This document shows positions 1 through 64,000 of a stretch of 64,000 bases of DNA, piece after piece. How positions within the stretch are numbered: position 1 is the first letter of the stretch; every line of letters begins with the position of its first letter. Source of the DNA: Alphaproteobacteria bacterium (GTDB taxonomy: Bacteria > Pseudomonadota > Alphaproteobacteria > UBA7887); NCBI GenBank assembly GCA_965216755.1, contig CBDCGL010000011.1, positions 1,216,001 to 1,280,000 on the forward strand. Direction: 5' to 3'. The position numbers and the translations under genes were made by a program. The notes beneath the pieces are model-generated. The model saw nothing but the letters and a program-made list of their open reading frames with translations. It was not told the origin of the DNA and made no database searches.

Positions 1-128
1 TCCGTGAGGTCTGATTCCGCCGTATGGAACCATGTCGCGAGCTTGTTTTTGTTGGTCAGAAAAGACCACACTGTTTCACGCGTCGCATTGAAGAACACAG
101 TTTTCGAAATTGTCGTCGCGTCAGCCAT
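1..128 (-). CDS. SRPBCC/Aha1-domain protein (5' part; runs off the window start)
   Basis: ATG at 128 overlaps the end of the ArsR gene; manual translation MADATTISKTVFFNATRETVWSFLTNKNKLATWF matches the SRPBCC N-terminus; ArsR-SRPBCC is a common pairing. Confidence 0.75.
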   Translation of the reverse strand, partial: MADATTISKTVFFNATRETVWSFLTNKNKLATWFHTAESDLT

Positions 129-468
129 TTTTCGACCTCTCCTCATCCTCAATTGCATCTTGCAAGGCGGCCAAACGTGCATCCCAGAATTGGTCGAAAT
201 AGCTGAGCCAGTCGGCAACAGTCTTCAAGCCGAGTGGCTCAAGTCGGTTGATACGTTCACGACCTCTGGGCTGGACGGAAATCAACGCGCCCTTTTCCAG
301 GACTGTCAGATGCTTTTTGACAGCAGCGCGTGTCATATCGAAACAGGCGGCGACCTCGCCAACCGTCATGTCCCGTTCACTAAGAAAAACCAGGATGTCA
401 CGCCGCGTCGGATCGGCGAGCGCGCGAAATGCGCCCTGAACCGCCGTCTTGTCAGTCATCGTATTCAT
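121..468 (-). CDS. ArsR/SmtB family transcriptional regulator
   Basis: FRALADPTRRDIL...AVKKHLTVLEKGALI...GRER winged-helix signature. Confidence 0.9.
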   Translation of the reverse strand: MNTMTDKTAVQGAFRALADPTRRDILVFLSERDMTVGEVAACFDMTRAAVKKHLTVLEKGALISVQPRGRERINRLEPLGLKTVADWLSYFDQFWDARLAALQDAIEDEERSKNG

Positions 469-563
469 TTCAACTCGGATGCTGGGGTCAGCCTGCCGCC
501 TTGATCGACAAAACCCTGCTGCGTCCAGTTCGACCTTGATGGCGTAAACATCGCGACCTCATA

Positions 564-607
564 TGAAACCGGTTGGTATCATTTTTATAAGATACCATTT
601 AGTATCA
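564..607. promoter_or_regulatory. Two tandem imperfect palindromes, probable ArsR auto-operator
   Basis: tgaaaccggttggtatca and agataccatttagtatca about 100 bp upstream of the ArsR gene. Confidence 0.5.
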
Positions 608-802
608 TGTCAAGGTCGGAATTTCACCATCCGTCACGGCGCTGCTTGCGTTGACAATCGCACCGCGCGGAAGGCCGGATCATGTTGCGACGGTATCTAA
701 ACGATTATTGTGACAATATTTCTCACAATAACTACCCGAAGGCACGACGCCAAAACATCATTTTGTCGCACGTGAACGTCGCGAGCGGGCGCCCCCCAAG
801 TG

Positions 803-1681
803 CTATCCAGTTTCCATCGGTAACGATAAGTCGTTGGCCCATTCCGACATCGACGCGTCATACACCGTGACGTTGTCGTGGCCCAACATGGTCAATATAA
901 AAGCGTCGTTGGTTGCAGCAATGCCACCGCCGCAGTACAGAACGATACGGTCGCTGGCCAGCGCCCCGGATTCCGCAAACAGGTTTCTGAGTTCGGTCAA
1001 AGGTCGATAAGTTTTGCTATCCGGATCAATCAGGTGGATCCCCGGCACGTTGACACTGCCCGGGATCCGGCCGGGACGGCCATAATTTACCGAGTCCGAA
1101 CCATCATGGAGACTCGGCCGCAAGGCGTTTACGATACATGCACCGGCATCGTCCATGGCCTGGCGAACATCGTCTTTGGTACAGAAGAGACCGTCGCGAG
1201 GACGTGCGGTCAGCTCACCCGGTGGGTAGGTTGTCGGCGTCGTAGAGATCTCTCGACCTTCCGCTTGCCATTTATCGAAGCCGCCATTGAGGACAGCAGC
1301 TGAATCGAAACCGATCGCGCGTAGCATCCACCAAACCCGGGTCGCCCACTGGATATTGTCGCGGCTGTACAGCACGACACGCGCGTTGTTGTTGATGCCG
1401 TTTTCTGCTAAAGCCGACGCCAGCCAGTTTGGCGCGGGCATCATGAAATTGAAACTGGAGTCGGGATCGGACAGCGCACCCGGCAGATCCAGAAAAGCGG
1501 AGTTGGGAATATGTCCGGCTTCATGGTCAGCGCGCCCGCTCTCCACGCGATAAATTCGCGGCGGATCCGGCCTTAACCAAACGGTACAGTCATAGAGGCG
1601 TAGGTCAGGATCAGATAGGTGTGCCGCGAGCCAGTCGGTCTCCACCAACATTCGCTCGATTGCCGCTCGATCGCCTGCCAT
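803..1681 (-). CDS. Two-domain rhodanese/3-mercaptopyruvate sulfurtransferase (SseA-like)
   Basis: GHIP, RVWWML, LNGG, GRIPGS, active-site YCGGG, VYDASMSEW. Confidence 0.9.
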   Translation of the reverse strand: MAGDRAAIERMLVETDWLAAHLSDPDLRLYDCTVWLRPDPPRIYRVESGRADHEAGHIPNSAFLDLPGALSDPDSSFNFMMPAPNWLASALAENGINNNARVVLYSRDNIQWATRVWWMLRAIGFDSAAVLNGGFDKWQAEGREISTTPTTYPPGELTARPRDGLFCTKDDVRQAMDDAGACIVNALRPSLHDGSDSVNYGRPGRIPGSVNVPGIHLIDPDSKTYRPLTELRNLFAESGALASDRIVLYCGGGIAATNDAFILTMLGHDNVTVYDASMSEWANDLSLPMETG

Positions 1682-1824
1682 GTCGAATACCCTTTACCGA
1701 CTTTGTCGTATCTGTCCTACCTTCGTGTAACACGGTCGCGCACCGAAAACAAAGTGGTAGCTGACGGATCGGGCTAGACGGTGTCGATATTACCGGAGCA
1801 CGATTTGCCGTGGCTAGGGATGAG

Positions 1825-2745
1825 ATGTTTAAAGGTTTCGACGGCCGACGTATCGCGACGAGCGACACGGAAATCAACCTTGTTGTCGGTGGTACCGGTC
1901 CCCCGTTGCTGCTGCTCCATGGCTACCCACAAACCCACATCATGTGGCACAAGATGGCACCGGAGCTGGCGAAAAAGTATACGGTCGTCGCGCCGGACTT
2001 GCGCGGTTATGGCGACAGCGGCAAGCCGCCATCTGGAACCGATCACGCGGGCTACACCCACCGCGCAATGGCCGAAGATCAGCGACAAATCATGGCGACA
2101 CTCGGTTTCGAGCGATTTCATCTGGTGGGTCACGACCGCGGCGCGCGCGTCGGCTATCGGCTTGCCTACGACACGCCGGACGTTCTTCGCAGTTTATCCA
2201 TCTTGGACGTGGTGGCCACGGCGGATGTATTTGCCAATGTCGACGCGGCCATGGCGAAAGCATATTTCCATTGGTTTTTGATGTTGCAGCCCGCGCCGCT
2301 TGCCGAAACTCTTATGGGGGCGGCACCTGAGTTCTATTTGCGCTGGTTGCTCGACCGGTGGTGCAGCACGCCTGACGCCATCACGGACGCCGCGTTCGCC
2401 GAATATCTGCGGTGTTTTAGGGATCCGGAAACGTTGCATGCGATGTGCGAGGACTACCGCGCCGCCGGCTTGGATATCACCCATGACGATGCCGATGGCA
2501 GTGCAAAAATCCGTTGTCCGCTGCTTGTATTGTGGGGCCAGAAACAGCAGCAGCATCCGGGTTGGCCAAGTTTGCGCCTGGACATTATGGCGACGTGGCA
2601 GGCGCGCGCCGAAAACGTCAGCGGGGGGCCCATTGATTGCGGTCATTTCTTGCCCGAGGAGGCCCCCGACGCCACCACGGACGCCATCGTCGCGTTTCTG
2701 GAGGCGCAAACGTCGTCCGAACAGATCAATACTCGCGAGTCATAG
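1825..2745 (+). CDS. Fluoroacetate/haloacetate dehalogenase-like alpha/beta hydrolase
   Basis: LLHGYPQTH, nucleophile motif GHDRGARV, YFHWF, CEDYRA, GHFLPEE; start placed at ATG 1825. Confidence 0.8.
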   Translation: MFKGFDGRRIATSDTEINLVVGGTGPPLLLLHGYPQTHIMWHKMAPELAKKYTVVAPDLRGYGDSGKPPSGTDHAGYTHRAMAEDQRQIMATLGFERFHLVGHDRGARVGYRLAYDTPDVLRSLSILDVVATADVFANVDAAMAKAYFHWFLMLQPAPLAETLMGAAPEFYLRWLLDRWCSTPDAITDAAFAEYLRCFRDPETLHAMCEDYRAAGLDITHDDADGSAKIRCPLLVLWGQKQQQHPGWPSLRLDIMATWQARAENVSGGPIDCGHFLPEEAPDATTDAIVAFLEAQTSSEQINTRES

Positions 2746-3552
2746 GGCTTGTTGCCCAAGCCCACGCAGTGAATCGTCCGAGACCAGGGCCATCGGCGCC
2801 CAATTCTGCGATCTGACATAGTCCGGTCGGGCATTGGGCACGTCCCTCGGACGGTTTTCAGTACGATTAAAGCAGAAGTAAGCTTGCCATCGGTCCAAAG
2901 CGGAAAGGTTATGTCCTGACGCATGAATGATGTTGCAGTCAAACACCACGACGTCGCCGGGTTGACCAGTTATGGCAACCGGCTTAGTTGCACCGTTCAG
3001 AACTTCGCGCACGGTCGCGTGCGGCACCGTCCACAATTTGTAGGGTGTTGACTCATCCCACACCGGATCGACTCGGCCACGCGTGTGGCTGCCAGGCACG
3101 AAATAGAGGCAGCCATTGAACTCGGTCGCCTCGTTGAGCATGACCATCACAGTGAGCATGTCGGGGGCCACGATGCCATCCAAATGCCAGGAGCCGAAAT
3201 CCTGGTGCCATGGCCAAACTGTGCCATCGATTGCGCCCTTCATGTTGACCTTTGTGTGATGAATGTAGACCTCGCTGTCGCCAAGCAGTTGCTGTGCCAT
3301 GCCCAACACGCGCGGCAGCCGCGACGCAGCGCCAAATGCCGCCGATGCCGTCGGCCCGTCACCCTCATGCATGCGAAACATGGTTTTTGCCGTGCCCGCC
3401 GCACCTTCCCGAAACACGCAGGGATCGCTAACCTGCGCGAGTCGGGCGACTTCAGCGCGTAGGCACGCCACTTCTGTTTCATCAAACAGCGACGGCAACA
3501 CGAGATAGCCGTCTTTGGCATATTGCGCACATTGTGATTGGCTAAGCGGCAT
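2740..3552 (-). CDS. Phytanoyl-CoA dioxygenase family Fe(II)/2-oxoglutarate hydroxylase (ectoine/proline hydroxylase-like)
   Basis: WHQDFGSWH, NGCLYFVPGSH, HASGHN...R iron and 2OG motifs. Confidence 0.85.
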   Translation of the reverse strand: MPLSQSQCAQYAKDGYLVLPSLFDETEVACLRAEVARLAQVSDPCVFREGAAGTAKTMFRMHEGDGPTASAAFGAASRLPRVLGMAQQLLGDSEVYIHHTKVNMKGAIDGTVWPWHQDFGSWHLDGIVAPDMLTVMVMLNEATEFNGCLYFVPGSHTRGRVDPVWDESTPYKLWTVPHATVREVLNGATKPVAITGQPGDVVVFDCNIIHASGHNLSALDRWQAYFCFNRTENRPRDVPNARPDYVRSQNWAPMALVSDDSLRGLGQQAL

Positions 3553-3578
3553 CGCAGTACTTCCTTCTCGCGTTCGGT

Positions 3579-4364
3579 TTACGCGAACCGGACCGTGACA
3601 TCACCCAGCGCACCAAATGTCGCGGTCACCGAGTCACCCTGCTTGGCAAAGATCGGCGCATTGGCCGTATTGCCTGTTGTGACGATCTCACCAGCAATCA
3701 AGCTATGCCCCCGGCCAGTACAACGATTGGCAAGCCAAACCAAAGCATTGATCGGATCGTCCAGGGCATTGCCCCCGATGCCGTCCGTGCTGAAAGCGCC
3801 GTTGACCTCTGCCCGGACAGGTATCCGTGGGCGATCGGTAGCACGCCAATCAGGCACCTCAGAGCCGAGCACAAAAGCGCCATGCACGCCGTTGTCGGCG
3901 ATTGTCGGCAGTATCGTGATCGGCCAACCACCTTCGTAACGGCAATCGACGATCTCGATCGCCGGGTACATGGCATCGACTGCATCCAAGATTGTATCGA
4001 TGTCGAAGGGCGCATTCTCCGGCGTAATATCGCGACCCAATCGGAAAGCGATTTCGGGTTCAACGATCGGTGCGAAGAAAACTTGCGAGTCAAGGTCCGC
4101 CGGGCTGGCGAAACTCGTCAACATCAACATGCGACCATAGAACGGTTCGTCGGTCTTCGACATTTCCTGCGCCATTTTGCTGGTGCAGCCGACCTTCCAG
4201 CCATAGCTGGAGTCGCCAAGGGCCGCGATCAGTCTTTCTTGCACAGCGTATGCGTCGTCAACTGACTGCGGTTCCGCGCCGACCGAAAATGACTCAAGGG
4301 CCTTTCGCCCGCGTCTGACCCGTAGGAGTTGCGATGCCGCAGTCTCGATTGCACCCTTGTCCAT
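3579..4364 (-). CDS. 2-keto-4-pentenoate hydratase / FAH-family protein
   Basis: AYAVQ, GWKVGCTS, VEPEIAF, PAIEIVDCR, IADNG, GEIVTTG; start at MDKGA (4364). Confidence 0.85.
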   Translation of the reverse strand: MDKGAIETAASQLLRVRRGRKALESFSVGAEPQSVDDAYAVQERLIAALGDSSYGWKVGCTSKMAQEMSKTDEPFYGRMLMLTSFASPADLDSQVFFAPIVEPEIAFRLGRDITPENAPFDIDTILDAVDAMYPAIEIVDCRYEGGWPITILPTIADNGVHGAFVLGSEVPDWRATDRPRIPVRAEVNGAFSTDGIGGNALDDPINALVWLANRCTGRGHSLIAGEIVTTGNTANAPIFAKQGDSVTATFGALGDVTVRFA

Positions 4365-4500
4365 GCCCTGTTTCCTCCCGCGCCCCTTGCCCAAATCCGG
4401 ATCTATTTTGGCGCTCAGGCGCAGAATAAGGCTCGCGTTTTCCGGGATACAGACGCGCCCAGAGTGTGAACGTTGGCGACGGCGGAAACCACAAGGGCGT

Positions 4501-4824
4501 TCAATAGCACGTGGTTCTGGTTCCCCACTGTATACGCCCGTCTGGCAAATAACGATAAACGCGATCTTGCACGCAATAGCGTGGCCGTGGCGGCACATAG
4601 GCGACTGGCGGTGGCGGGGGATAGTAAGGACGTGTCAACAAGCTACCTAAGAGAATGGCACCCCCAATGATTCCGGCGCCAATGAGAATATCGCCTCCGA
4701 TATTGCCGTAGTGGCCATGATGATGCCCGCGGTGATGGCTGTGGTACCGACCGCCGGCTTCCGCCGACACGGGCCCCAGCAGGATACCCGTGGCAACGAC
4801 GACAAGAGTCATGCATTTCATCAT
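4501..4824 (-). CDS. Small secreted His/Gly/Pro-rich hypothetical protein
   Basis: Signal peptide ending AEA, HSHHRGHHHGHY tract, glycine-zipper-like segment, poly-Pro, two C-terminal Cys; GGGAG RBS. Confidence 0.65.
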   Translation of the reverse strand: MMKCMTLVVVATGILLGPVSAEAGGRYHSHHRGHHHGHYGNIGGDILIGAGIIGGAILLGSLLTRPYYPPPPPVAYVPPRPRYCVQDRVYRYLPDGRIQWGTRTTCY

Positions 4825-4966
4825 TCTGGCGCTCCCGCTTCTTGTTTTTGCCTATGATAGCAGAAACGCACGGGCCGGCCGAGCGGCGCGGAAACGGCCC
4901 CATCGTCGGTCATACCGGTGTCAGCGGGTCAAGATGTTCGTATCGGCGTGGGGCGGGAGACCCGCG

Positions 4967-6007
4967 CTAATCGGATTCCATGATCCGTCGATGCGCGGCT
5001 ATAAGGCTCGAAACGCGGGCGGGGTCTGTACGGCCCCATCCGCATTCTGTCGAAACGCCAAATCGCCGGGTAACTTTTTCGGCTGCCGCGATACGCGCGC
5101 GGTCGCCGTCGCCATCGTTACAGTGGACAAGCCCGAGATAGAGATCGGTGGCATCATTCAGATCGAGCGATCCGAGCCTGGCGAAATAGGCGCGATCCGT
5201 GCGATCCTTTGGCACTGGTACGTGAACATAATCGAGGGGGCGATTCAGCACTTTGCCTAGGCCATTGATCATTTCCACAGCAATGGAAAGATCTTTCGGC
5301 ATGACGAGGTGCTCGTCCTTGGGCGTGCCGTAGCAAAAATGGTAGCCAAGCTCAACAGGCTCGGGCACTGCGTTACCAAGTCGCCCCATCTCAGTAAAGA
5401 TCTGCGCCGTGTAATCCGCCGGACGTTGTGGAAAGTAATCTGCGAATATCAAGACTTCTTGGCAAATATCCCACTGAATTGACAAGTCTGAAGCAGGAAT
5501 TGCCCGAACGATTTCTAACAGAGCTTGAAGCAACGCCCGTTCATAGGTGGCCAAGTAATCGTCGAGCGCCGCCGGCGACACATATATGTAACCCGATGCC
5601 ATCGGCGACGGCAATGCGACTTGGAACCGCATCCCTTGAGGAATGATCGCAGCGTCCCGCAGCGCGCGGAAAATCTTATACGAGCCCTGCGCGGCATCCG
5701 CATGACCGGTTTCGAACACGACATCGGTCGGATCCACGCCCGGCCTGAAGCGAACCAACTCCGTGTTGCGTATCAGTGTGCCGTCCCATTGTTCCAATCG
5801 CAATGGCGCGGCACTGGGGTCAAGTTCCATGTCGGGGATGGTTCAGCAACATTTCCCGTTGCCAATAGATCCAGCGATGGCGTTCACCGGTTTCCCCGTC
5901 GGGAATACGTTTCAACCATCGCCCGAGTTCGCCCGCCAGAGTCCGAAACACGCTTTCCGCGTCGGCCATGGCGACACTGCCGAGGAGGTGAACGCCGACG
6001 CTCTCAT
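4967..6007 (-). pseudogene. Cobalamin-independent methionine synthase (MetE catalytic-domain)-like gene, frameshifted
   Basis: ORF 4967-5830 has FQVALPSP, IQWD, GYHFCYG, HVPVP, STECGWGR; the conserved N-terminus (VHLLGSV...VFR...RIPDGETGER..WI) is in another frame upstream, joined by an extra base at the G4 run 5834-5837. Confidence 0.7.
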
Positions 6008-6056
6008 GAATCTGGAACCCCCGCGCATAACCGGGAGACGGCTAAATAGACGCCAA

Positions 6057-8708
6057 CTAACCCGTTTTGTCGTCCAAGGCGGCATGCGCTGCGGCCAGAC
6101 GCGCAATCGGCACACGAAATGGCGAGCAAGACACATAGTCCAATCCGTTTTCGTGACAGAAGTAGATTGAATCGGGATCGCCGCCATGTTCACCGCAGAT
6201 CCCCAGTTTGATTTCCGGACGCGTGGCGCGGCCACGCTCGACCGCGATACGGATGAGCTCGCCGACACCGTCGCGGTCGATCGTCACAAAAGGATCGCGT
6301 GGAACCAATTTCAAATCTTCATATGTACCCAAGAATTGACCAGAATCATCGCGGCTGATGCCAAACGTTGTTTGCGTCAGATCGTTGGTACCAAAACTAA
6401 AGAATTCTGCGATTTCCGCAATATCGCCGGCACGCAAACACGCCCGCGGCAGTTCGATCATCGTACCCAGCAAATAGCGGACTGTCTTACCGGTCTCGCT
6501 TGCGATCTCAGACTCGACGGCGACGACTCGCTCCTGCAATCGCGCAAGCTCGCCGCGCGAAAAAGCCAAGGGGATCATGATTTCAGGCTCAGCATCGGTC
6601 TCAAGCGCCGCCTCAAAAATTGCGCGCACTTGCATTTCGTAAATCTCAGGATGGGTGATACCCAACCGACAACCCCGATGGCCAAGCATCGGATTAAGTT
6701 CATGCAGCTGAGCCGCGCGGTGCCGCACCGTTGCCTCGGGCGCACCCGTGGCCTCCGCAAGCTCCGCAAACTCCGCATCTGTCTTGGGCAAAAACTCGTG
6801 CAGCGGCGGATCCAACAGCCGAATTGTAACTGGCAATCCCTTCATGACTTCAAAGATTTCGATGAAATCCCGCCGTTGCATTGGTAGAATCCTAGCCATG
6901 GCACCGCGCCGTAGGTCCTCGCTCTCGGCCATGACCATTTCTCGCATGGCAACGATCCGATCGTCCTGAAAGAACATGTGCTCGGTACGGCACAGACCGA
7001 TGCCTTCGGCGCCGAAATCGCGCGCGGCGCGCACATCCGGGCCGGTTTCTGCATTGGTGCGCACCCTGAGACGACGATGCGCATCCGCCCAACCCATCAA
7101 CGTCTCAAAATCCGAACCCAGTTCCGGCATGATCGTCGGCACCTCGCCGACCATGACCTCGCCCGTCGATCCGTCGATGGTCACCGTGTCGCCGACCTTC
7201 AAGGTTCGGCCATTTGCAGATAAAGTCTGCGCCTTGTAGTCAATTCTGATCGAACCGGCGCCGGATACACAGGGCCGTCCCATGCCCCGTGCTACGACCG
7301 CGGCGTGGCTGGTCATCCCGCCGCGGGCCGTCAGTATCCCGCGTGCCGCATGCATGCCGTGAATGTCATCGGGGCTGGTTTCGACCCGCGCGAGGATGAC
7401 ATCTTGGCCGCGCTGCGCGCGCATTTCGGCGTCCGCCGCGTCCAACGACAAGACCCCGGATGCAGCGCCCGGCGAAGCTGCCAGACCACGCGCCAAAACC
7501 ACACGCTCCGCTTTCGGATCCAACATCGGGTGCAACAGTTGCTCCAACGACGCCGGATCGATCCGTCGCACAGCAGTGGCCGCATCGATCAGGCCTTCGT
7601 TGGCCATGTCGACGGCAATCTTCAACGCCGCGCGCGCTGTGCGTTTTCCCGAACGTGTTTGCAACATCCACAAACGGCCCTGCTGGACCGTAAACTCGAT
7701 ATCTTGCAAGTCGCGATAGTGGTTTTCGAGTTTGTCGAAAACGCCCAGCAACTGTTGAAAGACTTCCGGCATGACTTCTTCCATGGCCGGAAGATCAGAG
7801 TCGATGCTCGTACGACCATCTATTGACAGCGGCTGTGGTGTCCGGATCCCCGCGACGACGTCTTCGCCCTGGGCATTGACCAGATATTCGCCGTAAACGG
7901 ATTTCTCTCCGGTCGCTGGATTGCGGGTAAAAGCGACTCCCGTCGCACAGTTATCACCCATATTTCCAAAGACCATGCTTTGCACATTGACGGCAGTCCC
8001 CCATTCCGCCGGAATGTTATGGAGCTTTCTGTACGTGATCGCTCGCTGGTTCATCCAGCTGTTGAACACCGCGCCAATTGCCCCCCACAATTGTTCCTGC
8101 GGATCCTGTGGAAAGGGCCGGCCGAGCTCCTGTTGGACCTTGTCTTTATATTGCTCGACTAATTTTTTCCAATCGCCTTCGTCCAGTTCGGTATCAAGGG
8201 TCCTACCGCTATCTTCCTTATAGTTTGCTAACAGGTCTTCAAAATGATGATGGTCAACACCAAGCACCACATCGCCGTACATCTGAATGAAACGTCGGTA
8301 GCTGTCGAATGCGAACCGCGGATCATTACTGCCGGCGGCCAGACCTGCCACGGTTTCGTCGTTCAAGCCAAGATTCAGTACGGTATCCATCATGCCGGGC
8401 ATCGACGCTCGCGCCCCTGAGCGAACCGAAACCAGGAGCGGTTTGGCAGGATTGCCAAGTTCGCCGTCGACGGCAGATTCGATCTCGGCCAAAGCGGCAT
8501 GGAGTTGCTCGCGGAGTCCCTCCGGATAGCATCGATCATTTGCGTAAAACGACGTGCATACGTCCGTTGTGATTGTAAATCCGGGCGGAACGGGCAAACC
8601 CAAATTGCTCATTTCGGCGAGATTTGCCCCCTTGCCGCCCAGAAGCTCGCGCATTTCCGCGTTCCCGTCCGCGCTGCCGTTGCCAAACCTATACACCCAT
8701 TTGCTCAT
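6057..8708 (-). CDS. ppdK: Pyruvate, phosphate dikinase
   Basis: LLGGKGANLAEM, GGMTSHAAVVARG (phospho-His), GIGLCRTEHMF, FSFGTNDLTQ, GICGEHGGDP. Confidence 0.98.
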   Translation of the reverse strand: MSKWVYRFGNGSADGNAEMRELLGGKGANLAEMSNLGLPVPPGFTITTDVCTSFYANDRCYPEGLREQLHAALAEIESAVDGELGNPAKPLLVSVRSGARASMPGMMDTVLNLGLNDETVAGLAAGSNDPRFAFDSYRRFIQMYGDVVLGVDHHHFEDLLANYKEDSGRTLDTELDEGDWKKLVEQYKDKVQQELGRPFPQDPQEQLWGAIGAVFNSWMNQRAITYRKLHNIPAEWGTAVNVQSMVFGNMGDNCATGVAFTRNPATGEKSVYGEYLVNAQGEDVVAGIRTPQPLSIDGRTSIDSDLPAMEEVMPEVFQQLLGVFDKLENHYRDLQDIEFTVQQGRLWMLQTRSGKRTARAALKIAVDMANEGLIDAATAVRRIDPASLEQLLHPMLDPKAERVVLARGLAASPGAASGVLSLDAADAEMRAQRGQDVILARVETSPDDIHGMHAARGILTARGGMTSHAAVVARGMGRPCVSGAGSIRIDYKAQTLSANGRTLKVGDTVTIDGSTGEVMVGEVPTIMPELGSDFETLMGWADAHRRLRVRTNAETGPDVRAARDFGAEGIGLCRTEHMFFQDDRIVAMREMVMAESEDLRRGAMARILPMQRRDFIEIFEVMKGLPVTIRLLDPPLHEFLPKTDAEFAELAEATGAPEATVRHRAAQLHELNPMLGHRGCRLGITHPEIYEMQVRAIFEAALETDAEPEIMIPLAFSRGELARLQERVVAVESEIASETGKTVRYLLGTMIELPRACLRAGDIAEIAEFFSFGTNDLTQTTFGISRDDSGQFLGTYEDLKLVPRDPFVTIDRDGVGELIRIAVERGRATRPEIKLGICGEHGGDPDSIYFCHENGLDYVSCSPFRVPIARLAAAHAALDDKTG

Positions 8709-8716
8709 GTCGTGAG

Positions 8717-10816
8717 CTACCCCTCTACCAAAGAGAAATCGGCGACCGCGCTCAACGCCCGCGGAATCTGCGACAGCAAACGCAGTCGATTGCGGCGAAC
8801 CTCGGGATCCTCGCAATTCACCGTGACATGGTCGAAGAACGCATCGACAGGTGCACGTAATTGCGCCAAGGCAGTCATTGCATCGCTATAGTTTTCCGTC
8901 GATAAAGCCGCAGCGATTGTTTCGCCAACCCGCGCCAGGTCACGGCTTAGTTGTCGCTCCTCGGCCTGTTCAAGCAGGCCTTCGTCGACCGGGTCACGAT
9001 AGCTGGTCTTGTCTTTTTTGGTCTCGATACGGACGATATTGCTGGCGCGTTTGTGAGCCGCCAACAAATTGCGGCCATCGTCAGTATCCAAGAAGTCCTT
9101 CAAGGCATTGGCGCGATCAACGACACGGACCAAATCATCGTCGCGGCCCGCCCCCAAAACCGCCGTCACCAAATCGTGGCGCAACCCCGATTCACGCATA
9201 TGAACCTTCAGGCGATCGGCAAAAAACGCCAGCAAATCGTCCGCCCGCGCCGAAATGACGTCATCGGCGAGCGCGGTCTTCGATCCATCTTGGGCCACCA
9301 CTTCGATCCCCCCGAGCGCCTTGTGAAACAGACCAAGCAAACCGATACGTAACCGGTTCTCCAGCATCAAACGGACTATGCCCAAGGCGGCCCGGCGCAA
9401 GGCAAATGGATCTTTTGAACCGGTTGGTTTCTCTTCAACAGCCCAAAAACCGGCAAGGGTATCGACCTTGTCGGCCAACGCGACGGCGACAGAAGCCGGT
9501 GCGCGCGGGCAATCGTCGTTGGGCCCCAGCGGCGAATAGTGCTCCGCGATCGCATCCGCGACCGCCGCCGGCTCGCCATCATGTCGTGCATAATACCTAC
9601 CCATGATCCCTTGCAGTTCAGGGAATTCATAAACCATGTCGGTCAGCAGATCGGCCTTACACAGCTGGGCGGCGCGTTGCGCGGCAGCGATATCTGTTCC
9701 GGGCACCAATTCCGCAATTTTGGTCGAAAGCGCAATCATGCGTCGCGCTTTGTCGGCGATGGTCCCGAGACGAGCGTGAAACACGATCTCGGACAGGCGT
9801 CCCGCACGCGCCGCCAATGTGGTCTTGCGGTCTTGATCCCAAAAGAACTTGGCATCGTGCAATCTTGCGCGCAGCACGCGCTCATTGCCGGCGACGATGG
9901 CCTCGCCGCCGTCTGGCGCCGCCAAGTTTGCGACAAGCACGAAACGCGGCGCCAGCTTGCCCGTGCTGTCGCGCAAGGCGATGAATTTCTGGTGGCTGCG
10001 CATTGCCGTGGTCAAAACCTCGGGCGGCAGCTCCATGAACGCGGTGTCCATGCTGCCGATCAAAGGCTCCGGCCATTCGACGAGCCCAGCCAGCTCGTCA
10101 AGGAGCGCGGGATCGTCCACCAACGCGAGCGCCGAACGTGCCGCCAATTCCGTGGCCCGCGCCACAATCTGCGCGCGCCTTTCCGCACCGTCGAGCACTA
10201 CGTAGTTGTCACGCAACTTCCGTTCATAGTCGGCGAAATCCACAATGTCGATTACATCGGGAGCCATAAAGCGGTGACCCTGAGTGGTCACGTTCGATGT
10301 GATGCCGTCACCAAGGTCGAGCCCGACCGGCGCGCCGTCAAAGGCGCATAAGACATTGTGAAGAGGTCGCACCCAACGCAGTTTGCCCGTGCCCCAACGC
10401 ATGGATTTTGGCCAGGGAAAGCGCGCGATCACGTCTGGCACAATCTCGCCAAGCAAATCGGCCGTCGGACGACCGTCCTGCGCAACAATTGCGACATGAA
10501 ACCGGCCCTTGCCGAGTTCGCGCTCCTCCAACTGAGCACGAGTCTGGCCGACCGAACGCAGAAAGCCGTCGATCGCCTGGTCTGGCGCGCCCACGCGCGG
10601 CCCGCGGCGCTCCTCGCGGATATCCGGTTGTGCCGCGTGAAGATCGTCGATAACCAGGGCCAGGCGTCGTGGCGTCGCAAAGCTACGCGCCGTACCATAG
10701 TCGAGACCGGCATCATCAAGACGTCCACAGATCAATCGCGTCAGATCCGCCGCCGCGCGCCCCTGCATGCGCGCGGGAATTTCCTCACTTAGAAGCTCAA
10801 TGAGCAGTTCGGGCAT
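8717..10816 (-). CDS. glyS: Glycine--tRNA ligase beta subunit
   Basis: ELLSEEIPARMQ, TPRRL, WPKSMRWG, EFPELQGIMG, TGSKDPFALRR, NRLRLL. Confidence 0.97.
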   Translation of the reverse strand: MPELLIELLSEEIPARMQGRAAADLTRLICGRLDDAGLDYGTARSFATPRRLALVIDDLHAAQPDIREERRGPRVGAPDQAIDGFLRSVGQTRAQLEERELGKGRFHVAIVAQDGRPTADLLGEIVPDVIARFPWPKSMRWGTGKLRWVRPLHNVLCAFDGAPVGLDLGDGITSNVTTQGHRFMAPDVIDIVDFADYERKLRDNYVVLDGAERRAQIVARATELAARSALALVDDPALLDELAGLVEWPEPLIGSMDTAFMELPPEVLTTAMRSHQKFIALRDSTGKLAPRFVLVANLAAPDGGEAIVAGNERVLRARLHDAKFFWDQDRKTTLAARAGRLSEIVFHARLGTIADKARRMIALSTKIAELVPGTDIAAAQRAAQLCKADLLTDMVYEFPELQGIMGRYYARHDGEPAAVADAIAEHYSPLGPNDDCPRAPASVAVALADKVDTLAGFWAVEEKPTGSKDPFALRRAALGIVRLMLENRLRIGLLGLFHKALGGIEVVAQDGSKTALADDVISARADDLLAFFADRLKVHMRESGLRHDLVTAVLGAGRDDDLVRVVDRANALKDFLDTDDGRNLLAAHKRASNIVRIETKKDKTSYRDPVDEGLLEQAEERQLSRDLARVGETIAAALSTENYSDAMTALAQLRAPVDAFFDHVTVNCEDPEVRRNRLRLLSQIPRALSAVADFSLVEG

Positions 10817-10819
10817 GAC

Positions 10820-11119
10820 CTAGAGCAGTGTCCGACAATATTGAATCAATTCTGTTTGCGGCCCGGCGTGGCGATCCACGCGCAGGCCGGCGCAGCGCAA
10901 TGTTGTTTCATCGGGCAAGCCATTCGGCAATGTGGTCGTCCACATGGATTCCCATTGGCGTCGCCCGCCAGTCGCAAACCCGCAGGGCCGGGCGCTCTTG
11001 TGTCAAATCCAGCGCGGCGGCCCTTGGCCGTATGCTCGATACGACCGGCACGTCGCCGCTCGGCCTTGACACAAAATCGCTCCGGCAGAATGGATCAATG
11101 TTGTCGGACACTGCTCTAG
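10820..11119. repeat. MITE-like palindromic element, copy 1 (300 bp)
   Basis: Terminal inverted repeats ctagagcagtgtccgacaa...ttgtcggacactgctctag with internal hairpins; homologous to 29177 and 59799. Confidence 0.85.
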
Positions 11120-11127
11120 ACCCAGGC

Positions 11128-12003
11128 TTATGCTGTGCTCTCAATTGCCAGCCAGGCTTCACAGCAACGCTTGGCCAGCGCGCGCACGCGGCCGATATAG
11201 GCGGCGCGCTCCGCAACGCTGATCACCCCACGCGCATCCAACAAATTGAACAAATGACTTGCCGCAATGCACTGGTCGTACGCCGGCAACGGCAGCTTCT
11301 CGTCGACGAGCGTATTGCATTCGGTTTCCGCATCGACGAAGTGACGACGCAACATGTCGACATCAGCGACCGTGAAGTTGTGGTGGGAATATTCACGCTC
11401 TGCTTGCAGGAATACGTCACCATAGGATACACCGGCTCCATTCCAATCCAGATCGTAAACGTTTTCAACACCTTGGATATACATGGCCAATCTTTCGAGA
11501 CCATATGTCAATTCGCCTGAAACCGGGTCGCAGTCAAAGCCACCAACCTGCTGAAAATAGGTGAATTGCGATACTTCCATGCCGTCGCACCAGACCTCCC
11601 ACCCCAGCCCCCAGGCACCCAAGGTTGGACTTTCCCAATCGTCTTCGACAAATCGAATATCGTGAACTGCCGAATCGATCCCCAGCGTGCTTAGGCTTTC
11701 CAGATATAGATCTTGGATGTTGGCGGGCGACGGCTTCAGGATGACCTGGAACTGATAGTAATGTTGTAACCGGTTGGGATTTTCACCGTAGCGTCCGTCG
11801 GTCGGCCGGCGTGACGGCTGAACATATGCGACGTTCCATGGCTTTGGCCCCAGACTCCGCAACAATGTGGCCGGATGAAACGTGCCGGCGCCAACCATCA
11901 TGTCGTAGGGCTGAAGGATCACACAGCCCTTCTCCGCCCAATAGGTTTGTAGCCTGATAATCAGCGCTTGGAACGTCGGCACGCCGGGCTTGCCTGCGGC
12001 CAT
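11128..12003 (-). CDS. glyQ: Glycine--tRNA ligase alpha subunit
   Basis: [47 protein letters not shown]. Confidence 0.98.
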
Positions 12004-12109
12004 GGCTCAATGTCCTGGGGCAGAGTTGGGTAAGCGGGCGCAACATACGGGTGGCCCCACATTGGGTCAAGCGGCACGCGGGCCGGCACACGGCAAGGCA
12101 ACACGGTCC

Positions 12110-12373
12110 TCATCCGGGATACGGGCAATCATCTCGACCACAGGCCCGGGCACCGCCGACACTTACATAGGTACCGCAGCTGGGACATGCGACCATGTCC
12201 TCTGTGTCGTTTGACGCGGCTTCGGATCGGCGGCTCTTGGGTGTCTTGCGCGCCGCCGCCTTAACGCGCTGCTTGCGCTCAGCGTCGAGGCGCCCAACCA
12301 TCTTGAAGCCATACCAGACGATCAGCACGATGGCGATCGTGAACAACAGCTTAGTTAGGCTAAAGCCGAACAT
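12110..12373 (-). CDS. Small membrane-anchored protein with C-terminal Cys cluster
   Basis: N-terminal TM (MFGFSLTKLLFTIAIVLIVWYGFK) and EDMVACPSCGTYV...C...C. Confidence 0.7.
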   Translation of the reverse strand: MFGFSLTKLLFTIAIVLIVWYGFKMVGRLDAERKQRVKAAARKTPKSRRSEAASNDTEDMVACPSCGTYVSVGGARACGRDDCPYPG

Positions 12374-12408
12374 CGCCCCTCACCCAAAGCAGTTCCTCGT
12401 ATTCCTGG

Positions 12409-13245
12409 CTAGAGACCGAAACGCGCCCAGACGGCGCGCGCCTCAAGCGCCGCGACAACGCCTGATATCAGATCCGGCGTCCCACCCGCGAAATCGTCCG
12501 GTGCGGTCATGCGCAGCCGACGTCGTATCCAACCTCGGCTTGCTTGCACCAATTTTAGCTTTACCTTATCGCCGAACCGCTCACGCAAAATCGTGCGCAT
12601 ATCTCCAATGCCGTCAACCAGACCCAATTGCTGCGCCTGTGTGCCGGTCCAAATATCGCCGTTGAACAACGCGTCGTCATCCGCTTTCAACCGCCGCCCA
12701 CGTCGGTCGCGCACGTGCTGCTTAAACGATTCAAATATGTCTTTTTGAATGGATTCGAGACGCGCCACGTCCTCATCCTTGGCCGGGCTGAACGGGTCCA
12801 ACAGGGCCTTGTGTGCTCCCTGCGCATAAATGCGACGCTCGACGCCTACCTTTTTCAATGCCTCGGTGAAGCCAAAACTTGCCGATATGACGCCGATCGA
12901 TCCGACAATCGAAGTCGACTCCGCAAAAATCTCATCACCAGCGCAAGCCAACCAATAACCACCTGACGCGGCCACGTCTTCAACGAACGCGAAAACCGGC
13001 AAGTCCTTCTCGCGCGCCAAGGCGCGGATGCGTTTGCCAATCAATGTCGATTGCACCGGCGACCCACCAGGCGAGTTGATCGCCAGGGCGACCGCGCGGG
13101 CGCCACGCAGGGCAAAGGCATGTTGGATCGGGCCAGCCAAGTCGGCCAGATTCAGCGCGCCGCGAAACGGTTGCGCCGTCGGCGAGATTACGCCTGACAG
13201 CCGCAGAACAGGTACGATCGGTGCCGAAGACCGAAACGGCCACAT
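12409..13245 (-). CDS. S49 family peptidase (SppA/SohB-like)
   Basis: INSPGGSPVQS, AASGGYWLA, SIVGSIGV; start at MWPF (13245). Confidence 0.9.
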   Translation of the reverse strand: MWPFRSSAPIVPVLRLSGVISPTAQPFRGALNLADLAGPIQHAFALRGARAVALAINSPGGSPVQSTLIGKRIRALAREKDLPVFAFVEDVAASGGYWLACAGDEIFAESTSIVGSIGVISASFGFTEALKKVGVERRIYAQGAHKALLDPFSPAKDEDVARLESIQKDIFESFKQHVRDRRGRRLKADDDALFNGDIWTGTQAQQLGLVDGIGDMRTILRERFGDKVKLKLVQASRGWIRRRLRMTAPDDFAGGTPDLISGVVAALEARAVWARFGL

Positions 13246-13331
13246 TTTACTTGTTACTTGCCATTGCCTATAGACCGACACCGAGCGCAAGTCGACGACG
13301 ATCGGGGGTTCGTGGTTTAGCACGCGCCATG

Positions 13332-14084
13332 TCATAGAACCAGAGCTTGTGCGTCTCGCAAGACCGCGCGCGCCGCCGATGTATATTCGCCGCCGTCTTG
13401 GTGCAAGACAAGGCCGGGGGCGATCCGGCTTGGTGTCGCAACATCGCGTCGTCCTTGCACCAGCACCCGCTTGGCCGCCCGCCCCGCACGCGGCCATAAC
13501 GGATAGATCACAAGCCCGCCGAAAATACCGTTCATAGCCTGCAGCAAGTCGTCTACTCGATCGGCCCGGTGAATAAACGTGACAGTCCCTTTCGCTCGGA
13601 CCTGTTTTGCGGCGCATTGGATCCAATCATCCAAGCTGCCACGAACTTCGACACGACTGGCGTCCCTACGGCAACTCGGCGGCGCGCGATCTAAAGTCAT
13701 ATAAGGCGGGTTGGCCAACACATGATCATAGTCCCCAGTTAGCGACGCGTGCGGCGCCACAATATCGCCAACGTAAACGTCGATCTGGCGCTGGAAACCG
13801 TTTGCATACGCGTTGCGGGCCGCCAGGGCAGCACGGTCAGCGTCCAGTTCCAGACCATCCAGCGTGCAACCAGGCACGCGCGCGATCAGGCATAGCGCAG
13901 CCGCACCACAGCCGACGCCGAGTTCGAGCACCCGCTGGCCACGCTTGACCGGGACCGCCGCGGCCAACAAGACCGGGTCGATGGCGACTCGATAGCCGAG
14001 CGTTGGCTGCGATAATGTGACCCGCCCGTCAAGTAGGGTATCGGTCGTCGACAGCTCATCACGACCAACCATGACGCTACTCAT
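13332..14084 (-). CDS. tRNA1(Val) adenine-N6 methyltransferase-like SAM-dependent MTase
   Basis: GYRVAIDPVLLAA, VLELGVGCG, ANPPY, FIHRADR; start approximate. Confidence 0.85.
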   Translation of the reverse strand: MSSVMVGRDELSTTDTLLDGRVTLSQPTLGYRVAIDPVLLAAAVPVKRGQRVLELGVGCGAAALCLIARVPGCTLDGLELDADRAALAARNAYANGFQRQIDVYVGDIVAPHASLTGDYDHVLANPPYMTLDRAPPSCRRDASRVEVRGSLDDWIQCAAKQVRAKGTVTFIHRADRVDDLLQAMNGIFGGLVIYPLWPRAGRAAKRVLVQGRRDVATPSRIAPGLVLHQDGGEYTSAARAVLRDAQALVL

Positions 14085-14295
14085 TGGTATATTCGATATC
14101 TGCATCCGTCAGCACCCGCCGCGCCTGGCTGAGGTCGTCGTCAGCCACCATGATGCGGCGCGGAAGGACGCCAATCGAACCTTCCAGAATGCTCATATTG
14201 GTGTCGAGCACGACCGGATCGATATGCGCATCACGCAGCAACGCGCAAACCCACGAAATCTTGACCGGGTCGCTGGTTTTCAAGATTAGCTTCAA
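14077..14295 (-). CDS. DUF2007 family small protein
   Basis: DPVKISW..ALL...IDPVVLDTNMSILEGSIGVLPRRIMV; usual position between this MTase and ispB. Confidence 0.8.
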   Translation of the reverse strand: MKLILKTSDPVKISWVCALLRDAHIDPVVLDTNMSILEGSIGVLPRRIMVADDDLSQARRVLTDADIEYTNE

Positions 14296-14456
14296 AGACC
14301 AATATCCATCTATCGAGTCGGATTTCGTTGGGCGGTACAGGCGCTTGACCGCCCGCGCACCGCGCTTCTATGCTCGGCGGCGCTGGGCGGCCCGTCAAGT
14401 CGTCGAACAGTCGACAGCCTGAGCCCCGACCCTGTCATCGAAGGAGGACCAGCATT

Positions 14457-15479
14457 GTGGCGATAGCCACCGACCCCAATGCCGTGCCGTTGCGGGCGAC
14501 GAGAGCTTCGCTCGACGATGTTCAAGCGCCGATCCGCGGCGATCTGCTCGCCGTCAACCGGTTGATATTGGACCGCATGCAGAGTTCGGTGGGCCTGATC
14601 CCGCAGCTTGCCGGGCATATTGTGTCGTCGGGTGGTAAACGCATTCGTCCGACATTGACACTCTTGGCCGCACGCCTGTGCGAATATGCCGGGCGCCGGC
14701 AAATTGCCTTGGCTGCCTGCGTAGAATTCATCCATACCGCAACGCTATTACACGACGACGTGGTCGATGTGAGTGCGCTGCGCCGCGGTCAGGCAACCGC
14801 AAATGCCGTGTGGGGCAACCAGGCGAGTGTTTTGGTCGGCGATTTTCTGTTCAGTCGAGCATTTCAGCTGATGGTTAAAGACGGCTCGCTGCGCGTGTTG
14901 GACATACTCTCGAACGCATCGGCGGTGATTGCGGAAGGCGAAGTGATGCAGCTGGTCACGTCCAACGACGTTGGCACCAGCGAGGCCGACTATTTAGCCG
15001 TCATCACCGCAAAGACAGCGACACTGTTTGCGGCAGCTTGCGAAATTGGTGGGGTTGTCGCCGAAAGACCAGCGCGCGAGTGCGAGGCCCTGGCGGAATT
15101 TGGCCTGAATCTTGGTATCGCGTTTCAACTGATCGATGATTGGTTGGACTATGCGGCTAACGACAGCGCGCTCGGGAAATCCGTGGGCGACGATTTTCGC
15201 GAAGGCAAGATCACGTTGCCTGTGGTCTTGGCATATGCGCGCGGCAGTGAGGCAGAAAGGAGCTTTTGGCGGCGCACCGTTGTCGAGTGCGAGCAGGCCG
15301 AAGGTGACTTCGCACGCGCGGCTCAGTATATGGCAGCCCATGGCGCTTTCGAAGCGACTTTAGAAAAGGCGCAGAGCTATGCTAATGCTGCGCGTGCGGC
15401 CTTACGCGGGTTTGCGGACAGCACGCCCAAACGCGCACTCCTGGCAGCGGTCGATGTCTGTGTCGAGCGAACATGTTGA
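14457..15479 (+). CDS. ispB: Octaprenyl/decaprenyl diphosphate synthase
   Basis: GGKRIRP, LLHDDVVD (FARM), FQLIDD (SARM), GKSVGDD; GTG start after AAGGAGG. Confidence 0.92.
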   Translation: MAIATDPNAVPLRATRASLDDVQAPIRGDLLAVNRLILDRMQSSVGLIPQLAGHIVSSGGKRIRPTLTLLAARLCEYAGRRQIALAACVEFIHTATLLHDDVVDVSALRRGQATANAVWGNQASVLVGDFLFSRAFQLMVKDGSLRVLDILSNASAVIAEGEVMQLVTSNDVGTSEADYLAVITAKTATLFAAACEIGGVVAERPARECEALAEFGLNLGIAFQLIDDWLDYAANDSALGKSVGDDFREGKITLPVVLAYARGSEAERSFWRRTVVECEQAEGDFARAAQYMAAHGAFEATLEKAQSYANAARAALRGFADSTPKRALLAAVDVCVERTC

Positions 15480-15560
15480 CCGTTGGCTGAGATGGCGGGT
15501 CGGACCGGCCCGCACGGCCGCACAGAGCAGCCCTGATCGTCAATTCAACGGAAATCAACC

Positions 15561-16040
15561 TCAGGCATCGGACGATTCAGATTGCGCCTGGATATAGTTC
15601 TGCAGCCCCATCCGTTCGATTAATCCCAGCTGTGTCTCCAGCCAATCGACGTGCCCTTCTTCGCTCGCGAGAATCTCCCGAAAGAGCTTCCGGCTCACAA
15701 AGTCCTCGACTTGCTCACAATGCACAATCGCTTCGCGCAAAGCGGGCATCGCCGCATTCTCAAGTCGTAAATCGCATGCCAGAATTTCGGCGACGTCCTC
15801 GCCGATCGTGAGCTTGCCGAGATCTTGAAGATTGGGCAAACCTTCCAGGAAGAGGATTCGCTCGATCAAGTGGTCCGCATGACGCATTTCGTCCATCGAC
15901 TCGGCATATTCGTGGACCGCCAGTTTTGCGACACCCCAATCCTTGAGCATTCGCGAATGCAGGAAATATTGGTTGATTGCGGTCAACTCGTTCTTCAGCA
16001 CCGCATTCAAATGCTTGATGACGCCTTTATCACCCTTCAT
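15561..16040 (-). CDS. bfr: Bacterioferritin
   Basis: MKGD...[45 protein letters not shown]. Confidence 0.97.
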
Positions 16041-16239
16041 GGCAAACGAATTTGTCTCCTCCAACGGGTGCTACGATCGGCAAATGGCACACCAAACTGC
16101 CTAGCGCCGCACCACCGACCGACCCGCGTTTAGGGCCGCACAATCCGATTGGCAAGCACTTTCGCCACCGCGCAAACGCGAAATCCGAAAATGGGCACGC
16201 GTCGCCCCCTCAACGCCGTGCCTACAGCCGCCCCACTTC

Positions 16240-16437
16240 CTAATCGGCAGGCGTCGACTGCGTTTCCGTCTGATCTAGCCAATCCGCGACTGTCTGGAAC
16301 GCATCAAGTCGGCGTTGCTCGGGATGGTAATGCCGGTAAACCCGAACGGCGGCGTCAAACGCACGCGCCTCGTCGTGATTGGCTTTCCGAAGCTCCACAT
16401 AAGTGTTGGTGACGGCTTTTTGGCACTGACACGCCAT
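16240..16437 (-). CDS. Small hypothetical protein (CxC, RHYHPE) upstream of bfr
   Basis: 65-aa ORF, same strand as bfr, preceded by GGGG RBS and a Fur-like box. Confidence 0.6.
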   Translation of the reverse strand: MACQCQKAVTNTYVELRKANHDEARAFDAAVRVYRHYHPEQRRLDAFQTVADWLDQTETQSTPAD

Positions 16438-16452
16438 GACTGAGCCCCATAC

Positions 16453-16474
16453 TGAGATCGATTATCACTTGCGA
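16453..16474 (-). promoter_or_regulatory. Fur-like iron-regulatory box
   Basis: Minus strand TGATAATCGATCTCA matches 11/14 of the 7-1-7 TGATAATnATTATCA consensus; upstream of small ORF and bfr. Confidence 0.5.
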
Positions 16475-16562
16475 TTTTGACCCTAAATTTCCCATGGGTA
16501 AACCGCTTTTTTCTTATACAAGGAATCTGATCATAAACGGATGATTTTAGGCTGCGGTGCGA

Positions 16563-17021
16563 TCAATTCTTGCCCTGGCGCGGAACCGTCCGGGTTTCAT
16601 CATCGGCGTCGCGTTGGCGATATTGCGTCAATGCGACTTCATCCAACGTTCGCTGCGCACGTCGAGCCGCTGCCGCCTGCTCCGCCGCAACTCGTCTCTG
16701 CTGGGCAATCTCATAGCGCTTTAACACCGTGAAACTCTCGGCAACAGCTTCGCGGGCGACGTCAATTTCCGGTTCGAGGGCCGCGATCATGTCCTCCAGC
16801 GCACCCTCTTCCAGAAGAACACGACGCACATAGTCGCCGTAGCTCGCGGCCAAGGCGGGCTCCATGTGTACCAGCGCGTGCTCGGCCGCCATAGCGCCGC
16901 GCAGTGCCGCCTTTCTTTCAATCAGGGCGTCCTGTCGCGCGATGATCCCAGCCAACGCACGGCGCTTCTCGTCCACCTCTTCCTTTTGCAGACGGATGAG
17001 GCTTTTCAGAGTCTTGGTCAA
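16563..17021 (-). CDS. fliJ: Flagellar export protein FliJ
   Basis: Coiled coil LKSLIRL...VDEKRR...LKRYEIA...LDE, coupled to fliI. Confidence 0.8.
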
Positions 17022-18343
17022 TTCGCGGGCTCAAGGATGCCGGCCAAGGATGCGTAGCCCTGGTCGAGGGTCGACCGTTCGGCGATGCCCTGGCGCAGAA
17101 AGTCTTCAAGCGACTCATGGTAATGGATGGCCTCGTCAACCTCGGGGTCGCTACCACGTCGGTACGCGCCCAACCGGATCATTTCTTCCATATTGGCGTA
17201 GGCTGCCATCAAGCGGCGGGCCCGATTGACCAACGCAGTCTCCGCCTCGCTGTTGCAGCCGGGCATGGTCCGCGAAATGCTGCGCAAGATGTTAACGGCT
17301 GGAAACCGACCGCGCTCTGCAATAGCTCTCTCCATGACGATGTGGCCATCCAAAATGCCACGCACGGCATCCGCGATCGGCTCATCATGATCATCGCCCT
17401 CGACCAAGACCGTAAATAGACCGGTGATGCTGCCCGCATCGATGCCGGGGCCGGCACGTTCCAATACGCGGGGCAGTTCGCCGAAAACAGACGGCGGATA
17501 GCCCTTGGTCGCGGGTGGCTCACCAGCGGTCAGCCCGATCTCGCGTTGCGCCATGGCGAAGCGTGTCACGCTGTCGATGAGACACAAAACATCGCTTCCT
17601 TGATCCCGGAAATATTCGGCGCACGTCATGGTCAAATAGGCGGCTTGCCGGCGCATGAGCGCTGATTCGTCGGAAGTGGCGACCACCACGACAGAGCGCG
17701 CCAAACCCTCCGCGCCCAAATCATCCTGGATGAACTCTTGCACTTCGCGGCCACGTTCACCGATCAGCCCAATGATGTTGACATCGGATGAGGTGTAACG
17801 CGCCATCATCGAAAGCAATACGGACTTGCCCACGCCCGAAGCCGCAAAGATACCCATACGCTGGCCGCGACAGCAGGTTGCAAATGTGTTGAGCGCGCGT
17901 ACACCGAGGTCAACCTTGCCCTCCACACGTTGGCGGGCATGCGCCGGTGGCGGGCGCCCACGGAGCAATCGACCGTGGCGGCCGCGGGGCAATGGTCCGA
18001 GTTCATCGAGGGGTTCGCCGACCGCGTTGACGACCCGACCAAGCCAAGCACGATCCGGATACACCATTGGCTCGGTGTTGCCCAAGCGGACGCGGGCCCC
18101 GAGTGACACGCCCTCTAATGTGTCATAGGGCATGAGTAGCGCCCGATCGGCGCGGAAGCCAACGACTTCACAGCTCACGATATGGCCAAAATTGGTATGG
18201 ATCTGACAACGACTGCCGATCCCCGCGACCCCTTGCAGACCACTGCACTCGACCAGCAGGCCCTGCACCGCACCGACGCGCCCGGTGATTTCATAGGGGC
18301 GCAAATGCTCGATTTCATGGACCAAGTCGGCAACGGTTGACAT
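17018..18343 (-). CDS. fliI: Flagellar export ATPase FliI
   Basis: [53 protein letters not shown]. Confidence 0.96.
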
Positions 18344-18597
18344 GGTGATATTTGCCTCACACGGCGCCACAACGACAGACGATATGTACATCGGATTGAA
18401 TTTTTGGCGCTCCCGAATATCCCGCGGCGGACCTTAAGGAACGGTAAATCACGACCATTGGTACCGCTCTCGGTGGGCAACAAAAACAAAGTTTCTGAAA
18501 CACATAATAATGTGATTTCGTTGTTTACCTTTTCGATTCCGCGTCCTATATCTATGGTTAACACTGGTTAACGTAGAAAAAAGGGGGTTTGATCGGG

Positions 18598-19323
18598 ATG
18601 CGGGCCCTGGTTGTCGAAGATGACGCTTATACCTCAAAAATGATCGAGGATGAGCTGTGTTCAGAAGGCTTTGTATGTGAGGTCACCGATTTAGGGGAAG
18701 ACGCCGTAGAACTGGCAAAGTTGTATGATTTTGACATAATTTTGCTTGACTTGATCCTCCCGGATATTGATGGCTACGAGGTCGTTCAGCATCTGCGCTT
18801 GGCCAAAGTCCAGACGCCGATATTGATCTTGTCCAGCCTGGGTGAAACCGACAAGAAAATCCGAGGCCTGAGTTTCGGTGCTGATGATTATTTGACGAAG
18901 CCTTTCGACCGTGGCGAACTGTTAGCGCGTATTCAAGCGATTGTCCGACGGTCAAAAGGTCACTCCCAATCAACCATCACGACGGGAAAGATCTGCGTCA
19001 ACTTGGATGCGCGCACCGTCGAAGTGGGTAGTTCCCCTGTGCACCTAACGGGCAAAGAATACAGCATATTGGAACTACTGTCGTTGCGTAAGGGCACAAC
19101 CCTGACCAAAGAGATGTTTCTCAATCACCTCTATGGCGGAATGGACGAGCCTGAGCTCAAGATTATTGACGTGTTCGTGTGCAAATTGCGGAAGAAACTC
19201 GCGGCAGCAACCGGTGGTGAAAACTATATCGAAACGGTTTGGGGCCGCGGGTACGTTCTGAAGGATCCGCCGGCCGACCCTGTTGTCACTGAGACCCGTA
19301 TGCCCGCCACAGTGCCTGCTTAG
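18598..19323 (+). CDS. ctrA: Cell-cycle response regulator CtrA
   Basis: [63 protein letters not shown]. Confidence 0.96.
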
Positions 19324-19348
19324 CCTACAAACCGGTCAATCGGCAAAC

Positions 19349-19386
19349 CAATAGGGGCCATCGTCAGCGGACGATGGCCCCTATTG
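19349..19386. terminator. Hairpin between convergent ctrA and cheR
   Basis: caataggggccatcgtc-agcg-gacgatggcccctattg, perfect 17-bp stem. Confidence 0.75.
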
Positions 19387-19426
19387 CGATTTGGTCATTG
19401 TGGCGCTTGATACCACGCGGTGGAAG

Positions 19427-20239
19427 TTACAAGGGCCGATAAAGACCGCGCTGGTTGTCGACGGCGCCAAATTTTTCAGTCACGCCAAGCACCGTTTCGG
19501 ATCCGCCAAGCAGCAGATAGCCGTCGTCCGGTAGCAATTTATGCGCCCGTTCCAAAATATCCTTCTTTGTTTCCGGGTCGAAATAGATCAGGACATTTCG
19601 GCAAAACACGATGTCGACAGGGCCAATTTTCGAGAAATCCTTGAGCAGATTTAGCTCTTCATAGCGCACCATCGCGCGAATCTCGCTGTTCACCTGCCAG
19701 GCGTCATTCTGCTGCTGGAAATACTTTACCAACATGCTCACGGGCAGCCCGCGCTGGACCTCGAACTGCGAGTAGATGCCGGCTTTGGCCTTCGCTAGCG
19801 CCTCGGTCGAAAGGTCGGTCGCAATGAATTCGATGCGGTATCCGGCGAGTTTGGCACCAAGTTCCTTGATAACCATTGCCAAGGAGTATGGCTCCTGCCC
19901 GGTCGAACAAGCCGCGCACCAAACGCGGATTTTTTTCTGGCTCGCGCGTGCTTCCGTTAAGGCGGGAACCATAACATCGCGGAACTGATCGAACGGCCGG
20001 ATATCACGAAAGAACAGAGTCTCGTTGGTTGTCATCGCATCAGTGATCTCGCGCAAAAGCGGTTCATCACCACCTTTGCGGACCGACGCGACCAGCGCAT
20101 CCATGCTATCAAGACCGCGCGTACGAACCAGAGGCATTAGCCGGGATTCGAGCAGGTAGGTCTTGTCTTCCGCCAAAACGATTCCCGATCGTTTTCGGAT
20201 TACGCCGGCAAGCAATGTAAAGTCTTCGGGTCGGATCAT
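19427..20239 (-). CDS. cheR: Chemotaxis methyltransferase CheR
   Basis: MTTNETLFFRD, VWCAACSTGQEPYS, FCRNVLIYFD. Confidence 0.95.
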   Translation of the reverse strand: MIRPEDFTLLAGVIRKRSGIVLAEDKTYLLESRLMPLVRTRGLDSMDALVASVRKGGDEPLLREITDAMTTNETLFFRDIRPFDQFRDVMVPALTEARASQKKIRVWCAACSTGQEPYSLAMVIKELGAKLAGYRIEFIATDLSTEALAKAKAGIYSQFEVQRGLPVSMLVKYFQQQNDAWQVNSEIRAMVRYEELNLLKDFSKIGPVDIVFCRNVLIYFDPETKKDILERAHKLLPDDGYLLLGGSETVLGVTEKFGAVDNQRGLYRPL

Positions 20240-21378
20240 TAGCCTGCCCTGAACGTGCGCACCAGATGCGGCGCGATATCTGATACTTGCAGGACTTTGC
20301 TGCACAAACCGGCGGTCGCCGCTGAACCTGGCATGCCCCACACCACACTTGTCGCCTCGTCCTGCGCGATCACGGTTCCATTGGCCTCGACGATATGTTT
20401 CGCACCCTTGGTTCCATCCGATCCCATCCCGGTTAGAACGACACCCAAGACGCGTCCTTTGTATACCGCGGCGAGACTGCGAAACATGGGGTCGACCGCC
20501 GGCCGACAGAAGTTCTCTGGCGGATCTTTGGTCAGCTTAATCTTAGCGTCTGTCGCACCGCCAACCACCATCATGTGGTGGTCGCCGGGCGCAACATAAA
20601 TGCGCCGTGATGTAACGCGCTCGCCATCCTCAGCTTCCGCAGCCTTGATCCCCGACACGTTCTCCAGATTTTCCGCCAGAATTTTGGTGAATGTCGGCGG
20701 CATGTGCTGGGTAATGAAGATCGGACAGGTGATTTGGCCCTTGAGCAAGCCAAAGATTGTAAACAGCGCCTGCGGGCCACCTGTCGAACTACCGATCGCC
20801 AGCACGCCGGGGATGTTCGTGGATTGCGGCCGCAGAGTGACCTTGGCACCGCTATAGAGGCCCTTGGCGGGGGCCGGGGGGGCCGCGGCGCGCGCGCGCT
20901 TGGGCAAAAGGCCGCCTTTTCGCGCTGTTGCGCCAAGGGCACGCACCTTGTCGATGAGCTCGCGTTTGAAGTCAGTTGCCTTGTGCAATGACCCTGACGA
21001 GCTTGGCTTTGTCACATATTCGGATGCGCCGATCGACAAGGCTTTGAGACTGATCGCCGCATTGCGTGCGGTCAGCGTAGACGCCATCAATACTTTCAAG
21101 TCGGGCTTTTTCTGGAGTAGCAGCGGCAACGCGGTCATGCCGTCCATGACCGGCATTTCGATATCGAGGATGACCAGCTCTACGTCATGCCGATCGAGCG
21201 CTTGGACCGCCAACTGGCCGTTGCCCACCGACGCCACGACAGCGACATCCGATTCGGCTTCCAGGTAGCGCGCGAACAACCCCCTCACGACCGCCGAATC
21301 ATCGGCGATCATCACTCGGTAGGGCCCGTCAGCACCTTCCGCGCTGGCGGTACCTCGCGCCCGTGCCGCAACGCTCAC
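20239..21378 (-). CDS. cheB: Chemotaxis methylesterase CheB (REC + esterase)
   Basis: LDIEMPVMDG; GSSTGGP, QHMP, LTGMGSDG, VWGMP. Confidence 0.96.
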   Translation of the reverse strand: MSVAARARGTASAEGADGPYRVMIADDSAVVRGLFARYLEAESDVAVVASVGNGQLAVQALDRHDVELVILDIEMPVMDGMTALPLLLQKKPDLKVLMASTLTARNAAISLKALSIGASEYVTKPSSSGSLHKATDFKRELIDKVRALGATARKGGLLPKRARAAAPPAPAKGLYSGAKVTLRPQSTNIPGVLAIGSSTGGPQALFTIFGLLKGQITCPIFITQHMPPTFTKILAENLENVSGIKAAEAEDGERVTSRRIYVAPGDHHMMVVGGATDAKIKLTKDPPENFCRPAVDPMFRSLAAVYKGRVLGVVLTGMGSDGTKGAKHIVEANGTVIAQDEATSVVWGMPGSAATAGLCSKVLQVSDIAPHLVRTFRAG

Positions 21379-21743
21379 GTAAACAGTCCTACTTGCGCGA
21401 ACTTGGACTTAATAATCTCGCTGTCGAACGGCTTCATGATGTATTCGTCAGCCCCGGTCGTTATCGCTTCTTGAATCTGTGCCATGTCGTTAATGGTTGT
21501 GCAAAAAATAACCTTTGGCTCATTGCCACCGGGTGACTTGCGAAGGTTACGCAAAAACTCAATGCCATCCATGTTCGGCATATTCCAGTCCAACAGAACA
21601 ACGTCGGGCATGCTATTCTTGCAGGCGTCCAAAGCCTTCGCGCCGTCCTCTGCTTCATCGACCAAAAACTCGAGATCCTCAAGTATGCGACGCGCGACGG
21701 TGCGAATGACCTTTGAGTCATCAACGACGAGGCAAGATTTCAT
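21375..21743 (-). CDS. cheY: Chemotaxis response regulator CheY
   Basis: VVDDS, LLDWNMP, FCTT, YIMKPFD within the che operon. Confidence 0.92.
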   Translation of the reverse strand: MKSCLVVDDSKVIRTVARRILEDLEFLVDEAEDGAKALDACKNSMPDVVLLDWNMPNMDGIEFLRNLRKSPGGNEPKVIFCTTINDMAQIQEAITTGADEYIMKPFDSEIIKSKFAQVGLFT

Positions 21744-21808
21744 GTCCCTATCCCGCCTTGTTGTACAATGCTATCCACGACTATTAACCCCTCAGCCCCG
21801 ATCGCGTT

Positions 21809-22288
21809 CTATGCGGCCGCGGCGTGATTGATATTGAGTACGCAATCGATCTCCAAAACGACCAGGAGGCTTTCGTCGAGGCGAAAGACTCCAGCCGAGA
21901 CATCACGCCATCGCGAGTCCAGATTTGCGGGAGTGGCCTCGAATCTTTCCGATGGCAGATTCAGAACCTCTCCAACCTGGTCGATCACCAGGCTGTACAG
22001 CTCACCCTGGTGTTCCACAACGATGCTCATGTTGTTTTCATCGTCGTCTCGCCGTTCAAGATGCAGGCGCTTGCGCATGTCGACCGCTGTCACGATACGC
22101 CCACGCAGGTTGAGCGACCCAGCAATCTCCGGCGGTGCCAACGGAATTTTGGCTATCTTCTGAGGTCCAAGAACATCTTGCACCGACAACACGGGCAATC
22201 CAAACAGTTGCCCTGCGATGGTCATCGTAATGTAGTCGACGCCGCCGAGGCTGGAGCCCAGCGGCCTATGCGAGTCCGGGGCGCTCAT
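21809..22288 (-). CDS. cheW: Chemotaxis coupling protein CheW
   Basis: GQLFGLPVLSVQDVL, GSLNLRGRIVT. Confidence 0.93.
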   Translation of the reverse strand: MSAPDSHRPLGSSLGGVDYITMTIAGQLFGLPVLSVQDVLGPQKIAKIPLAPPEIAGSLNLRGRIVTAVDMRKRLHLERRDDDENNMSIVVEHQGELYSLVIDQVGEVLNLPSERFEATPANLDSRWRDVSAGVFRLDESLLVVLEIDCVLNINHAAAA

Positions 22289-25026
22289 GCGGCTTCTCCC
22301 AGCATTGACAGTGTCTGATCCAGAGAGTGCATGAGGGCGTCGCGATCGAATTTTGCGACATAGTCGGCATAGCCGGCCGCCCGCCCCCGATTCACATCCT
22401 GCGGCGCGGTCCGCGCCGTCAACGCCACCATTGGCGTATCGCTCCAACGCGGATCCTTTCTACACGCGTCAGCAAATTCGAAGCCATCCATGCCGCGCAA
22501 TTCGACGTCGGTCAGGATCAGATGGAAAGTCATTCCCTCTTCCCGCAGCATCAGTGCGTCGTTCGCCGACTCAACGGCCACAACCGTATACCCCTCGGCT
22601 TCCAATAGCGGCACAAGCATGCTACGGAAAAATGGGCTTTGATCGACGACCAGCACCCGGCGCTCGGCGGCGTCTTCGACTCTCTCGCCCTGGCCCTGGT
22701 TAAACCAGTCCGGACACACGTCGGCAACGTAGTAGCCCACGTCAATAACATCAGTAGCATTACCGGCGATTAGGGCGCTGCCGATGAGTCCTTGCCGCGA
22801 ACTGTTAAGTTCGACGTCGAGGCGCGCCTCGACAATGTCGAGGATCTCATCAACAACCAATCCCATCTTGCGATGGCCTTCTGCGAAGACAAGCACGGGA
22901 CGCTTGTCGCTATCACCAAGGTCCGCGCTCTGGTCGATGGTCCCCAAAGGCATCAATTCACCGCGATATTGGACAATCGGCATTCCGCCCGAATATTCGA
23001 TGTCGCCGAGATTGACTTCCTCCAGCCGGGCAACGAGCGACAAGGGCACCGCCTTGGGTTCGTTTTGTCCCCCAGCCTTGAACAACAAGATCGAAATCAA
23101 TTCCGCCGCCGCTGCGCTGCCGCCCGGTTCGTCGGTTTCCTCAACCTGATCGGCCGAGACGCTGCTTCCGGACACGGCCGACAGACCATTCGGATCCAAT
23201 ATCATCACGACGTTTCCGTCGCCCAGGATCGTATTCCCGGAAAAGATATTGATGTCACGGAGGATTGGTGCCACGGGCTTGACCACAATCTCCTCGGTAT
23301 CGAAGACACGATCAACGATGACACCAAAGGTTTGTGCACCGACCTGAACCACGACGATGAATCGTTCGCCGCTTGACTCTTCTTGGTCTTCGCTCTTCAA
23401 CGCGAGCGCGTCGCTCAAAGACACCAGTGGCAGCAAACGATCACGAAGCCGTAGCACGGGCGTGGACTTGATTGTCTCGATCCGGTGCTCGCTGGTCTGC
23501 GAAGCACGCACAAGTTCCACAACATTAATCTGCGGAATGCAGAACCTTTCCCCGCCTGCCTCGACGATCAATGCAGACACAATGGCCAAGGTGAGCGGGA
23601 TCTTGATGACAAACTTCGACCCCTGGCCCCATGTTGATTTCATCTCAACAGTGCCACCGATCTTCTCGATATTGGTCCGGACGACATCCATGCCGACGCC
23701 ACGACCCGAAACATTGGTGACTTTCTGCGCGGTTGAAAACCCAGCCTTGAAAACGAACTGCTGAATTTGTTCATCAGACATGGCCTCGAGTTCGGACTCG
23801 GTGGCCAAACCATTTTGTACGGCCTTGTTTTTGACTTTCTCGATATTGATGCCGCGGCCGTCGTCAGCGATTTCGATGATGATATGGCCGCCTTCGTGGA
23901 AGGCGTTGAGCGTAATCGTTCCGGTTTCGGCCTTGCCGGCCTCACGACGTTCCTCGGGCCCCTCGATACCGTGGTCGCCGGAGTTCCGGACCATGTGGGT
24001 CAAGGGGTCGCGGATCAGCTCGAGCACTTGACGATCGAGCTCGGTTTCAGCCCCGATCATCTTGAGGTCGATCTTCTTGTCCAGCTCATGGGCCAGGTCG
24101 CGGACGATCCGTGGCAGCTTGGCCCACGCGTTGCCGATTGGCTGCATCCGCGTTTTCATCACGTACTCCTGGAGTTCGGTCGTGATGTGGCTAAGCCGCT
24201 GCAAGGGCGCCGTAAACTCGCTGTCCTCCAGGGTCCGAAGCATCTGGAGCAATTGATTTCGGGTCAGCACCAACTCGCTAACCGTGGTCATAAGGTCTTC
24301 CAAGAGATCGACCGTGACCCGGATGGACTGGTTGGCGACCGGCGCGCTGGCGGCATCTTTGTCGCGCACCGCCGGCGGCGTATCCGGCTTCTTTGGCGCT
24401 GGCAGATTGGAGCTTTGCGCTGTGGGCTCAGCGCTTTCCGATGGCGTTTCGGCGGTCGCGCTTTCGCTTTCGACTTCGGCCTCCTTTTGCTGAGCCATCA
24501 AGGAGTCCATGTCCTGGCCGGTCATTGCGGCGGGAACCGGAACAAATCCGAATTCATCGGGTTCCTCCAGCCCGATCCCAGCCGCGGGTTCGGCCGCCGA
24601 TGTTTGCGGCTCCGCCGCTGTCGGCGCGGCCTCGGTGGTCGGCGCCTGATCACCTTCAGCAAAGCGATCCAATCGCGAAATCAGATCCTTATCATCGCCG
24701 TCGGGTTCAGCTTCGGTTCTGCTCAGCTCGCCAAGCAACTCCTTAATTCGGTCGAGTGCCTCAAGAATCAGGCTGACGGCCTCAGGCGTGACCATCAGGG
24801 TTCGGTCACGGAATTTGCCGAGCACGTTCTCGCCCGAATGTGCCACCGCCTCAAGACGCGGTAAGCCCAGAAACCCGCAGGTTCCCTTGATCGTATGGAC
24901 CAACCTAAAAATGTTTGAGATCAGATCGGGATCATTTGGATCTTGCTCAAGCTTCACAAGCTCGACATCAAGCTGGTCAAGACTTTCCGTTGTTTCAGTT
25001 AGAAATTCGCTCAGCAGGTCGTCCAC
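22285..25026 (-). CDS. cheA: Hybrid chemotaxis kinase CheA (Hpt-HATPase-2xCheW-REC)
   Basis: FRLVHTIKG, HMVRNSGDHG, DDGRG, GFSTA...SGRGVGMDVV, C-terminal receiver; GTG start after GGAGG. Confidence 0.95.
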   Translation of the reverse strand: MDDLLSEFLTETTESLDQLDVELVKLEQDPNDPDLISNIFRLVHTIKGTCGFLGLPRLEAVAHSGENVLGKFRDRTLMVTPEAVSLILEALDRIKELLGELSRTEAEPDGDDKDLISRLDRFAEGDQAPTTEAAPTAAEPQTSAAEPAAGIGLEEPDEFGFVPVPAAMTGQDMDSLMAQQKEAEVESESATAETPSESAEPTAQSSNLPAPKKPDTPPAVRDKDAASAPVANQSIRVTVDLLEDLMTTVSELVLTRNQLLQMLRTLEDSEFTAPLQRLSHITTELQEYVMKTRMQPIGNAWAKLPRIVRDLAHELDKKIDLKMIGAETELDRQVLELIRDPLTHMVRNSGDHGIEGPEERREAGKAETGTITLNAFHEGGHIIIEIADDGRGINIEKVKNKAVQNGLATESELEAMSDEQIQQFVFKAGFSTAQKVTNVSGRGVGMDVVRTNIEKIGGTVEMKSTWGQGSKFVIKIPLTLAIVSALIVEAGGERFCIPQINVVELVRASQTSEHRIETIKSTPVLRLRDRLLPLVSLSDALALKSEDQEESSGERFIVVVQVGAQTFGVIVDRVFDTEEIVVKPVAPILRDINIFSGNTILGDGNVVMILDPNGLSAVSGSSVSADQVEETDEPGGSAAAAELISILLFKAGGQNEPKAVPLSLVARLEEVNLGDIEYSGGMPIVQYRGELMPLGTIDQSADLGDSDKRPVLVFAEGHRKMGLVVDEILDIVEARLDVELNSSRQGLIGSALIAGNATDVIDVGYYVADVCPDWFNQGQGERVEDAAERRVLVVDQSPFFRSMLVPLLEAEGYTVVAVESANDALMLREEGMTFHLILTDVELRGMDGFEFADACRKDPRWSDTPMVALTARTAPQDVNRGRAAGYADYVAKFDRDALMHSLDQTLSMLGEAA

Positions 25027-25231
25027 TTGGCCCTCCAACCGGCACCTATTCGTACCGGGTTACCACCTATCTTGCCCGGCGTAATCGCATGCACCGGCAA
25101 AGCCCGGGCACGGAGCACGGAGCTCAAGATTTATGTAGAACTGTCGATCGGATCGGGTAGAACCGTTCATTCGAGAATCGTTCTGCGGCTTCATCGCCAA
25201 AGACTCCGCAGTTTCTTGTCATGGCCACCGA

Positions 25232-25420
25232 ATGAACCCTGAAAATTTCACGCCGGGAGCCTTTGTGCGTCACCCGAAAGAGCCGGACTGGGGTCTTGGA
25301 CAGGTTCAGTCGGTCATCGGCCGCCGCGTCACTGTGAACTTTGAGAATGCCGGGAAAGTCTTAATAAATATTGGCGAGGTCACACTGATAACCGTCGATC
25401 CAGAGGACCTGGATTTTTGA
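25232..25420 (+). CDS. DUF3553 family small SH3-like protein
   Basis: PG.FVRHP..PDWGLGQVQS.IG.RVTVNFENAGK. Confidence 0.8.
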   Translation: MNPENFTPGAFVRHPKEPDWGLGQVQSVIGRRVTVNFENAGKVLINIGEVTLITVDPEDLDF

Positions 25421-25674
25421 TCGCGCAACTTGGCGCCGTGCACCTTCCGACATTGCCTTAAGGTGGTACGTATCCGCGTACAGCCGCGGCCGTGATGCCC
25501 TCTAGCGCCGATCTTATTATCCAGTATACTGAGCGGTATATTTGGCGGTATATAACCGTTCAACGGCACCGTTGGGCCGTGGTATCGGCGCCGCAAGGCT
25601 CAGGTTATGCAAATAGCGCTAGAACGCGACAAGACCCACAAGGGTGCAAGATGGGCCACCAGGGAACGACGACA

Positions 25675-26664
25675 ATGATTGATCCATTCGGCCGAAAAAT
25701 CAGTTACTTACGCGTCTCAGTAACGGATCGGTGTGATTTCCGGTGTGCCTATTGCATGGCCGAGAACATGACCTTTCTGCCCAAGTCCGAGGTCTTGTCT
25801 CTGGAAGAGCTGGATCGCTTGTGCAGCACTTTTGTTGATCTAGGCGTACGAAAGCTGCGTCTCACCGGTGGTGAACCGCTGGTGCGAAAAAATATCCTTA
25901 CCCTAATACAAAGCCTTGGCCGGCATTTGCACAGCGGCGCATTGGACGAGCTGACATTGACGACAAATGGCAGCCAATTGGCGCGATACGCCGATGATTT
26001 GGTCGCTGCGGGCGTGCGTCGGATCAATGTATCGGTCGATACGCTGGTGCCGGAAAAATTCGCGGCCATTACGCGCTGGGGCCGATTGGATAAAGTATTG
26101 CAAGGCCTTGAGGTGGCCAAAAAGGCCGGGCTGTCGATAAAGATCAATGCGGTCGCTTTGAAAGGGATCAATGAAGACGAGATCGACGATATGGTTGGCT
26201 GGTGCGGCAATCAGGGCTTTGATTTGACGCTTATCGAAACCATGCCGATGGGCGACATCTCGGACGACCGAACTGATCAGTACCTTCCCTTGTCGCTGGT
26301 CAGAAGTCGCCTCAAGCGGCGCTGGACATTGACAGATATCGACTACCGCACCGGCGGACCCGCGCGCTATATGCGCATCGAAGAAACCGGTGGCAAATTG
26401 GGCTTTATTACACCATTGACACACAATTTCTGTGAATCGTGCAATCGCGTACGCCTGACCTGCACGGGTACACTTTATATGTGCTTGGGCCAAGACGACG
26501 CGGCTGACTTGCGCGCACCTTTGCGGGCTAGTGAAAGTAACGATCTACTTGTCGGGGCCATTCGGGCCGCAATCGATCGGAAGCCAAAAGGCCACGATTT
26601 TGTCATCGATCGCCGCGGCCGCGGGCCGGCAGTACAACGACACATGAGTGTCACGGGTGGCTAG
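25675..26664 (+). CDS. moaA: GTP 3',8-cyclase MoaA
   Basis: [34 protein letters not shown]-terminal MSVTGG. Confidence 0.97.
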
Positions 26665-26726
26665 TCGCGAGAGTGGATCACGAGTTTTTCCCCTCGGTTG
26701 AGCGGCTGGTGCAATAAATGCCGAGA

Positions 26727-27485
26727 ATGCAAATTCGATTTGTCGCCTCGGACCAGGGGCCGGCCGTTGAAGCGTCGGCCAAGCTTATCGCGCGCTACGG
26801 CAATGCCGCATCCGACCGGGCCGACGTCATCGTCGCGCTCGGTGGCGACGGCCTCATGCTGCACACCCTGCATGACTTCATGGATCGAAATCTACCGATA
26901 TACGGCATGAATCAGGGCACGGTGGGCTTCCTCATGAACAGCTATCGTGAGGACGACTTGGTCGAGCGAATCCAGGCGGCCCGCGAAACGACTTTGTGCC
27001 CATTGCGGATGACGGCCATCGCTGTCGACGGCTCGCGCGCGCAGGGGTTGGCGATCAATGAGGTGTCGTTGCTGCGACAAACCCGCTATGCGGCAAAAAT
27101 CCGTATTTCGATTGACGGCCGTGTCCGATTGCACGAATTGATTTGCGATGGCGCCATGGTGGCAACGCCGGCCGGAAGCACTGCGTACAACCTGTCGGCA
27201 CATGGACCGATCCTTCCATTGGAATCCAAATTGCTGGCACTAACACCCATCTGCGCGTTTCGCCCGCGTCGTTGGCGCGGCGCTCTGCTGCCAGAATCCG
27301 CTGTCATTCGGTTTGAAGTCTTGGAACCGGAAATCAGGCAAGTCAGCGCAACGGCCGATTATACTGAAGCACGCCACGTTCGTTCGGTGGACATAGAGCA
27401 AGACAGAGGGAAGACACTTCGGCTCTTGTTCGATCCAGAGCATGATTTGGAAGAGCGGATCGTGGCCGAGCAATTCATTCCTTAG
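26727..27485 (+). CDS. nadK: NAD kinase
   Basis: [33 protein letters not shown]. Confidence 0.93.
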
Positions 27486-27570
27486 ACTGCGCGGGCTGCA
27501 CGGTTGCTAGCGCATTCGCGCCTGGACGTGGCGCACATATCATCCTTGATTATCGAGAAAGGAACTGCCG

Positions 27571-28338
27571 ATGGATCTCAAGACTTGCCATGCCGTCGTA
27601 ACGGGCGGCGCGTCTGGCTTAGGTGCCGCGACGGGAGCCGCAATCGTCGCGGCCGGCGGCAGAGCGACATTGCTTGACCGCGATGCCGAACATGGTCAGG
27701 CGGTGGCGGCGGAGCTTGGCGACGGAGCGCGTTTTCGACAGGCCGACGTCACTGACGAAGCCGATATCACACGGGCCATCGCTGAATCAATCGGGGCCTT
27801 TGGACCGCTGACCTTGGCCGTGAATTGCGCGGGGGTGGCGACGCCGGGACGGATCGTTGGCCGCGATGGACCGCTCGCTCTGGATACCTACAAAACGGTG
27901 ATCATGATCAATTTGATCGGAACATTCAACGTGCTCAAGGCGGCAGCGACCGTCATGCAGGGCAACGAGCCGGATCAGGAGGGCGGCCGGGGCGTGATTG
28001 TCAACACGGCTTCGGTCGCGGCCTACGAAGGTCAAATCGGCCAAGCAGCCTACGCATCTTCCAAGGGCGGCGTGGTCGGCCTAACTTTGCCGGCAGCACG
28101 GGAACTAGCCCGGTTCGGAATCCGCGTCGTCACCATTGCACCCGGCTTGTTCCTGACGCCGATGATGCGTGGCCTTCCGGAAGATGTGCAACAGTCTCTA
28201 GCGGCGGGAACGCCATTTCCGAAACGTTTGGGGACGTCGGAGGAGTATGCCGCGCTTGTCGAGACGATCTACACAAACGCTATGCTCAATGGCACCACCA
28301 TTCGCCTTGACGGCGCGGTCAGATTGGCTGAACGTTAG
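27571..28338 (+). CDS. SDR family 3-hydroxyacyl-CoA dehydrogenase (type II)
   Basis: TGGASGLG, NCAG, NTASVAAYEGQIGQAAYASSK, IRLDGA. Confidence 0.9.
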   Translation: MDLKTCHAVVTGGASGLGAATGAAIVAAGGRATLLDRDAEHGQAVAAELGDGARFRQADVTDEADITRAIAESIGAFGPLTLAVNCAGVATPGRIVGRDGPLALDTYKTVIMINLIGTFNVLKAAATVMQGNEPDQEGGRGVIVNTASVAAYEGQIGQAAYASSKGGVVGLTLPAARELARFGIRVVTIAPGLFLTPMMRGLPEDVQQSLAAGTPFPKRLGTSEEYAALVETIYTNAMLNGTTIRLDGAVRLAER

Positions 28339-28385
28339 CCGCCGTGGATGACATGGACGACTTAAGTTAGGCGGCGCCAGGGGAG

Positions 28386-29180
28386 TTGCGGGTTGCAGAC
28401 TCGGTTCTTTGCGAAACAAACGATGGCATCGCATACGTAACTTTTAACAAGCCAGACCGCATTAATGCATTCGATGCGGATATGGCGCGTGCGCTCCGTG
28501 AAGTCATGATGACAATCGAGTATGACTCGGAGGCACGCGCCGTCGTGCTGCGCGGATCCGGCGATGGTTTCATGGCCGGCGGCGATGTAAGCTCGTTTCA
28601 CGCACACCTTTCCCGCGATATCGAACGCTACATTGTAGAAATCACGCACGAACTTCACGCCGCGGTTATTTCACTACGGCGGATGCCAAAACCTGTTGTC
28701 GCCAGCGTCCATGGCGCGTGCGCCGGCGCTGGTTTTTCAATTGCAATGGCAAGCGATTTGGTCATTGCCGCCGATAATGCCGCTTTTACCGTCGCATACG
28801 CGCGCATCGGCGCCAGCCCTGACGGTTCATCGACTTTTTTCTTGCCGCGTCTCGTCGGCTTCCACAGGGCGATGGAATTGATCATGTTGAGCGATCGCTA
28901 TGATGCGGAGTTCATGCAATCGATAGGATTGATCAATTGGGTCGTTCCAATCGCAGAACTCGAAGCAGAGACGGAGAACATCGCATCGCGTCTCGCGAAT
29001 GGACCGACGGCCGCATTCGCAAGGTCGAAAGAGTTGATCGGCCGATCGTTGGCATCCAGTCTGGAATCGCAGCTTGACGCGGAGGCCCAGAGCATTTCGG
29101 CCAGCGGTACGTCGCAAGATTTTTCTGAGGGTGTTCGCGCATTTCTTGAGAAACGCCGACCTAACTTTGTCGGGCGCTAG
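28386..29180 (+). CDS. Enoyl-CoA hydratase/isomerase (PaaG-like)
   Basis: FMAGGD, PKPVVASVHGACAGAG, IGASPDG, EGVRAFLEKR. Confidence 0.9.
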   Translation: MRVADSVLCETNDGIAYVTFNKPDRINAFDADMARALREVMMTIEYDSEARAVVLRGSGDGFMAGGDVSSFHAHLSRDIERYIVEITHELHAAVISLRRMPKPVVASVHGACAGAGFSIAMASDLVIAADNAAFTVAYARIGASPDGSSTFFLPRLVGFHRAMELIMLSDRYDAEFMQSIGLINWVVPIAELEAETENIASRLANGPTAAFARSKELIGRSLASSLESQLDAEAQSISASGTSQDFSEGVRAFLEKRRPNFVGR

Positions 29181-29224
29181 AACCGTGTCCGACAATATTG
29201 AATCAATTCTGTTCGCGGCCCGGC
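29177..29224. repeat. Truncated MITE-like element, copy 2 (left end only)
   Basis: ctagaaccgtgtccgacaatattgaatcaattctgttcgcggcccggc nearly identical to 10820-10867. Confidence 0.8.
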
Positions 29225-29261
29225 TTTTCAATCCAATTTTGGTGATGCGTGCGCAATGTGG

Positions 29262-29849
29262 TCACTCAGCGATTGGTTGGCGGATTGTGAAAGCGCCGCG
29301 TATATCCCCGACTGCGAACCCCCGGGCCAGATCGTTGGGATACAGTTCATCGATCGCCGCAGCCAAGTCGGGGGCGAGCTGTTGACCATGGCATGTTAGG
29401 CAAACAGACTGAGTTGGAATTGGTTTCATGTATCGAAATTCGGACTTGCCATCAACGTGAACGATTTCCGCTTTTTCTAGCGCCGAGATCTCGGCGCCGG
29501 CCGCAACTTGATCTTCGAAAGCCGTTAGCACCGACGTCTCCCACGCATCCGGCGCGTTGTCGGGATTGCGATATTTCAAACTCGTACGGCCCACCTGCCA
29601 TCCATGCGTGAGCGATATGTCGTTGGCAACGGCTGGTGCCGCCGTGTTGCAAACGCGAATAGCGTTGATAGGTCCGCCCTTGCCCATTGCGGACACAAGG
29701 TGTTCTTTCAGAGTTTCCGCGAACGCGCGTGCAACCGTTCGACTGGCCGCGATGCGTGATTCCAACTCGTCGCCCGCGTCGTCCGCCGCGGCGGCGGTGG
29801 CTCCAAGGGCCAGCCGAAACACCACAAAAAGACACAACAGATATTTCAT
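29262..29849 (-). CDS. DUF3365/Tll0287-like secreted c-type heme protein
   Basis: Signal peptide, RTSLKYRNPDNAPD.WE, FRYMKPI...CLTCHG, GDIRGAF. Confidence 0.85.
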   Translation of the reverse strand: MKYLLCLFVVFRLALGATAAAADDAGDELESRIAASRTVARAFAETLKEHLVSAMGKGGPINAIRVCNTAAPAVANDISLTHGWQVGRTSLKYRNPDNAPDAWETSVLTAFEDQVAAGAEISALEKAEIVHVDGKSEFRYMKPIPTQSVCLTCHGQQLAPDLAAAIDELYPNDLARGFAVGDIRGAFTIRQPIAE

Positions 29850-29899
29850 ATCTTTTTCGCCCCCGCAGTCTTGGAAACAGACCTATCCAACGCTCCACT

Positions 29900-30964
29900 C
29901 TATGCCAAGCCGCGCGACACGACCAAATCCCACGCACATTCAGCATACGGTTTCGCTTTCAGACCGACCCTTCCTGCATCTTCGCTGCTGGCATTCCCTT
30001 GCACATACCGTGCATAGACGCCTTCGAGAATGGCTGCAATTCGGAACATTGAAAACACAATATAGAACGTCATGTCCATGACCGGTCGATTGGTCCGCCT
30101 GCAATAATCAGCAACATAACGATCTTGCTCGGGAATACCCATCGTCGCCAAATCCAGTCCTGCGATACCGTCGAAATCTTCCGGTTCCATATGATATGGC
30201 ATACAATTATATGCAAGATCGGCAAGCGGATGCCCAAGTGTGGAAAGCTCCCAATCGAATACGGCGATAACTCGCATTTCATTTGGCGCGAACATCATGT
30301 TACCAAGTCGATAATCGCCGTGCACGATCGTGGTTTCATCATCATCAGGAATGTGCGGCGGCAGCCATTCGATCAAGCGATCCATCGGCGCACTTTCGCT
30401 TTGCTTGGATGCCAAATACTGCTTGGTCCACCGGCCAACTTGCCGCGCGAAGTAATTACCCGGCCGGCCAAAATCCGCTAGACCGCAACCACGCCAATCG
30501 ACAAGATGCAGCCGCGCCAAAACGTCGTTCATGGCGTCATAGGCGGCGGTGCGCTCAGACCGCGACAGCCCGGGCAGGCCATTGTTGTGAAATACCCGCC
30601 CCTGCATCCGTTCCATGACATAAAACGGCGTACCAATGACCCCGGGATCGTCACAGAACAGCAACATGCGGGCAACGGGAACCCCGCTCTCACGAAGAGC
30701 GTGTTGCACGCGGTATTCTCTGTCGACGGCGTGCGCCGACGGCAACAACGCGCCCGGCGGCTTTTTACGCATGACAAATTCTTGGCCACCGGAATCGAGC
30801 TGAAAAGTGGGGTTCGACTGCCCTCCGCTCATCTGTCGTACGCGCAACGGCCCCCGAAAGTCGTCCAAACGGCTGGCCAAGTACTTTTCGAGCTGCGCCT
30901 CGTCAAAACGATGGGCGTCGCGAACGGGAATCAGTTCTTCAGAGTTGTCGGCGCGGTCGGCCAT
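29900..30964 (-). CDS. APH-like phosphotransferase (ACAD10/11 kinase-like)
   Basis: GGQSNPT, LPSAHAVDREY, VHGDYRLGN, FDWELSTLGHPLADL. Confidence 0.88.
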   Translation of the reverse strand: MADRADNSEELIPVRDAHRFDEAQLEKYLASRLDDFRGPLRVRQMSGGQSNPTFQLDSGGQEFVMRKKPPGALLPSAHAVDREYRVQHALRESGVPVARMLLFCDDPGVIGTPFYVMERMQGRVFHNNGLPGLSRSERTAAYDAMNDVLARLHLVDWRGCGLADFGRPGNYFARQVGRWTKQYLASKQSESAPMDRLIEWLPPHIPDDDETTIVHGDYRLGNMMFAPNEMRVIAVFDWELSTLGHPLADLAYNCMPYHMEPEDFDGIAGLDLATMGIPEQDRYVADYCRRTNRPVMDMTFYIVFSMFRIAAILEGVYARYVQGNASSEDAGRVGLKAKPYAECAWDLVVSRGLA

Positions 30965-31072
30965 AGCCCGTTTTATACAACCACGCCGCACCTAGGCAAT
31001 ACCATGAGATTGAAAGTGTCGAACGGCGTCCCGTAAACGACGCCCGGGGGCCGTTATCTGACCTCGGCATAC

Positions 31073-31795
31073 CTAATTCGGCCATTGTGGCGGCGGCGGC
31101 CAATCTCCCACGATGACAAGAAGCATGGCCAAGTAGCGTTTCTTATCGACTCGGCCATTAACCCACAGACCATTGTCGGCCAAGAAGGCGCGCATTGCCG
31201 CTTCGGTGCGGGGGCCAAAAACGCCATCGACGAAACCGGGTTCGTATCCCAGGACTTGCAAGGCGCGCTGACCTTTCTCGACATCCGCGTCGGACAGGTC
31301 CGCCCACGGCCTAGTTCTTTTCGCGCGTCTGACCACTGGTTCGTTGGGACGCGGCGCCACCGCCGCGGGCGGGCGCACGGACTGCGGTTGCAAGGCCGCG
31401 ACAACCGTGCTTTTCGGCGCCAAGGTAGGCTCGGGTTTTTTCGTCGCGGGCGCCAACGTGGCCAGTGGCCCCGGTGTATCTAAGCGGTAGGCGGCACCTT
31501 GGATTCCGTTTGCAACCGCGCGCCGGTACCAGTTGAGGGCGCGCCTGTGGTCGCGTTTCACACCACGCCCCGCATGATAAAGAACGGCAAGGCTGTATTG
31601 GGCTGCCGGGTGTCCTTCCTCGGCGGCAGCTGAAAATGCGGCAAACGCCTCTTGATAGTCACCTCGGCCATATGCCTTTAGGCCGATTTCAAAAGGATCC
31701 GCATGCGCCGGCGACAGTGCCATTGAACTGAAGGTCGCCGCAAAGATAATGATTCCGGCAACGGCATAGCGCCCAACTCTTGCGACGCCGATCAT
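31073..31795 (-). CDS. Secreted Sel1-repeat protein with C-terminal peptidoglycan-binding domain
   Basis: Signal-like N-terminus, AAQYSLAVLYHAGRGV (Sel1), Pro-rich linker, QRALQVLGYEPGFVDGVFGPRTEAAMRAF (PG_binding_1). Confidence 0.8.
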   Translation of the reverse strand: MIGVARVGRYAVAGIIIFAATFSSMALSPAHADPFEIGLKAYGRGDYQEAFAAFSAAAEEGHPAAQYSLAVLYHAGRGVKRDHRRALNWYRRAVANGIQGAAYRLDTPGPLATLAPATKKPEPTLAPKSTVVAALQPQSVRPPAAVAPRPNEPVVRRAKRTRPWADLSDADVEKGQRALQVLGYEPGFVDGVFGPRTEAAMRAFLADNGLWVNGRVDKKRYLAMLLVIVGDWPPPPQWPN

Positions 31796-32214
31796 GGCAA
31801 TTCTGGCGCACGGGCGGCTGACACGGCGGCGTGAAAGCATGCCAGGAATTGCTCCGCCGTCGCGGGAATTCGCACCAGCCCAGCAACACCATACTGGGCA
31901 AGCACGTCGTTGATGGCCGCGTCGGGAAATGCACCGACAAGAACAATCGGAAGTGCGCCAATTGTGGGAAGCGCGCGCAAGCATTTCAAAGCGTCGGCAA
32001 CATCTTGTCGATCGTTGCCAGGTGCCAAGACAAGACATGTGGGTTTGAATTTCTGCAGCACGGCAACAGCTTCTCGACCCTTGTCCGACCGCAGGTCAAC
32101 ACCGCACGCCAACAGGTAGGTGTGCCCGCACGCGCGCATGGCATTGCGTACAACCGGCTCAGCGTCGCGTTGTGCCAGGACACAAAAAGCTCTTTCGGGC
32201 GTGATTTCGCGCAT
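31792..32214 (-). CDS. Atypical receiver (CheY-like fold) protein
   Basis: GREAVAVLQKFKPTCLVL...LPIVLVG...GVAGLVRIP has receiver spacing but lacks the acceptor Asp and the conserved Lys. Confidence 0.5.
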   Translation of the reverse strand: MREITPERAFCVLAQRDAEPVVRNAMRACGHTYLLACGVDLRSDKGREAVAVLQKFKPTCLVLAPGNDRQDVADALKCLRALPTIGALPIVLVGAFPDAAINDVLAQYGVAGLVRIPATAEQFLACFHAAVSAARAPELP

Positions 32215-32404
32215 TGAACGATCCAACACATGTGTCGACCGTCGCAATTTTCCGCAAATACCCGAGAACACACATGATGCGAAGGCACTATCCGGTGGTT
32301 GGATGCGCACGCCATCACGCAAACAACTGATTCATCTTGCTTTTTTCGGGTAACGCGTCAAAATCACCAACGAATTCGGTATCTTTTCGCATTGGAGTTT
32401 TCCG

Positions 32405-32830
32405 ATGATCCGGGAGACCTTTGGGAGTTCGCAACCTCGGCGTCCCATGCACGCACCTAGCTGCATTAAATTTCTCCGACAGGGCCTGGCGCCGTTTGCG
32501 CTGTTGGCGGCCGCACAAGCGACCCCCGCGCTAGCGGACAATGTCAGCATCGACGTGGCCATCGTGCAGAGGGCGGTGAGTGGCGACGGCAATGTCGTAC
32601 GTGTGACCGAGGGGGATAGTGTGACCCTCCAATGGTCCACGGATGAGGCAACTGAGATTCACCTCCACGGCTACAACGTATCGGTCGCCTTGATACCTGG
32701 CGAGGTTGGGATCATGACCGTCGACGCGACCGCCACCGGGCGTTTTCCGGTCACATCCCACGGCTTTGAGGGCGCGCATGTCCACGGGGAAGAAGCGACC
32801 CTGCTCTATCTTGAGGTCTATCCGGACTGA
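32405..32830 (+). CDS. Secreted cupredoxin-like protein
   Basis: Signal peptide, VTEGDSVTL.W.TDEATEIHLHGY, TGRFPVTSHG..HVH..LYLEVYP; start approximate. Confidence 0.7.
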   Translation: MIRETFGSSQPRRPMHAPSCIKFLRQGLAPFALLAAAQATPALADNVSIDVAIVQRAVSGDGNVVRVTEGDSVTLQWSTDEATEIHLHGYNVSVALIPGEVGIMTVDATATGRFPVTSHGFEGAHVHGEEATLLYLEVYPD

Positions 32831-32876
32831 TCACCGCACGGCAGCCCGATTCACATGGCGCTGCCGAACGGGGCAA

Positions 32877-34355
32877 GTGATCATTGCTGCCGGCGGGCTG
32901 CTTATCGTCACCGCGGCGCCTCTTGAAGCACATGGGTTCGGCCAACGTTACGACCTGCCGCTGCCCTTGCCGCTCTATCTTTGGAGCGCCGGGTTAGCTG
33001 TCGCGCTTTCGTTCGCCATCGCTGCGGTTTTTTTGCGGCGTACTTCTGCGAACACCGCGCGGCCGTCGGCCATTTTGTTGTCGCAGAAGGCTGTCGAAAC
33101 CGGTGCCTGGCGAATTGTTCAAGAGCTTGTCGCAATCATCGGCGTGGCGATTTTTGTCTTGATCATCGCAGCCGGACTGACCGGCAATCAAAGCCCGCTG
33201 CGCAACATTGCACCGGCCACTGTTTGGATCGTTTGGTGGGTCGGGATGGCGTTTATCTGCGCCTTGCTTGGTAATATTTGGCCATTGCTCAACCCATTTG
33301 ACACATTGGCGCGTTGGTTTGGCCCGGCCCGGCAATCGCTTGAAAACGACAGATTCCCGGACTCCGCTAAAGCAGATGCGCTGGGTGCCTGGCCCGCAGT
33401 ATTTCTATTCGCGGTCTTTGCCTGGTTTGAACTTGTTGCGTCGAATAGCGAATCACCATTCGACTTGGCGTTGGCCGCACTCGCATATGGCGTCGTCACG
33501 TGGGCTGGAATGGCTATTGTGGGCCGACGCGCGTGGCTCGCCAGTGGCGAAGCATTCTCGGTGGTGTTCGCGATCTTTGGACGTTTTGCGCCCTTGTCCG
33601 GGCCCGGTTTGCAAATTCGGCCGTACGCCGCTGGGCTTGTGGTCGCCCGCCCGCTGCATCCGTCGCGCATGGTGTTCGTCCTATTGATGCTCGCGACGGT
33701 CAGCTACGACGGGATCATGGAGACGCCACTTTGGAACAACATTGAAGACAGTGTTTTTCGGATGCAAGGGCTGGCACCAGTCTTGTTCACGCTTAGGGAT
33801 TGGACCGGGGATGTGCCGGCCGTTATCCGCACGTTGGGACTGGTTGTCCTGCCGGCGCTATTCGTTCTTGTTTATTTGACGTTCATTTGGGCCATGCGCG
33901 CGCTCACACATGGCGTGGCACCGGTCAACGATGCGCGCGCGCCCGTGGCGGCCTGGCGTGCCTATACGGTCCGCGAACTCGGCGGCCTGTTCGTCTTGTC
34001 TTTGGTTCCCATCGCGATCGCCTACCACTTGGCCCACTACCTTTCTTATCTCTTGATCGCGGGCCAGATGATCATCCCACTTGCGTCGGATCCGTTTGGG
34101 GCAGGTTGGAACCTTTTCGGAACGGCGCGGTATCGCATCGATATCTCAGTCATCAACGCACGCGACGTTTGGTATACGGCGGTCGTCGCGATAGTCATTG
34201 GGCACATCATCGCCGTGTATCTGGCGCACGTTATCGCACTTAAGCTTTATCGCGACCGCTGGCTATCTCTGATTAGTCAGATACCCATCGTCATCTTGAT
34301 GATTGGCTATACAATGGTTAGCTTATGGATATTAGCGCAGCCGATTGTCGAATAA
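32877..34355 (+). CDS. Polytopic membrane protein of unknown function
   Basis: AHGFGQRYDLPLP, about 11-12 hydrophobic segments, LVPIAIAYHLAHY, SDPFG.GWNLFG, GHIIAV..AH; start approximate. Confidence 0.75.
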   Translation: MIIAAGGLLIVTAAPLEAHGFGQRYDLPLPLPLYLWSAGLAVALSFAIAAVFLRRTSANTARPSAILLSQKAVETGAWRIVQELVAIIGVAIFVLIIAAGLTGNQSPLRNIAPATVWIVWWVGMAFICALLGNIWPLLNPFDTLARWFGPARQSLENDRFPDSAKADALGAWPAVFLFAVFAWFELVASNSESPFDLALAALAYGVVTWAGMAIVGRRAWLASGEAFSVVFAIFGRFAPLSGPGLQIRPYAAGLVVARPLHPSRMVFVLLMLATVSYDGIMETPLWNNIEDSVFRMQGLAPVLFTLRDWTGDVPAVIRTLGLVVLPALFVLVYLTFIWAMRALTHGVAPVNDARAPVAAWRAYTVRELGGLFVLSLVPIAIAYHLAHYLSYLLIAGQMIIPLASDPFGAGWNLFGTARYRIDISVINARDVWYTAVVAIVIGHIIAVYLAHVIALKLYRDRWLSLISQIPIVILMIGYTMVSLWILAQPIVE

Positions 34356-34357
34356 TG

Positions 34358-35059
34358 TTAAATAAGGCCCATTGACTTGAAAGATGTGTGCCCCTCACGG
34401 CCCACAATCAAATGGTCGTGGAGGGTAATACCAAGTGCGTGGCCAGCTTCGACCAATTTCTTGGTCATGGCGATATCCGCCTCGGATGGCGTTGGATCCC
34501 CACTTGGATGATTGTGGACGACGATTACAGCACTGGCCCCAAGGTCCAGTGCGCGGCGGACGACCTCTCGTGGATAAACCGGCGTTTCATTCACGGTACC
34601 GGTCTGCTGTATTTCATCGGCGATCAGTTTGTTCTTTGTGTCCAGAAACAGAACGCGAAACTGCTCGGTTGTGCTGTACTGCATGGCGGCCTTACAGTAG
34701 CTCAGCAAGGCGTTCCATGAATTGACGATAGGCCGGTCGGAGATTTGATCGCGAAGCGCGCGCTGCATCGCCGCATCGACAACTTTGAGCGCTGTTATGA
34801 CTGTGTCACCGACTCCCGTGAATTCGCGGAGCAGAACCGGATCGGCGCCGATCACGCCGGCGAAATTGCCAAACCGTTCGATCAACTGCTTGGCCAAGGG
34901 TTTAACGTCGCGCCGCGGTACGGCGAGAAACAGCAAGAGTTCAAGGAGTTCGTAATCCGCCAAGGCGTCAGCGCCCGCATTCAAAAAACGCCTGCGCAGC
35001 CGTTCGCGGTGACCCACATGATGAGGGCCACCGGACGAACCTGACGCATCGCGTAGCAT
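34358..35059 (-). CDS. radC: RadC family JAB-domain protein
   Basis: [41 protein letters not shown]. Confidence 0.95.
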
Positions 35060-35872
35060 CTATGCGGTCACATAAGGTGGCTGGGTCAGCCCGGCTGGCG
35101 AAAGTGTGAAAATCTCGTGGCCAGTTTCTGTGACGCCAACGGTGTGTTCAAACTGCGCTGATAAGGACCTGTCTTTGGTGACCGCCGTCCATCCGTCATT
35201 GAGCACTTTGACCTCCCACCGACCCAAATTGATCATGGGCTCGACGGTAAACAACATGCCCGGACGGAGCGCCAAGCCCTGGCCCGGTCTGCCGAAATGC
35301 ATGACGCTGGGCGTGTCATGAAATACGCGCCCGATACCATGGCCACAAAAATCGCGAACGACGGCACACCTTTGATTTTCTGCATAACTCTGTATGGCAT
35401 GGCCGATATCGCCCAAGGTAGCGCCCGGCCGGACAGCTTCGATTCCCCGCATCATGGCCTCATAAGTCACTTCGACCAGGCGCGCGGCCCGACGCGGAAC
35501 CTTGCCCAACTGGAACATCCGGCTGGTATCACCGTGCCAGCCGTCCAAGATGACCGTAACGTCGATATTGACGATGTCGCCCTCAAGCAGCTTCTTGTCG
35601 CCAGGAATGCCGTGGCAGACAACATGATTCACCGAAGTGCAAATCGACTTGGGAAAACCACGATAATTCAGCGGCGCCGGGATCGCACCGTGATCAACAA
35701 TAAGATCGTGGCACAGACGATCTAACGTGCCCGTCGTCACGCCAGGCACGACATGCGGGGTAACAAAGTCCAGTACTTCGGCCGCCAGGCGGCCAGCCCG
35801 GCGCATCGCCTCGAACGCATCGGTACCGTGAATTTTGACTTCGGGCTGCCGCGCGCGTTTTCCCTCATACAA
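35060..35872 (-). CDS. map: Methionine aminopeptidase type I
   Basis: CTSVNHVVCHGIP, DIVNIDV, HGDTSR, CGHGIG, EPMIN, SAQFEHT. Confidence 0.97.
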   Translation of the reverse strand: MYEGKRARQPEVKIHGTDAFEAMRRAGRLAAEVLDFVTPHVVPGVTTGTLDRLCHDLIVDHGAIPAPLNYRGFPKSICTSVNHVVCHGIPGDKKLLEGDIVNIDVTVILDGWHGDTSRMFQLGKVPRRAARLVEVTYEAMMRGIEAVRPGATLGDIGHAIQSYAENQRCAVVRDFCGHGIGRVFHDTPSVMHFGRPGQGLALRPGMLFTVEPMINLGRWEVKVLNDGWTAVTKDRSLSAQFEHTVGVTETGHEIFTLSPAGLTQPPYVTA

Positions 35873-35913
35873 ATTTCACACTCCCAATACCTCAATTGCC
35901 AACGTGACGCAGC

Positions 35914-36606
35914 CTACCGAATTGGCAATTGTCGATCCAAGACAATGGCTTCCGTACTTATGGCACAAGAATAGCACACGCTTTCTACCCCGCGCGCCTG
36001 CGCCTCAACAAAGGCGGCGTTGTAAGCGGGGTCGATATCGGCCGCCACACGGAAATCTGTGCAATCCGTACGCTGCACCAAATAAAACAGGACCGCCCGA
36101 TGCCCGGCTGCGACCACATCCATAAGTTCAGCCAAATGCTTGGCCCCGCGCGCGGTTACAGAATCAGGAAATTCGGCACCCGCATCGCGTTTCAAATGCA
36201 CATTCTTGATTTCCACATAGCAACAACCTTTGTCGCCTTCAAGAAGCAGATCGATCCGGGAATTCCGGCCATATTTGACCTCCCGCCGAAGCTTCGGATA
36301 CGCCGCCAGCTGGGTAACCCGCCCCGCCTCGATCGCCTCTGCGACGATGGTATTAGGATGGGTTGTGTTGATACCCACCAAGCCGTCGTCTACGTAGGCG
36401 AGCTCCCACGACCAGCGCAGTTTTCGAGCTGGATTGCGCGCGGGTGAGAGCCATACGCGTATACCGGGTTCATTGAGCCCCAACATACTACCCGGATTGG
36501 CACAATGCGCCGTCACCTCGCGCCCATCATCCAAACGCACGTCGGCAAGGAATCGCTTGTAGCGACGCACAAGGTAGCCGGCGACCAAAGGATCCAAAAA
36601 CTTCAT
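35914..36606 (-). CDS. sfsA: SfsA DNA/RNA nuclease family protein
   Basis: RRYKRFLADV, AHCANPGSM, SRIDLL, YVEIKNV, FPDSVTARGAKHL. Confidence 0.93.
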   Translation of the reverse strand: MKFLDPLVAGYLVRRYKRFLADVRLDDGREVTAHCANPGSMLGLNEPGIRVWLSPARNPARKLRWSWELAYVDDGLVGINTTHPNTIVAEAIEAGRVTQLAAYPKLRREVKYGRNSRIDLLLEGDKGCCYVEIKNVHLKRDAGAEFPDSVTARGAKHLAELMDVVAAGHRAVLFYLVQRTDCTDFRVAADIDPAYNAAFVEAQARGVESVCYSCAISTEAIVLDRQLPIR

Positions 36607-36754
36607 GGCGCGAACATAGTGAGGCGGCGGCCGGCGGTCCACCGCCTGAACTGCCGCCCCGGCGGGCGTCCGCAATCCGGTGCGGCTTGGGCGCCGCGAT
36701 CGACTCCGCTATGATCGGCGTCCCGTATGAATCGCCGAGAAAGAATTCTCCCTT

Positions 36755-37510
36755 ATGAAGAGTGGTGCGCGTCCGACCGCTTGCGTCTTGATCATTGGTA
36801 ACGAGATATTGTCCGGCCGAACCCAAGACGTGAACTTGAACTACCTCGCGACCCAACTCACGGACATGGGCGTGCGTCTGGCCGAAGCACGGGTCATTCC
36901 CGACGATCGGCACGTGATCATCGAGTCGGTCAATTCGTGTCGGGCGGCGTACGATTACGTGTTCACAACCGGCGGTATCGGACCGACTCACGATGATATT
37001 ACGTCCGAGTGCGTGGCCGCAGCGTTCCGCGTACCGCTGATCCAAAATCAAGACGCACGTGCCTTGTTGGAAACCCAATTCAAACGCATTGGGGCCGAAC
37101 TCAACGAGGCCCGGTTGCGCATGGCCAACACACCGAAAGGCGCGGTTTTGATCGACAATCCCGTCTCTGCGGCGCCCGGCTATCGTATGGGCAACGTGTT
37201 CGTGTTGGCGGGCGTGCCGAAGATCATGCAGGCGATGTTTGAAGGCTGCCGCCGCCATATCGCGGGCGGGCCGCCGATGCTATCGCGCACCGTCGTCGCC
37301 TACCTGCCGGAAGGCACGGTCGCGGCGCCGCTCGGCGCTTTGCAGGCCGAATATGACGATGTCGAGATGGGCAGCTATCCGTTTTATCGGGCCAAGCGAT
37401 TCGGCACCAGTTTGGTGCTGCGCAGCACCGATCGGACACGACTTGATCGCGCAGTCGATGCGCTTATCCGCCTTGTCGACGATCTTGGCGGGGATCCGGA
37501 AACGGAATAG
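36755..37510 (+). CDS. CinA-like molybdopterin-binding domain protein
   Basis: IIGNEILSGRTQDVN, TTGGIGPTHDDIT, LAGVP. Confidence 0.88.
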   Translation: MKSGARPTACVLIIGNEILSGRTQDVNLNYLATQLTDMGVRLAEARVIPDDRHVIIESVNSCRAAYDYVFTTGGIGPTHDDITSECVAAAFRVPLIQNQDARALLETQFKRIGAELNEARLRMANTPKGAVLIDNPVSAAPGYRMGNVFVLAGVPKIMQAMFEGCRRHIAGGPPMLSRTVVAYLPEGTVAAPLGALQAEYDDVEMGSYPFYRAKRFGTSLVLRSTDRTRLDRAVDALIRLVDDLGGDPETE

Positions 37511-37630
37511 CACGGGTGTTCCGACACGGCGCGCGACCCGGTCGCGTGCACTGACAGCACCCCTTTTGCCTTCATATACGTTGCTATATTGTCGCCGCCG
37601 ATGGCTCAGTGGCAGTCCCATTTGAGCATC

Positions 37631-37717
37631 GGCCGCGTGGTGGAATTGGTAGACACAGCAGACTTAAAATCTGCTTCCGTTCGCGGAGTGCCGGTTCGAG
37701 TCCGGCCGCGGCCACCA
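37631..37717 (+). tRNA. tRNA-Leu (anticodon TAA)
   Basis: Acceptor GGCCGCG/CGCGGCC, anticodon arm gcaga-ctTAAaa-tctgc, long variable arm, GGTTCGAGTCC, encoded CCA. Confidence 0.97.
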
Positions 37718-37869
37718 ATAAAATCAATGCGTTAAAGAACAGATTTCGTTGTGGCGATTTTGGGAGCGACAAGCCAGTAAGCACATAGTAAGCACGGACG
37801 CCGATTTCGCGTGGATTTCGCTCTGACACATTCATGCACTTGTAGACCCTTCACGAGCATCTGTTGCAT

Positions 37870-38214
37870 ATGCCAGACACACTCGCACGTAGAGGCGTGG
37901 GCAGGGTCACCAACCTCCCCACCCTCGAGCAGGAACTCCACGAACGCCTGATCGAATATGAGGCCCTATCCGCGGCCTGGCCGCGTGGCCGGACTGCCAT
38001 GGAGCGCTATCGGATCGGGAAGCGCCACGAACAAACGTTGGCCCGGATCGCTGAGCTCGAGGCCGCTATCGCCAGCGCCAAGGCCGTGACACTCGAGGAT
38101 GCCGCCGTGCAGCTGCGACGGGTGCTCGCCAGGTTGCATGACGCGTCACTCAAGGCGTTGGTCCTATCGGCGTTGGGGGCTGTCGGTTCGTGTGAGTGTA
38201 GCGGCTGGGTCTAG
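37870..38214 (+). CDS. Hypothetical helical protein
   Basis: Open 114-aa frame with coiled-coil character (LARIAELEAAIASAKAVTLEDAAVQLRR). Confidence 0.5.
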   Translation: MPDTLARRGVGRVTNLPTLEQELHERLIEYEALSAAWPRGRTAMERYRIGKRHEQTLARIAELEAAIASAKAVTLEDAAVQLRRVLARLHDASLKALVLSALGAVGSCECSGWV

Positions 38215-38312
38215 CGGTCAGATCCCTGACGCTACGTAGGGCATTCCCGCAATTCGGTGCGTGGCCTCGATACTACTATTCGGTCTTCATGAAAATTGGC
38301 TATGTTACTCGT

Positions 38313-39104
38313 GTGACATCAATCGTCGGCATCCAATGTAAAGATGGCATCGTAATCGGTGCGGATAGCTCTGCTACGTTCGGTGGAAGCGGCGGACGGC
38401 TCCGCACGATTGAGCAGCTCACCGAGCGCAAGATCGAGATTATACAGGACCAAGTGATTGTGGCCGGGACCGGGGCGGTTGGGCACGGTCAACGGTTCAT
38501 CGGCGTCGTAAAAGAGCTTTTCACCAATAATCAGTTGGCGAACGCTTCGGCACTGAACATCGCAAAACTGCTTTCTGCGCAGGGAATTAGAGAGTTCGCC
38601 GAAACACATATTTTCGAGCTAGATTATGGTGCCCTAGTAGCATATGTGGCGAGCGGGAAGCCGATCCTATGCGAGCTACCAGGCGGGCCATTGTTGAACC
38701 AGTCGATGCCCACAGCATTTCAGCCGGAGCTTAAGGAGCCAAATGATCTTTGGTTTGTCTCAATGGGCAGCGGGCAATCGATCACCGACTCCTTTCTCGC
38801 CCTTTTCCGTCAGGTGTTTTGGCCCGATGAACCTCCAAATCTGCAAGGAGGAATATTCATGGCACTCTGGGCACTCAGCCACGCTTGCGAGGTTAACCCG
38901 GGCGGCATCAACCGACCGGAACGTATCGCTGTACTCGCGAAAGACGGTGATGAGTTTCGTGCAAAGCTGCTCGACGACGACGAACTTGCCGAACACCGCA
39001 ATCTCGTAAACGACGCCACGAAACACATGCGCGGATTTCGAGACGTCGTCGAAGGGCAGGCCGGAACGAGCGATGTGCCCATGCCCGGCAGGTTAAGCAC
39101 TTAG
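38313..39104 (+). CDS. Proteasome beta-subunit-like N-terminal-threonine (Ntn) protease
   Basis: GTG start gives (M)TSIVGIQCKDGIVIGADS with Thr1 and Asp17 in proteasome register; RK(39)I Lys33 equivalent; AGTG; SMGSG; PGGI. Confidence 0.8.
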   Translation: MTSIVGIQCKDGIVIGADSSATFGGSGGRLRTIEQLTERKIEIIQDQVIVAGTGAVGHGQRFIGVVKELFTNNQLANASALNIAKLLSAQGIREFAETHIFELDYGALVAYVASGKPILCELPGGPLLNQSMPTAFQPELKEPNDLWFVSMGSGQSITDSFLALFRQVFWPDEPPNLQGGIFMALWALSHACEVNPGGINRPERIAVLAKDGDEFRAKLLDDDELAEHRNLVNDATKHMRGFRDVVEGQAGTSDVPMPGRLST

Positions 39105-39550
39105 CTTTGGAATACGCTATTCACGCGCATCCGGGGATAGGCTTTGTAAATCGAACCTACGAGTTGCGAAAATGAAAGGCTTTTTATCCAGCCGATAACC
39201 GTTCTCATGTAGTCTTGAACACCAGAGGGTAGCAACCGGAGTTCGGCCTCACCAATCTGTTGTCCCTGCGGAGTAAGTGAGTACCGGCGGCGGCCAGCCA
39301 TTTGATCTGAGCGCTCAACGTTCACCAGCCCCTCGGTGTGTAGGCTTTCAAGTTCGCGGTAAATCGTCTTGTCAAATGGCCCATAGTGATAGGGGACAAA
39401 AGTGAATTTGCGCCCGCCGATCGCATCTGCCACGTTCTCGTCCAACAGGAAAAACAGTTTTTGAACCTGAACAGGCGCAAACGACAGACCCCGACCGGTG
39501 GCGAGCGCCGCAAGCATGAACCGCTTTCGCTCGGATAGCCCAGCCGACAT
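39101..39550 (-). CDS. SocA/Panacea (DUF4065/YwgA)-like winged-helix protein
   Basis: VQKLFFLL...F.FVPYHYGPFD..IY.ELE.L...GLV...YSLTPQG; RBS GAGGGAGG. Confidence 0.7.
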   Translation of the reverse strand: MSAGLSERKRFMLAALATGRGLSFAPVQVQKLFFLLDENVADAIGGRKFTFVPYHYGPFDKTIYRELESLHTEGLVNVERSDQMAGRRRYSLTPQGQQIGEAELRLLPSGVQDYMRTVIGWIKSLSFSQLVGSIYKAYPRMRVNSVFQS

Positions 39551-39733
39551 AGCCGCCTCCCTCAGATCATGGGCCAGTTTGATACGGCAATTACGAAGAC
39601 TCTGTAAAGGGACGAAACCGTAATAATATGGCCGCCTGGGTTATGGGTAATTGGCAGCCGAATGCGCCTACCAAATTGGCAGAAGTTAGATCGTAAGAGC
39701 GCTTGCCGGTACTCGTTTGGCGGGCTTCCAGAT

Positions 39734-40012
39734 TCACAGTCGGTCAATTCCACCGATTTGATGACAGCTTGCCCGCAGTCGCCGCAGCCACGACCAATTG
39801 TCGCTGGAAAGAATGAGCTTGCCAATGGCAACCCACCAGGCAATCCAAACCAACAGTGCCAATCCTCCTAACATGGGCTGAGGCAGCGGCAGAGTATCCA
39901 ATAGTAGTACCGGCCAAGGGACTATAAAAAGCACGAGAAATGGCAGCCACGTCAGTGCATAAAGGCCCGTACCGACAGCAAACCGTACGATGTTGAACTC
40001 GCAGCCCTGCAT
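39734..40012 (-). CDS. Small two-TM membrane protein
   Basis: 92 aa, two Trp-rich hydrophobic segments, RBS GGGAGG 4 nt before the ATG. Confidence 0.55.
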   Translation of the reverse strand: MQGCEFNIVRFAVGTGLYALTWLPFLVLFIVPWPVLLLDTLPLPQPMLGGLALLVWIAWWVAIGKLILSSDNWSWLRRLRASCHQIGGIDRL

Positions 40013-40067
40013 GGCGCCTCCCTACCATCCGCGTGAATCCGCCCACGAGTTTACACTTCTTCGGAGG

Positions 40068-40092
40068 AAAAGCCCCGCTGAAGCGGGGCCTT
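40068..40092 (-). terminator. Rho-independent terminator-like hairpin
   Basis: Minus strand GCCCCGC-TTCA-GCGGGGC-TTTT. Confidence 0.65.
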
Positions 40093-40258
40093 GGTGCTGT
40101 CAGCGTTGTGGGCGGTTGAGGGGAAGGCAGCGCCACGAAATCTGGCGGGGGAATCTTAGCAGGATATAATTGGAGGATCGAAGGCGAGCCATATCACATG
40201 CCTTTGCTCGTCCGTTCCTTCGACTGCATCGCGTAAGTGAGAAAGATCTTGAGATAGA

Positions 40259-43200
40259 GTGGTCACTACGTCCGTAGCCCCACCGGCCTCAACAGGTGCG
40301 GCCGGGGCACAATTCGAAGCCAAGGTAGGCGCTTACTATCTGCTTGCCATGTTGCGGGGCGCGGAACCGCGCGGTTTGCCAGATAGGATTTTTGATCGCG
40401 TTGAGCTGCAGCGCGCCGCAGAGGGCCATCCGCTCGACGATATCATCGTCCATGGACATGACCAGCGCGGCGCTGAAGCTGTACTTGAAGTCCAAGTGAA
40501 GCGCGCAATCAGCTTTGCGCCGAGGGATCAAGTATTCGAAGAGGTCGTCCGCCAAATTGCCGCTGTAGTGCAAAAATCGGAACTCCTGTCCAGTCACTAC
40601 GAACTCGCAATAGCTACCGCACAAACAACGCGCGTCATTACTGGCGCGTATCAGGAGGTGTTGAACTGGGCTCGGAAGATGGGCTCGGCAATTGACTTCT
40701 TGGCACGAATCAACCGGACGGGCTCCGCCAATGACCAAATGCGCACGTTTGTCGCGACGCTACAATCGCATCTTCGACAGGGTGGCGCAGCACATGACGA
40801 CGAGACGGTTTGGCAAGTGCTTCGCCGTCTACAAATCCACGTCTATGATTTCACTGCGGTCGGGTCGGCGAGCGAATCCCATGCCCGCGATCGTGCTGCT
40901 GATGTGCTGCATCCGGACGCAAAGGGCGAAGCCGGCGCTTTGTGGAGCGCGCTAATTGAGTATGCCCTTGACCTAGCCGCGAGCGGAGGCGACGCTACGC
41001 GCCAAGACCTATTCGATGCACTCCAGGGTCGTTTCCGCTTTGAAGGAGAGCGCCGCTACTCAATTGCTCGAGCAGCAATTGCGGAGGCCTCAAAACAGGC
41101 TCTCGACGATATCTTCGATAAGGTTGGAGGTGTCGCGCTCGGGCGCCACGCTAGAATTGCCAGCATCCGAACCGCCGCCGACACCGGGCGCTTCATCCTG
41201 ATTTGCGGCGCCGCAGGTGTTGGCAAATCAGCATTGCTAAAGCATTTGGCGGAAGAAGCCGCACGCGAAAGCCGTGTCCTCGTGCTCGCACCTGGACGTG
41301 TGCCGCAAGGGGGCTGGTCGGCTCTGCGCAACCAAATCGGCTTCGACGGTACCGCCAAAGAACTATTGAGCGATCTAGCGTGCGATGGCGGCGGTTGGGT
41401 CTTCATCGATAATCTTGACTTCATTGCTCCTGAGGAACGTCCCACGGTCAACGACTTGGTACGTGCGGCGGCAGGCATCCCGGGCGTCATCGTAACCGCG
41501 ACAGCGCGTGAACGTTTTGGGCTCGACGAGCCGAGCTGGTTGCCTGAAGACGCCATCTGCTGCCTTGGACGTGCTGATACAGTGCGGGTCAATGAGCTTA
41601 GCGAAGAAGAAGTCGCCGAACTGCGTGAGGCTGAGCCGAAGCTGCGTGCATTGCTTGCTGGTGGTCATCCGGCTAAGGCAGTAACGAGAAATCTTTTCCG
41701 GTTGTCACGTCTGATTCAAGCGCCCGAAGGCGCGCGGGAGCCGCGATCAGAAGTAGATATGGCTGAACTTTGGTGGCAAACCGCTGACGGCGCACCCGCC
41801 GAGACGCGACGGGAACGAGGGCGGTTATTACGCGAACTTGCTGCGCTCTCACTCAAAGGTGACCAAAGCTTCGATGTCACGTCGCACCCTCCGTCGGCCG
41901 TTGATGCGCTCATCAAGACAGAGAGTCTGCGTGACCTCGGAAACGATCGGGTTGCGTTCCGTCATGACGTTCTTCGCGAGTGGGCGATTGCCAACCTGAT
42001 CGTCTCAAAGCCGGTAACGCTGGACCAATTGCCTTTCGCGCAGGTAGCATCGCCGGCGCTGGCTAGAGGCGTTGAGCTGGCAGCACGAATCGTGCTCGAA
42101 ATGGCGCGCGACCTCGTCAATTGGCGAAGGCTTTTGGATACCGTGAGTGGGGTGCATGCTCACCCGTCATGGCGGCGTGCTGTTTTGCTGGCTATGGCCC
42201 ATTCCGAAATCGCCGACGAACTAGTGACCTTGATGGAGGAGACGCTGCTCGCCAACGACGCAGCGCTCTTGCGTGAGCTAATCCCGATTATGATTGCGGT
42301 GGACGTGCGGTCGATTCGCGATGTCTACGCAACGGCCAGCGTGGACGCATCAGTTATTCCGGACACGCTCAATATACCGAGCAGCCCGGGATGGTGGCCT
42401 TTAGTCGAATGGCTTTTGCAGCTCGGCGACAAACTGCCGGCTGCGGCGATCCCCGCGGTGATCGATCTGCTTCTGGGTTGGTGCAACATTGGAGTAATTA
42501 CCCCAGATCTGCTTCCACACGCGGTTTTGGAGCGCCTGAAAACCTGGCTGGTGGACATAGAGAAGTCGAACGATGCCGAAAGCTGGCGCGACAGTCCGAC
42601 AGTATTCGGTGGTGAGCTCTCTCATAAGGACCTCCAGCGAATCGAGGAGAACCTTCGAGCATATTTCACGTTATTTTCCGATCGCGTACCAGATATCGCT
42701 AAAGACTACCTACGCTTTGTGCAGACACTTCGCCGCAAGGAAGATGTTTACGCAAAGCTTCTGAAATCTCATGGAACGCTGGCGCAGGCCGCACCGGAAG
42801 AGTTAGCTGCCATAACCCTCGACGCACTTCTCCACCCTGAGGAGGAGTCCAAGAAGCGCGGCAACCGCTGGTACAACGACGCTCTCACTCACGTTGATCA
42901 CGGATTTCTCCCCGCGTCACCGGAGCAAGGCCCTTTCTTTGACCTGCTCACGCACGCGCCCGCCGTTGGATTGCAGCTTATCCGCAGCCTGATTGACCGC
43001 GTGATCGATTTCCATTCCAAGGGTGAAGCCGCCGATGATCACGACACTATCCTCATTGAGCTTTCCGGTGGCACTCGCCGATTCCCGTGGGTGAACACCT
43101 ATGGATGGTCGCGCTCGAGCGGGTACTTTTCCATCACATCCGCATTGATGGCTCTCGAAGCGTGGGCACACGCACGAGCCAAGAGGGGCGATGCCATCGA

Positions 43201-45361
43201 CGCTATTGTTGCGGACGTTATCGGACCACCCGATGCGCCTGCCGCGTATTTGCTTGTTGTTGTCGACATACTGTTATCGCATTGGCCTGAGTCGCGTGCT
43301 GCTGCGATACCGTACATCGCATGTCCAGAACTTTTGTCGCTCGATCTCGTACGTCCCGTACAAGAAAGTTTCAATATGGCCAACATCTCCGGGCCGGCAG
43401 GGCCAAAGCTTGAGGCACTAAGAAGTCGCGCATCACGACGCGTGAGCCTAGACCACCTCTTACCACGCTACGCCAACAACCGCGATTGGAACGACCTTCG
43501 CGAACGCGTCGCGGAGCTTATGACAAAAGCTGCGGACCGGCTTGGCCCCTACCAGCGAAGGGACGATCTGGGTTGTCCACGGCTGATGGCGTTTCATGCT
43601 CTGAATATGCTCGACCCTGGAAACTACGTCGATGTTGAGATCGAGCGCGACGACGGCGAGAAGGTCAGTGGCCGCCAGTTCGAACCGCCAGCGGCAGAGG
43701 CGAAACACTTCGAGTTGCTACAGAAGGTGGCATTTGCGCGCGACAATGATGTTCAAGCTATGCAATGGGTGGTTGCTGCCGTTGATAATCCTGAGCGGTC
43801 ATCACCCGAGCTAGCCGAAGCTCTTGTCGAATGGGCACAGAATGTGAGGACACCCGATCCTGACGATGACGTTATCGCCGATAACATCGTAGCCGTAGCC
43901 ATGATTGCGATTCGCGACGGCGGCCCAGAATTGCGCGCGCGGATTGACCAGTGGGCACAGGATGTATTTGCCAAGGCACTGGCTACCGAGCCTGACAGAG
44001 CGCGATTCTTCCGTACCGGTATGCTCCACAATCCCATCGCCATTGCATTCGCGGGTCGTGTGTTTGCTCTTCGCAAGAGTTCGCCGACGCGAGACGAACT
44101 CAAGCGCATACTCGGCATGGCAGGCGGCGACCCTGCCGCCGCGCATGGAGCCCCAGCGGCGGCCCTCGCATTGCGTACGATCGATGCCAGATTGCCGCGA
44201 GCCGTGTTGCGCGTTGCGTTCGCGGCCAGTGTGCGGCCGTGGCGTCGGTCGAACGCCAACAGCACGGCAAACGGACTAGCGGACGAGCGCCTACGCGACA
44301 AGGTGAATAGCCAAATCAGTTCTGAACTGACATGGCTCTGTGGTGACGGCGTGGAACCAGCTTGGCCCCTGTTTCCTCGCGAGGCCGTGCGGTCACGTAG
44401 CCGTCTAGGTATGCGCATCGGTGCAGTCGGCAGGGATACGAGAGGGAACAAGAGCAATCCACGCAAGACCTTCGTGGACCATCAAGCAGCAGCGCTCTGG
44501 CTACGCGGCCTCTGGGACCCCTCTGAGACCAATCGGGATTGGCTTCGCGATCTACTCCGTACCTATGCGGCTTGGACCTTTAGCGCGAATGGTGCGGGAC
44601 TGCCCGAAGAGGAGGAGACAGCCGAACAGCCGAGTGATTGGAACAGCATCTTTTTTACTGTTTTGGCCAATTGCTTGCCGGGCTGGCCGCAGCCGTTTGT
44701 CGAGGCCGCCATCGCGCCGATCTTCACCCTCCAGGACAAGAATTTCTACGATGTAGTCGCTGAATTATTACGAGATCTCGATGTCGTTTATTTCAATAAT
44801 GCGGGCATCGGATCTGACATTGTTGTTGCAGTCCGGGCTCGAATCGCCGAGCGCCTGGAACGTAGTCATGGCTGGCAACTATTACGCGGCACCAAGTCTG
44901 ACGGCATTGAGATGCACTTGGCGCGGGCGGCCGCCGTACAGTTTTTCAACGATCACGACTTTGGCCAAACACCCAGGTGTTATTTACCCATAAACGCGAT
45001 TGAAAAATCACTCGTTTTCATACCAACGTTGCAGGAGCTCGCAGTAAGCGCGCCCTCGCCGTTCGTAGCAATCGTTGTCTTGAATTTGCTCGAGGTCGCG
45101 CCACGGGTCGCGCAGATGCCTTTCCTTCTGGCTTTCTCTTCGGCCGCGCTCGATACTTATCCTGATGATCGTGACTTTTGGATTGACCTCGGCATAGGTC
45201 GGCGCATTTGCCAGTGGATGGCGTCTGTTCGTGATGAACACCCCGGAGCGTTTGGACTTGGCGCCGACAACAGACCTGAGATTGACCGACTTCTTGCAAG
45301 ACTCGTGGCCGTGGGTGTAGTGGAAGCGCACCGCCTCGAAGTCGTGCTCAACGTGCATTGA
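40259..45361 (+). CDS. 1700-aa STAND NTPase with N-terminal PD-(D/E)xK-like nuclease and long helical C-terminus (Avs/NLR-like defence protein)
   Basis: GAQFE...PLDDIIV...LEVQVKR nuclease-like motif; Walker A GAAGVGKS; Walker B WVFIDNLD; VTATAR; FRHD winged-helix motif; over 1000 aa of helical repeats. Confidence 0.75.
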   Translation: MVTTSVAPPASTGAAGAQFEAKVGAYYLLAMLRGAEPRGLPDRIFDRVELQRAAEGHPLDDIIVHGHDQRGAEAVLEVQVKRAISFAPRDQVFEEVVRQIAAVVQKSELLSSHYELAIATAQTTRVITGAYQEVLNWARKMGSAIDFLARINRTGSANDQMRTFVATLQSHLRQGGAAHDDETVWQVLRRLQIHVYDFTAVGSASESHARDRAADVLHPDAKGEAGALWSALIEYALDLAASGGDATRQDLFDALQGRFRFEGERRYSIARAAIAEASKQALDDIFDKVGGVALGRHARIASIRTAADTGRFILICGAAGVGKSALLKHLAEEAARESRVLVLAPGRVPQGGWSALRNQIGFDGTAKELLSDLACDGGGWVFIDNLDFIAPEERPTVNDLVRAAAGIPGVIVTATARERFGLDEPSWLPEDAICCLGRADTVRVNELSEEEVAELREAEPKLRALLAGGHPAKAVTRNLFRLSRLIQAPEGAREPRSEVDMAELWWQTADGAPAETRRERGRLLRELAALSLKGDQSFDVTSHPPSAVDALIKTESLRDLGNDRVAFRHDVLREWAIANLIVSKPVTLDQLPFAQVASPALARGVELAARIVLEMARDLVNWRRLLDTVSGVHAHPSWRRAVLLAMAHSEIADELVTLMEETLLANDAALLRELIPIMIAVDVRSIRDVYATASVDASVIPDTLNIPSSPGWWPLVEWLLQLGDKLPAAAIPAVIDLLLGWCNIGVITPDLLPHAVLERLKTWLVDIEKSNDAESWRDSPTVFGGELSHKDLQRIEENLRAYFTLFSDRVPDIAKDYLRFVQTLRRKEDVYAKLLKSHGTLAQAAPEELAAITLDALLHPEEESKKRGNRWYNDALTHVDHGFLPASPEQGPFFDLLTHAPAVGLQLIRSLIDRVIDFHSKGEAADDHDTILIELSGGTRRFPWVNTYGWSRSSGYFSITSALMALEAWAHARAKRGDAIDAIVADVIGPPDAPAAYLLVVVDILLSHWPESRAAAIPYIACPELLSLDLVRPVQESFNMANISGPAGPKLEALRSRASRRVSLDHLLPRYANNRDWNDLRERVAELMTKAADRLGPYQRRDDLGCPRLMAFHALNMLDPGNYVDVEIERDDGEKVSGRQFEPPAAEAKHFELLQKVAFARDNDVQAMQWVVAAVDNPERSSPELAEALVEWAQNVRTPDPDDDVIADNIVAVAMIAIRDGGPELRARIDQWAQDVFAKALATEPDRARFFRTGMLHNPIAIAFAGRVFALRKSSPTRDELKRILGMAGGDPAAAHGAPAAALALRTIDARLPRAVLRVAFAASVRPWRRSNANSTANGLADERLRDKVNSQISSELTWLCGDGVEPAWPLFPREAVRSRSRLGMRIGAVGRDTRGNKSNPRKTFVDHQAAALWLRGLWDPSETNRDWLRDLLRTYAAWTFSANGAGLPEEEETAEQPSDWNSIFFTVLANCLPGWPQPFVEAAIAPIFTLQDKNFYDVVAELLRDLDVVYFNNAGIGSDIVVAVRARIAERLERSHGWQLLRGTKSDGIEMHLARAAAVQFFNDHDFGQTPRCYLPINAIEKSLVFIPTLQELAVSAPSPFVAIVVLNLLEVAPRVAQMPFLLAFSSAALDTYPDDRDFWIDLGIGRRICQWMASVRDEHPGAFGLGADNRPEIDRLLARLVAVGVVEAHRLEVVLNVH

Positions 45362-45818
45362 GACAGCCTAAGGACGGGATTGTCGGAAGCCGCTCGACAA
45401 CCACTCGGAGTAGAGCACTACTTTGCAAGGCGTCGCTTTGAACAAGCATTCGCCGGCCAAATGCCAGTCCCCTCCGGAAAATACATACGTGGGACAAGAA
45501 CCCAGTTCTCGGTAAAGGTATGGTTTCGGAATGGCGTCTCCCTTCAGGCGTGCCACGTTCGGGCTATTAGCGCGCATTCGCGGCTGCTCCGGTTCACATC
45601 CGGAGTTAAGACCAAGGCCTGTAACGACAACACGACAACAGGGCGGAGAGTGTATCCCCGCCCCGTTGCCTTGACTGTCAACCGGCATTGAATTGGGCCC
45701 CCCAATCGGCGTGCAAAGAGGACCCCCGTGTTGGCGTGTTTGAGGACGCCCGGAGGCGATGCGCGAAGCCATCAGGTTTGCGCAGTGCATTGCCGGAGGG
45801 CGCTTCGAGGAGGTTTTT

Positions 45819-46547
45819 TCAGGCGCGGTTTTTGAAGCGCCAGCTCTCATTGCCTGTTTCGACGATGTCGCAGTGATGTGTCAGCCGGTCAAGCAGTGCC
45901 GTCGTCATCTTTGCATCTCCGAACACGCTCGGCCATTCGCCGAAGGTCAGGTTGGTGGATACGATGATCGTCGTGCGCTCGTAGAGACGGCTGATGAGAT
46001 GGAAGAGCAACTGACCGCCGGTCTGTGCAAAGGGCAGATAGCCGAGTTCATCGAGGATCAGAAAGTCCAGTCGGCACAGAAGGTCGGCCATGCGCCCTTG
46101 CCGGTCGGCGCGCGCTTCGGCGTCGAGCTTGTTGACGAGGTCGACGACATTGAAGAACCGTCCCCGCGCCCCGTCCCGAATGCAGGCGCGGGCGATGCCC
46201 ACAGCGAGATGGGTTTTTCCTGTGCCGGTACCGCCGATCAGGATCAAGTTGCGCTGGTGCTGCAGGAATGCGCCGCCAGCCAGATCGCGCACCAAAGTCT
46301 CGTTGACCGGCGTCTCGTTGAAGTCGAATTCTTCGATCTCCTTGGCCAGCGGTAGCTTGGCGATGGTCATCTGATACTTGATCGAACGTGCTTGCTTTTC
46401 GCTGATCTCGGCATGAAGGAGGTCACCGATGATCTTCTGCGGTTCATGCTGGCGCTTTACAGCGCTGACGAGAATCTCGTCATAGGCGGCCTTCATGCCG
46501 TAGAGCTTGAGCTGTCCCATCGCGTCGAGAACTTGCAGTCTTTCCAT
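45819..46547 (-). CDS. istB: IS21 helper ATPase IstB
   Basis: [39 protein letters not shown]. Confidence 0.95.
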
Positions 46548-48045
46548 GGTTGGATCTCCTGAGGCTGTCGTAACGGGCACAATCGGCGGCAGGTTCACAC
46601 TGAAGTCGCAGCGCTTCTGGCGTTGCGATGCTCACCGGTGGGCCGGGTTCTCTCTGCCGCGCCAGGATGTTGAGAATGACGTCGGCAGAAGACACGCCCT
46701 CGCGAAGCGCTTCGGCGCAAGCGGCCTCCACCGCCGGCAGACCGTCGGTCAGCACCGCGCCAAGGATGTCCACCATTTGCCGGTCACCGTTTGCAATGTT
46801 CCGCAGCTTCCGCCGCACCTGCTTCATGGCGGTTGGAAGCGACCAGTCCTTGAACGGTGCTCCATTGCGCAACGCACCGGGTTTGCGAGCAAGAACCGGG
46901 ATGTAATGCCAAGGATCGTAGACCGTTTTGTCACGGCAGAAGACACGGGCATGGCGGCCGACAATCTGACCGCCTTGCCAGAACTCCACCTGTTCGGCAT
47001 AGGCGCGTATCTCCACCGGCCGGCCAACGGCTGTGGCATTGACCGAGTAGCGGTTGCAATCAAACCGGACCAGGCAGGTCTTGGACACTGATGCCGGCAC
47101 GGCGTGGAAGCCGTCGAAGGGACCGGTATAGGGGACAAGACTTGCGCGTTCGGCCTCGAACATTTCCCAGACAGTCTTGTCGCGCCTGTCCGGGTGTGGA
47201 TGCGCCTTTGCCCAGGCGATGCAGCGATCGAGCAGCCATGCGTTGAGGTCCCGGTAGGTCTTGAACCGCAGCCGTGGCGTGAAGAACCGACGACGTATGA
47301 CACCGACTTGGTTCTCAACCTGTCCCTTCTCCCAACCCGAGGCCGGCGTGCAGGCCACCGGCTCGACAAGGTAATGCCCGCACATTTGCAGGAACCGGCG
47401 ATTGTAGGCGCGTTCCCGGCCGACGAAGATTGCGTCGACCGCCGTCTTCATGTTGTCGTAAATGCCGCGCGCACACGCGCCCTTGAAGAAAGCGAAAGCT
47501 CGATCGTGGGCATCGAACACCATCTCTTGCGTCTCGCGGGGGTAGGCGCGGACGAACGGCATCCGGCTATGGCAGAGCCGAACATGTGCCGCCTTCACCG
47601 TCGTGGTGACCCCGTTGATCAGGACAATCTCGTGGCTCCAGTCGAACTGATATGCTTCGCCCGGATCGAAGCTCAGCGGCACGAAGGCCGATGCAGACGC
47701 TGCGCATGTCTGCCGGATCCAGGATGCGGCATAGCGCCGAACCGCGTCGTATCCGCCTTCATAGCCAAGACCGCGGAGCTCTTCGAAAATACGAACCAGT
47801 GTTAAGCGCTCGCGCTTAGGACGGCGCGCATTCTCCGTGAGCATGTGATCGAGCTCGTTCCGCCAGGGGCCGATCTTCGGCCTGGGCTGAACCGACCGCT
47901 CGTAAATGAATTCCGTCTTCCCGGAGCGGATCACTTTGCGGACAACCTTCCGCGAGACCTTCAGCTCCCGGCAAATCTGCTTGATCGGCTTCTGTTGTTG
48001 AAAATACGCCCGCCGGATCTTCGCGATCGTCTCCACTACCAGCAT
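46480..48045 (-). CDS. istA: IS21 transposase IstA
   Basis: N-terminal [25 protein letters not shown] motifs. Confidence 0.95.
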
Positions 48046-48443
48046 CCCAAACTCGGCCCCCGATTCGAATCGGGAGCACAATGGACCCTCGTATCAGGGA
48101 GGGGCCTTTTTGGACGCCGATCACCCCAATACTGGGGTCCTTATTCCACGCCGATCTACAATATTTGGCGCGCTTTGGGTTCCGCCATGAGCAGGTATTG
48201 CAAATCTCGCCCACACCCACGCGCAAGCGACGATACGGCCACCGCCCCTGCCCTCGAACACGGGCTGGACGAGGCTCCGGCCGGATACGAAGCCCTGGCC
48301 CGAATGGGGCGATGCGCCTCTTCAGGCTCTGGCGATTTCGGCACTTGGGACCGTTGAGACGAAAACGTGGACAGATCGCCCGGTCTCGGCCTTGCTGGAC
48401 CACGCACCCCTGACCATCCGTTTTGCCGAGGTCGGCGCCGCGC

Positions 48444-49937
48444 TCAAAGCGAGCCGATGAAAGCCATCAACGCCTCGCGGTCGGTTTTGGTCATGGCCAG
48501 GACCGCATCGCGCGCTGCCTCCGCCTCGCCGCCATGCCACAGCACAGCCTCCATGAAGCCCCGGGCACGCCCGTCATGAAGGAAGAACTGGTGCATGTTG
48601 ACACGATGTACCAGCCCAATGCCCCATAGCGGCGGCGTCCGCCATTCGCGGCCTGAGGCGGCGTGGTCGGGCCGTCCGTCGGCCAGCCCCTCGCCCATGT
48701 CGTGGAGAAGAAGATCGGTGTAGGGATAAATCGTTTGTCCGGCAATCTCCGGAAAAATGGCGTCCGCGCGGGTGGTCAGGCTCGGCGTGTGGCAAGCCGC
48801 GCAACCGGCGTCAGCGAACAACGTCTCGCCGCGACGAACCTGAGGGTCGTCAACGTCGCGTCGCGCCGGCACCGACAGCAACCGCATATAAAGCACCAGT
48901 TTCTTAAGACGCTCATCATCGAGTTCCGGCACACCACCATTGCGGGCTTCCAGACAATCGCTTTGCGCCGCCGTGCAATTGTCCATCGGGTAGACGCTGG
49001 TGGTGATGCCCATGTCGCCGAACGCCGCCGCCGCAACTTGGCTGTCGAGGCTCGCCGTATTTGCCTTCCAGCCGAACCGGCCGAGACGCTCTTCGCCAGT
49101 TAAAATGTCCCAGACCCGGTTTGCTCTGCCAGAGATGCCGTCACCATCGGCATCATCGGGATCGGCGGCGCTTTCAATCTCTTGCTCGTCGACCGCTTCG
49201 AGCAGGCCGAGACCAAAGACCGCCGGCGCAACCCGCGGCGAGAACAAGACGTCGTCTCCCAGTGGCCCGTATTTGAGATCGTTGAAGCTGTAGACCGGCG
49301 CCCGCAGACTGTAAGTCTCACCATCGGCGAACCGGCCCTCGATCTCGCGGTAGCGGACCGACGTACGGCCCTCTTTCGGCACGCCGGCAATGCTCTTGTC
49401 CTGAAGCTGGGAGCCATAGACAGGATGCGGCAACGGCCCGCCGTCGCCAGGCACGCTGAGGCGAATCAGCATCGATTCCATCGGCGCCTCGGGACTCGCC
49501 GGCGGCTGGCCACGGCCATCCTTCAAGTGACACCCGGAACACGAGACGCGGTTGTAGGTCGGGCCGAGCCCGTCGAGGCGCTCATAGGTGCCAGGCGCAA
49601 CTGCCCATCTGTGGCGAAAAAGGATACGCGCGAAGGCAAAATCGCGAAGCCGCGGCTGGTCGACTGTTATGGGAACCGAAAACGCCTCTCGCGTGCGTGT
49701 CGCCGTGGTCGCGTTACCGGCCGACATCGCGCCTTCGCTGATCACGACCGCCTGGTTGGGACCACTAAAATTGTGCCAAACCCAGCGGTTGAAATCGGCC
49801 GCGTAATTGCCTTCGCCGGGACGCCAAACGTCATCCGAGTTGAGCTCGACCACCGGCACACGGTTGTCTGCCACCGCCGTAGAAAAAAGACCGAGTCCGA
49901 CCAACAAGACCAAACTAAGCGTCCTGCAACTCAACAC
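48444..49937 (-). CDS. Di-heme oxidoreductase (DHOR/thiol oxidoreductase) family protein
   Basis: Signal peptide, DGLGPTYN..SCSGCH, GRFGWKA, CAACH, TDLLLHDMG, WRTPPLWG, LHDGRAR. Confidence 0.9.
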   Translation of the reverse strand: MLSCRTLSLVLLVGLGLFSTAVADNRVPVVELNSDDVWRPGEGNYAADFNRWVWHNFSGPNQAVVISEGAMSAGNATTATRTREAFSVPITVDQPRLRDFAFARILFRHRWAVAPGTYERLDGLGPTYNRVSCSGCHLKDGRGQPPASPEAPMESMLIRLSVPGDGGPLPHPVYGSQLQDKSIAGVPKEGRTSVRYREIEGRFADGETYSLRAPVYSFNDLKYGPLGDDVLFSPRVAPAVFGLGLLEAVDEQEIESAADPDDADGDGISGRANRVWDILTGEERLGRFGWKANTASLDSQVAAAAFGDMGITTSVYPMDNCTAAQSDCLEARNGGVPELDDERLKKLVLYMRLLSVPARRDVDDPQVRRGETLFADAGCAACHTPSLTTRADAIFPEIAGQTIYPYTDLLLHDMGEGLADGRPDHAASGREWRTPPLWGIGLVHRVNMHQFFLHDGRARGFMEAVLWHGGEAEAARDAVLAMTKTDREALMAFIGSL

Positions 49938-50236
49938 GCGAAAATCTCCTCACCTTCTGGTGCCCCGATTGGCGACGCGCACCGAGTCCACGTCATGAAT
50001 GATAAAGATTCCGTGCAGACCGCCCGCATTTGTCAAGATACGCTAACATGAGGCAGTCAAGCGCTCAAATATCCGCCCGAGGTCGTGGTCAACCGCAACC
50101 TCTTGAATCCTGGCCGCACCCCCGGAATTCCGACTGGCCGACGCCCGGATCTAACGGAGCGGCTCTCAAGGCCAGCCGTTTACAAGGGGCTGCGGCGGCG
50201 TGGAGCAGTTTCGGACCCGCATCGTGCCCACAGGGG

Positions 50237-50389
50237 TGAATGACCGAGTAGGATGGATTCCCGCTGTCAGAGCCATGGTCCATGCACGTTTGGTCGCAGG
50301 CCAACAGACGACATTTCATTGACTTACGTCGGCTTATGGGCGGAATCCGAACATGTGCGCCGGGTTCGAAGTGCGTCGGCCCATAGCCA
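50237..50389 (+). repeat. 153-bp degenerate direct repeat, copy A
   Basis: Aligns without gaps to 55010-55162, 105/153 identical by manual count. Confidence 0.8.
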
Positions 50390-50603
50390 CTTCCGGACTC
50401 TTCGCTGTGGCGGCTGCTGCCACCTAGATTGCGCATGCGACGCGCAGCTTGCCAGTTCCTCTCGAGGAGCCATAGGCTGGCGCATGGGGTTGGGGGCCTA
50501 GGGCGGAGCGCAGTCATCAAGGGGGGAAGCTCAGTTGACTGAGCCAGGGGTCGAGCAAAGGCTAGCCGCAATATTGGCGGCGGATGTCGCTGGCGAATCT
50601 AAT

Positions 50604-51560
50604 CTAATCCGCCTCGCCGACTAGGCGCTCGATCAGGCTGCGTTGGATTTGCGCCTGCGCACGTATCCAGTGCCACATCACTTCAACCCCCGGCCGGCGC
50701 AAGGTGTGTTTGGTGGCCATAAGGTGAAGTGAGTAGGGGCCGTTGAGCCAGGATCCCGTTGGCGCCACGAGGTGCCCGGCGAAAAGGTCGTCGGCGACGA
50801 AAATAATGTTGGCAAGTGCCACGCCATGACCGGCAATCGCAGCATCGATGGTGAGATGGCTATGAGAGAAATACAGATTTTGCTGAACTTCGGTTGCGGA
50901 CAGCTCCGCTATTGCCAACCAATCTTCCCACAGCAGCTGCCTGGGGGTGCCCGGCCATGGTTCGTCGTGCAGCAATGTGCAGGGTAGAAGATCATCCAAG
51001 GCATCGAACGACCGTGAGGCGAGATAGCTAGGGCTGCAGACGGGTGCCCAATATTCGGGCAAGATCTCTTCGGACACTATGTTGGCATTCGAATCGGGGG
51101 CTTCGCTAACGACCAGATCGACGCGATCTCGCGTGAAGTCGACCGCATCGAGGCTGGCGAGCACGCGCACCTCGAGTTCGGGCTCGCTATTGCGCAGGTG
51201 AGCGATGCGTGGCAGCAGCCAGCGTGCAGCAAAGGATGGCGGTGCGCTGATGGCAACGGCTGTCGAGCTTACTTCGCGACGGATCTCGTCGGTAGCCCGC
51301 GCGATATCCTCGAGCAGGGTGCCAATGACCTTGGCGTAACGTTCGCCGGCCGGGGTCAGCTCGACGCCCTTGGCGAGTCGCGTGAACAGGGTGACGCCTA
51401 GCCAGTCTTCCAGCTTCTTGATCTGGTGCGCGACGGCACCAGGTGTGAGGTTCAGGTCGTCCGCGGCCCGGCGAAACCCGCCGAGCTTTGCCGAGATGCA
51501 AAAAACGCGAAGCGCGCCGAGTGGCGGAACGGCATAGGGGCGCGCTGGCCAATGGTGCAA
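50604..51560 (-). CDS. LysR family regulator (GcvA-like)
   Basis: PPLGALRVF, FRRAADDLNLTPGAVAHQIKKLEDWLGVTLF, PSFAARWLLPR, AAIAGHGVAL; start approximate. Confidence 0.9.
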   Translation of the reverse strand: MHHWPARPYAVPPLGALRVFCISAKLGGFRRAADDLNLTPGAVAHQIKKLEDWLGVTLFTRLAKGVELTPAGERYAKVIGTLLEDIARATDEIRREVSSTAVAISAPPSFAARWLLPRIAHLRNSEPELEVRVLASLDAVDFTRDRVDLVVSEAPDSNANIVSEEILPEYWAPVCSPSYLASRSFDALDDLLPCTLLHDEPWPGTPRQLLWEDWLAIAELSATEVQQNLYFSHSHLTIDAAIAGHGVALANIIFVADDLFAGHLVAPTGSWLNGPYSLHLMATKHTLRRPGVEVMWHWIRAQAQIQRSLIERLVGEAD

Positions 51561-51737
51561 ATTTATTCGCCCTAAGATCCAAAACTATTCACTTGCTGCC
51601 CAGTATATCTGGGATCAGCCTTGCTGCAAGGGTCGGCAAATCTGGGCCTTTGCTGAACTGTAGAGGGCATTGGGCATTGCCTAATTGCCACGTACAACAA
51701 GGCTCACCGCCGGCCGTTTCGAGCAAGGAGCAATCTC

Positions 51738-52661
51738 ATGCACAATCGCCCCAGAATCTTTGACGCGCGGAATAGAGCCTTTGTCGCCTTTTGCAGCATA
51801 GTGCTACTTGCCTCGGCCCTCTGGTCCAGGCCGGCGATGAGCGGTTATGCAAAGGTGTCGGACGATCTTACGATTTACTATGACGAGTCAGGCAAGCCGG
51901 ATGGCATCCCAATCGTGTTCACGCCGGGCTGGACCCTGACGGTTGCGACCTTCGAGCGCCAGTTGGCGCATTTCGCCGAGTCGGACACCTATCGGGCGAT
52001 CGCCTATGACCCGCGTGCCCATGGCCTTTCCACCAAGACGGCCGAGGGCCATACCTACGAGCAGCATGGCCGCGATCTGCATGCGTTCATCACGACCCTC
52101 GGACTGGAGAACGTGATAATTGCCGGGCACTCATACGGCGTGCTTAGCATGCTGACCTATGTCGAACAGTTCGGTATAGACAATCTCGCTGGCATGGTTG
52201 TCATCGACGGTACGCCGAAGAGCCTTGGCGAAGACAACTCCAAGGAGTGGATCTGGTTTCGCCAGAACGATTCGGATGGCTTCCGCCAATACTTCACCAT
52301 GGGTCCACTGCAAGACAGGGAATCCTTCAATGTCGAGTTCGCCAAATGGATGATCGAGGATCAATCGTCAGAGAACTTGGCGTGGATCGATGCGGTGTCG
52401 AACGGAACGCCCAATACGATAGCCGCCTTGCTCAACGAGACTGGCGCCTATGTGAACCAGACTGAGACGCTCAAGGGGTTGGCAGGCAAACTTCCGTTGC
52501 TTTACGTCTTCCGCGATGAGTGGAAGGATATTGCTCCGCCCTTGGCGCGCGAGTATACGCCAAGCGCGGATATCGTGGTCTTAGGCAAACACATGATGTT
52601 CTGGGAGCGCGCTGACCAGTTCAATGCTGCTCTCGACGCATATCTTGCGAAGCTCCCTTGA
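51738..52661 (+). CDS. Secreted alpha/beta hydrolase (non-heme chloroperoxidase/esterase-like)
   Basis: Signal peptide, IVFTPGW, YDPRAHG, nucleophile GHSYG, GKHMMFWE. Confidence 0.85.
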   Translation: MHNRPRIFDARNRAFVAFCSIVLLASALWSRPAMSGYAKVSDDLTIYYDESGKPDGIPIVFTPGWTLTVATFERQLAHFAESDTYRAIAYDPRAHGLSTKTAEGHTYEQHGRDLHAFITTLGLENVIIAGHSYGVLSMLTYVEQFGIDNLAGMVVIDGTPKSLGEDNSKEWIWFRQNDSDGFRQYFTMGPLQDRESFNVEFAKWMIEDQSSENLAWIDAVSNGTPNTIAALLNETGAYVNQTETLKGLAGKLPLLYVFRDEWKDIAPPLAREYTPSADIVVLGKHMMFWERADQFNAALDAYLAKLP

Positions 52662-52753
52662 GACTGGCCTACCCGACCCTACAAGCTACGGCAGCGCAGT
52701 ATCTTCGCGTTGCCGTTTTCTCTCGAGGACACCCTAATGTGTATCGGCGTTAG

Positions 52754-54058
52754 ATGACTGTGATGCGGTTTACCGAGGCGCCGACTTCCGCGGATTTGCT
52801 GTCTCAGCAACAGTCTGCCTGGGAGCGCCAGCGCCAAGTCGTGGTCGATAAATCGGTATTCTATCGCAAGCTTTGGCAGGGTCTCGCTCCGCCAAAGGAT
52901 CTGCGTGACCTTCCCAATCTGCCGCTGTCGGACAAGAAACAGCTACGGGCATCGCAGGCAGCGTGTCCGCCCTTCGGCGACTACCTTGCCAGCCCTGCTG
53001 CTCACGTCGCACGTCTTCACCGCACCTCGGGCACCACCGGGCAGGCGATGACTCTCGCCCTGTCGAAGCAGGATTGCGAGGTCACCGAGATGGTCGGCGG
53101 CCGTTGCTTTCGGGCAGCGGGTCTTACTACTGGCCACAGAGTCGTGCATTGTTTGAACTATCAAATGTGGATTGGCGGGTTGACCGATCATCTGTGCCTC
53201 GAACGTACCGGGGCGACAGTGATTCCCTTCGGCGTAGGCAGCAGCAGGACCCTCATCCAAACGATTCTCGAGCTGGGCGTGACCGCAATCTCGTGCACGC
53301 CATCCTATCCCGCGGTGCTCGAACGCGTTCTCGAAGAGCAGTTTAGCGATGTCCGTCCCAGCGACCTCGGCTTGAAGCTGGGCCTATTCGGTGGCGAGCC
53401 CGGCCTCGACGATCCGGCGTTGCGGCAGCGCATTAGCGATACTTGGGGCATAGCGCCACGCAACGCAAATTACGGCGTTTCCGACGTGCTTTCGATCTTC
53501 GCTGCCCAATGCGAGCATGACACGCGGTTGCACTTCTTTGCGGACCACGTTCTATATCCGGAACTCATCGATCCGGATACTGCGGCGCCGCGTGCCATCG
53601 AGGCCGGCCAGCGGGGTGAGCTGGTGCTCACTCATCTCATGCGCGACTGTCAGCCTCTGGTGCGCTTCCGCACGGGTGACATCATAGCGGTTGACGAGAC
53701 CGAGCCATGCGCATGTGGGCAAGGTGGAATGCGATTTCGCGTCGTCGGACGCTCCGACGACATGGTCGTGGTGCGCGGCCTCAATCTGTATCCAACCATG
53801 GTGTCCGCCGTGGTTGCCACTTTCTCGGAGCTATCGGGTGACTTCCGCATCGTGCTCGATCATGCGCCGCCATACGACTTCTTGCCTTTGCAGGTAGAGC
53901 TTGCAAAAGGGCAAAACGTAACTCGAAAACTTGCCGGCAAGGTGGAGCAGGCTATCAAGACCAGGCTCGGCGCGTCCGCCAAAGTGAGCGTTCTGCCGGC
54001 GGCGAGTTTCGCGGGGACGCCTGGTAAGACACCCCGCGTCGTTAGGAGGTATGCATGA
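52754..54058 (+). CDS. Phenylacetate--CoA ligase family (PaaK-like) protein
   Basis: HRTSGTTG, CTPSY, GGEPG, NYGVSD, RFRTGD, GRSDDMVVVRGLNLYP. Confidence 0.88.
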   Translation: MTVMRFTEAPTSADLLSQQQSAWERQRQVVVDKSVFYRKLWQGLAPPKDLRDLPNLPLSDKKQLRASQAACPPFGDYLASPAAHVARLHRTSGTTGQAMTLALSKQDCEVTEMVGGRCFRAAGLTTGHRVVHCLNYQMWIGGLTDHLCLERTGATVIPFGVGSSRTLIQTILELGVTAISCTPSYPAVLERVLEEQFSDVRPSDLGLKLGLFGGEPGLDDPALRQRISDTWGIAPRNANYGVSDVLSIFAAQCEHDTRLHFFADHVLYPELIDPDTAAPRAIEAGQRGELVLTHLMRDCQPLVRFRTGDIIAVDETEPCACGQGGMRFRVVGRSDDMVVVRGLNLYPTMVSAVVATFSELSGDFRIVLDHAPPYDFLPLQVELAKGQNVTRKLAGKVEQAIKTRLGASAKVSVLPAASFAGTPGKTPRVVRRYA

Positions 54059-54816
54059 CCGTATTCGAATATGAAACTGTATTGAGCGGTCTCGACGAGA
54101 ATGGCGTGCGAACCATATCTCTGAACCGGCCCGATAGCCTGAATGCCATGAACCCTCAGTTGATCGAGGATGTGGCCAAAGCCTTCGAGGATGCGAACGG
54201 TGATCCTGCGACACGGGCCATCCTTTTTACGGGAGAAGGGCGTGCTTTCTGCGCCGGGGACGACAGAAAGGAGCACGTGCATCCGGAGAGCGAAACGCAG
54301 GCTCGTGCTCTGGTAACTCGGATTCAGCGGGTGACACGCGCGATAGTTTACGGAGGCAAGCCGGTCGTCGGCGCCATCAATGGCTGGGCAGTCGGCGGCG
54401 GCTTCGAATGGGCAATCAACTGCGATTTTCCGATATGGGCTGAGGGCGCGAAAGGCTTTTTCCCCGAGATCTCGCTCAATCTATTTGTAACCGGAGGGGT
54501 TACGTCGTTGCTACCCGCCTTGGTCGGGTTCAATACGGCGCGGGAAATGCTGTTTTTAGGTGAGCGCTATGATGCCAGGGCGCTATTCGATTTGGGTGTT
54601 GCCTGGCGGGTCGTCCCTGACGACCAGCTGCAGGATGAGGCTCGCAGTGTGGCGACCCGCTTGGCCGCTTTGCCGCCCCTCTCCGTCAGAGCCATGAAAC
54701 GGGTGCTTGCCCAAACAGCGGCGACTGACCTCAATCTGGCCCTAAATCTGGAGACAGAAGCAACGATTGCTGGCTTTCTTGATCCCGAGACGACGAGCCG
54801 GCTAAAGGCATTCTAA
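54055..54816 (+). CDS. Enoyl-CoA hydratase/isomerase family protein
   Basis: LNRPDSLNA, GRAFCAGDD, AINGWAVGGGFE, FFPE; ATGA coupling to the ligase. Confidence 0.9.
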   Translation: MTVFEYETVLSGLDENGVRTISLNRPDSLNAMNPQLIEDVAKAFEDANGDPATRAILFTGEGRAFCAGDDRKEHVHPESETQARALVTRIQRVTRAIVYGGKPVVGAINGWAVGGGFEWAINCDFPIWAEGAKGFFPEISLNLFVTGGVTSLLPALVGFNTAREMLFLGERYDARALFDLGVAWRVVPDDQLQDEARSVATRLAALPPLSVRAMKRVLAQTAATDLNLALNLETEATIAGFLDPETTSRLKAF

Positions 54817-55009
54817 CGTGAGGCCGACAGGTCACTTTTACCCCCGAGCAGCTCTTCGACGAAGATTCCCAGCAACTGTGGTCGGCTGTTCGCCATCCTG
54901 TTTCGAGGCTGTCGACCATAAGCCGTCGAAATACTTACTGAGCACTTCGGCGATCCGAGCTCACTCTACGGGATCTTGCGCCCAGCTATCGATGCCGAGC
55001 AGCAAGGCA

Positions 55010-55162
55010 TGAACGTCGCAAACGGGTCAATTCCCGTTGTCAGGAGCACTTCCGATGCACGTCTGATAACCGACGAACAGCAGACATTTCAGCAACTTAC
55101 GTCCGTTTCTGAGTGGAACCCGGACGTTTGAGCCAGGGCCCCAGTGGGTCGGCCCGTAGCCA
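55010..55162 (+). repeat. 153-bp degenerate direct repeat, copy B
   Basis: Four sub-units, three palindromic (aacggg/cccgtt, gtctg/cagac, acgtccg/cggacgt) plus gtcggcccgtagcca; colinear with 50237-50389. Confidence 0.8.
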
Positions 55163-55425
55163 AAACCTGCCTTTCTAGACGGCCGCCACGAGCTCGATAG
55201 CCCTCACACTGCGATATCCAGTGGCGCAAATTATTTCGGTACAAGGCAGAGCAGGTGCTCGTGTCATTTCGCCTTGAGAAGACCTCAGTCCCCATTCACT
55301 GGCCAGAGCGTTAAGGGCTTCAATTAACTTGCTGGTCGGCGCCTGTCTGGGGTTTCCACTCTGGCGAAGAAAGGATTATTTTGGCTATTCGCTCGATACC
55401 ATCTGATCAAGACCTTGGAGCTCTC

Positions 55426-56022
55426 ATGAAGTCTATAGAATTCTGGTTTTCGGTTGGCAGTACCTATAGTTTCCTGAGCATCATGCGTCTGGCAGATGTC
55501 GAAACCGAGACGGGAATCTCCTTCGATTGGCGCCCCTTTAGCGTGCGTGCCATCATGACCGAGATGGACAATATTCCGTTTGCCAATAAGCCAATCAAAG
55601 CCCGGTATATGTGGCGAGATATTGGACGGCGAGCAGAGAAATATGGCATCGAAGCTGTCCTGCCGGCACCATATCCTCTGCAGCAATTCGATCTGGCCAA
55701 TCGAGTTGCCATCGTAGGCCGGCAAGAGGGTTGGTGTCGTGACTACGTCATCGCCACCTATCGTCGATGGTTTCAGCATGGCCAACCCGCGGGTAGCGAG
55801 CCGAACCTGACAGAGAGCTTAGCCGAGATCGATCAGCGCCCGGAGCGAGTGATCGAACTGGCCAATACTCCGGAAATTGAAGTTGCCTACTTGGAGTCGA
55901 CAGACGAAGCGCGTTCCCGCGGTATCTTCGGCTCCCCGACATATGTTGTCGGGCGGGAGTTATTCTGGGGTGATGACCGCTTGGAAGACGCAATCTTCTG
56001 GCATCGCACTGGCGAAATCTGA
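55426..56022 (+). CDS. 2-hydroxychromene-2-carboxylate isomerase / GST-kappa (DsbA-like) protein
   Basis: IEFWFSVGSTYSFL, KARYMWRD..R, RGIFGSPTYVV..ELFWGDDRLE. Confidence 0.88.
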   Translation: MKSIEFWFSVGSTYSFLSIMRLADVETETGISFDWRPFSVRAIMTEMDNIPFANKPIKARYMWRDIGRRAEKYGIEAVLPAPYPLQQFDLANRVAIVGRQEGWCRDYVIATYRRWFQHGQPAGSEPNLTESLAEIDQRPERVIELANTPEIEVAYLESTDEARSRGIFGSPTYVVGRELFWGDDRLEDAIFWHRTGEI

Positions 56023-56260
56023 TGGGCGGCCGAAGCGTCATTTGACTGATCGGTCCACCATTCCGTTCTTGCTGGGCAAGCTGAATGACGTCCGGACTCG
56101 GGCGTAGATTTTACGTAACAAACCGAAATAGCTGCATTTTTCTCCAGCCCTTTGTCATCGGAGCCGTCTGATTTTTCCTGGGTGCAGCCAACAAGAGATA
56201 TGCGACATATCGGCTGCGCGCTTTCTTCCTCACGTGTAACCTCGCGTTTGGAGGTTACGC

Positions 56261-59200
56261 ATGACTGCTATTGGCGAGTGGCTCGAAGGGTTGGGGCTCG
56301 GTCAGTTCACCGAGGCCTTTGAGGCCGAGCAGATCGACTTAGATGCCTTGCCCGATATAACCGAGCAGGACCTCAAGGACATGGGGTTGCCAATCGGCCC
56401 AAGGCGAAAGATTCTTCGGGCAATCGACGCGCTAGGATCGAGCATCAACGACCCAGCCCCGCCGTCTTTGACGTCGCCTTTGCCCGAACCAAGCATGAAA
56501 TTTGTTCCGGACGCGGAGCGCCGTCAGATCACAGTGATGTTCTGCGATCTCGTGGGCTCCACAGCACTTTCCGAACAGCTCGATCCCGAGGACCTCCGAG
56601 ATTTGATGCAGGCCTACCAGCAAGCTTGCGGCGCAGTGGTAGAACGCTATGAAGGCCATGTGGCGCAATACTTGGGCGATGGACTGATGGTCTACTTCGG
56701 TTGGCCGCGTGCCCATGAGGATGATGCCGAGCGTGCGGTACGAGCCGCTTTGGACATTGTTGGTTCCGTGAAAGCGGTCGATGCGCCGACGCCCTTACAG
56801 GTGAGATTGGGCGTTGCCACCGGACCGGTGGTGGTCGGTGAGACCGGCGGCGGTGATGCCTCAGTGCCTAAGCTCGCGGTCGGCGAAACACCCAATTTGG
56901 CGGCCCGCGTGCAAGGACTGGCGGCCCCAGACGAGATCATCGTCGCGCCGGTCACGCGCGATCTTATCGGCGCGCTGTTCGACACGGACGACCTTGGTTT
57001 GCACGGACTCAAAGGCATCATCGAGCCGGTACGCGCATGGCGGGTCAACGGTTTGGCACGAGTCCAAGGACGTTTCGCGGCCAGGCGCGCAGGTGTGCGC
57101 ACGGCAATTATGGGGCGCGACAGCGAAATCACCCTGATCATGGATCGTTGGCAACGTGCCAAAGACGGTGAGGGCCAAGTCGTTCTGCTGAGTGGAGAGG
57201 CGGGAATCGGCAAAAGCCGGCTTGCCCAAGAGGTACGGGAGCGGATCGCCAGCGAGGGCCACACACGCTTGCTCTATCAATGCACGCCTTTTCATGCGAA
57301 TGCAGCATTCCATCCGATCATCGAACAGCTGCGGCACGCCCTGGATGTCACGCCCGCCGACCCGTCGCAGGACCGTTTATATCGGCTGGAAACACTCCTC
57401 GCCCAGAGTACAGAGTCGCTAGAAGAAGTTATCCCACTACTAGCTTCGCTGTTGTCGTTGTCGACGGAAGGTCGGTATCCGGCACTCGATCTCTCGCCTC
57501 GGCAACACATGGAACAGACGATTGGTGCTCTGGTGGCGCAAGTTTTGGGATTGGCAAAAAGTCGACCTGTTCTGATTATTCTTGAAGACGCGCATTGGAT
57601 CGATCCGACTACTCTCGAAACGTTTGGCGAAATCATTGCGTCAATTCACAACGCCCGGGTTCTTATCATCATCACCCATCGACCGACATTCGTGGCACCG
57701 TGGACGGGGCAGGCACATGTTGCGGTTCAGAACTTAAGCCCATTGAGCCGACGCCAAGGCGCGGCCATGGTCGCGCAGCTCACGGATGACAAGACCCTGC
57801 CGCGGGAGATATTGGACCGAATCGTCGACAGGACTGATGGCGTGCCTTTGTTTGTCGAAGAACTCACTCGAACCGTGCTCGAGGAGGGTTCGCTGAGCGA
57901 CGCGGGTGACCACTACGAGCTGGCCGTTCCATTGCAGCAATTTGCCGTTCCTGCGACGCTTCAGGATAGCCTGACGGAGCGACTTGATCGTCTCGGTCCC
58001 GCTAAGGAAGTTGCGCAAGTTGCCGCCTGTATCGGGCGCCGCTTTTCACGCTCGCTGTTGGCCGCGGTGAGCTCCGTTCAAGGCACAGCGCTTGACGCAT
58101 CCTTGGATACCCTTGTTGGCAGCGGATTGGTGTACGTCACCGGATCGGGTGCCGATCCTGCCTTCGCATTCAAGCATGCCCTTGTCCAAGAGACGACATA
58201 CGCCGGGCTGTTGAGACGCACCAAGCAGCGTATTCGAGCCACCATCGCCGATCGCCTGATCGAGGACGACCAACAGGGCCGGGGCTGCGATCCGCTCGCA
58301 GTTGCTGACCATCTTATCGCGGCGGATAAGAGTCTCGGTGCTCTGCCGTGGCTTCGCCGCGCGGCCGCCCAAGCCGTCAGTGCGGGTGCTCTGCGCGAGG
58401 CGTCAGATATCCATTCGCGTGCCTTAATATTAATTAGTGAACTCAATAAGACCGCAGAGACACGGCAAGCCGAGTTGGAGATTCTGATCGATAGTGCCCC
58501 GGTGAAGGTCGCTCTGACCGGTTGGGGCACGGAAGATATCCGAACGATGCTTGCACGCGCCCTGCAGCTCGCTGTTCAACTCGGTGACACGTCTGCACAG
58601 TCGATGGTGCTATATCACATCGCGACCATGCACGAAGTCAGGGGCGAGTTTGCGCTGACTCAGGACACATTGGCGCGTCGAAAATGTCTGCTTGGCGAGA
58701 CGCCCCAACGCCGTAGTGAGGTCGAGTCAAATGAGCTCTTGGCATGTTCCACATTTCACCAAGGTCGTTTCGACAGCGCCATCAGCCATGCCGAAAATGC
58801 GCTTGATCGTTACCAGGCGGCGGCACACCGTTTGATCGGCATCAACCTGGCGGAAGACATTGCTGCGGCTTGCGAGTTTTGGATTGCCAAAGCGCTGTTG
58901 CTTCAGGGACAAATTGGTGCGGCAAGGGCCCGCTTCGAGACAGCGAATGCCGCCGCGCATGACTCGCCGCATTGGTTTGCCCGGTCCCATGCCGAGCTCG
59001 AAGCGGCTGTTTTCTATGCCTACCTAAGAGACAGCATGGCGACGCTCAAACACGCAGCCCGGGCGGCAGAAATGTCGGAGGCAAGTGGGCTCGCCTATCG
59101 CGAAACCGTTTCGGCGCTGATCGCCGAATGGGCGCAACTGATTGGCGGCGACCGGCCGGTCCGGCTCGACGAATTTCATCGCCGCCTCAATCTTTGTCGT

Positions 59201-59626
59201 TCTGTTGGTGCCATGATTGACTATCCGTTTTTTCTCGGGCTCTTGACTGAGGCCTTTGCGCGCGCGGGCGATGCGGACAAGGGCCTGTCAACTCTCAACG
59301 AAGCCTTGGCTTTGTGCCGGCACAGCCAAGGGTTTTTCTTCGAGAGCGAGTTGCACCGGTTGGGCGGGGAAGCCGTGCTTCTGAGTCGGGCGGATCAGAC
59401 CTCTGACGCCGAGACACGCTTTGCGCGGGCGTTGGATGTTGCGAAAGCACAAGGCGCGCGTTTACTCGAGCTCCGCGCCGCCAATTCACTTGCGCGTCTT
59501 TGGCAATCCCAAGGCGAACACCAGCAAGCCTACGACCTACTCGCACCCGTCTACGAGTGGTTCACAGAGGGCTTTGACGTAGCAGATCTAACGGACGCGA
59601 AAGCGCTATTGGACGTGTTGAAATAG
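56261..59626 (+). CDS. SAM + class III adenylate/guanylate cyclase + STAND ATPase + TPR protein
   Basis: WLEGLGLGQF (SAM), MFCDLVGST, YLGDG, VGETPNLAAR, GEAGIGKS, LEDAHW, FKHALVQ, ELRAA...WFTEG. Confidence 0.92.
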   Translation: MTAIGEWLEGLGLGQFTEAFEAEQIDLDALPDITEQDLKDMGLPIGPRRKILRAIDALGSSINDPAPPSLTSPLPEPSMKFVPDAERRQITVMFCDLVGSTALSEQLDPEDLRDLMQAYQQACGAVVERYEGHVAQYLGDGLMVYFGWPRAHEDDAERAVRAALDIVGSVKAVDAPTPLQVRLGVATGPVVVGETGGGDASVPKLAVGETPNLAARVQGLAAPDEIIVAPVTRDLIGALFDTDDLGLHGLKGIIEPVRAWRVNGLARVQGRFAARRAGVRTAIMGRDSEITLIMDRWQRAKDGEGQVVLLSGEAGIGKSRLAQEVRERIASEGHTRLLYQCTPFHANAAFHPIIEQLRHALDVTPADPSQDRLYRLETLLAQSTESLEEVIPLLASLLSLSTEGRYPALDLSPRQHMEQTIGALVAQVLGLAKSRPVLIILEDAHWIDPTTLETFGEIIASIHNARVLIIITHRPTFVAPWTGQAHVAVQNLSPLSRRQGAAMVAQLTDDKTLPREILDRIVDRTDGVPLFVEELTRTVLEEGSLSDAGDHYELAVPLQQFAVPATLQDSLTERLDRLGPAKEVAQVAACIGRRFSRSLLAAVSSVQGTALDASLDTLVGSGLVYVTGSGADPAFAFKHALVQETTYAGLLRRTKQRIRATIADRLIEDDQQGRGCDPLAVADHLIAADKSLGALPWLRRAAAQAVSAGALREASDIHSRALILISELNKTAETRQAELEILIDSAPVKVALTGWGTEDIRTMLARALQLAVQLGDTSAQSMVLYHIATMHEVRGEFALTQDTLARRKCLLGETPQRRSEVESNELLACSTFHQGRFDSAISHAENALDRYQAAAHRLIGINLAEDIAAACEFWIAKALLLQGQIGAARARFETANAAAHDSPHWFARSHAELEAAVFYAYLRDSMATLKHAARAAEMSEASGLAYRETVSALIAEWAQLIGGDRPVRLDEFHRRLNLCRSVGAMIDYPFFLGLLTEAFARAGDADKGLSTLNEALALCRHSQGFFFESELHRLGGEAVLLSRADQTSDAETRFARALDVAKAQGARLLELRAANSLARLWQSQGEHQQAYDLLAPVYEWFTEGFDVADLTDAKALLDVLK

Positions 59627-59798
59627 GCCTTTGCAACCGTTCCTAAGTGGACTGCTTCGGGTCAAAAGCACGTATGCTCGGCTGCTCCGGTTCGCAGCCG
59701 GAACTGAAGCCAAAACGGACCACAGCGTGCGCCGACACGAGTCCGGGGCGGAGAGAGTTTCCCCGCCCCAATCGCTTGACCGCGCTCTTAACGACAGG

Positions 59799-60262
59799 CT
59801 AGAGCGCTTTCCGACCATATTGAGTCAATTCTGTTTCCGGTCCGGCGCGGCGGTCCACACGAAGGGCGGCGCAGCGCGATGCTCGTGTCCCGAAACCGAA
59901 GTTCGTCACGTCTGACCCCAGGCACCTTACGAACTGCGGTTTCGTCAGGACACGAGTCGAATATTTGGATCTCGTGCGGTTCACGGATCGGACGTTCGCT
60001 CTGGTGCTCGCTGCGAGATCAAGCGAACGTCCAATCCACCGCACGAGCGCATCGGGCAAGTCGGCCGACCAACGTGGTCGTGCATATGGATTCCCATTGG
60101 GGGACGCCCGCCGGTCGCAAACCCGCAGGGCCGGGCGATTTTGTGACAATCTCGACGGCGATGTCCTTCGCCGTATGCCCGATACGGCCTGCGGACATCG
60201 ACTTGATCTTGTCACAAAATCGCTTCGGCAGGATGGTTCAATATGGTCGGAACGTGCTCTAG
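59799..60262. repeat. MITE-like palindromic element, copy 3 (464 bp, with internal insertion)
   Basis: TIRs ctagagcgctttccgaccatattga...tcaatatggtcggaacgtgctctag; shares atggattcccattgg and gtcgcaaacccgcagggccgggcg with copy 1. Confidence 0.85.
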
Positions 60263-60331
60263 TCGCCACCAAAGGCGCATCGGAATCTCAGCCGCACCTG
60301 GGCGCAATAGCGCAACCGCTTTGGTGGCCGA

Positions 60332-61768
60332 CTACTCAAACATTTCTTTGAAATGGGTCGTCGCCCAACCGATCATTTCTTGGCCCATATCGGCGCTGCG
60401 TTGCATGTTGCGGTCTCGCCACGCAAACGCCGCGCCCGTGTCGGTCCAACTGGCAATCGTACGCTCCATGCTCATCGCCGTGATATCGGCTTGGGGCGGC
60501 AAATACTCCGATCCAAAGTAAATGGCCTCCATCGGATCGGCGCTGACCATCGAATAGCACGATGTATACGGACTCTCCCACGCGATCTCTTCACCCTTGA
60601 TGCGCGCGGCAATAACCTTTGCCACGAAACGCGCCTCGGCTTGCGCCGTGGAACCGCTTTTCGAGTAGCCGGTCGAACGCGAGTCACCGATCACGTAGAC
60701 CCGTTCGTCGTCGATAATATTATTTCTATATTGGTTGATCCGCGCTTCCATCTGCGGACTCGCGTCATTGACCAAACCCAACGTCTCAATCAGTCTCGCG
60801 CCGCGTATCCGCGGATAGATCGCGGCATCATCGAACGTATAGTCGTCGAATTCATCGATGACCGTTTTATTTTCGACGTCAACACCGACAACAGTAATTG
60901 ACGGGTAATATTCGATATAATCCTTATAGAGTTCGTCAAACGCGGCGTGAAACCCTTCCGCTTTTATCTTGATATCGTGATTGAAATCCAGAAGAACGAC
61001 TTTCGCACTCAGCTTTTTCCGCTTGAACACAGATGCGATCATGCAGGCGCGCTCATAAGGCGCCGGCATACAGCGATAGTTCCCGCTGGGCACGGTCAGC
61101 AAAAACAAGCCTTTTTCGAAATTGTCGACCTTGCGCTTAAGTGTTAAGTGCTCAGACCCGGGCTTGAAGGCGGCCGGAAAATTAGCCATCAGCGCATGTT
61201 TTTGGTCCGGATCATGCACGCCGATCGCATCGTAGTCATAGTCAATGCCGGGCGACAAAACCAAATAATCGTAGTCAATGTGCCCTTTCTCTGTGAAAAC
61301 GCGACGTATCTCGCGATCCACGTCCAAAACAGTCGCATTGAAGAACGTGTAGTTATTATTTCGCGCCGCGTCCAAAAAGCTATGCGTAATGAAGTCATAG
61401 TCGACCACATCGGCGAGCCAGAGATTACTGATTGGGCACGAGATGAACACGGCACGCCGCTCAACGAGAACAACGTCCAGTTCAGGACTGTGCATTTTCA
61501 AGTGCTTCGCGATGGTTAGACCGCCCCAACCACCGCCCACGACCACCGCCCGCAGTCCGCTCGGCGTCGGCAGCTCGGCTTGCTGATCGACAATGATGTT
61601 TGGTTTTATGACCGGGGACTTTGCCGCGTGGGCCGCGCCGAGTTGAGTCGTAGCCATCGCACCGACGACCCCCGCCGATGTCTGCAAAAAAGTCCGTCGT
61701 GAAATTCGTTTGGGCACGCGCTCGTTCCCTATGCTGGTCTTGAAGCCATCGTCCGGCCGAGTGTTCAC
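60332..61768 (-). CDS. Flavocytochrome c sulfide dehydrogenase flavoprotein (FccB/SoxF-like), Tat-exported
   Basis: SRRTFL Tat motif, VVGGGWGG, SCPISN, YRCMPAPYERA, VIGD, KSGSTA, TSCYS. Confidence 0.85.
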   Translation of the reverse strand: MNTRPDDGFKTSIGNERVPKRISRRTFLQTSAGVVGAMATTQLGAAHAAKSPVIKPNIIVDQQAELPTPSGLRAVVVGGGWGGLTIAKHLKMHSPELDVVLVERRAVFISCPISNLWLADVVDYDFITHSFLDAARNNNYTFFNATVLDVDREIRRVFTEKGHIDYDYLVLSPGIDYDYDAIGVHDPDQKHALMANFPAAFKPGSEHLTLKRKVDNFEKGLFLLTVPSGNYRCMPAPYERACMIASVFKRKKLSAKVVLLDFNHDIKIKAEGFHAAFDELYKDYIEYYPSITVVGVDVENKTVIDEFDDYTFDDAAIYPRIRGARLIETLGLVNDASPQMEARINQYRNNIIDDERVYVIGDSRSTGYSKSGSTAQAEARFVAKVIAARIKGEEIAWESPYTSCYSMVSADPMEAIYFGSEYLPPQADITAMSMERTIASWTDTGAAFAWRDRNMQRSADMGQEMIGWATTHFKEMFE

Positions 61769-62157
61769 TTCCGCATCGCTTATGCATTGGCGTTACCGGC
61801 TTGCAATCCGATCGTAACAAACGCGCCAATAGGCGCAAAGTCAGTGTCTGGGCCCCCGCTTAACATATGGGAAACGGATAGCACAATTCCGTAGAGAGGT
61901 CGGTATTCGGACTGACCAATAAGCGATACCGCACAGGCACAAAATTGCTTCCTTCTCGCGTTCGCCCGTGGGCGGCGCCCTAGTCGACAGACGCCAGTGC
62001 CCAGAATTGATCAGCGTACCGTGAACACAGCGGACTAGCACTTATACGTGCCTATTGCGTCCTTGGATCTCCTCCTTCCATTGCAATTTTGGCGAGCTCT
62101 GGGCAACACTGGCCGCATAAGCGGACAAAACTGGGAAGCTAAAGAGTTTCGAAAATC

Positions 62158-63108
62158 GTGATGATGACAATACGACCACCGGCCGCAACAAGAGTCCTGG
62201 CCGCCCTCGCCGCCCTTCTCGCCCCACCATGTCTCGTGGCGCAAGGCGAAGATGGCGAACCCGCCAACGCACTCGCTCGAGTTGGCGAAACTTTCCGAGA
62301 TTGCCCGGCTTGTCCCGAAATGGTTGTTGTGCCAGCCGGACAATTCATGATGGGCGCGCCGGCGGATGAGCCCGGTCGGACGGATCCCGAGGGCCCTGTT
62401 CATCGCGTTTTCATCCGCCAGCCCTTCGCCGTCGGCGCCTTTGAGGTAACGGTGGCCGAGTGGCGCGCTTGCGTCGCGGATGACGGCTGTCCGGAGGTTG
62501 AAGCAATCGGATCGCAAACGGATTGCGAGACGTGCCCGGTCACCGGTGTCAATTGGCATGACGCGCAGTCTTACCTGGTGTGGTTGAGGCAGAAGACCAA
62601 GGCGCCATACCGACTGCTCACCGAAGCACAGTGGGAATATGCAGCACGCGCCTCGACTGATACGGCGCGGTATTGGGGCGCCAGCACGAATGGCGCTTGC
62701 CAACACGAAAACCTATTTAACATCTCGGGCGTGCAAACCGGTGGCGGTGCGAATAATCAGGACAGTTGTGATGATGGATTCGCCCAGGCCGCGCCCGTCG
62801 GCTCTTTCAGTACCAATGGTTTTGGCCTCCATGACATGCTCGGCAACGTCTCGGAATGGGTCGAGGACTGTTGGTTCGAGGGCTACGCCGGTGCGCCTGT
62901 TGATGGCAATGCGCGCACGAGGTCACTCAGAACCAGCCGCCCGGAACCCTATACGCCATGGCCAGAGGGGGATTGCAGCCTTCGTGTCAATCGAGGCGGC
63001 ACCTGGCTAACGCCGGCCGACCAAGCCCGTTCCGCGAGTCGGGTCGGAAAAGATGCACGGACACGCGCGCCAGCGCTGGGATTCCGAGTCGCGAGAATTC
63101 TGCGATAG
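62158..63108 (+). CDS. Formylglycine-generating enzyme (SUMF1/FGE) domain protein, secreted
   Basis: FRDCPACPEMVVVPAGQFMMG, YRLLTEAQWEYAARA, NGFGLHDMLGNVSEW, RGGTW, GFRVAR. Confidence 0.88.
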   Translation: MMMTIRPPAATRVLAALAALLAPPCLVAQGEDGEPANALARVGETFRDCPACPEMVVVPAGQFMMGAPADEPGRTDPEGPVHRVFIRQPFAVGAFEVTVAEWRACVADDGCPEVEAIGSQTDCETCPVTGVNWHDAQSYLVWLRQKTKAPYRLLTEAQWEYAARASTDTARYWGASTNGACQHENLFNISGVQTGGGANNQDSCDDGFAQAAPVGSFSTNGFGLHDMLGNVSEWVEDCWFEGYAGAPVDGNARTRSLRTSRPEPYTPWPEGDCSLRVNRGGTWLTPADQARSASRVGKDARTRAPALGFRVARILR

Positions 63109-63416
63109 TACAAACAGTGCAATACGCCCTGCGGCCCATGACTTAGTTTCGGCCGAAATCCGCTCCGATAGAACGGTTCCGCGTGGTCGCAGGGAACGTG
63201 TGCGGGTGCCCCATAGACACGGACCGCATTAGTTGAGAGGATATGTTTGCTTGGCATTGCCACAAAAATGCGCCGGGCGAACGCGAGGTACGAAATTTTC
63301 TTGGGGGTGGAGGTTCGATTACCCTCAAGAGTGAGACTTGGGGCTGCAAGAATAGCGGCCCCCTTTTTGAGGCTTGCCAATCGAGTACAATGATTGGTGG
63401 CAGATATTTGGCGGTG

Positions 63417-63971
63417 ATGAACAAAACGAGCACATTGAGACCGGCGGCGAACGCGATTAAAACTCTCTATGGTGAGACCAATCGCCGATCGCTGTTGGTC
63501 GGTGTAGCAGCAGCCGGTATCGCCTACGCCGCCACTGGCAGGGCCCTTGCCCAACACGCGGCATCCGACGGCCCTCGGGCAGGCTTGGACAAAGATGAAC
63601 TTGAGCGTAGCCGGCTCGAAGCTGAATCAATAATACAGCGGATCGTCGGTGATCGGCCACTTCGTGAAGGCCTCGTCCACGCCACGGTGCCAGATATCGC
63701 CGAAGATGGTAGCGCCGTCCCGGTGTCATTTGCGATCGAAAGCGCGATGACCGAGGGCGATTATCCAAAGACCGTCCATATTGTTGGTACGCTCAATCCA
63801 TTTCCCGAACTCGCGAGATTCCATTTCACACCGGCATGCGGCGCTGCCGAGGTCACTTTTCGCTGCCGTATGCGGACATCGTCAAACCTTGTCATCATCG
63901 CCGATATGGCTGACGGCAGCGTCGGCCAATGGTCGCAGTGGGTGACTGTTACAGTCGGCGCTTGTGCCTAA
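63417..63971 (+). CDS. SoxY-like sulfur carrier protein, Tat-exported
   Basis: NRRSLL Tat motif, VPDIAEDGSAVPV, NPFP, FRCRMRTSS, C-terminal VTVGACA. Confidence 0.8.
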   Translation: MNKTSTLRPAANAIKTLYGETNRRSLLVGVAAAGIAYAATGRALAQHAASDGPRAGLDKDELERSRLEAESIIQRIVGDRPLREGLVHATVPDIAEDGSAVPVSFAIESAMTEGDYPKTVHIVGTLNPFPELARFHFTPACGAAEVTFRCRMRTSSNLVIIADMADGSVGQWSQWVTVTVGACA

Positions 63972-63982
63972 CGGAAAAAGCG

Positions 63983-64000
63983 ATGCCAGATCAGCAACAA
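63983..64000 (+). CDS. Start of next ORF, possibly SoxZ-like (truncated by window end)
   Basis: ATG 11 nt after the soxY-like stop; identity inferred only from the usual soxYZ order. Confidence 0.3.

Follow-up and report, generated by a model that had tools for sequence, protein, structure and literature searches.

A proteasome-family threonine protease and the small Panacea/DarG-like protein encoded beside it, here called pan, very probably make up a two-gene module of which the large STAND gene in the same island is independent. The best explanation of the locus is that two independent accessory systems lie side by side, the 1,700-aa gene being a separate Avs4-like single-gene STAND sensor that shares the island with the pair. 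For the pair itself, we lean, at somewhat less than even odds, towards a PanAT-like toxin–antitoxin or abortive-infection module in which the protease is the effector.

The window, that is, the whole stretch of DNA that was analysed, comprises 64,000 nt of the forward strand of contig CBDCGL010000011.1 (assembly GCA_965216755.1, positions 1,216,001–1,280,000), and the locus examined spans positions 38313–45361. The protease, the SocA/Panacea-like gene and the STAND open reading frame (ORF) lie where the original prediction had placed them. The features are as follows.

37631–37717, + strand: tRNA-Leu, anticodon UAA (ARAGORN), left edge of an accessory stretch of approximately 10.5 kb
37864–38214, + strand: 116-aa ORF from the ORF list with a coding-looking GC1/2/3 pattern, outside the conserved module
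38313–39104, + strand: Thr1 proteasome-family (Ntn) protease, 263 aa from its GTG (PF00227), proposed effector of the pair
39101–39550, − strand: pan, 149-aa Panacea/DUF4065-like winged-helix protein resembling the DarG C-terminal domain (by fold and motif), partner of the protease
39734–40012, − strand: 92-aa ORF of uncertain status with two hydrophobic segments, coding-like in its GC pattern; same strand as pan, 183 nt upstream of it
40069–40092, no strand assigned: G+C-rich hairpin, 11-nt arms, 91% complementary, between the 92-aa ORF and the STAND gene
40259–45361, + strand: STAND NTPase, 1,700 aa, distant collinear relative of Avs4, neighbouring gene outside the pair
45819–48081, − strand: IS21-family insertion sequence (istA 46480–48081, istB 45819–46598), right edge of the accessory stretch

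Upstream of the tRNA-Leu lie housekeeping genes for RadC, an M24 Met-aminopeptidase-type peptidase, SfsA and a CinA-like MoCF domain protein, and housekeeping-type genes resume at 48444, beyond the IS21 copy (IstB_IS21, E = 2.8e-73; rve and Mu-transposase C-terminal domains). The description of this stretch as a tRNA island is plausible, although neither an integrase nor an att repeat was found. The stretch ends at the IS21 element, and its genes have a GC3 of 0.57–0.60 against 0.65–0.72 in the flanking genes. The protease had been placed directly after the tRNA-Leu; the tRNA is indeed upstream, but 596 nt intervene and hold the 116-aa ORF, which has no significant family and to which tblastn matched nothing in the 80 + 98 related loci. 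The hairpin is terminator-like on the − strand by consensus matches only, the count of which does not exceed that in shuffled sequences.

Linkage of the pair and the neighbouring STAND gene

Adjacency holds in both directions. Pan adjoins the protease in 76 of 80 protease-seeded genome loci, lying directly upstream on the same strand in 70, convergently as in the window in 5 and divergently in 1; it is missing from 4, one of which is at a contig edge. Conversely, 98 pan-seeded loci, 8 of which could not be assessed, yielded an adjacent protease in 82 of 90 (76 pan-first, 5 on opposite strands, 1 protease-first) and none in the other 8. SocA/Panacea-like genes are thus the regular neighbours of protease homologs, not the rare ones that would have counted against the proposed link. 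The gap between the two genes is 3–31 nt in 68 of the 70 same-strand loci, with start and stop codons that abut or overlap in two examples (L005 and L006), and the pan-then-protease order recurs in 3/3 viral loci and in the divergent pair of a genome of the same family. In the window, the protease TAG occupies 39102–39104 and the pan TAA is the reverse complement of 39101–39103, so the TTAG at 39101–39104 is a true stop–stop overlap, as first read; judged by ORF coordinates, the 4-nt overlap is kept in three of five related convergent loci. Beyond these two genes nothing is conserved: the next most frequent neighbour family appears in 10 of 81 loci, and 126 flanking ORFs are heterogeneous in their Pfam content.

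The claim that the STAND and membrane genes belong to one system with the pair finds no support in the same loci: neither protein has a tblastn match in the 80 protease-seeded and 98 pan-seeded loci (STAND beside the pair, 0/178), and the three other genomes with STAND homologs, among 401 sampled from the class, all lack the protease. A three-part system of protease and pan, membrane protein and STAND protein, in which STAND senses phage and signals to the pair or is controlled by it, is close to refuted by these counts, and we consider it extremely improbable. In its favour are the side-by-side position of the genes in this single island, the tendency of defence genes to cluster and, at a few pair loci, other defence genes next to the pair; against this, the STAND proteins form a uniform single-gene family (at least 532 homologs of approximately 1,710 aa) related to the stand-alone Avs4. 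The 'small membrane gene' persists as an ORF with two hydrophobic stretches and coding-like composition, but it is not conserved with the pair: it has no family match in the libraries searched and no relative in any of the 80 + 98 fetched loci, and the five related convergent loci carry no small membrane ORF upstream of pan.

The STAND protein itself is a P-loop/STAND NTPase by profile, with invariant Walker A residues G317, G320, G322, K323 and S324. A profile of 20 homologs matches solved Avs4 (8dgf_A) in three collinear stretches (E = 5.7e-7), and the PADLOC profiles Avs4 (2e-10) and PDC-M54A (6e-12) also match. It thus shares with Avs4 (AVAST type 4) a single large gene, a STAND core and a similar length, but scores far below the NCBIfam Avs4 equivalog cut-off (46 versus 1,500 bits) and has an N-terminal domain that profiles leave unmatched. 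Of the label 'nuclease-STAND', the second half stands, whereas no profile names a nuclease: PF14130 does not match the N terminus and phmmer against the PDB returned nothing for it. Residues E20, D60, D61, E77, Q79 and K81, invariant in the 20 homologs, may nevertheless represent a PD-(D/E)xK nuclease pattern.

The protease and the pan protein

The protease ORF (38289/38313–39104) matches Pfam Proteasome (PF00227) with E = 3.1e-9 and 37.2 bits, above the cut-off of 22.4. An in-frame ATG at 38289 would make the protein 8 residues longer than the GTG at 38313; however, all 24 aligned relatives start with Met-Thr, and Thr10, Asp26 and Lys48 (Thr1, Asp17 and Lys33 in proteasome numbering) are invariant in the alignment, so that the originally chosen GTG is the likely start and the assignment to the Thr1 Ntn proteases holds. 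G62 aligns with Gly47 of archaeal beta subunits. The triad is retained in 80 of 85 homologs, and from this conservation the protease looks active. An AF2 model (pLDDT 88) has 20S alpha and beta subunits as its best Foldseek matches, with Anbu further down the list; a PDB profile search returned, at E up to 0.01, only 20S alpha and beta chains, with HslV, Anbu and BPH absent. The protease nevertheless shares with HslV, Anbu, BPH and 22 families (Fuchs, Alva and Lupas 2021, PMC8665760) a beta-type fold, Thr1/Asp17/Lys33/Gly47 and the lack of a propeptide (Met-Thr), and its long C-terminal helix (residues 230–254 of the model) resembles the helix described for Anbu, ACC and WPH (PMC8665760). In contrast to these proteasome homologs, which have no known partners, this family has a near-obligate partner in pan.

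Pan had been called SocA/DUF4065-like. The 149-aa protein of the window does not match Pfam SocA_Panacea even at E = 1, and that model (PF13274) matches only 14 of 37 family members (best 5.6e-5), so the Panacea label rests mainly on fold and motif, where the earlier description holds. VIA-align places the DarG C-terminal domain of a DarTG complex first (7yk3_D; Z = 11.2, r.m.s.d. 4.1, 140 aligned residues, identity 15%) and as the sole full-length match, the second row reaching Z = 8.7 over 87 residues; Foldseek agrees (E = 4.3e-4). Profile searches gave weak matches to DarG, SocA and PDC-M19A, and NCBIfam SocA_antitoxin reaches 13.6 bits where the cut-off is 190. Strand 57–59 carries G57-P58-F59 (Gly and Phe invariant, Pro nearly so), and helix 26–40 the invariant Q28, Q30, K31 and F34, which parallels the Panacea signature described in the main text of Kurata 2022 (PMC8832971), GPV in a beta strand beside a conserved helix. 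Unlike DarG, pan has no macrodomain, and its partner is a protease, not an ADP-ribosyltransferase. All 81 pan family members share a near-C-terminal [NK]S[VI]F motif, followed by 2 residues in 59 and by 1–5 in 80 of the 81. In most members its Phe stands third from the end, which counts against a possible resemblance to HbYX or HslU-type tails. The model gives the final residues no structure.

Pan could instead be a PadR/MarR-type winged-helix repressor of the adjacent gene, with the protease serving ordinary protein quality control. PadR is weakly matched by 17 of 37 relatives (best 3.3e-5), many MarR and PadR structures match residues 1–110 (Z = 7–8.7), and the window protein is basic (pI 9.8); the housekeeping synteny of the pair in a Chloroflexota clade, described below, would also fit. 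However, the basic pI is not conserved (family median 6.1, only 10 of 37 basic), and the invariant residues fall in the Panacea-type helix, the GP[VF] strand and the C-terminal tail, whereas polar positions of the putative recognition helix vary across the family. The whole protein matches only a protein-binding antitoxin domain, orphan pan copies in phage structural modules and extreme rarity are unlike housekeeping, and a second, better-scoring PF00227 gene is found elsewhere in the genome. We therefore regard a dedicated repressor as improbable. Type II antitoxins often autoregulate, so repression can coexist with the other readings considered here.

Complex prediction, a check suggested in the original prediction, gave a median ipSAE of 0.50 for the protease with pan (runs 0.61, 0.50 and 0.46) against 0.09 for the best of three controls, a weak pass in a class that is more often wrong than right absent a good prior. 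In the calibration, 58 of 80 solved complexes scored at or above the mark, as did 2 of 110 mismatched pairs, and scores at the mark but no higher than 0.60 came from only 7 of those 80 complexes and from both mismatches. At least 72% of contacts agree between runs, with partner pLDDT of at least 86. The models thus weakly favour direct binding of pan to the protease.

Spread, inheritance and phage copies

The pair was found in 1 of the 401 genomes that were sampled from the class and, as a divergent pair, in 1 of 22 genomes of the same family, yet its members come from 14 bacterial phyla and one archaeon, and their tree does not follow the boundaries of phyla. Some flanking ORFs encode GajB, AbiD/Abi_2, methylases, transposases, integrases or a P22-type portal, although defence genes make up only a handful of the 126 immediate neighbours. 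Judged by rarity, patchy spread, GC3 and neighbours, the pair behaves as an accessory, mobile element. In a Chloroflexota clade of 7–8 genomes it has instead a conserved syntenic position between UvrB and an Orn/DAP-decarboxylase gene, which points to stable vertical inheritance and possibly to a housekeeping function. Pairwise distances of protease and pan correlate (r = 0.68 over 79 pairs; reached by 0 of 500 permutations), and from these sequences the two are inherited as a unit with strict partner fidelity. Both independent losses of pan coincide with long branches and altered conserved protease residues (Gly in place of Thr1 in L064 and L077; S158A and D167E in L054), which fits toxin–antitoxin and obligate-cofactor models equally.

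The pair is also present on phage contigs, and phages carry pan without the protease. Such orphans account for 6 of 17 assessable viral loci (4 of 15 with three identical contigs merged) against 2 of 73 metagenome loci (Fisher p = 4e-4; 0.007 after merging). They sit in packaging modules, among terminase, portal and head-morphogenesis genes. In most of them the C-terminal motif is retained. Phage-borne orphan antitoxins reported to act against DarTG would be a precedent.

Models for the action of the pair

We found no published description of the protease–pan pair in the main texts of the literature, and a proteasome-type partner is not mentioned in the main text of two Panacea papers (including PMC8832971). 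The pair is like PanAT, as described in that main text, in comprising two genes with the Panacea-like gene mostly first, in the GP[VF] strand beside a helix, in its scattered distribution and in its presence on phages. It differs in its partner, in the failure of the window protein to match the Pfam model, in strict fidelity rather than partner swapping, and in the extra invariant tail of pan.

Several observations favour a toxin–antitoxin module. Pan resembles a toxin-binding antitoxin domain across its full length; DUF4065 proteins are homologous to the DarG domain that binds and inhibits the toxin DarT, according to PMC13621843. The pan-first order is the usual antitoxin-first order of PanAT loci, and the Panacea-type strand and helix, orphan phage copies, patchy accessory spread, retained protease triad, two-way linkage, joint inheritance and weakly predicted binding are in keeping with it. 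Against it weigh the weak complex score, the conserved Chloroflexota synteny, the scarcity of defence neighbours and the partner fidelity. In the clade of the window, the genes converge and cannot be co-transcribed, which is unusual for an antitoxin and its toxin. No proteasome-family protease is known to act as a toxin, and because these enzymes generally have to assemble and in many cases require an unfoldase, the free protease may be harmless. The invariant tail, at a constrained distance from the C terminus, looks closer to the tails with which proteasome and HslV activators dock than to an inhibitor.

The main rival reading, which we consider a lesser possibility, builds on that tail and makes pan an adaptor or activator, a regulatory or recognition subunit of a dedicated protease: its winged-helix/Panacea body would bind a host or phage substrate while the tail docks on the protease oligomer and opens or activates it, much as SocA delivers SocB to ClpXP or as activator tails act on the 20S proteasome or HslV. 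The universal motif with its short, unstructured end, the tight operon coupling and equal evolutionary rates expected of a stable hetero-complex, the decay of the protease active site where pan is lost and the predicted binding (0.50 versus 0.09) all fit. SocA is itself a Panacea protein and a proteolytic adaptor (main text of Kurata 2022, PMC8832971), and the new proteasome homologs, for which Fuchs 2021 (PMC8665760) found no AAA+ partners, leave room for a non-ATPase partner. In SocAB, a type VI toxin–antitoxin system, a Panacea-family protein is likewise tied functionally to a protease; here, however, the protease is next door and of the proteasome family, and no conserved SocB-like third gene could serve as substrate. 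Moreover, the PanA proteins tested in Kurata 2022 (PMC8832971, main text) neutralise toxins directly, with ClpXP and Lon dispensable, the structure that pan matches over its full length is an inhibitor domain, and inhibition of a host effector would account more readily for the orphans in phage packaging modules.

For the toxin–antitoxin or abortive-infection module that we tentatively prefer, we infer inhibition as the direction of control, as well as toxicity and any anti-phage role. Pan would restrain the protease by binding it directly; once pan has been titrated, displaced or lost, as might happen during phage infection, the Thr1 protease would be freed and would degrade cellular or phage proteins, and growth would stop. 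If this mechanism is true, the orphan pan genes of phages would be counter-defence genes, encoding 'antitoxin mimics'.

The accessory stretch between tRNA-Leu and IS21

The proteasome-like gene lies in an accessory stretch with the following features, in order along the window.

37631-37717, + strand: tRNA-Leu(UAA), the left edge, with the accessory genes downstream
37864-38214: 116-aa ORF without relatives
38289/38313-39104, + strand: proteasome-like gene (hereafter, the protease)
39101-39550, opposite strand to the protease: 149-aa gene for a Panacea/DUF4065-like protein (hereafter, pan)
39734-40012, - strand: hydrophobic ORF of 92 aa (hereafter, the membrane ORF)
40259-45361, + strand: 1700-aa gene of STAND type
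45819-46598 and 46480-48081: istB and istA, respectively, of an IS21 copy

Housekeeping genes (RadC, an M24 peptidase, SfsA and a CinA-like gene) occupy the 5′ side of the tRNA, and a di-haem oxidoreductase, a LysR regulator and metabolic genes follow 3′ of the IS21 copy. The accessory genes have a GC3 of 0.57-0.60 versus 0.65-0.72 in the flanks; neither an integrase nor an att-like direct repeat of the tRNA end was seen at the borders of the stretch. The interlocked stop codons of protease and pan (TTAG, 39101-39104) are present in the sequence exactly as the original prediction had described them. Consensus scans for promoters and terminators gave counts no higher than in shuffled sequence, and inverted-repeat scans of three intergenic regions returned two hairpins only. 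A 130-aa ORF (39744-40136, - strand) overlaps the membrane ORF in another frame, and its GC content of 0.59, 0.61 and 0.51 at the three codon positions is not coding-like, which makes the 92-aa frame the likelier one. The membrane ORF was considered as a PanT-like toxin for pan and rejected because it is conserved in none of the related loci.

A two-gene module of protease and Panacea-like partner

By profile, residues and predicted fold, the protease is a member of the proteasome/Ntn threonine peptidase family. It matches Pfam PF00227 with 37.2 bits (cut-off 22.4; E 3.1e-9), and a search of its own genome returned the same match together with another PF00227 gene elsewhere that scores higher. 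When 5.8 billion clusters were searched by a word-based method, 225 relatives with a length of about 250 aa emerged, almost exclusively metagenome singletons. Every relative in a 25-sequence alignment starts with Met-Thr, making the GTG at 38313 the likely start, and residues T10, D26, K48 and G62, the equivalents of Thr1, Asp17, Lys33 and Gly47, are invariant among the 25; G62 pairs with the Gly of an archaeal beta subunit in an HMM alignment. The Thr1/Asp17/Lys33 triad is retained in 80 of 85 homologs. The AF2 model (pLDDT 88, pTM 0.86) has a proteasome fold with a long C-terminal helix, with which Foldseek aligns alpha and beta subunits of the 20S proteasome (E about 1e-11; TM scores by target length of at most 0.79) and, lower in the list, Anbu. 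At E ≤0.01, a profile search against PDB sequences recovered 20S chains and no others. No PADLOC model matches the protease, and its PHROGs match, to an HslV-family peptidase (3.1e-4), is weak.

Sequence comparison of pan gives weak NCBIfam matches to DarG (E 0.021) and SocA (E 0.04), with 13.6 bits for the SocA equivalog NF047745, whose cut-off is 190. PADLOC models for DarG (3.5e-5), PDC-M19A (9e-12) and the C-terminal part of a type I specificity subunit model (4.8e-13) also match, as does, weakly, phrog_14939 of PHROGs (8.8e-7). Pfam SocA_Panacea (PF13274) recognizes 14 of 37 pan relatives, the best at 5.6e-5, and the pan of the window not at all at E ≤1; weak PadR matches occur in 17 of the 37. 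The AF2 model of pan (pLDDT 93.6) superposes over its whole length on 7yk3_D, the C-terminal domain of DarG as solved in the DarTG complex (140 residues at an rmsd of 4.1; VIA-align Z 11.2), with the next rows at Z ≤8.7 covering a winged helix of about 90 residues only; Foldseek matches the same DarG domain at E 4.3e-4. By these comparisons, pan has its fold in common with the DarG C-terminal antitoxin domain. DUF4065 proteins have been described as homologous to the DarT-inhibiting domain of DarG in a 2026 paper (PMC13621843).

The Panacea signature GPV is described by Kurata 2022 (PMC8832971) as located in a beta strand beside a conserved central helix. In pan, both the strand motif and the neighbouring helix are kept, with Phe in place of Val: G57 and F59 are invariant and P58 nearly so, all in strand 57-59 of the model, and the invariant Q28, Q30, K31 and F34 lie in helix 26-40, which adjoins the Gly57-Pro58-Phe59 strand. 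Near the C terminus, a [NK]S[VI]F motif is found in 81 of 81 pan proteins, followed by 1-8 further residues (exactly 2 in 59 of the 81). Ten long relatives carry N-terminal extensions, which are probably over-called starts given that they contain no Pfam domain.

Protease and pan form a two-gene module, as seen from either side. One genome from each of 185,579 species was scanned, which gave 178 stretches with a protease relative. In the best 80 of these 178, pan lies directly upstream on the same strand in 70, mostly with gaps of 3-31 nt; the genes are convergent, like those of the window, in five and divergent in one, and four have no pan, one of these at a contig edge. On the pan side, 98 loci (80 metagenome and 18 viral) were sampled. 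The protease adjoins with pan first in 76 (gaps of 3-32 nt), on the opposite strand in five and with the protease first in one; eight loci were not assessable, and eight had no protease, profile search included. The order pan-then-protease recurs in three IMG/VR loci and likewise in a same-family genome with a divergent pair, and at two loci, L005 and L006, the protease start codon overlaps or abuts the pan stop codon. Protease and pan distances correlate with r 0.68 over 79 pairs, a value that none of 500 permutations reached; this correlation and the tree exclude L036, at a contig edge, and L048 and L076, which aligned partially. The loci have the architecture of type II toxin-antitoxin systems, that is, adjacent small genes with the antitoxin-position gene usually first, close spacing and conservation of the pair in varying contexts; the genes of the window converge.

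Clustering of all neighbours revealed no third conserved gene, the next family being present in 10 of 81 loci. The neighbour scans considered flanking ORFs of 80-900 aa (126 of 149), among which UvrB and Orn/DAP decarboxylase, both from a single Chloroflexota clade, are the Pfam families seen most often. Transposases, integrases, methylases, Abi_2, a DpnII-type enzyme and a P22-type portal follow, and PADLOC identified GajB, AbiD, methyltransferases and a few others in the same 126. A 395-aa protein, P0060, was examined as a protease-pan fusion and rejected: its C-terminal extension is Arg-rich, of low complexity and without similarity to pan, and we read it as a read-through. A search for longer protease-containing proteins found none, which is weak evidence, and none of the best 150 proteins in the pan profile search was long enough to include a protease.

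The original prediction had combined protease, adaptor and the 1700-aa STAND gene into a three-part system. That system is not real: the STAND gene neighbours the pair in none of the 80 protease-seeded and none of the 98 pan-seeded loci, and a joint function of the three is thereby nearly excluded. In the class, the STAND gene was found in four of 401 sampled genomes, including that of the window, and the other three are without the protease. Our conclusion is that the gene stands alone as an Avs4-like sensor, an independent single-gene system separate from the pair.

Its P-loop and STAND matches are below Pfam cut-offs, PADLOC gives PDC-M54A (6e-12) and Avs4 (2e-10), and the NCBIfam Avs4 equivalog NF041815 scores it at 46.3 bits, below the cut-off of 1500. 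A profile of 20 homologs aligns with the solved Avs4 structure 8dgf_A (E 5.7e-7), the similarity running collinearly through the helical sensor region in three stretches (residues 280-334, 568-765 and 864-1046 with 192-250, 468-672 and 761-951). In the homologs, the Walker A residues G317, G320, G322, K323 and S324 are invariant and fit GxxGxGKS. The N-terminal 300 residues alone retrieve at least 532 proteins, almost all of about 1710 aa, with approximately 58% identity across phyla. In the N terminus of the 20 homologs, E20, D60, D61, E77, Q79 and K81 (E...DD...ExQxK) are invariant and compatible with PD-(D/E)xK. No nuclease profile matches this N terminus, PF14130 has no match in the search of its own genome, no meaningful PDB match came from phmmer with residues 1-300, and Atlas offered a sub-threshold lead only (Cap4_nuclease, score 0.89).

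Further along the window, another large gene of STAND type (1121 aa; 56261-59626, + strand; SAM, adenylate/guanylate cyclase and an AAA_16/NACHT-like NTPase) stands among metabolic genes, outside the tRNA-IS21 stretch. Two copies of a 58-nt direct repeat with 74% identity (45558-45615 and 59656-59713), with a hairpin CTCCGG...CCGGAG inside, lie a short way 3′ of the stop codons of the two large STAND genes, one copy at each, and may be a REP-like or terminator element. Sulfur-oxidation genes (flavocytochrome c sulfide dehydrogenase-like and SoxY; 60332-63971) are located at the end of the window.

Distribution, losses and phage-borne copies

The best 80 of the 178 protease loci span 14 bacterial phyla and one methanogen. 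The tree cuts across phyla, and the non-operonic arrangements fall into one clade of nine rows (SH-aLRT support 92). Among the 401 genomes sampled from the class, the protease is found at E ≤1e-15 in the window genome only, and 1 of 22 genomes of the same family has a divergent pair. In this genome (L085, G017:C1:1517017-1520358), a protease of about 26% identity is preceded by a pan of 40% identity, the partner being the better conserved of the two. At L001, the closest genome relative of the window, a 268-aa ORF (9219-10025) overlaps the protease start by 4 nt; it belongs to no Pfam family and is unrelated to the 116-aa ORF of the window.

A Chloroflexota clade (L066, L069, L070, L071, L073, L078 and L080) keeps the pair between UvrB and Orn/DAP-decarboxylase genes in conserved synteny, and here the pair looks vertically inherited. 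The protease of L082, on an IMG/VR 'viral' contig, is identical to that of L063, on a contig of a Rhizomicrobium genome; the 'viral' contig probably represents either a prophage or a region of that genome that was binned wrongly.

Two sister homologs from Planctomycetota without pan nearby (L064, 10004-10687, and L077, 9992-10687) have Gly for Thr1 and sit on a long branch. A further locus without pan, L054, keeps Thr1 and has changes at D167, invariant in the 25-sequence alignment, and S158, nearly invariant there. The pan losses amount to two independent events only and fit an obligate partnership of either kind.

Conversely, eight loci carry a bona fide pan (profile E 1e-45 to 1e-53) without a protease. 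Six are viral contigs, three of them identical (L181/L182/L183, L185, L186 and L191), and two are from metagenomes (L138 and L171). On the viral contigs, pan lies between the portal and head-morphogenesis genes (L191), between the large terminase and portal genes (L185, where pan has a 120-aa C-terminal extension) or near the large terminase gene (L181), and L186 has two tandem pan paralogs. Most orphan pan proteins keep the C-terminal [NK]S[VI]F motif. Orphans are commoner in viral loci, at 6 of 17 assessable versus 2 of 73 metagenome loci (Fisher p 4e-4), or 4 of 15 versus 2 of 73 once identical contigs are merged (Fisher p 0.007), although related contigs are not independent and both p values are therefore rough.

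How pan may act on the protease

Structure prediction gave a protease-pan complex with weak support: the median ipSAE is 0.50 (0.61, 0.50 and 0.46), with 0.09 for the best of three controls. Of 80 solved complexes, 58 passed the mark for this score, as did 2 of 110 mismatched pairs; with scores ≤0.60, only 7 of the 80 solved complexes and both mismatches did so. At least 72% of contacts agree between runs, and the pLDDT of the partner is at least 86. The most economical explanation is that pan would control the protease by direct protein-protein contact.

What kind of control this may be is a choice among readings of graded likelihood. A model in which the protease is the effector of a PanAT-like toxin-antitoxin or abortive-infection system appears plausible, if short of probable, because pan has an antitoxin-type fold, the operon is antitoxin-first, the pair is rare and mobile, and orphan pan copies occur in phage packaging modules. 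On this model, a phage-borne orphan pan would act as counter-defence. A more speculative proposal, which we put forward tentatively, is that the pair represents a new class of such modules, in which pan would hold its effector, a proteasome-family threonine protease, by docking with the conserved C-terminal tail, and phage orphans would again be counter-defence. The main rival, under which pan would be the adaptor or activator of its own dedicated protease, draws on the invariant C-terminal tail and on the precedent of SocA, and we consider it a possible but rather doubtful account. The tail may resemble those of proteasome and HslV activators. A role for pan purely as a transcription factor seems improbable, weakened as it is by a pI that is not conserved and by the pattern of invariant residues.

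To our knowledge, neither a partner nor a function is known for the proteasome homologs of bacteria and archaea, HslV and the 20S core excepted. A survey described 22 new proteasome homologs, and its Discussion states that informative genomic context was not found for these families (Fuchs, Alva and Lupas 2021, PMC8665760). The main text of two Panacea papers (Kurata 2022, Ernits 2023) mentions no proteasome-like partner. We found no published description of a pair of proteasome-like protease and Panacea-like protein, which the supplementary partner tables of the same two papers may nevertheless list, and nothing relevant among the papers listed on DUF4065 with the proteasome, on proteasome-like proteases in phage defence or toxin-antitoxin systems, or, judging by titles and abstracts, on HslV in anti-phage defence. 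On SocA and Panacea proteins as protease adaptors, the known Panacea paper alone came up.

A near-obligate partner of Panacea/DarG-C-terminal fold gives this protease family two testable hypotheses: a toxin with its antitoxin, or a protease served by an adaptor or activator that is not an ATPase. Should the second hold, the pair would be a minimal targeting system that serves a proteasome-like protease independently of ATP. If, instead, the pair is a toxin-antitoxin system of a new class, it would provide the first functional context for an 'orphan' prokaryotic proteasome homolog; proteolysis by a threonine protease would be a new effector chemistry for toxin-antitoxin and anti-phage systems, and candidate phage counter-defence genes would be supplied along with it.
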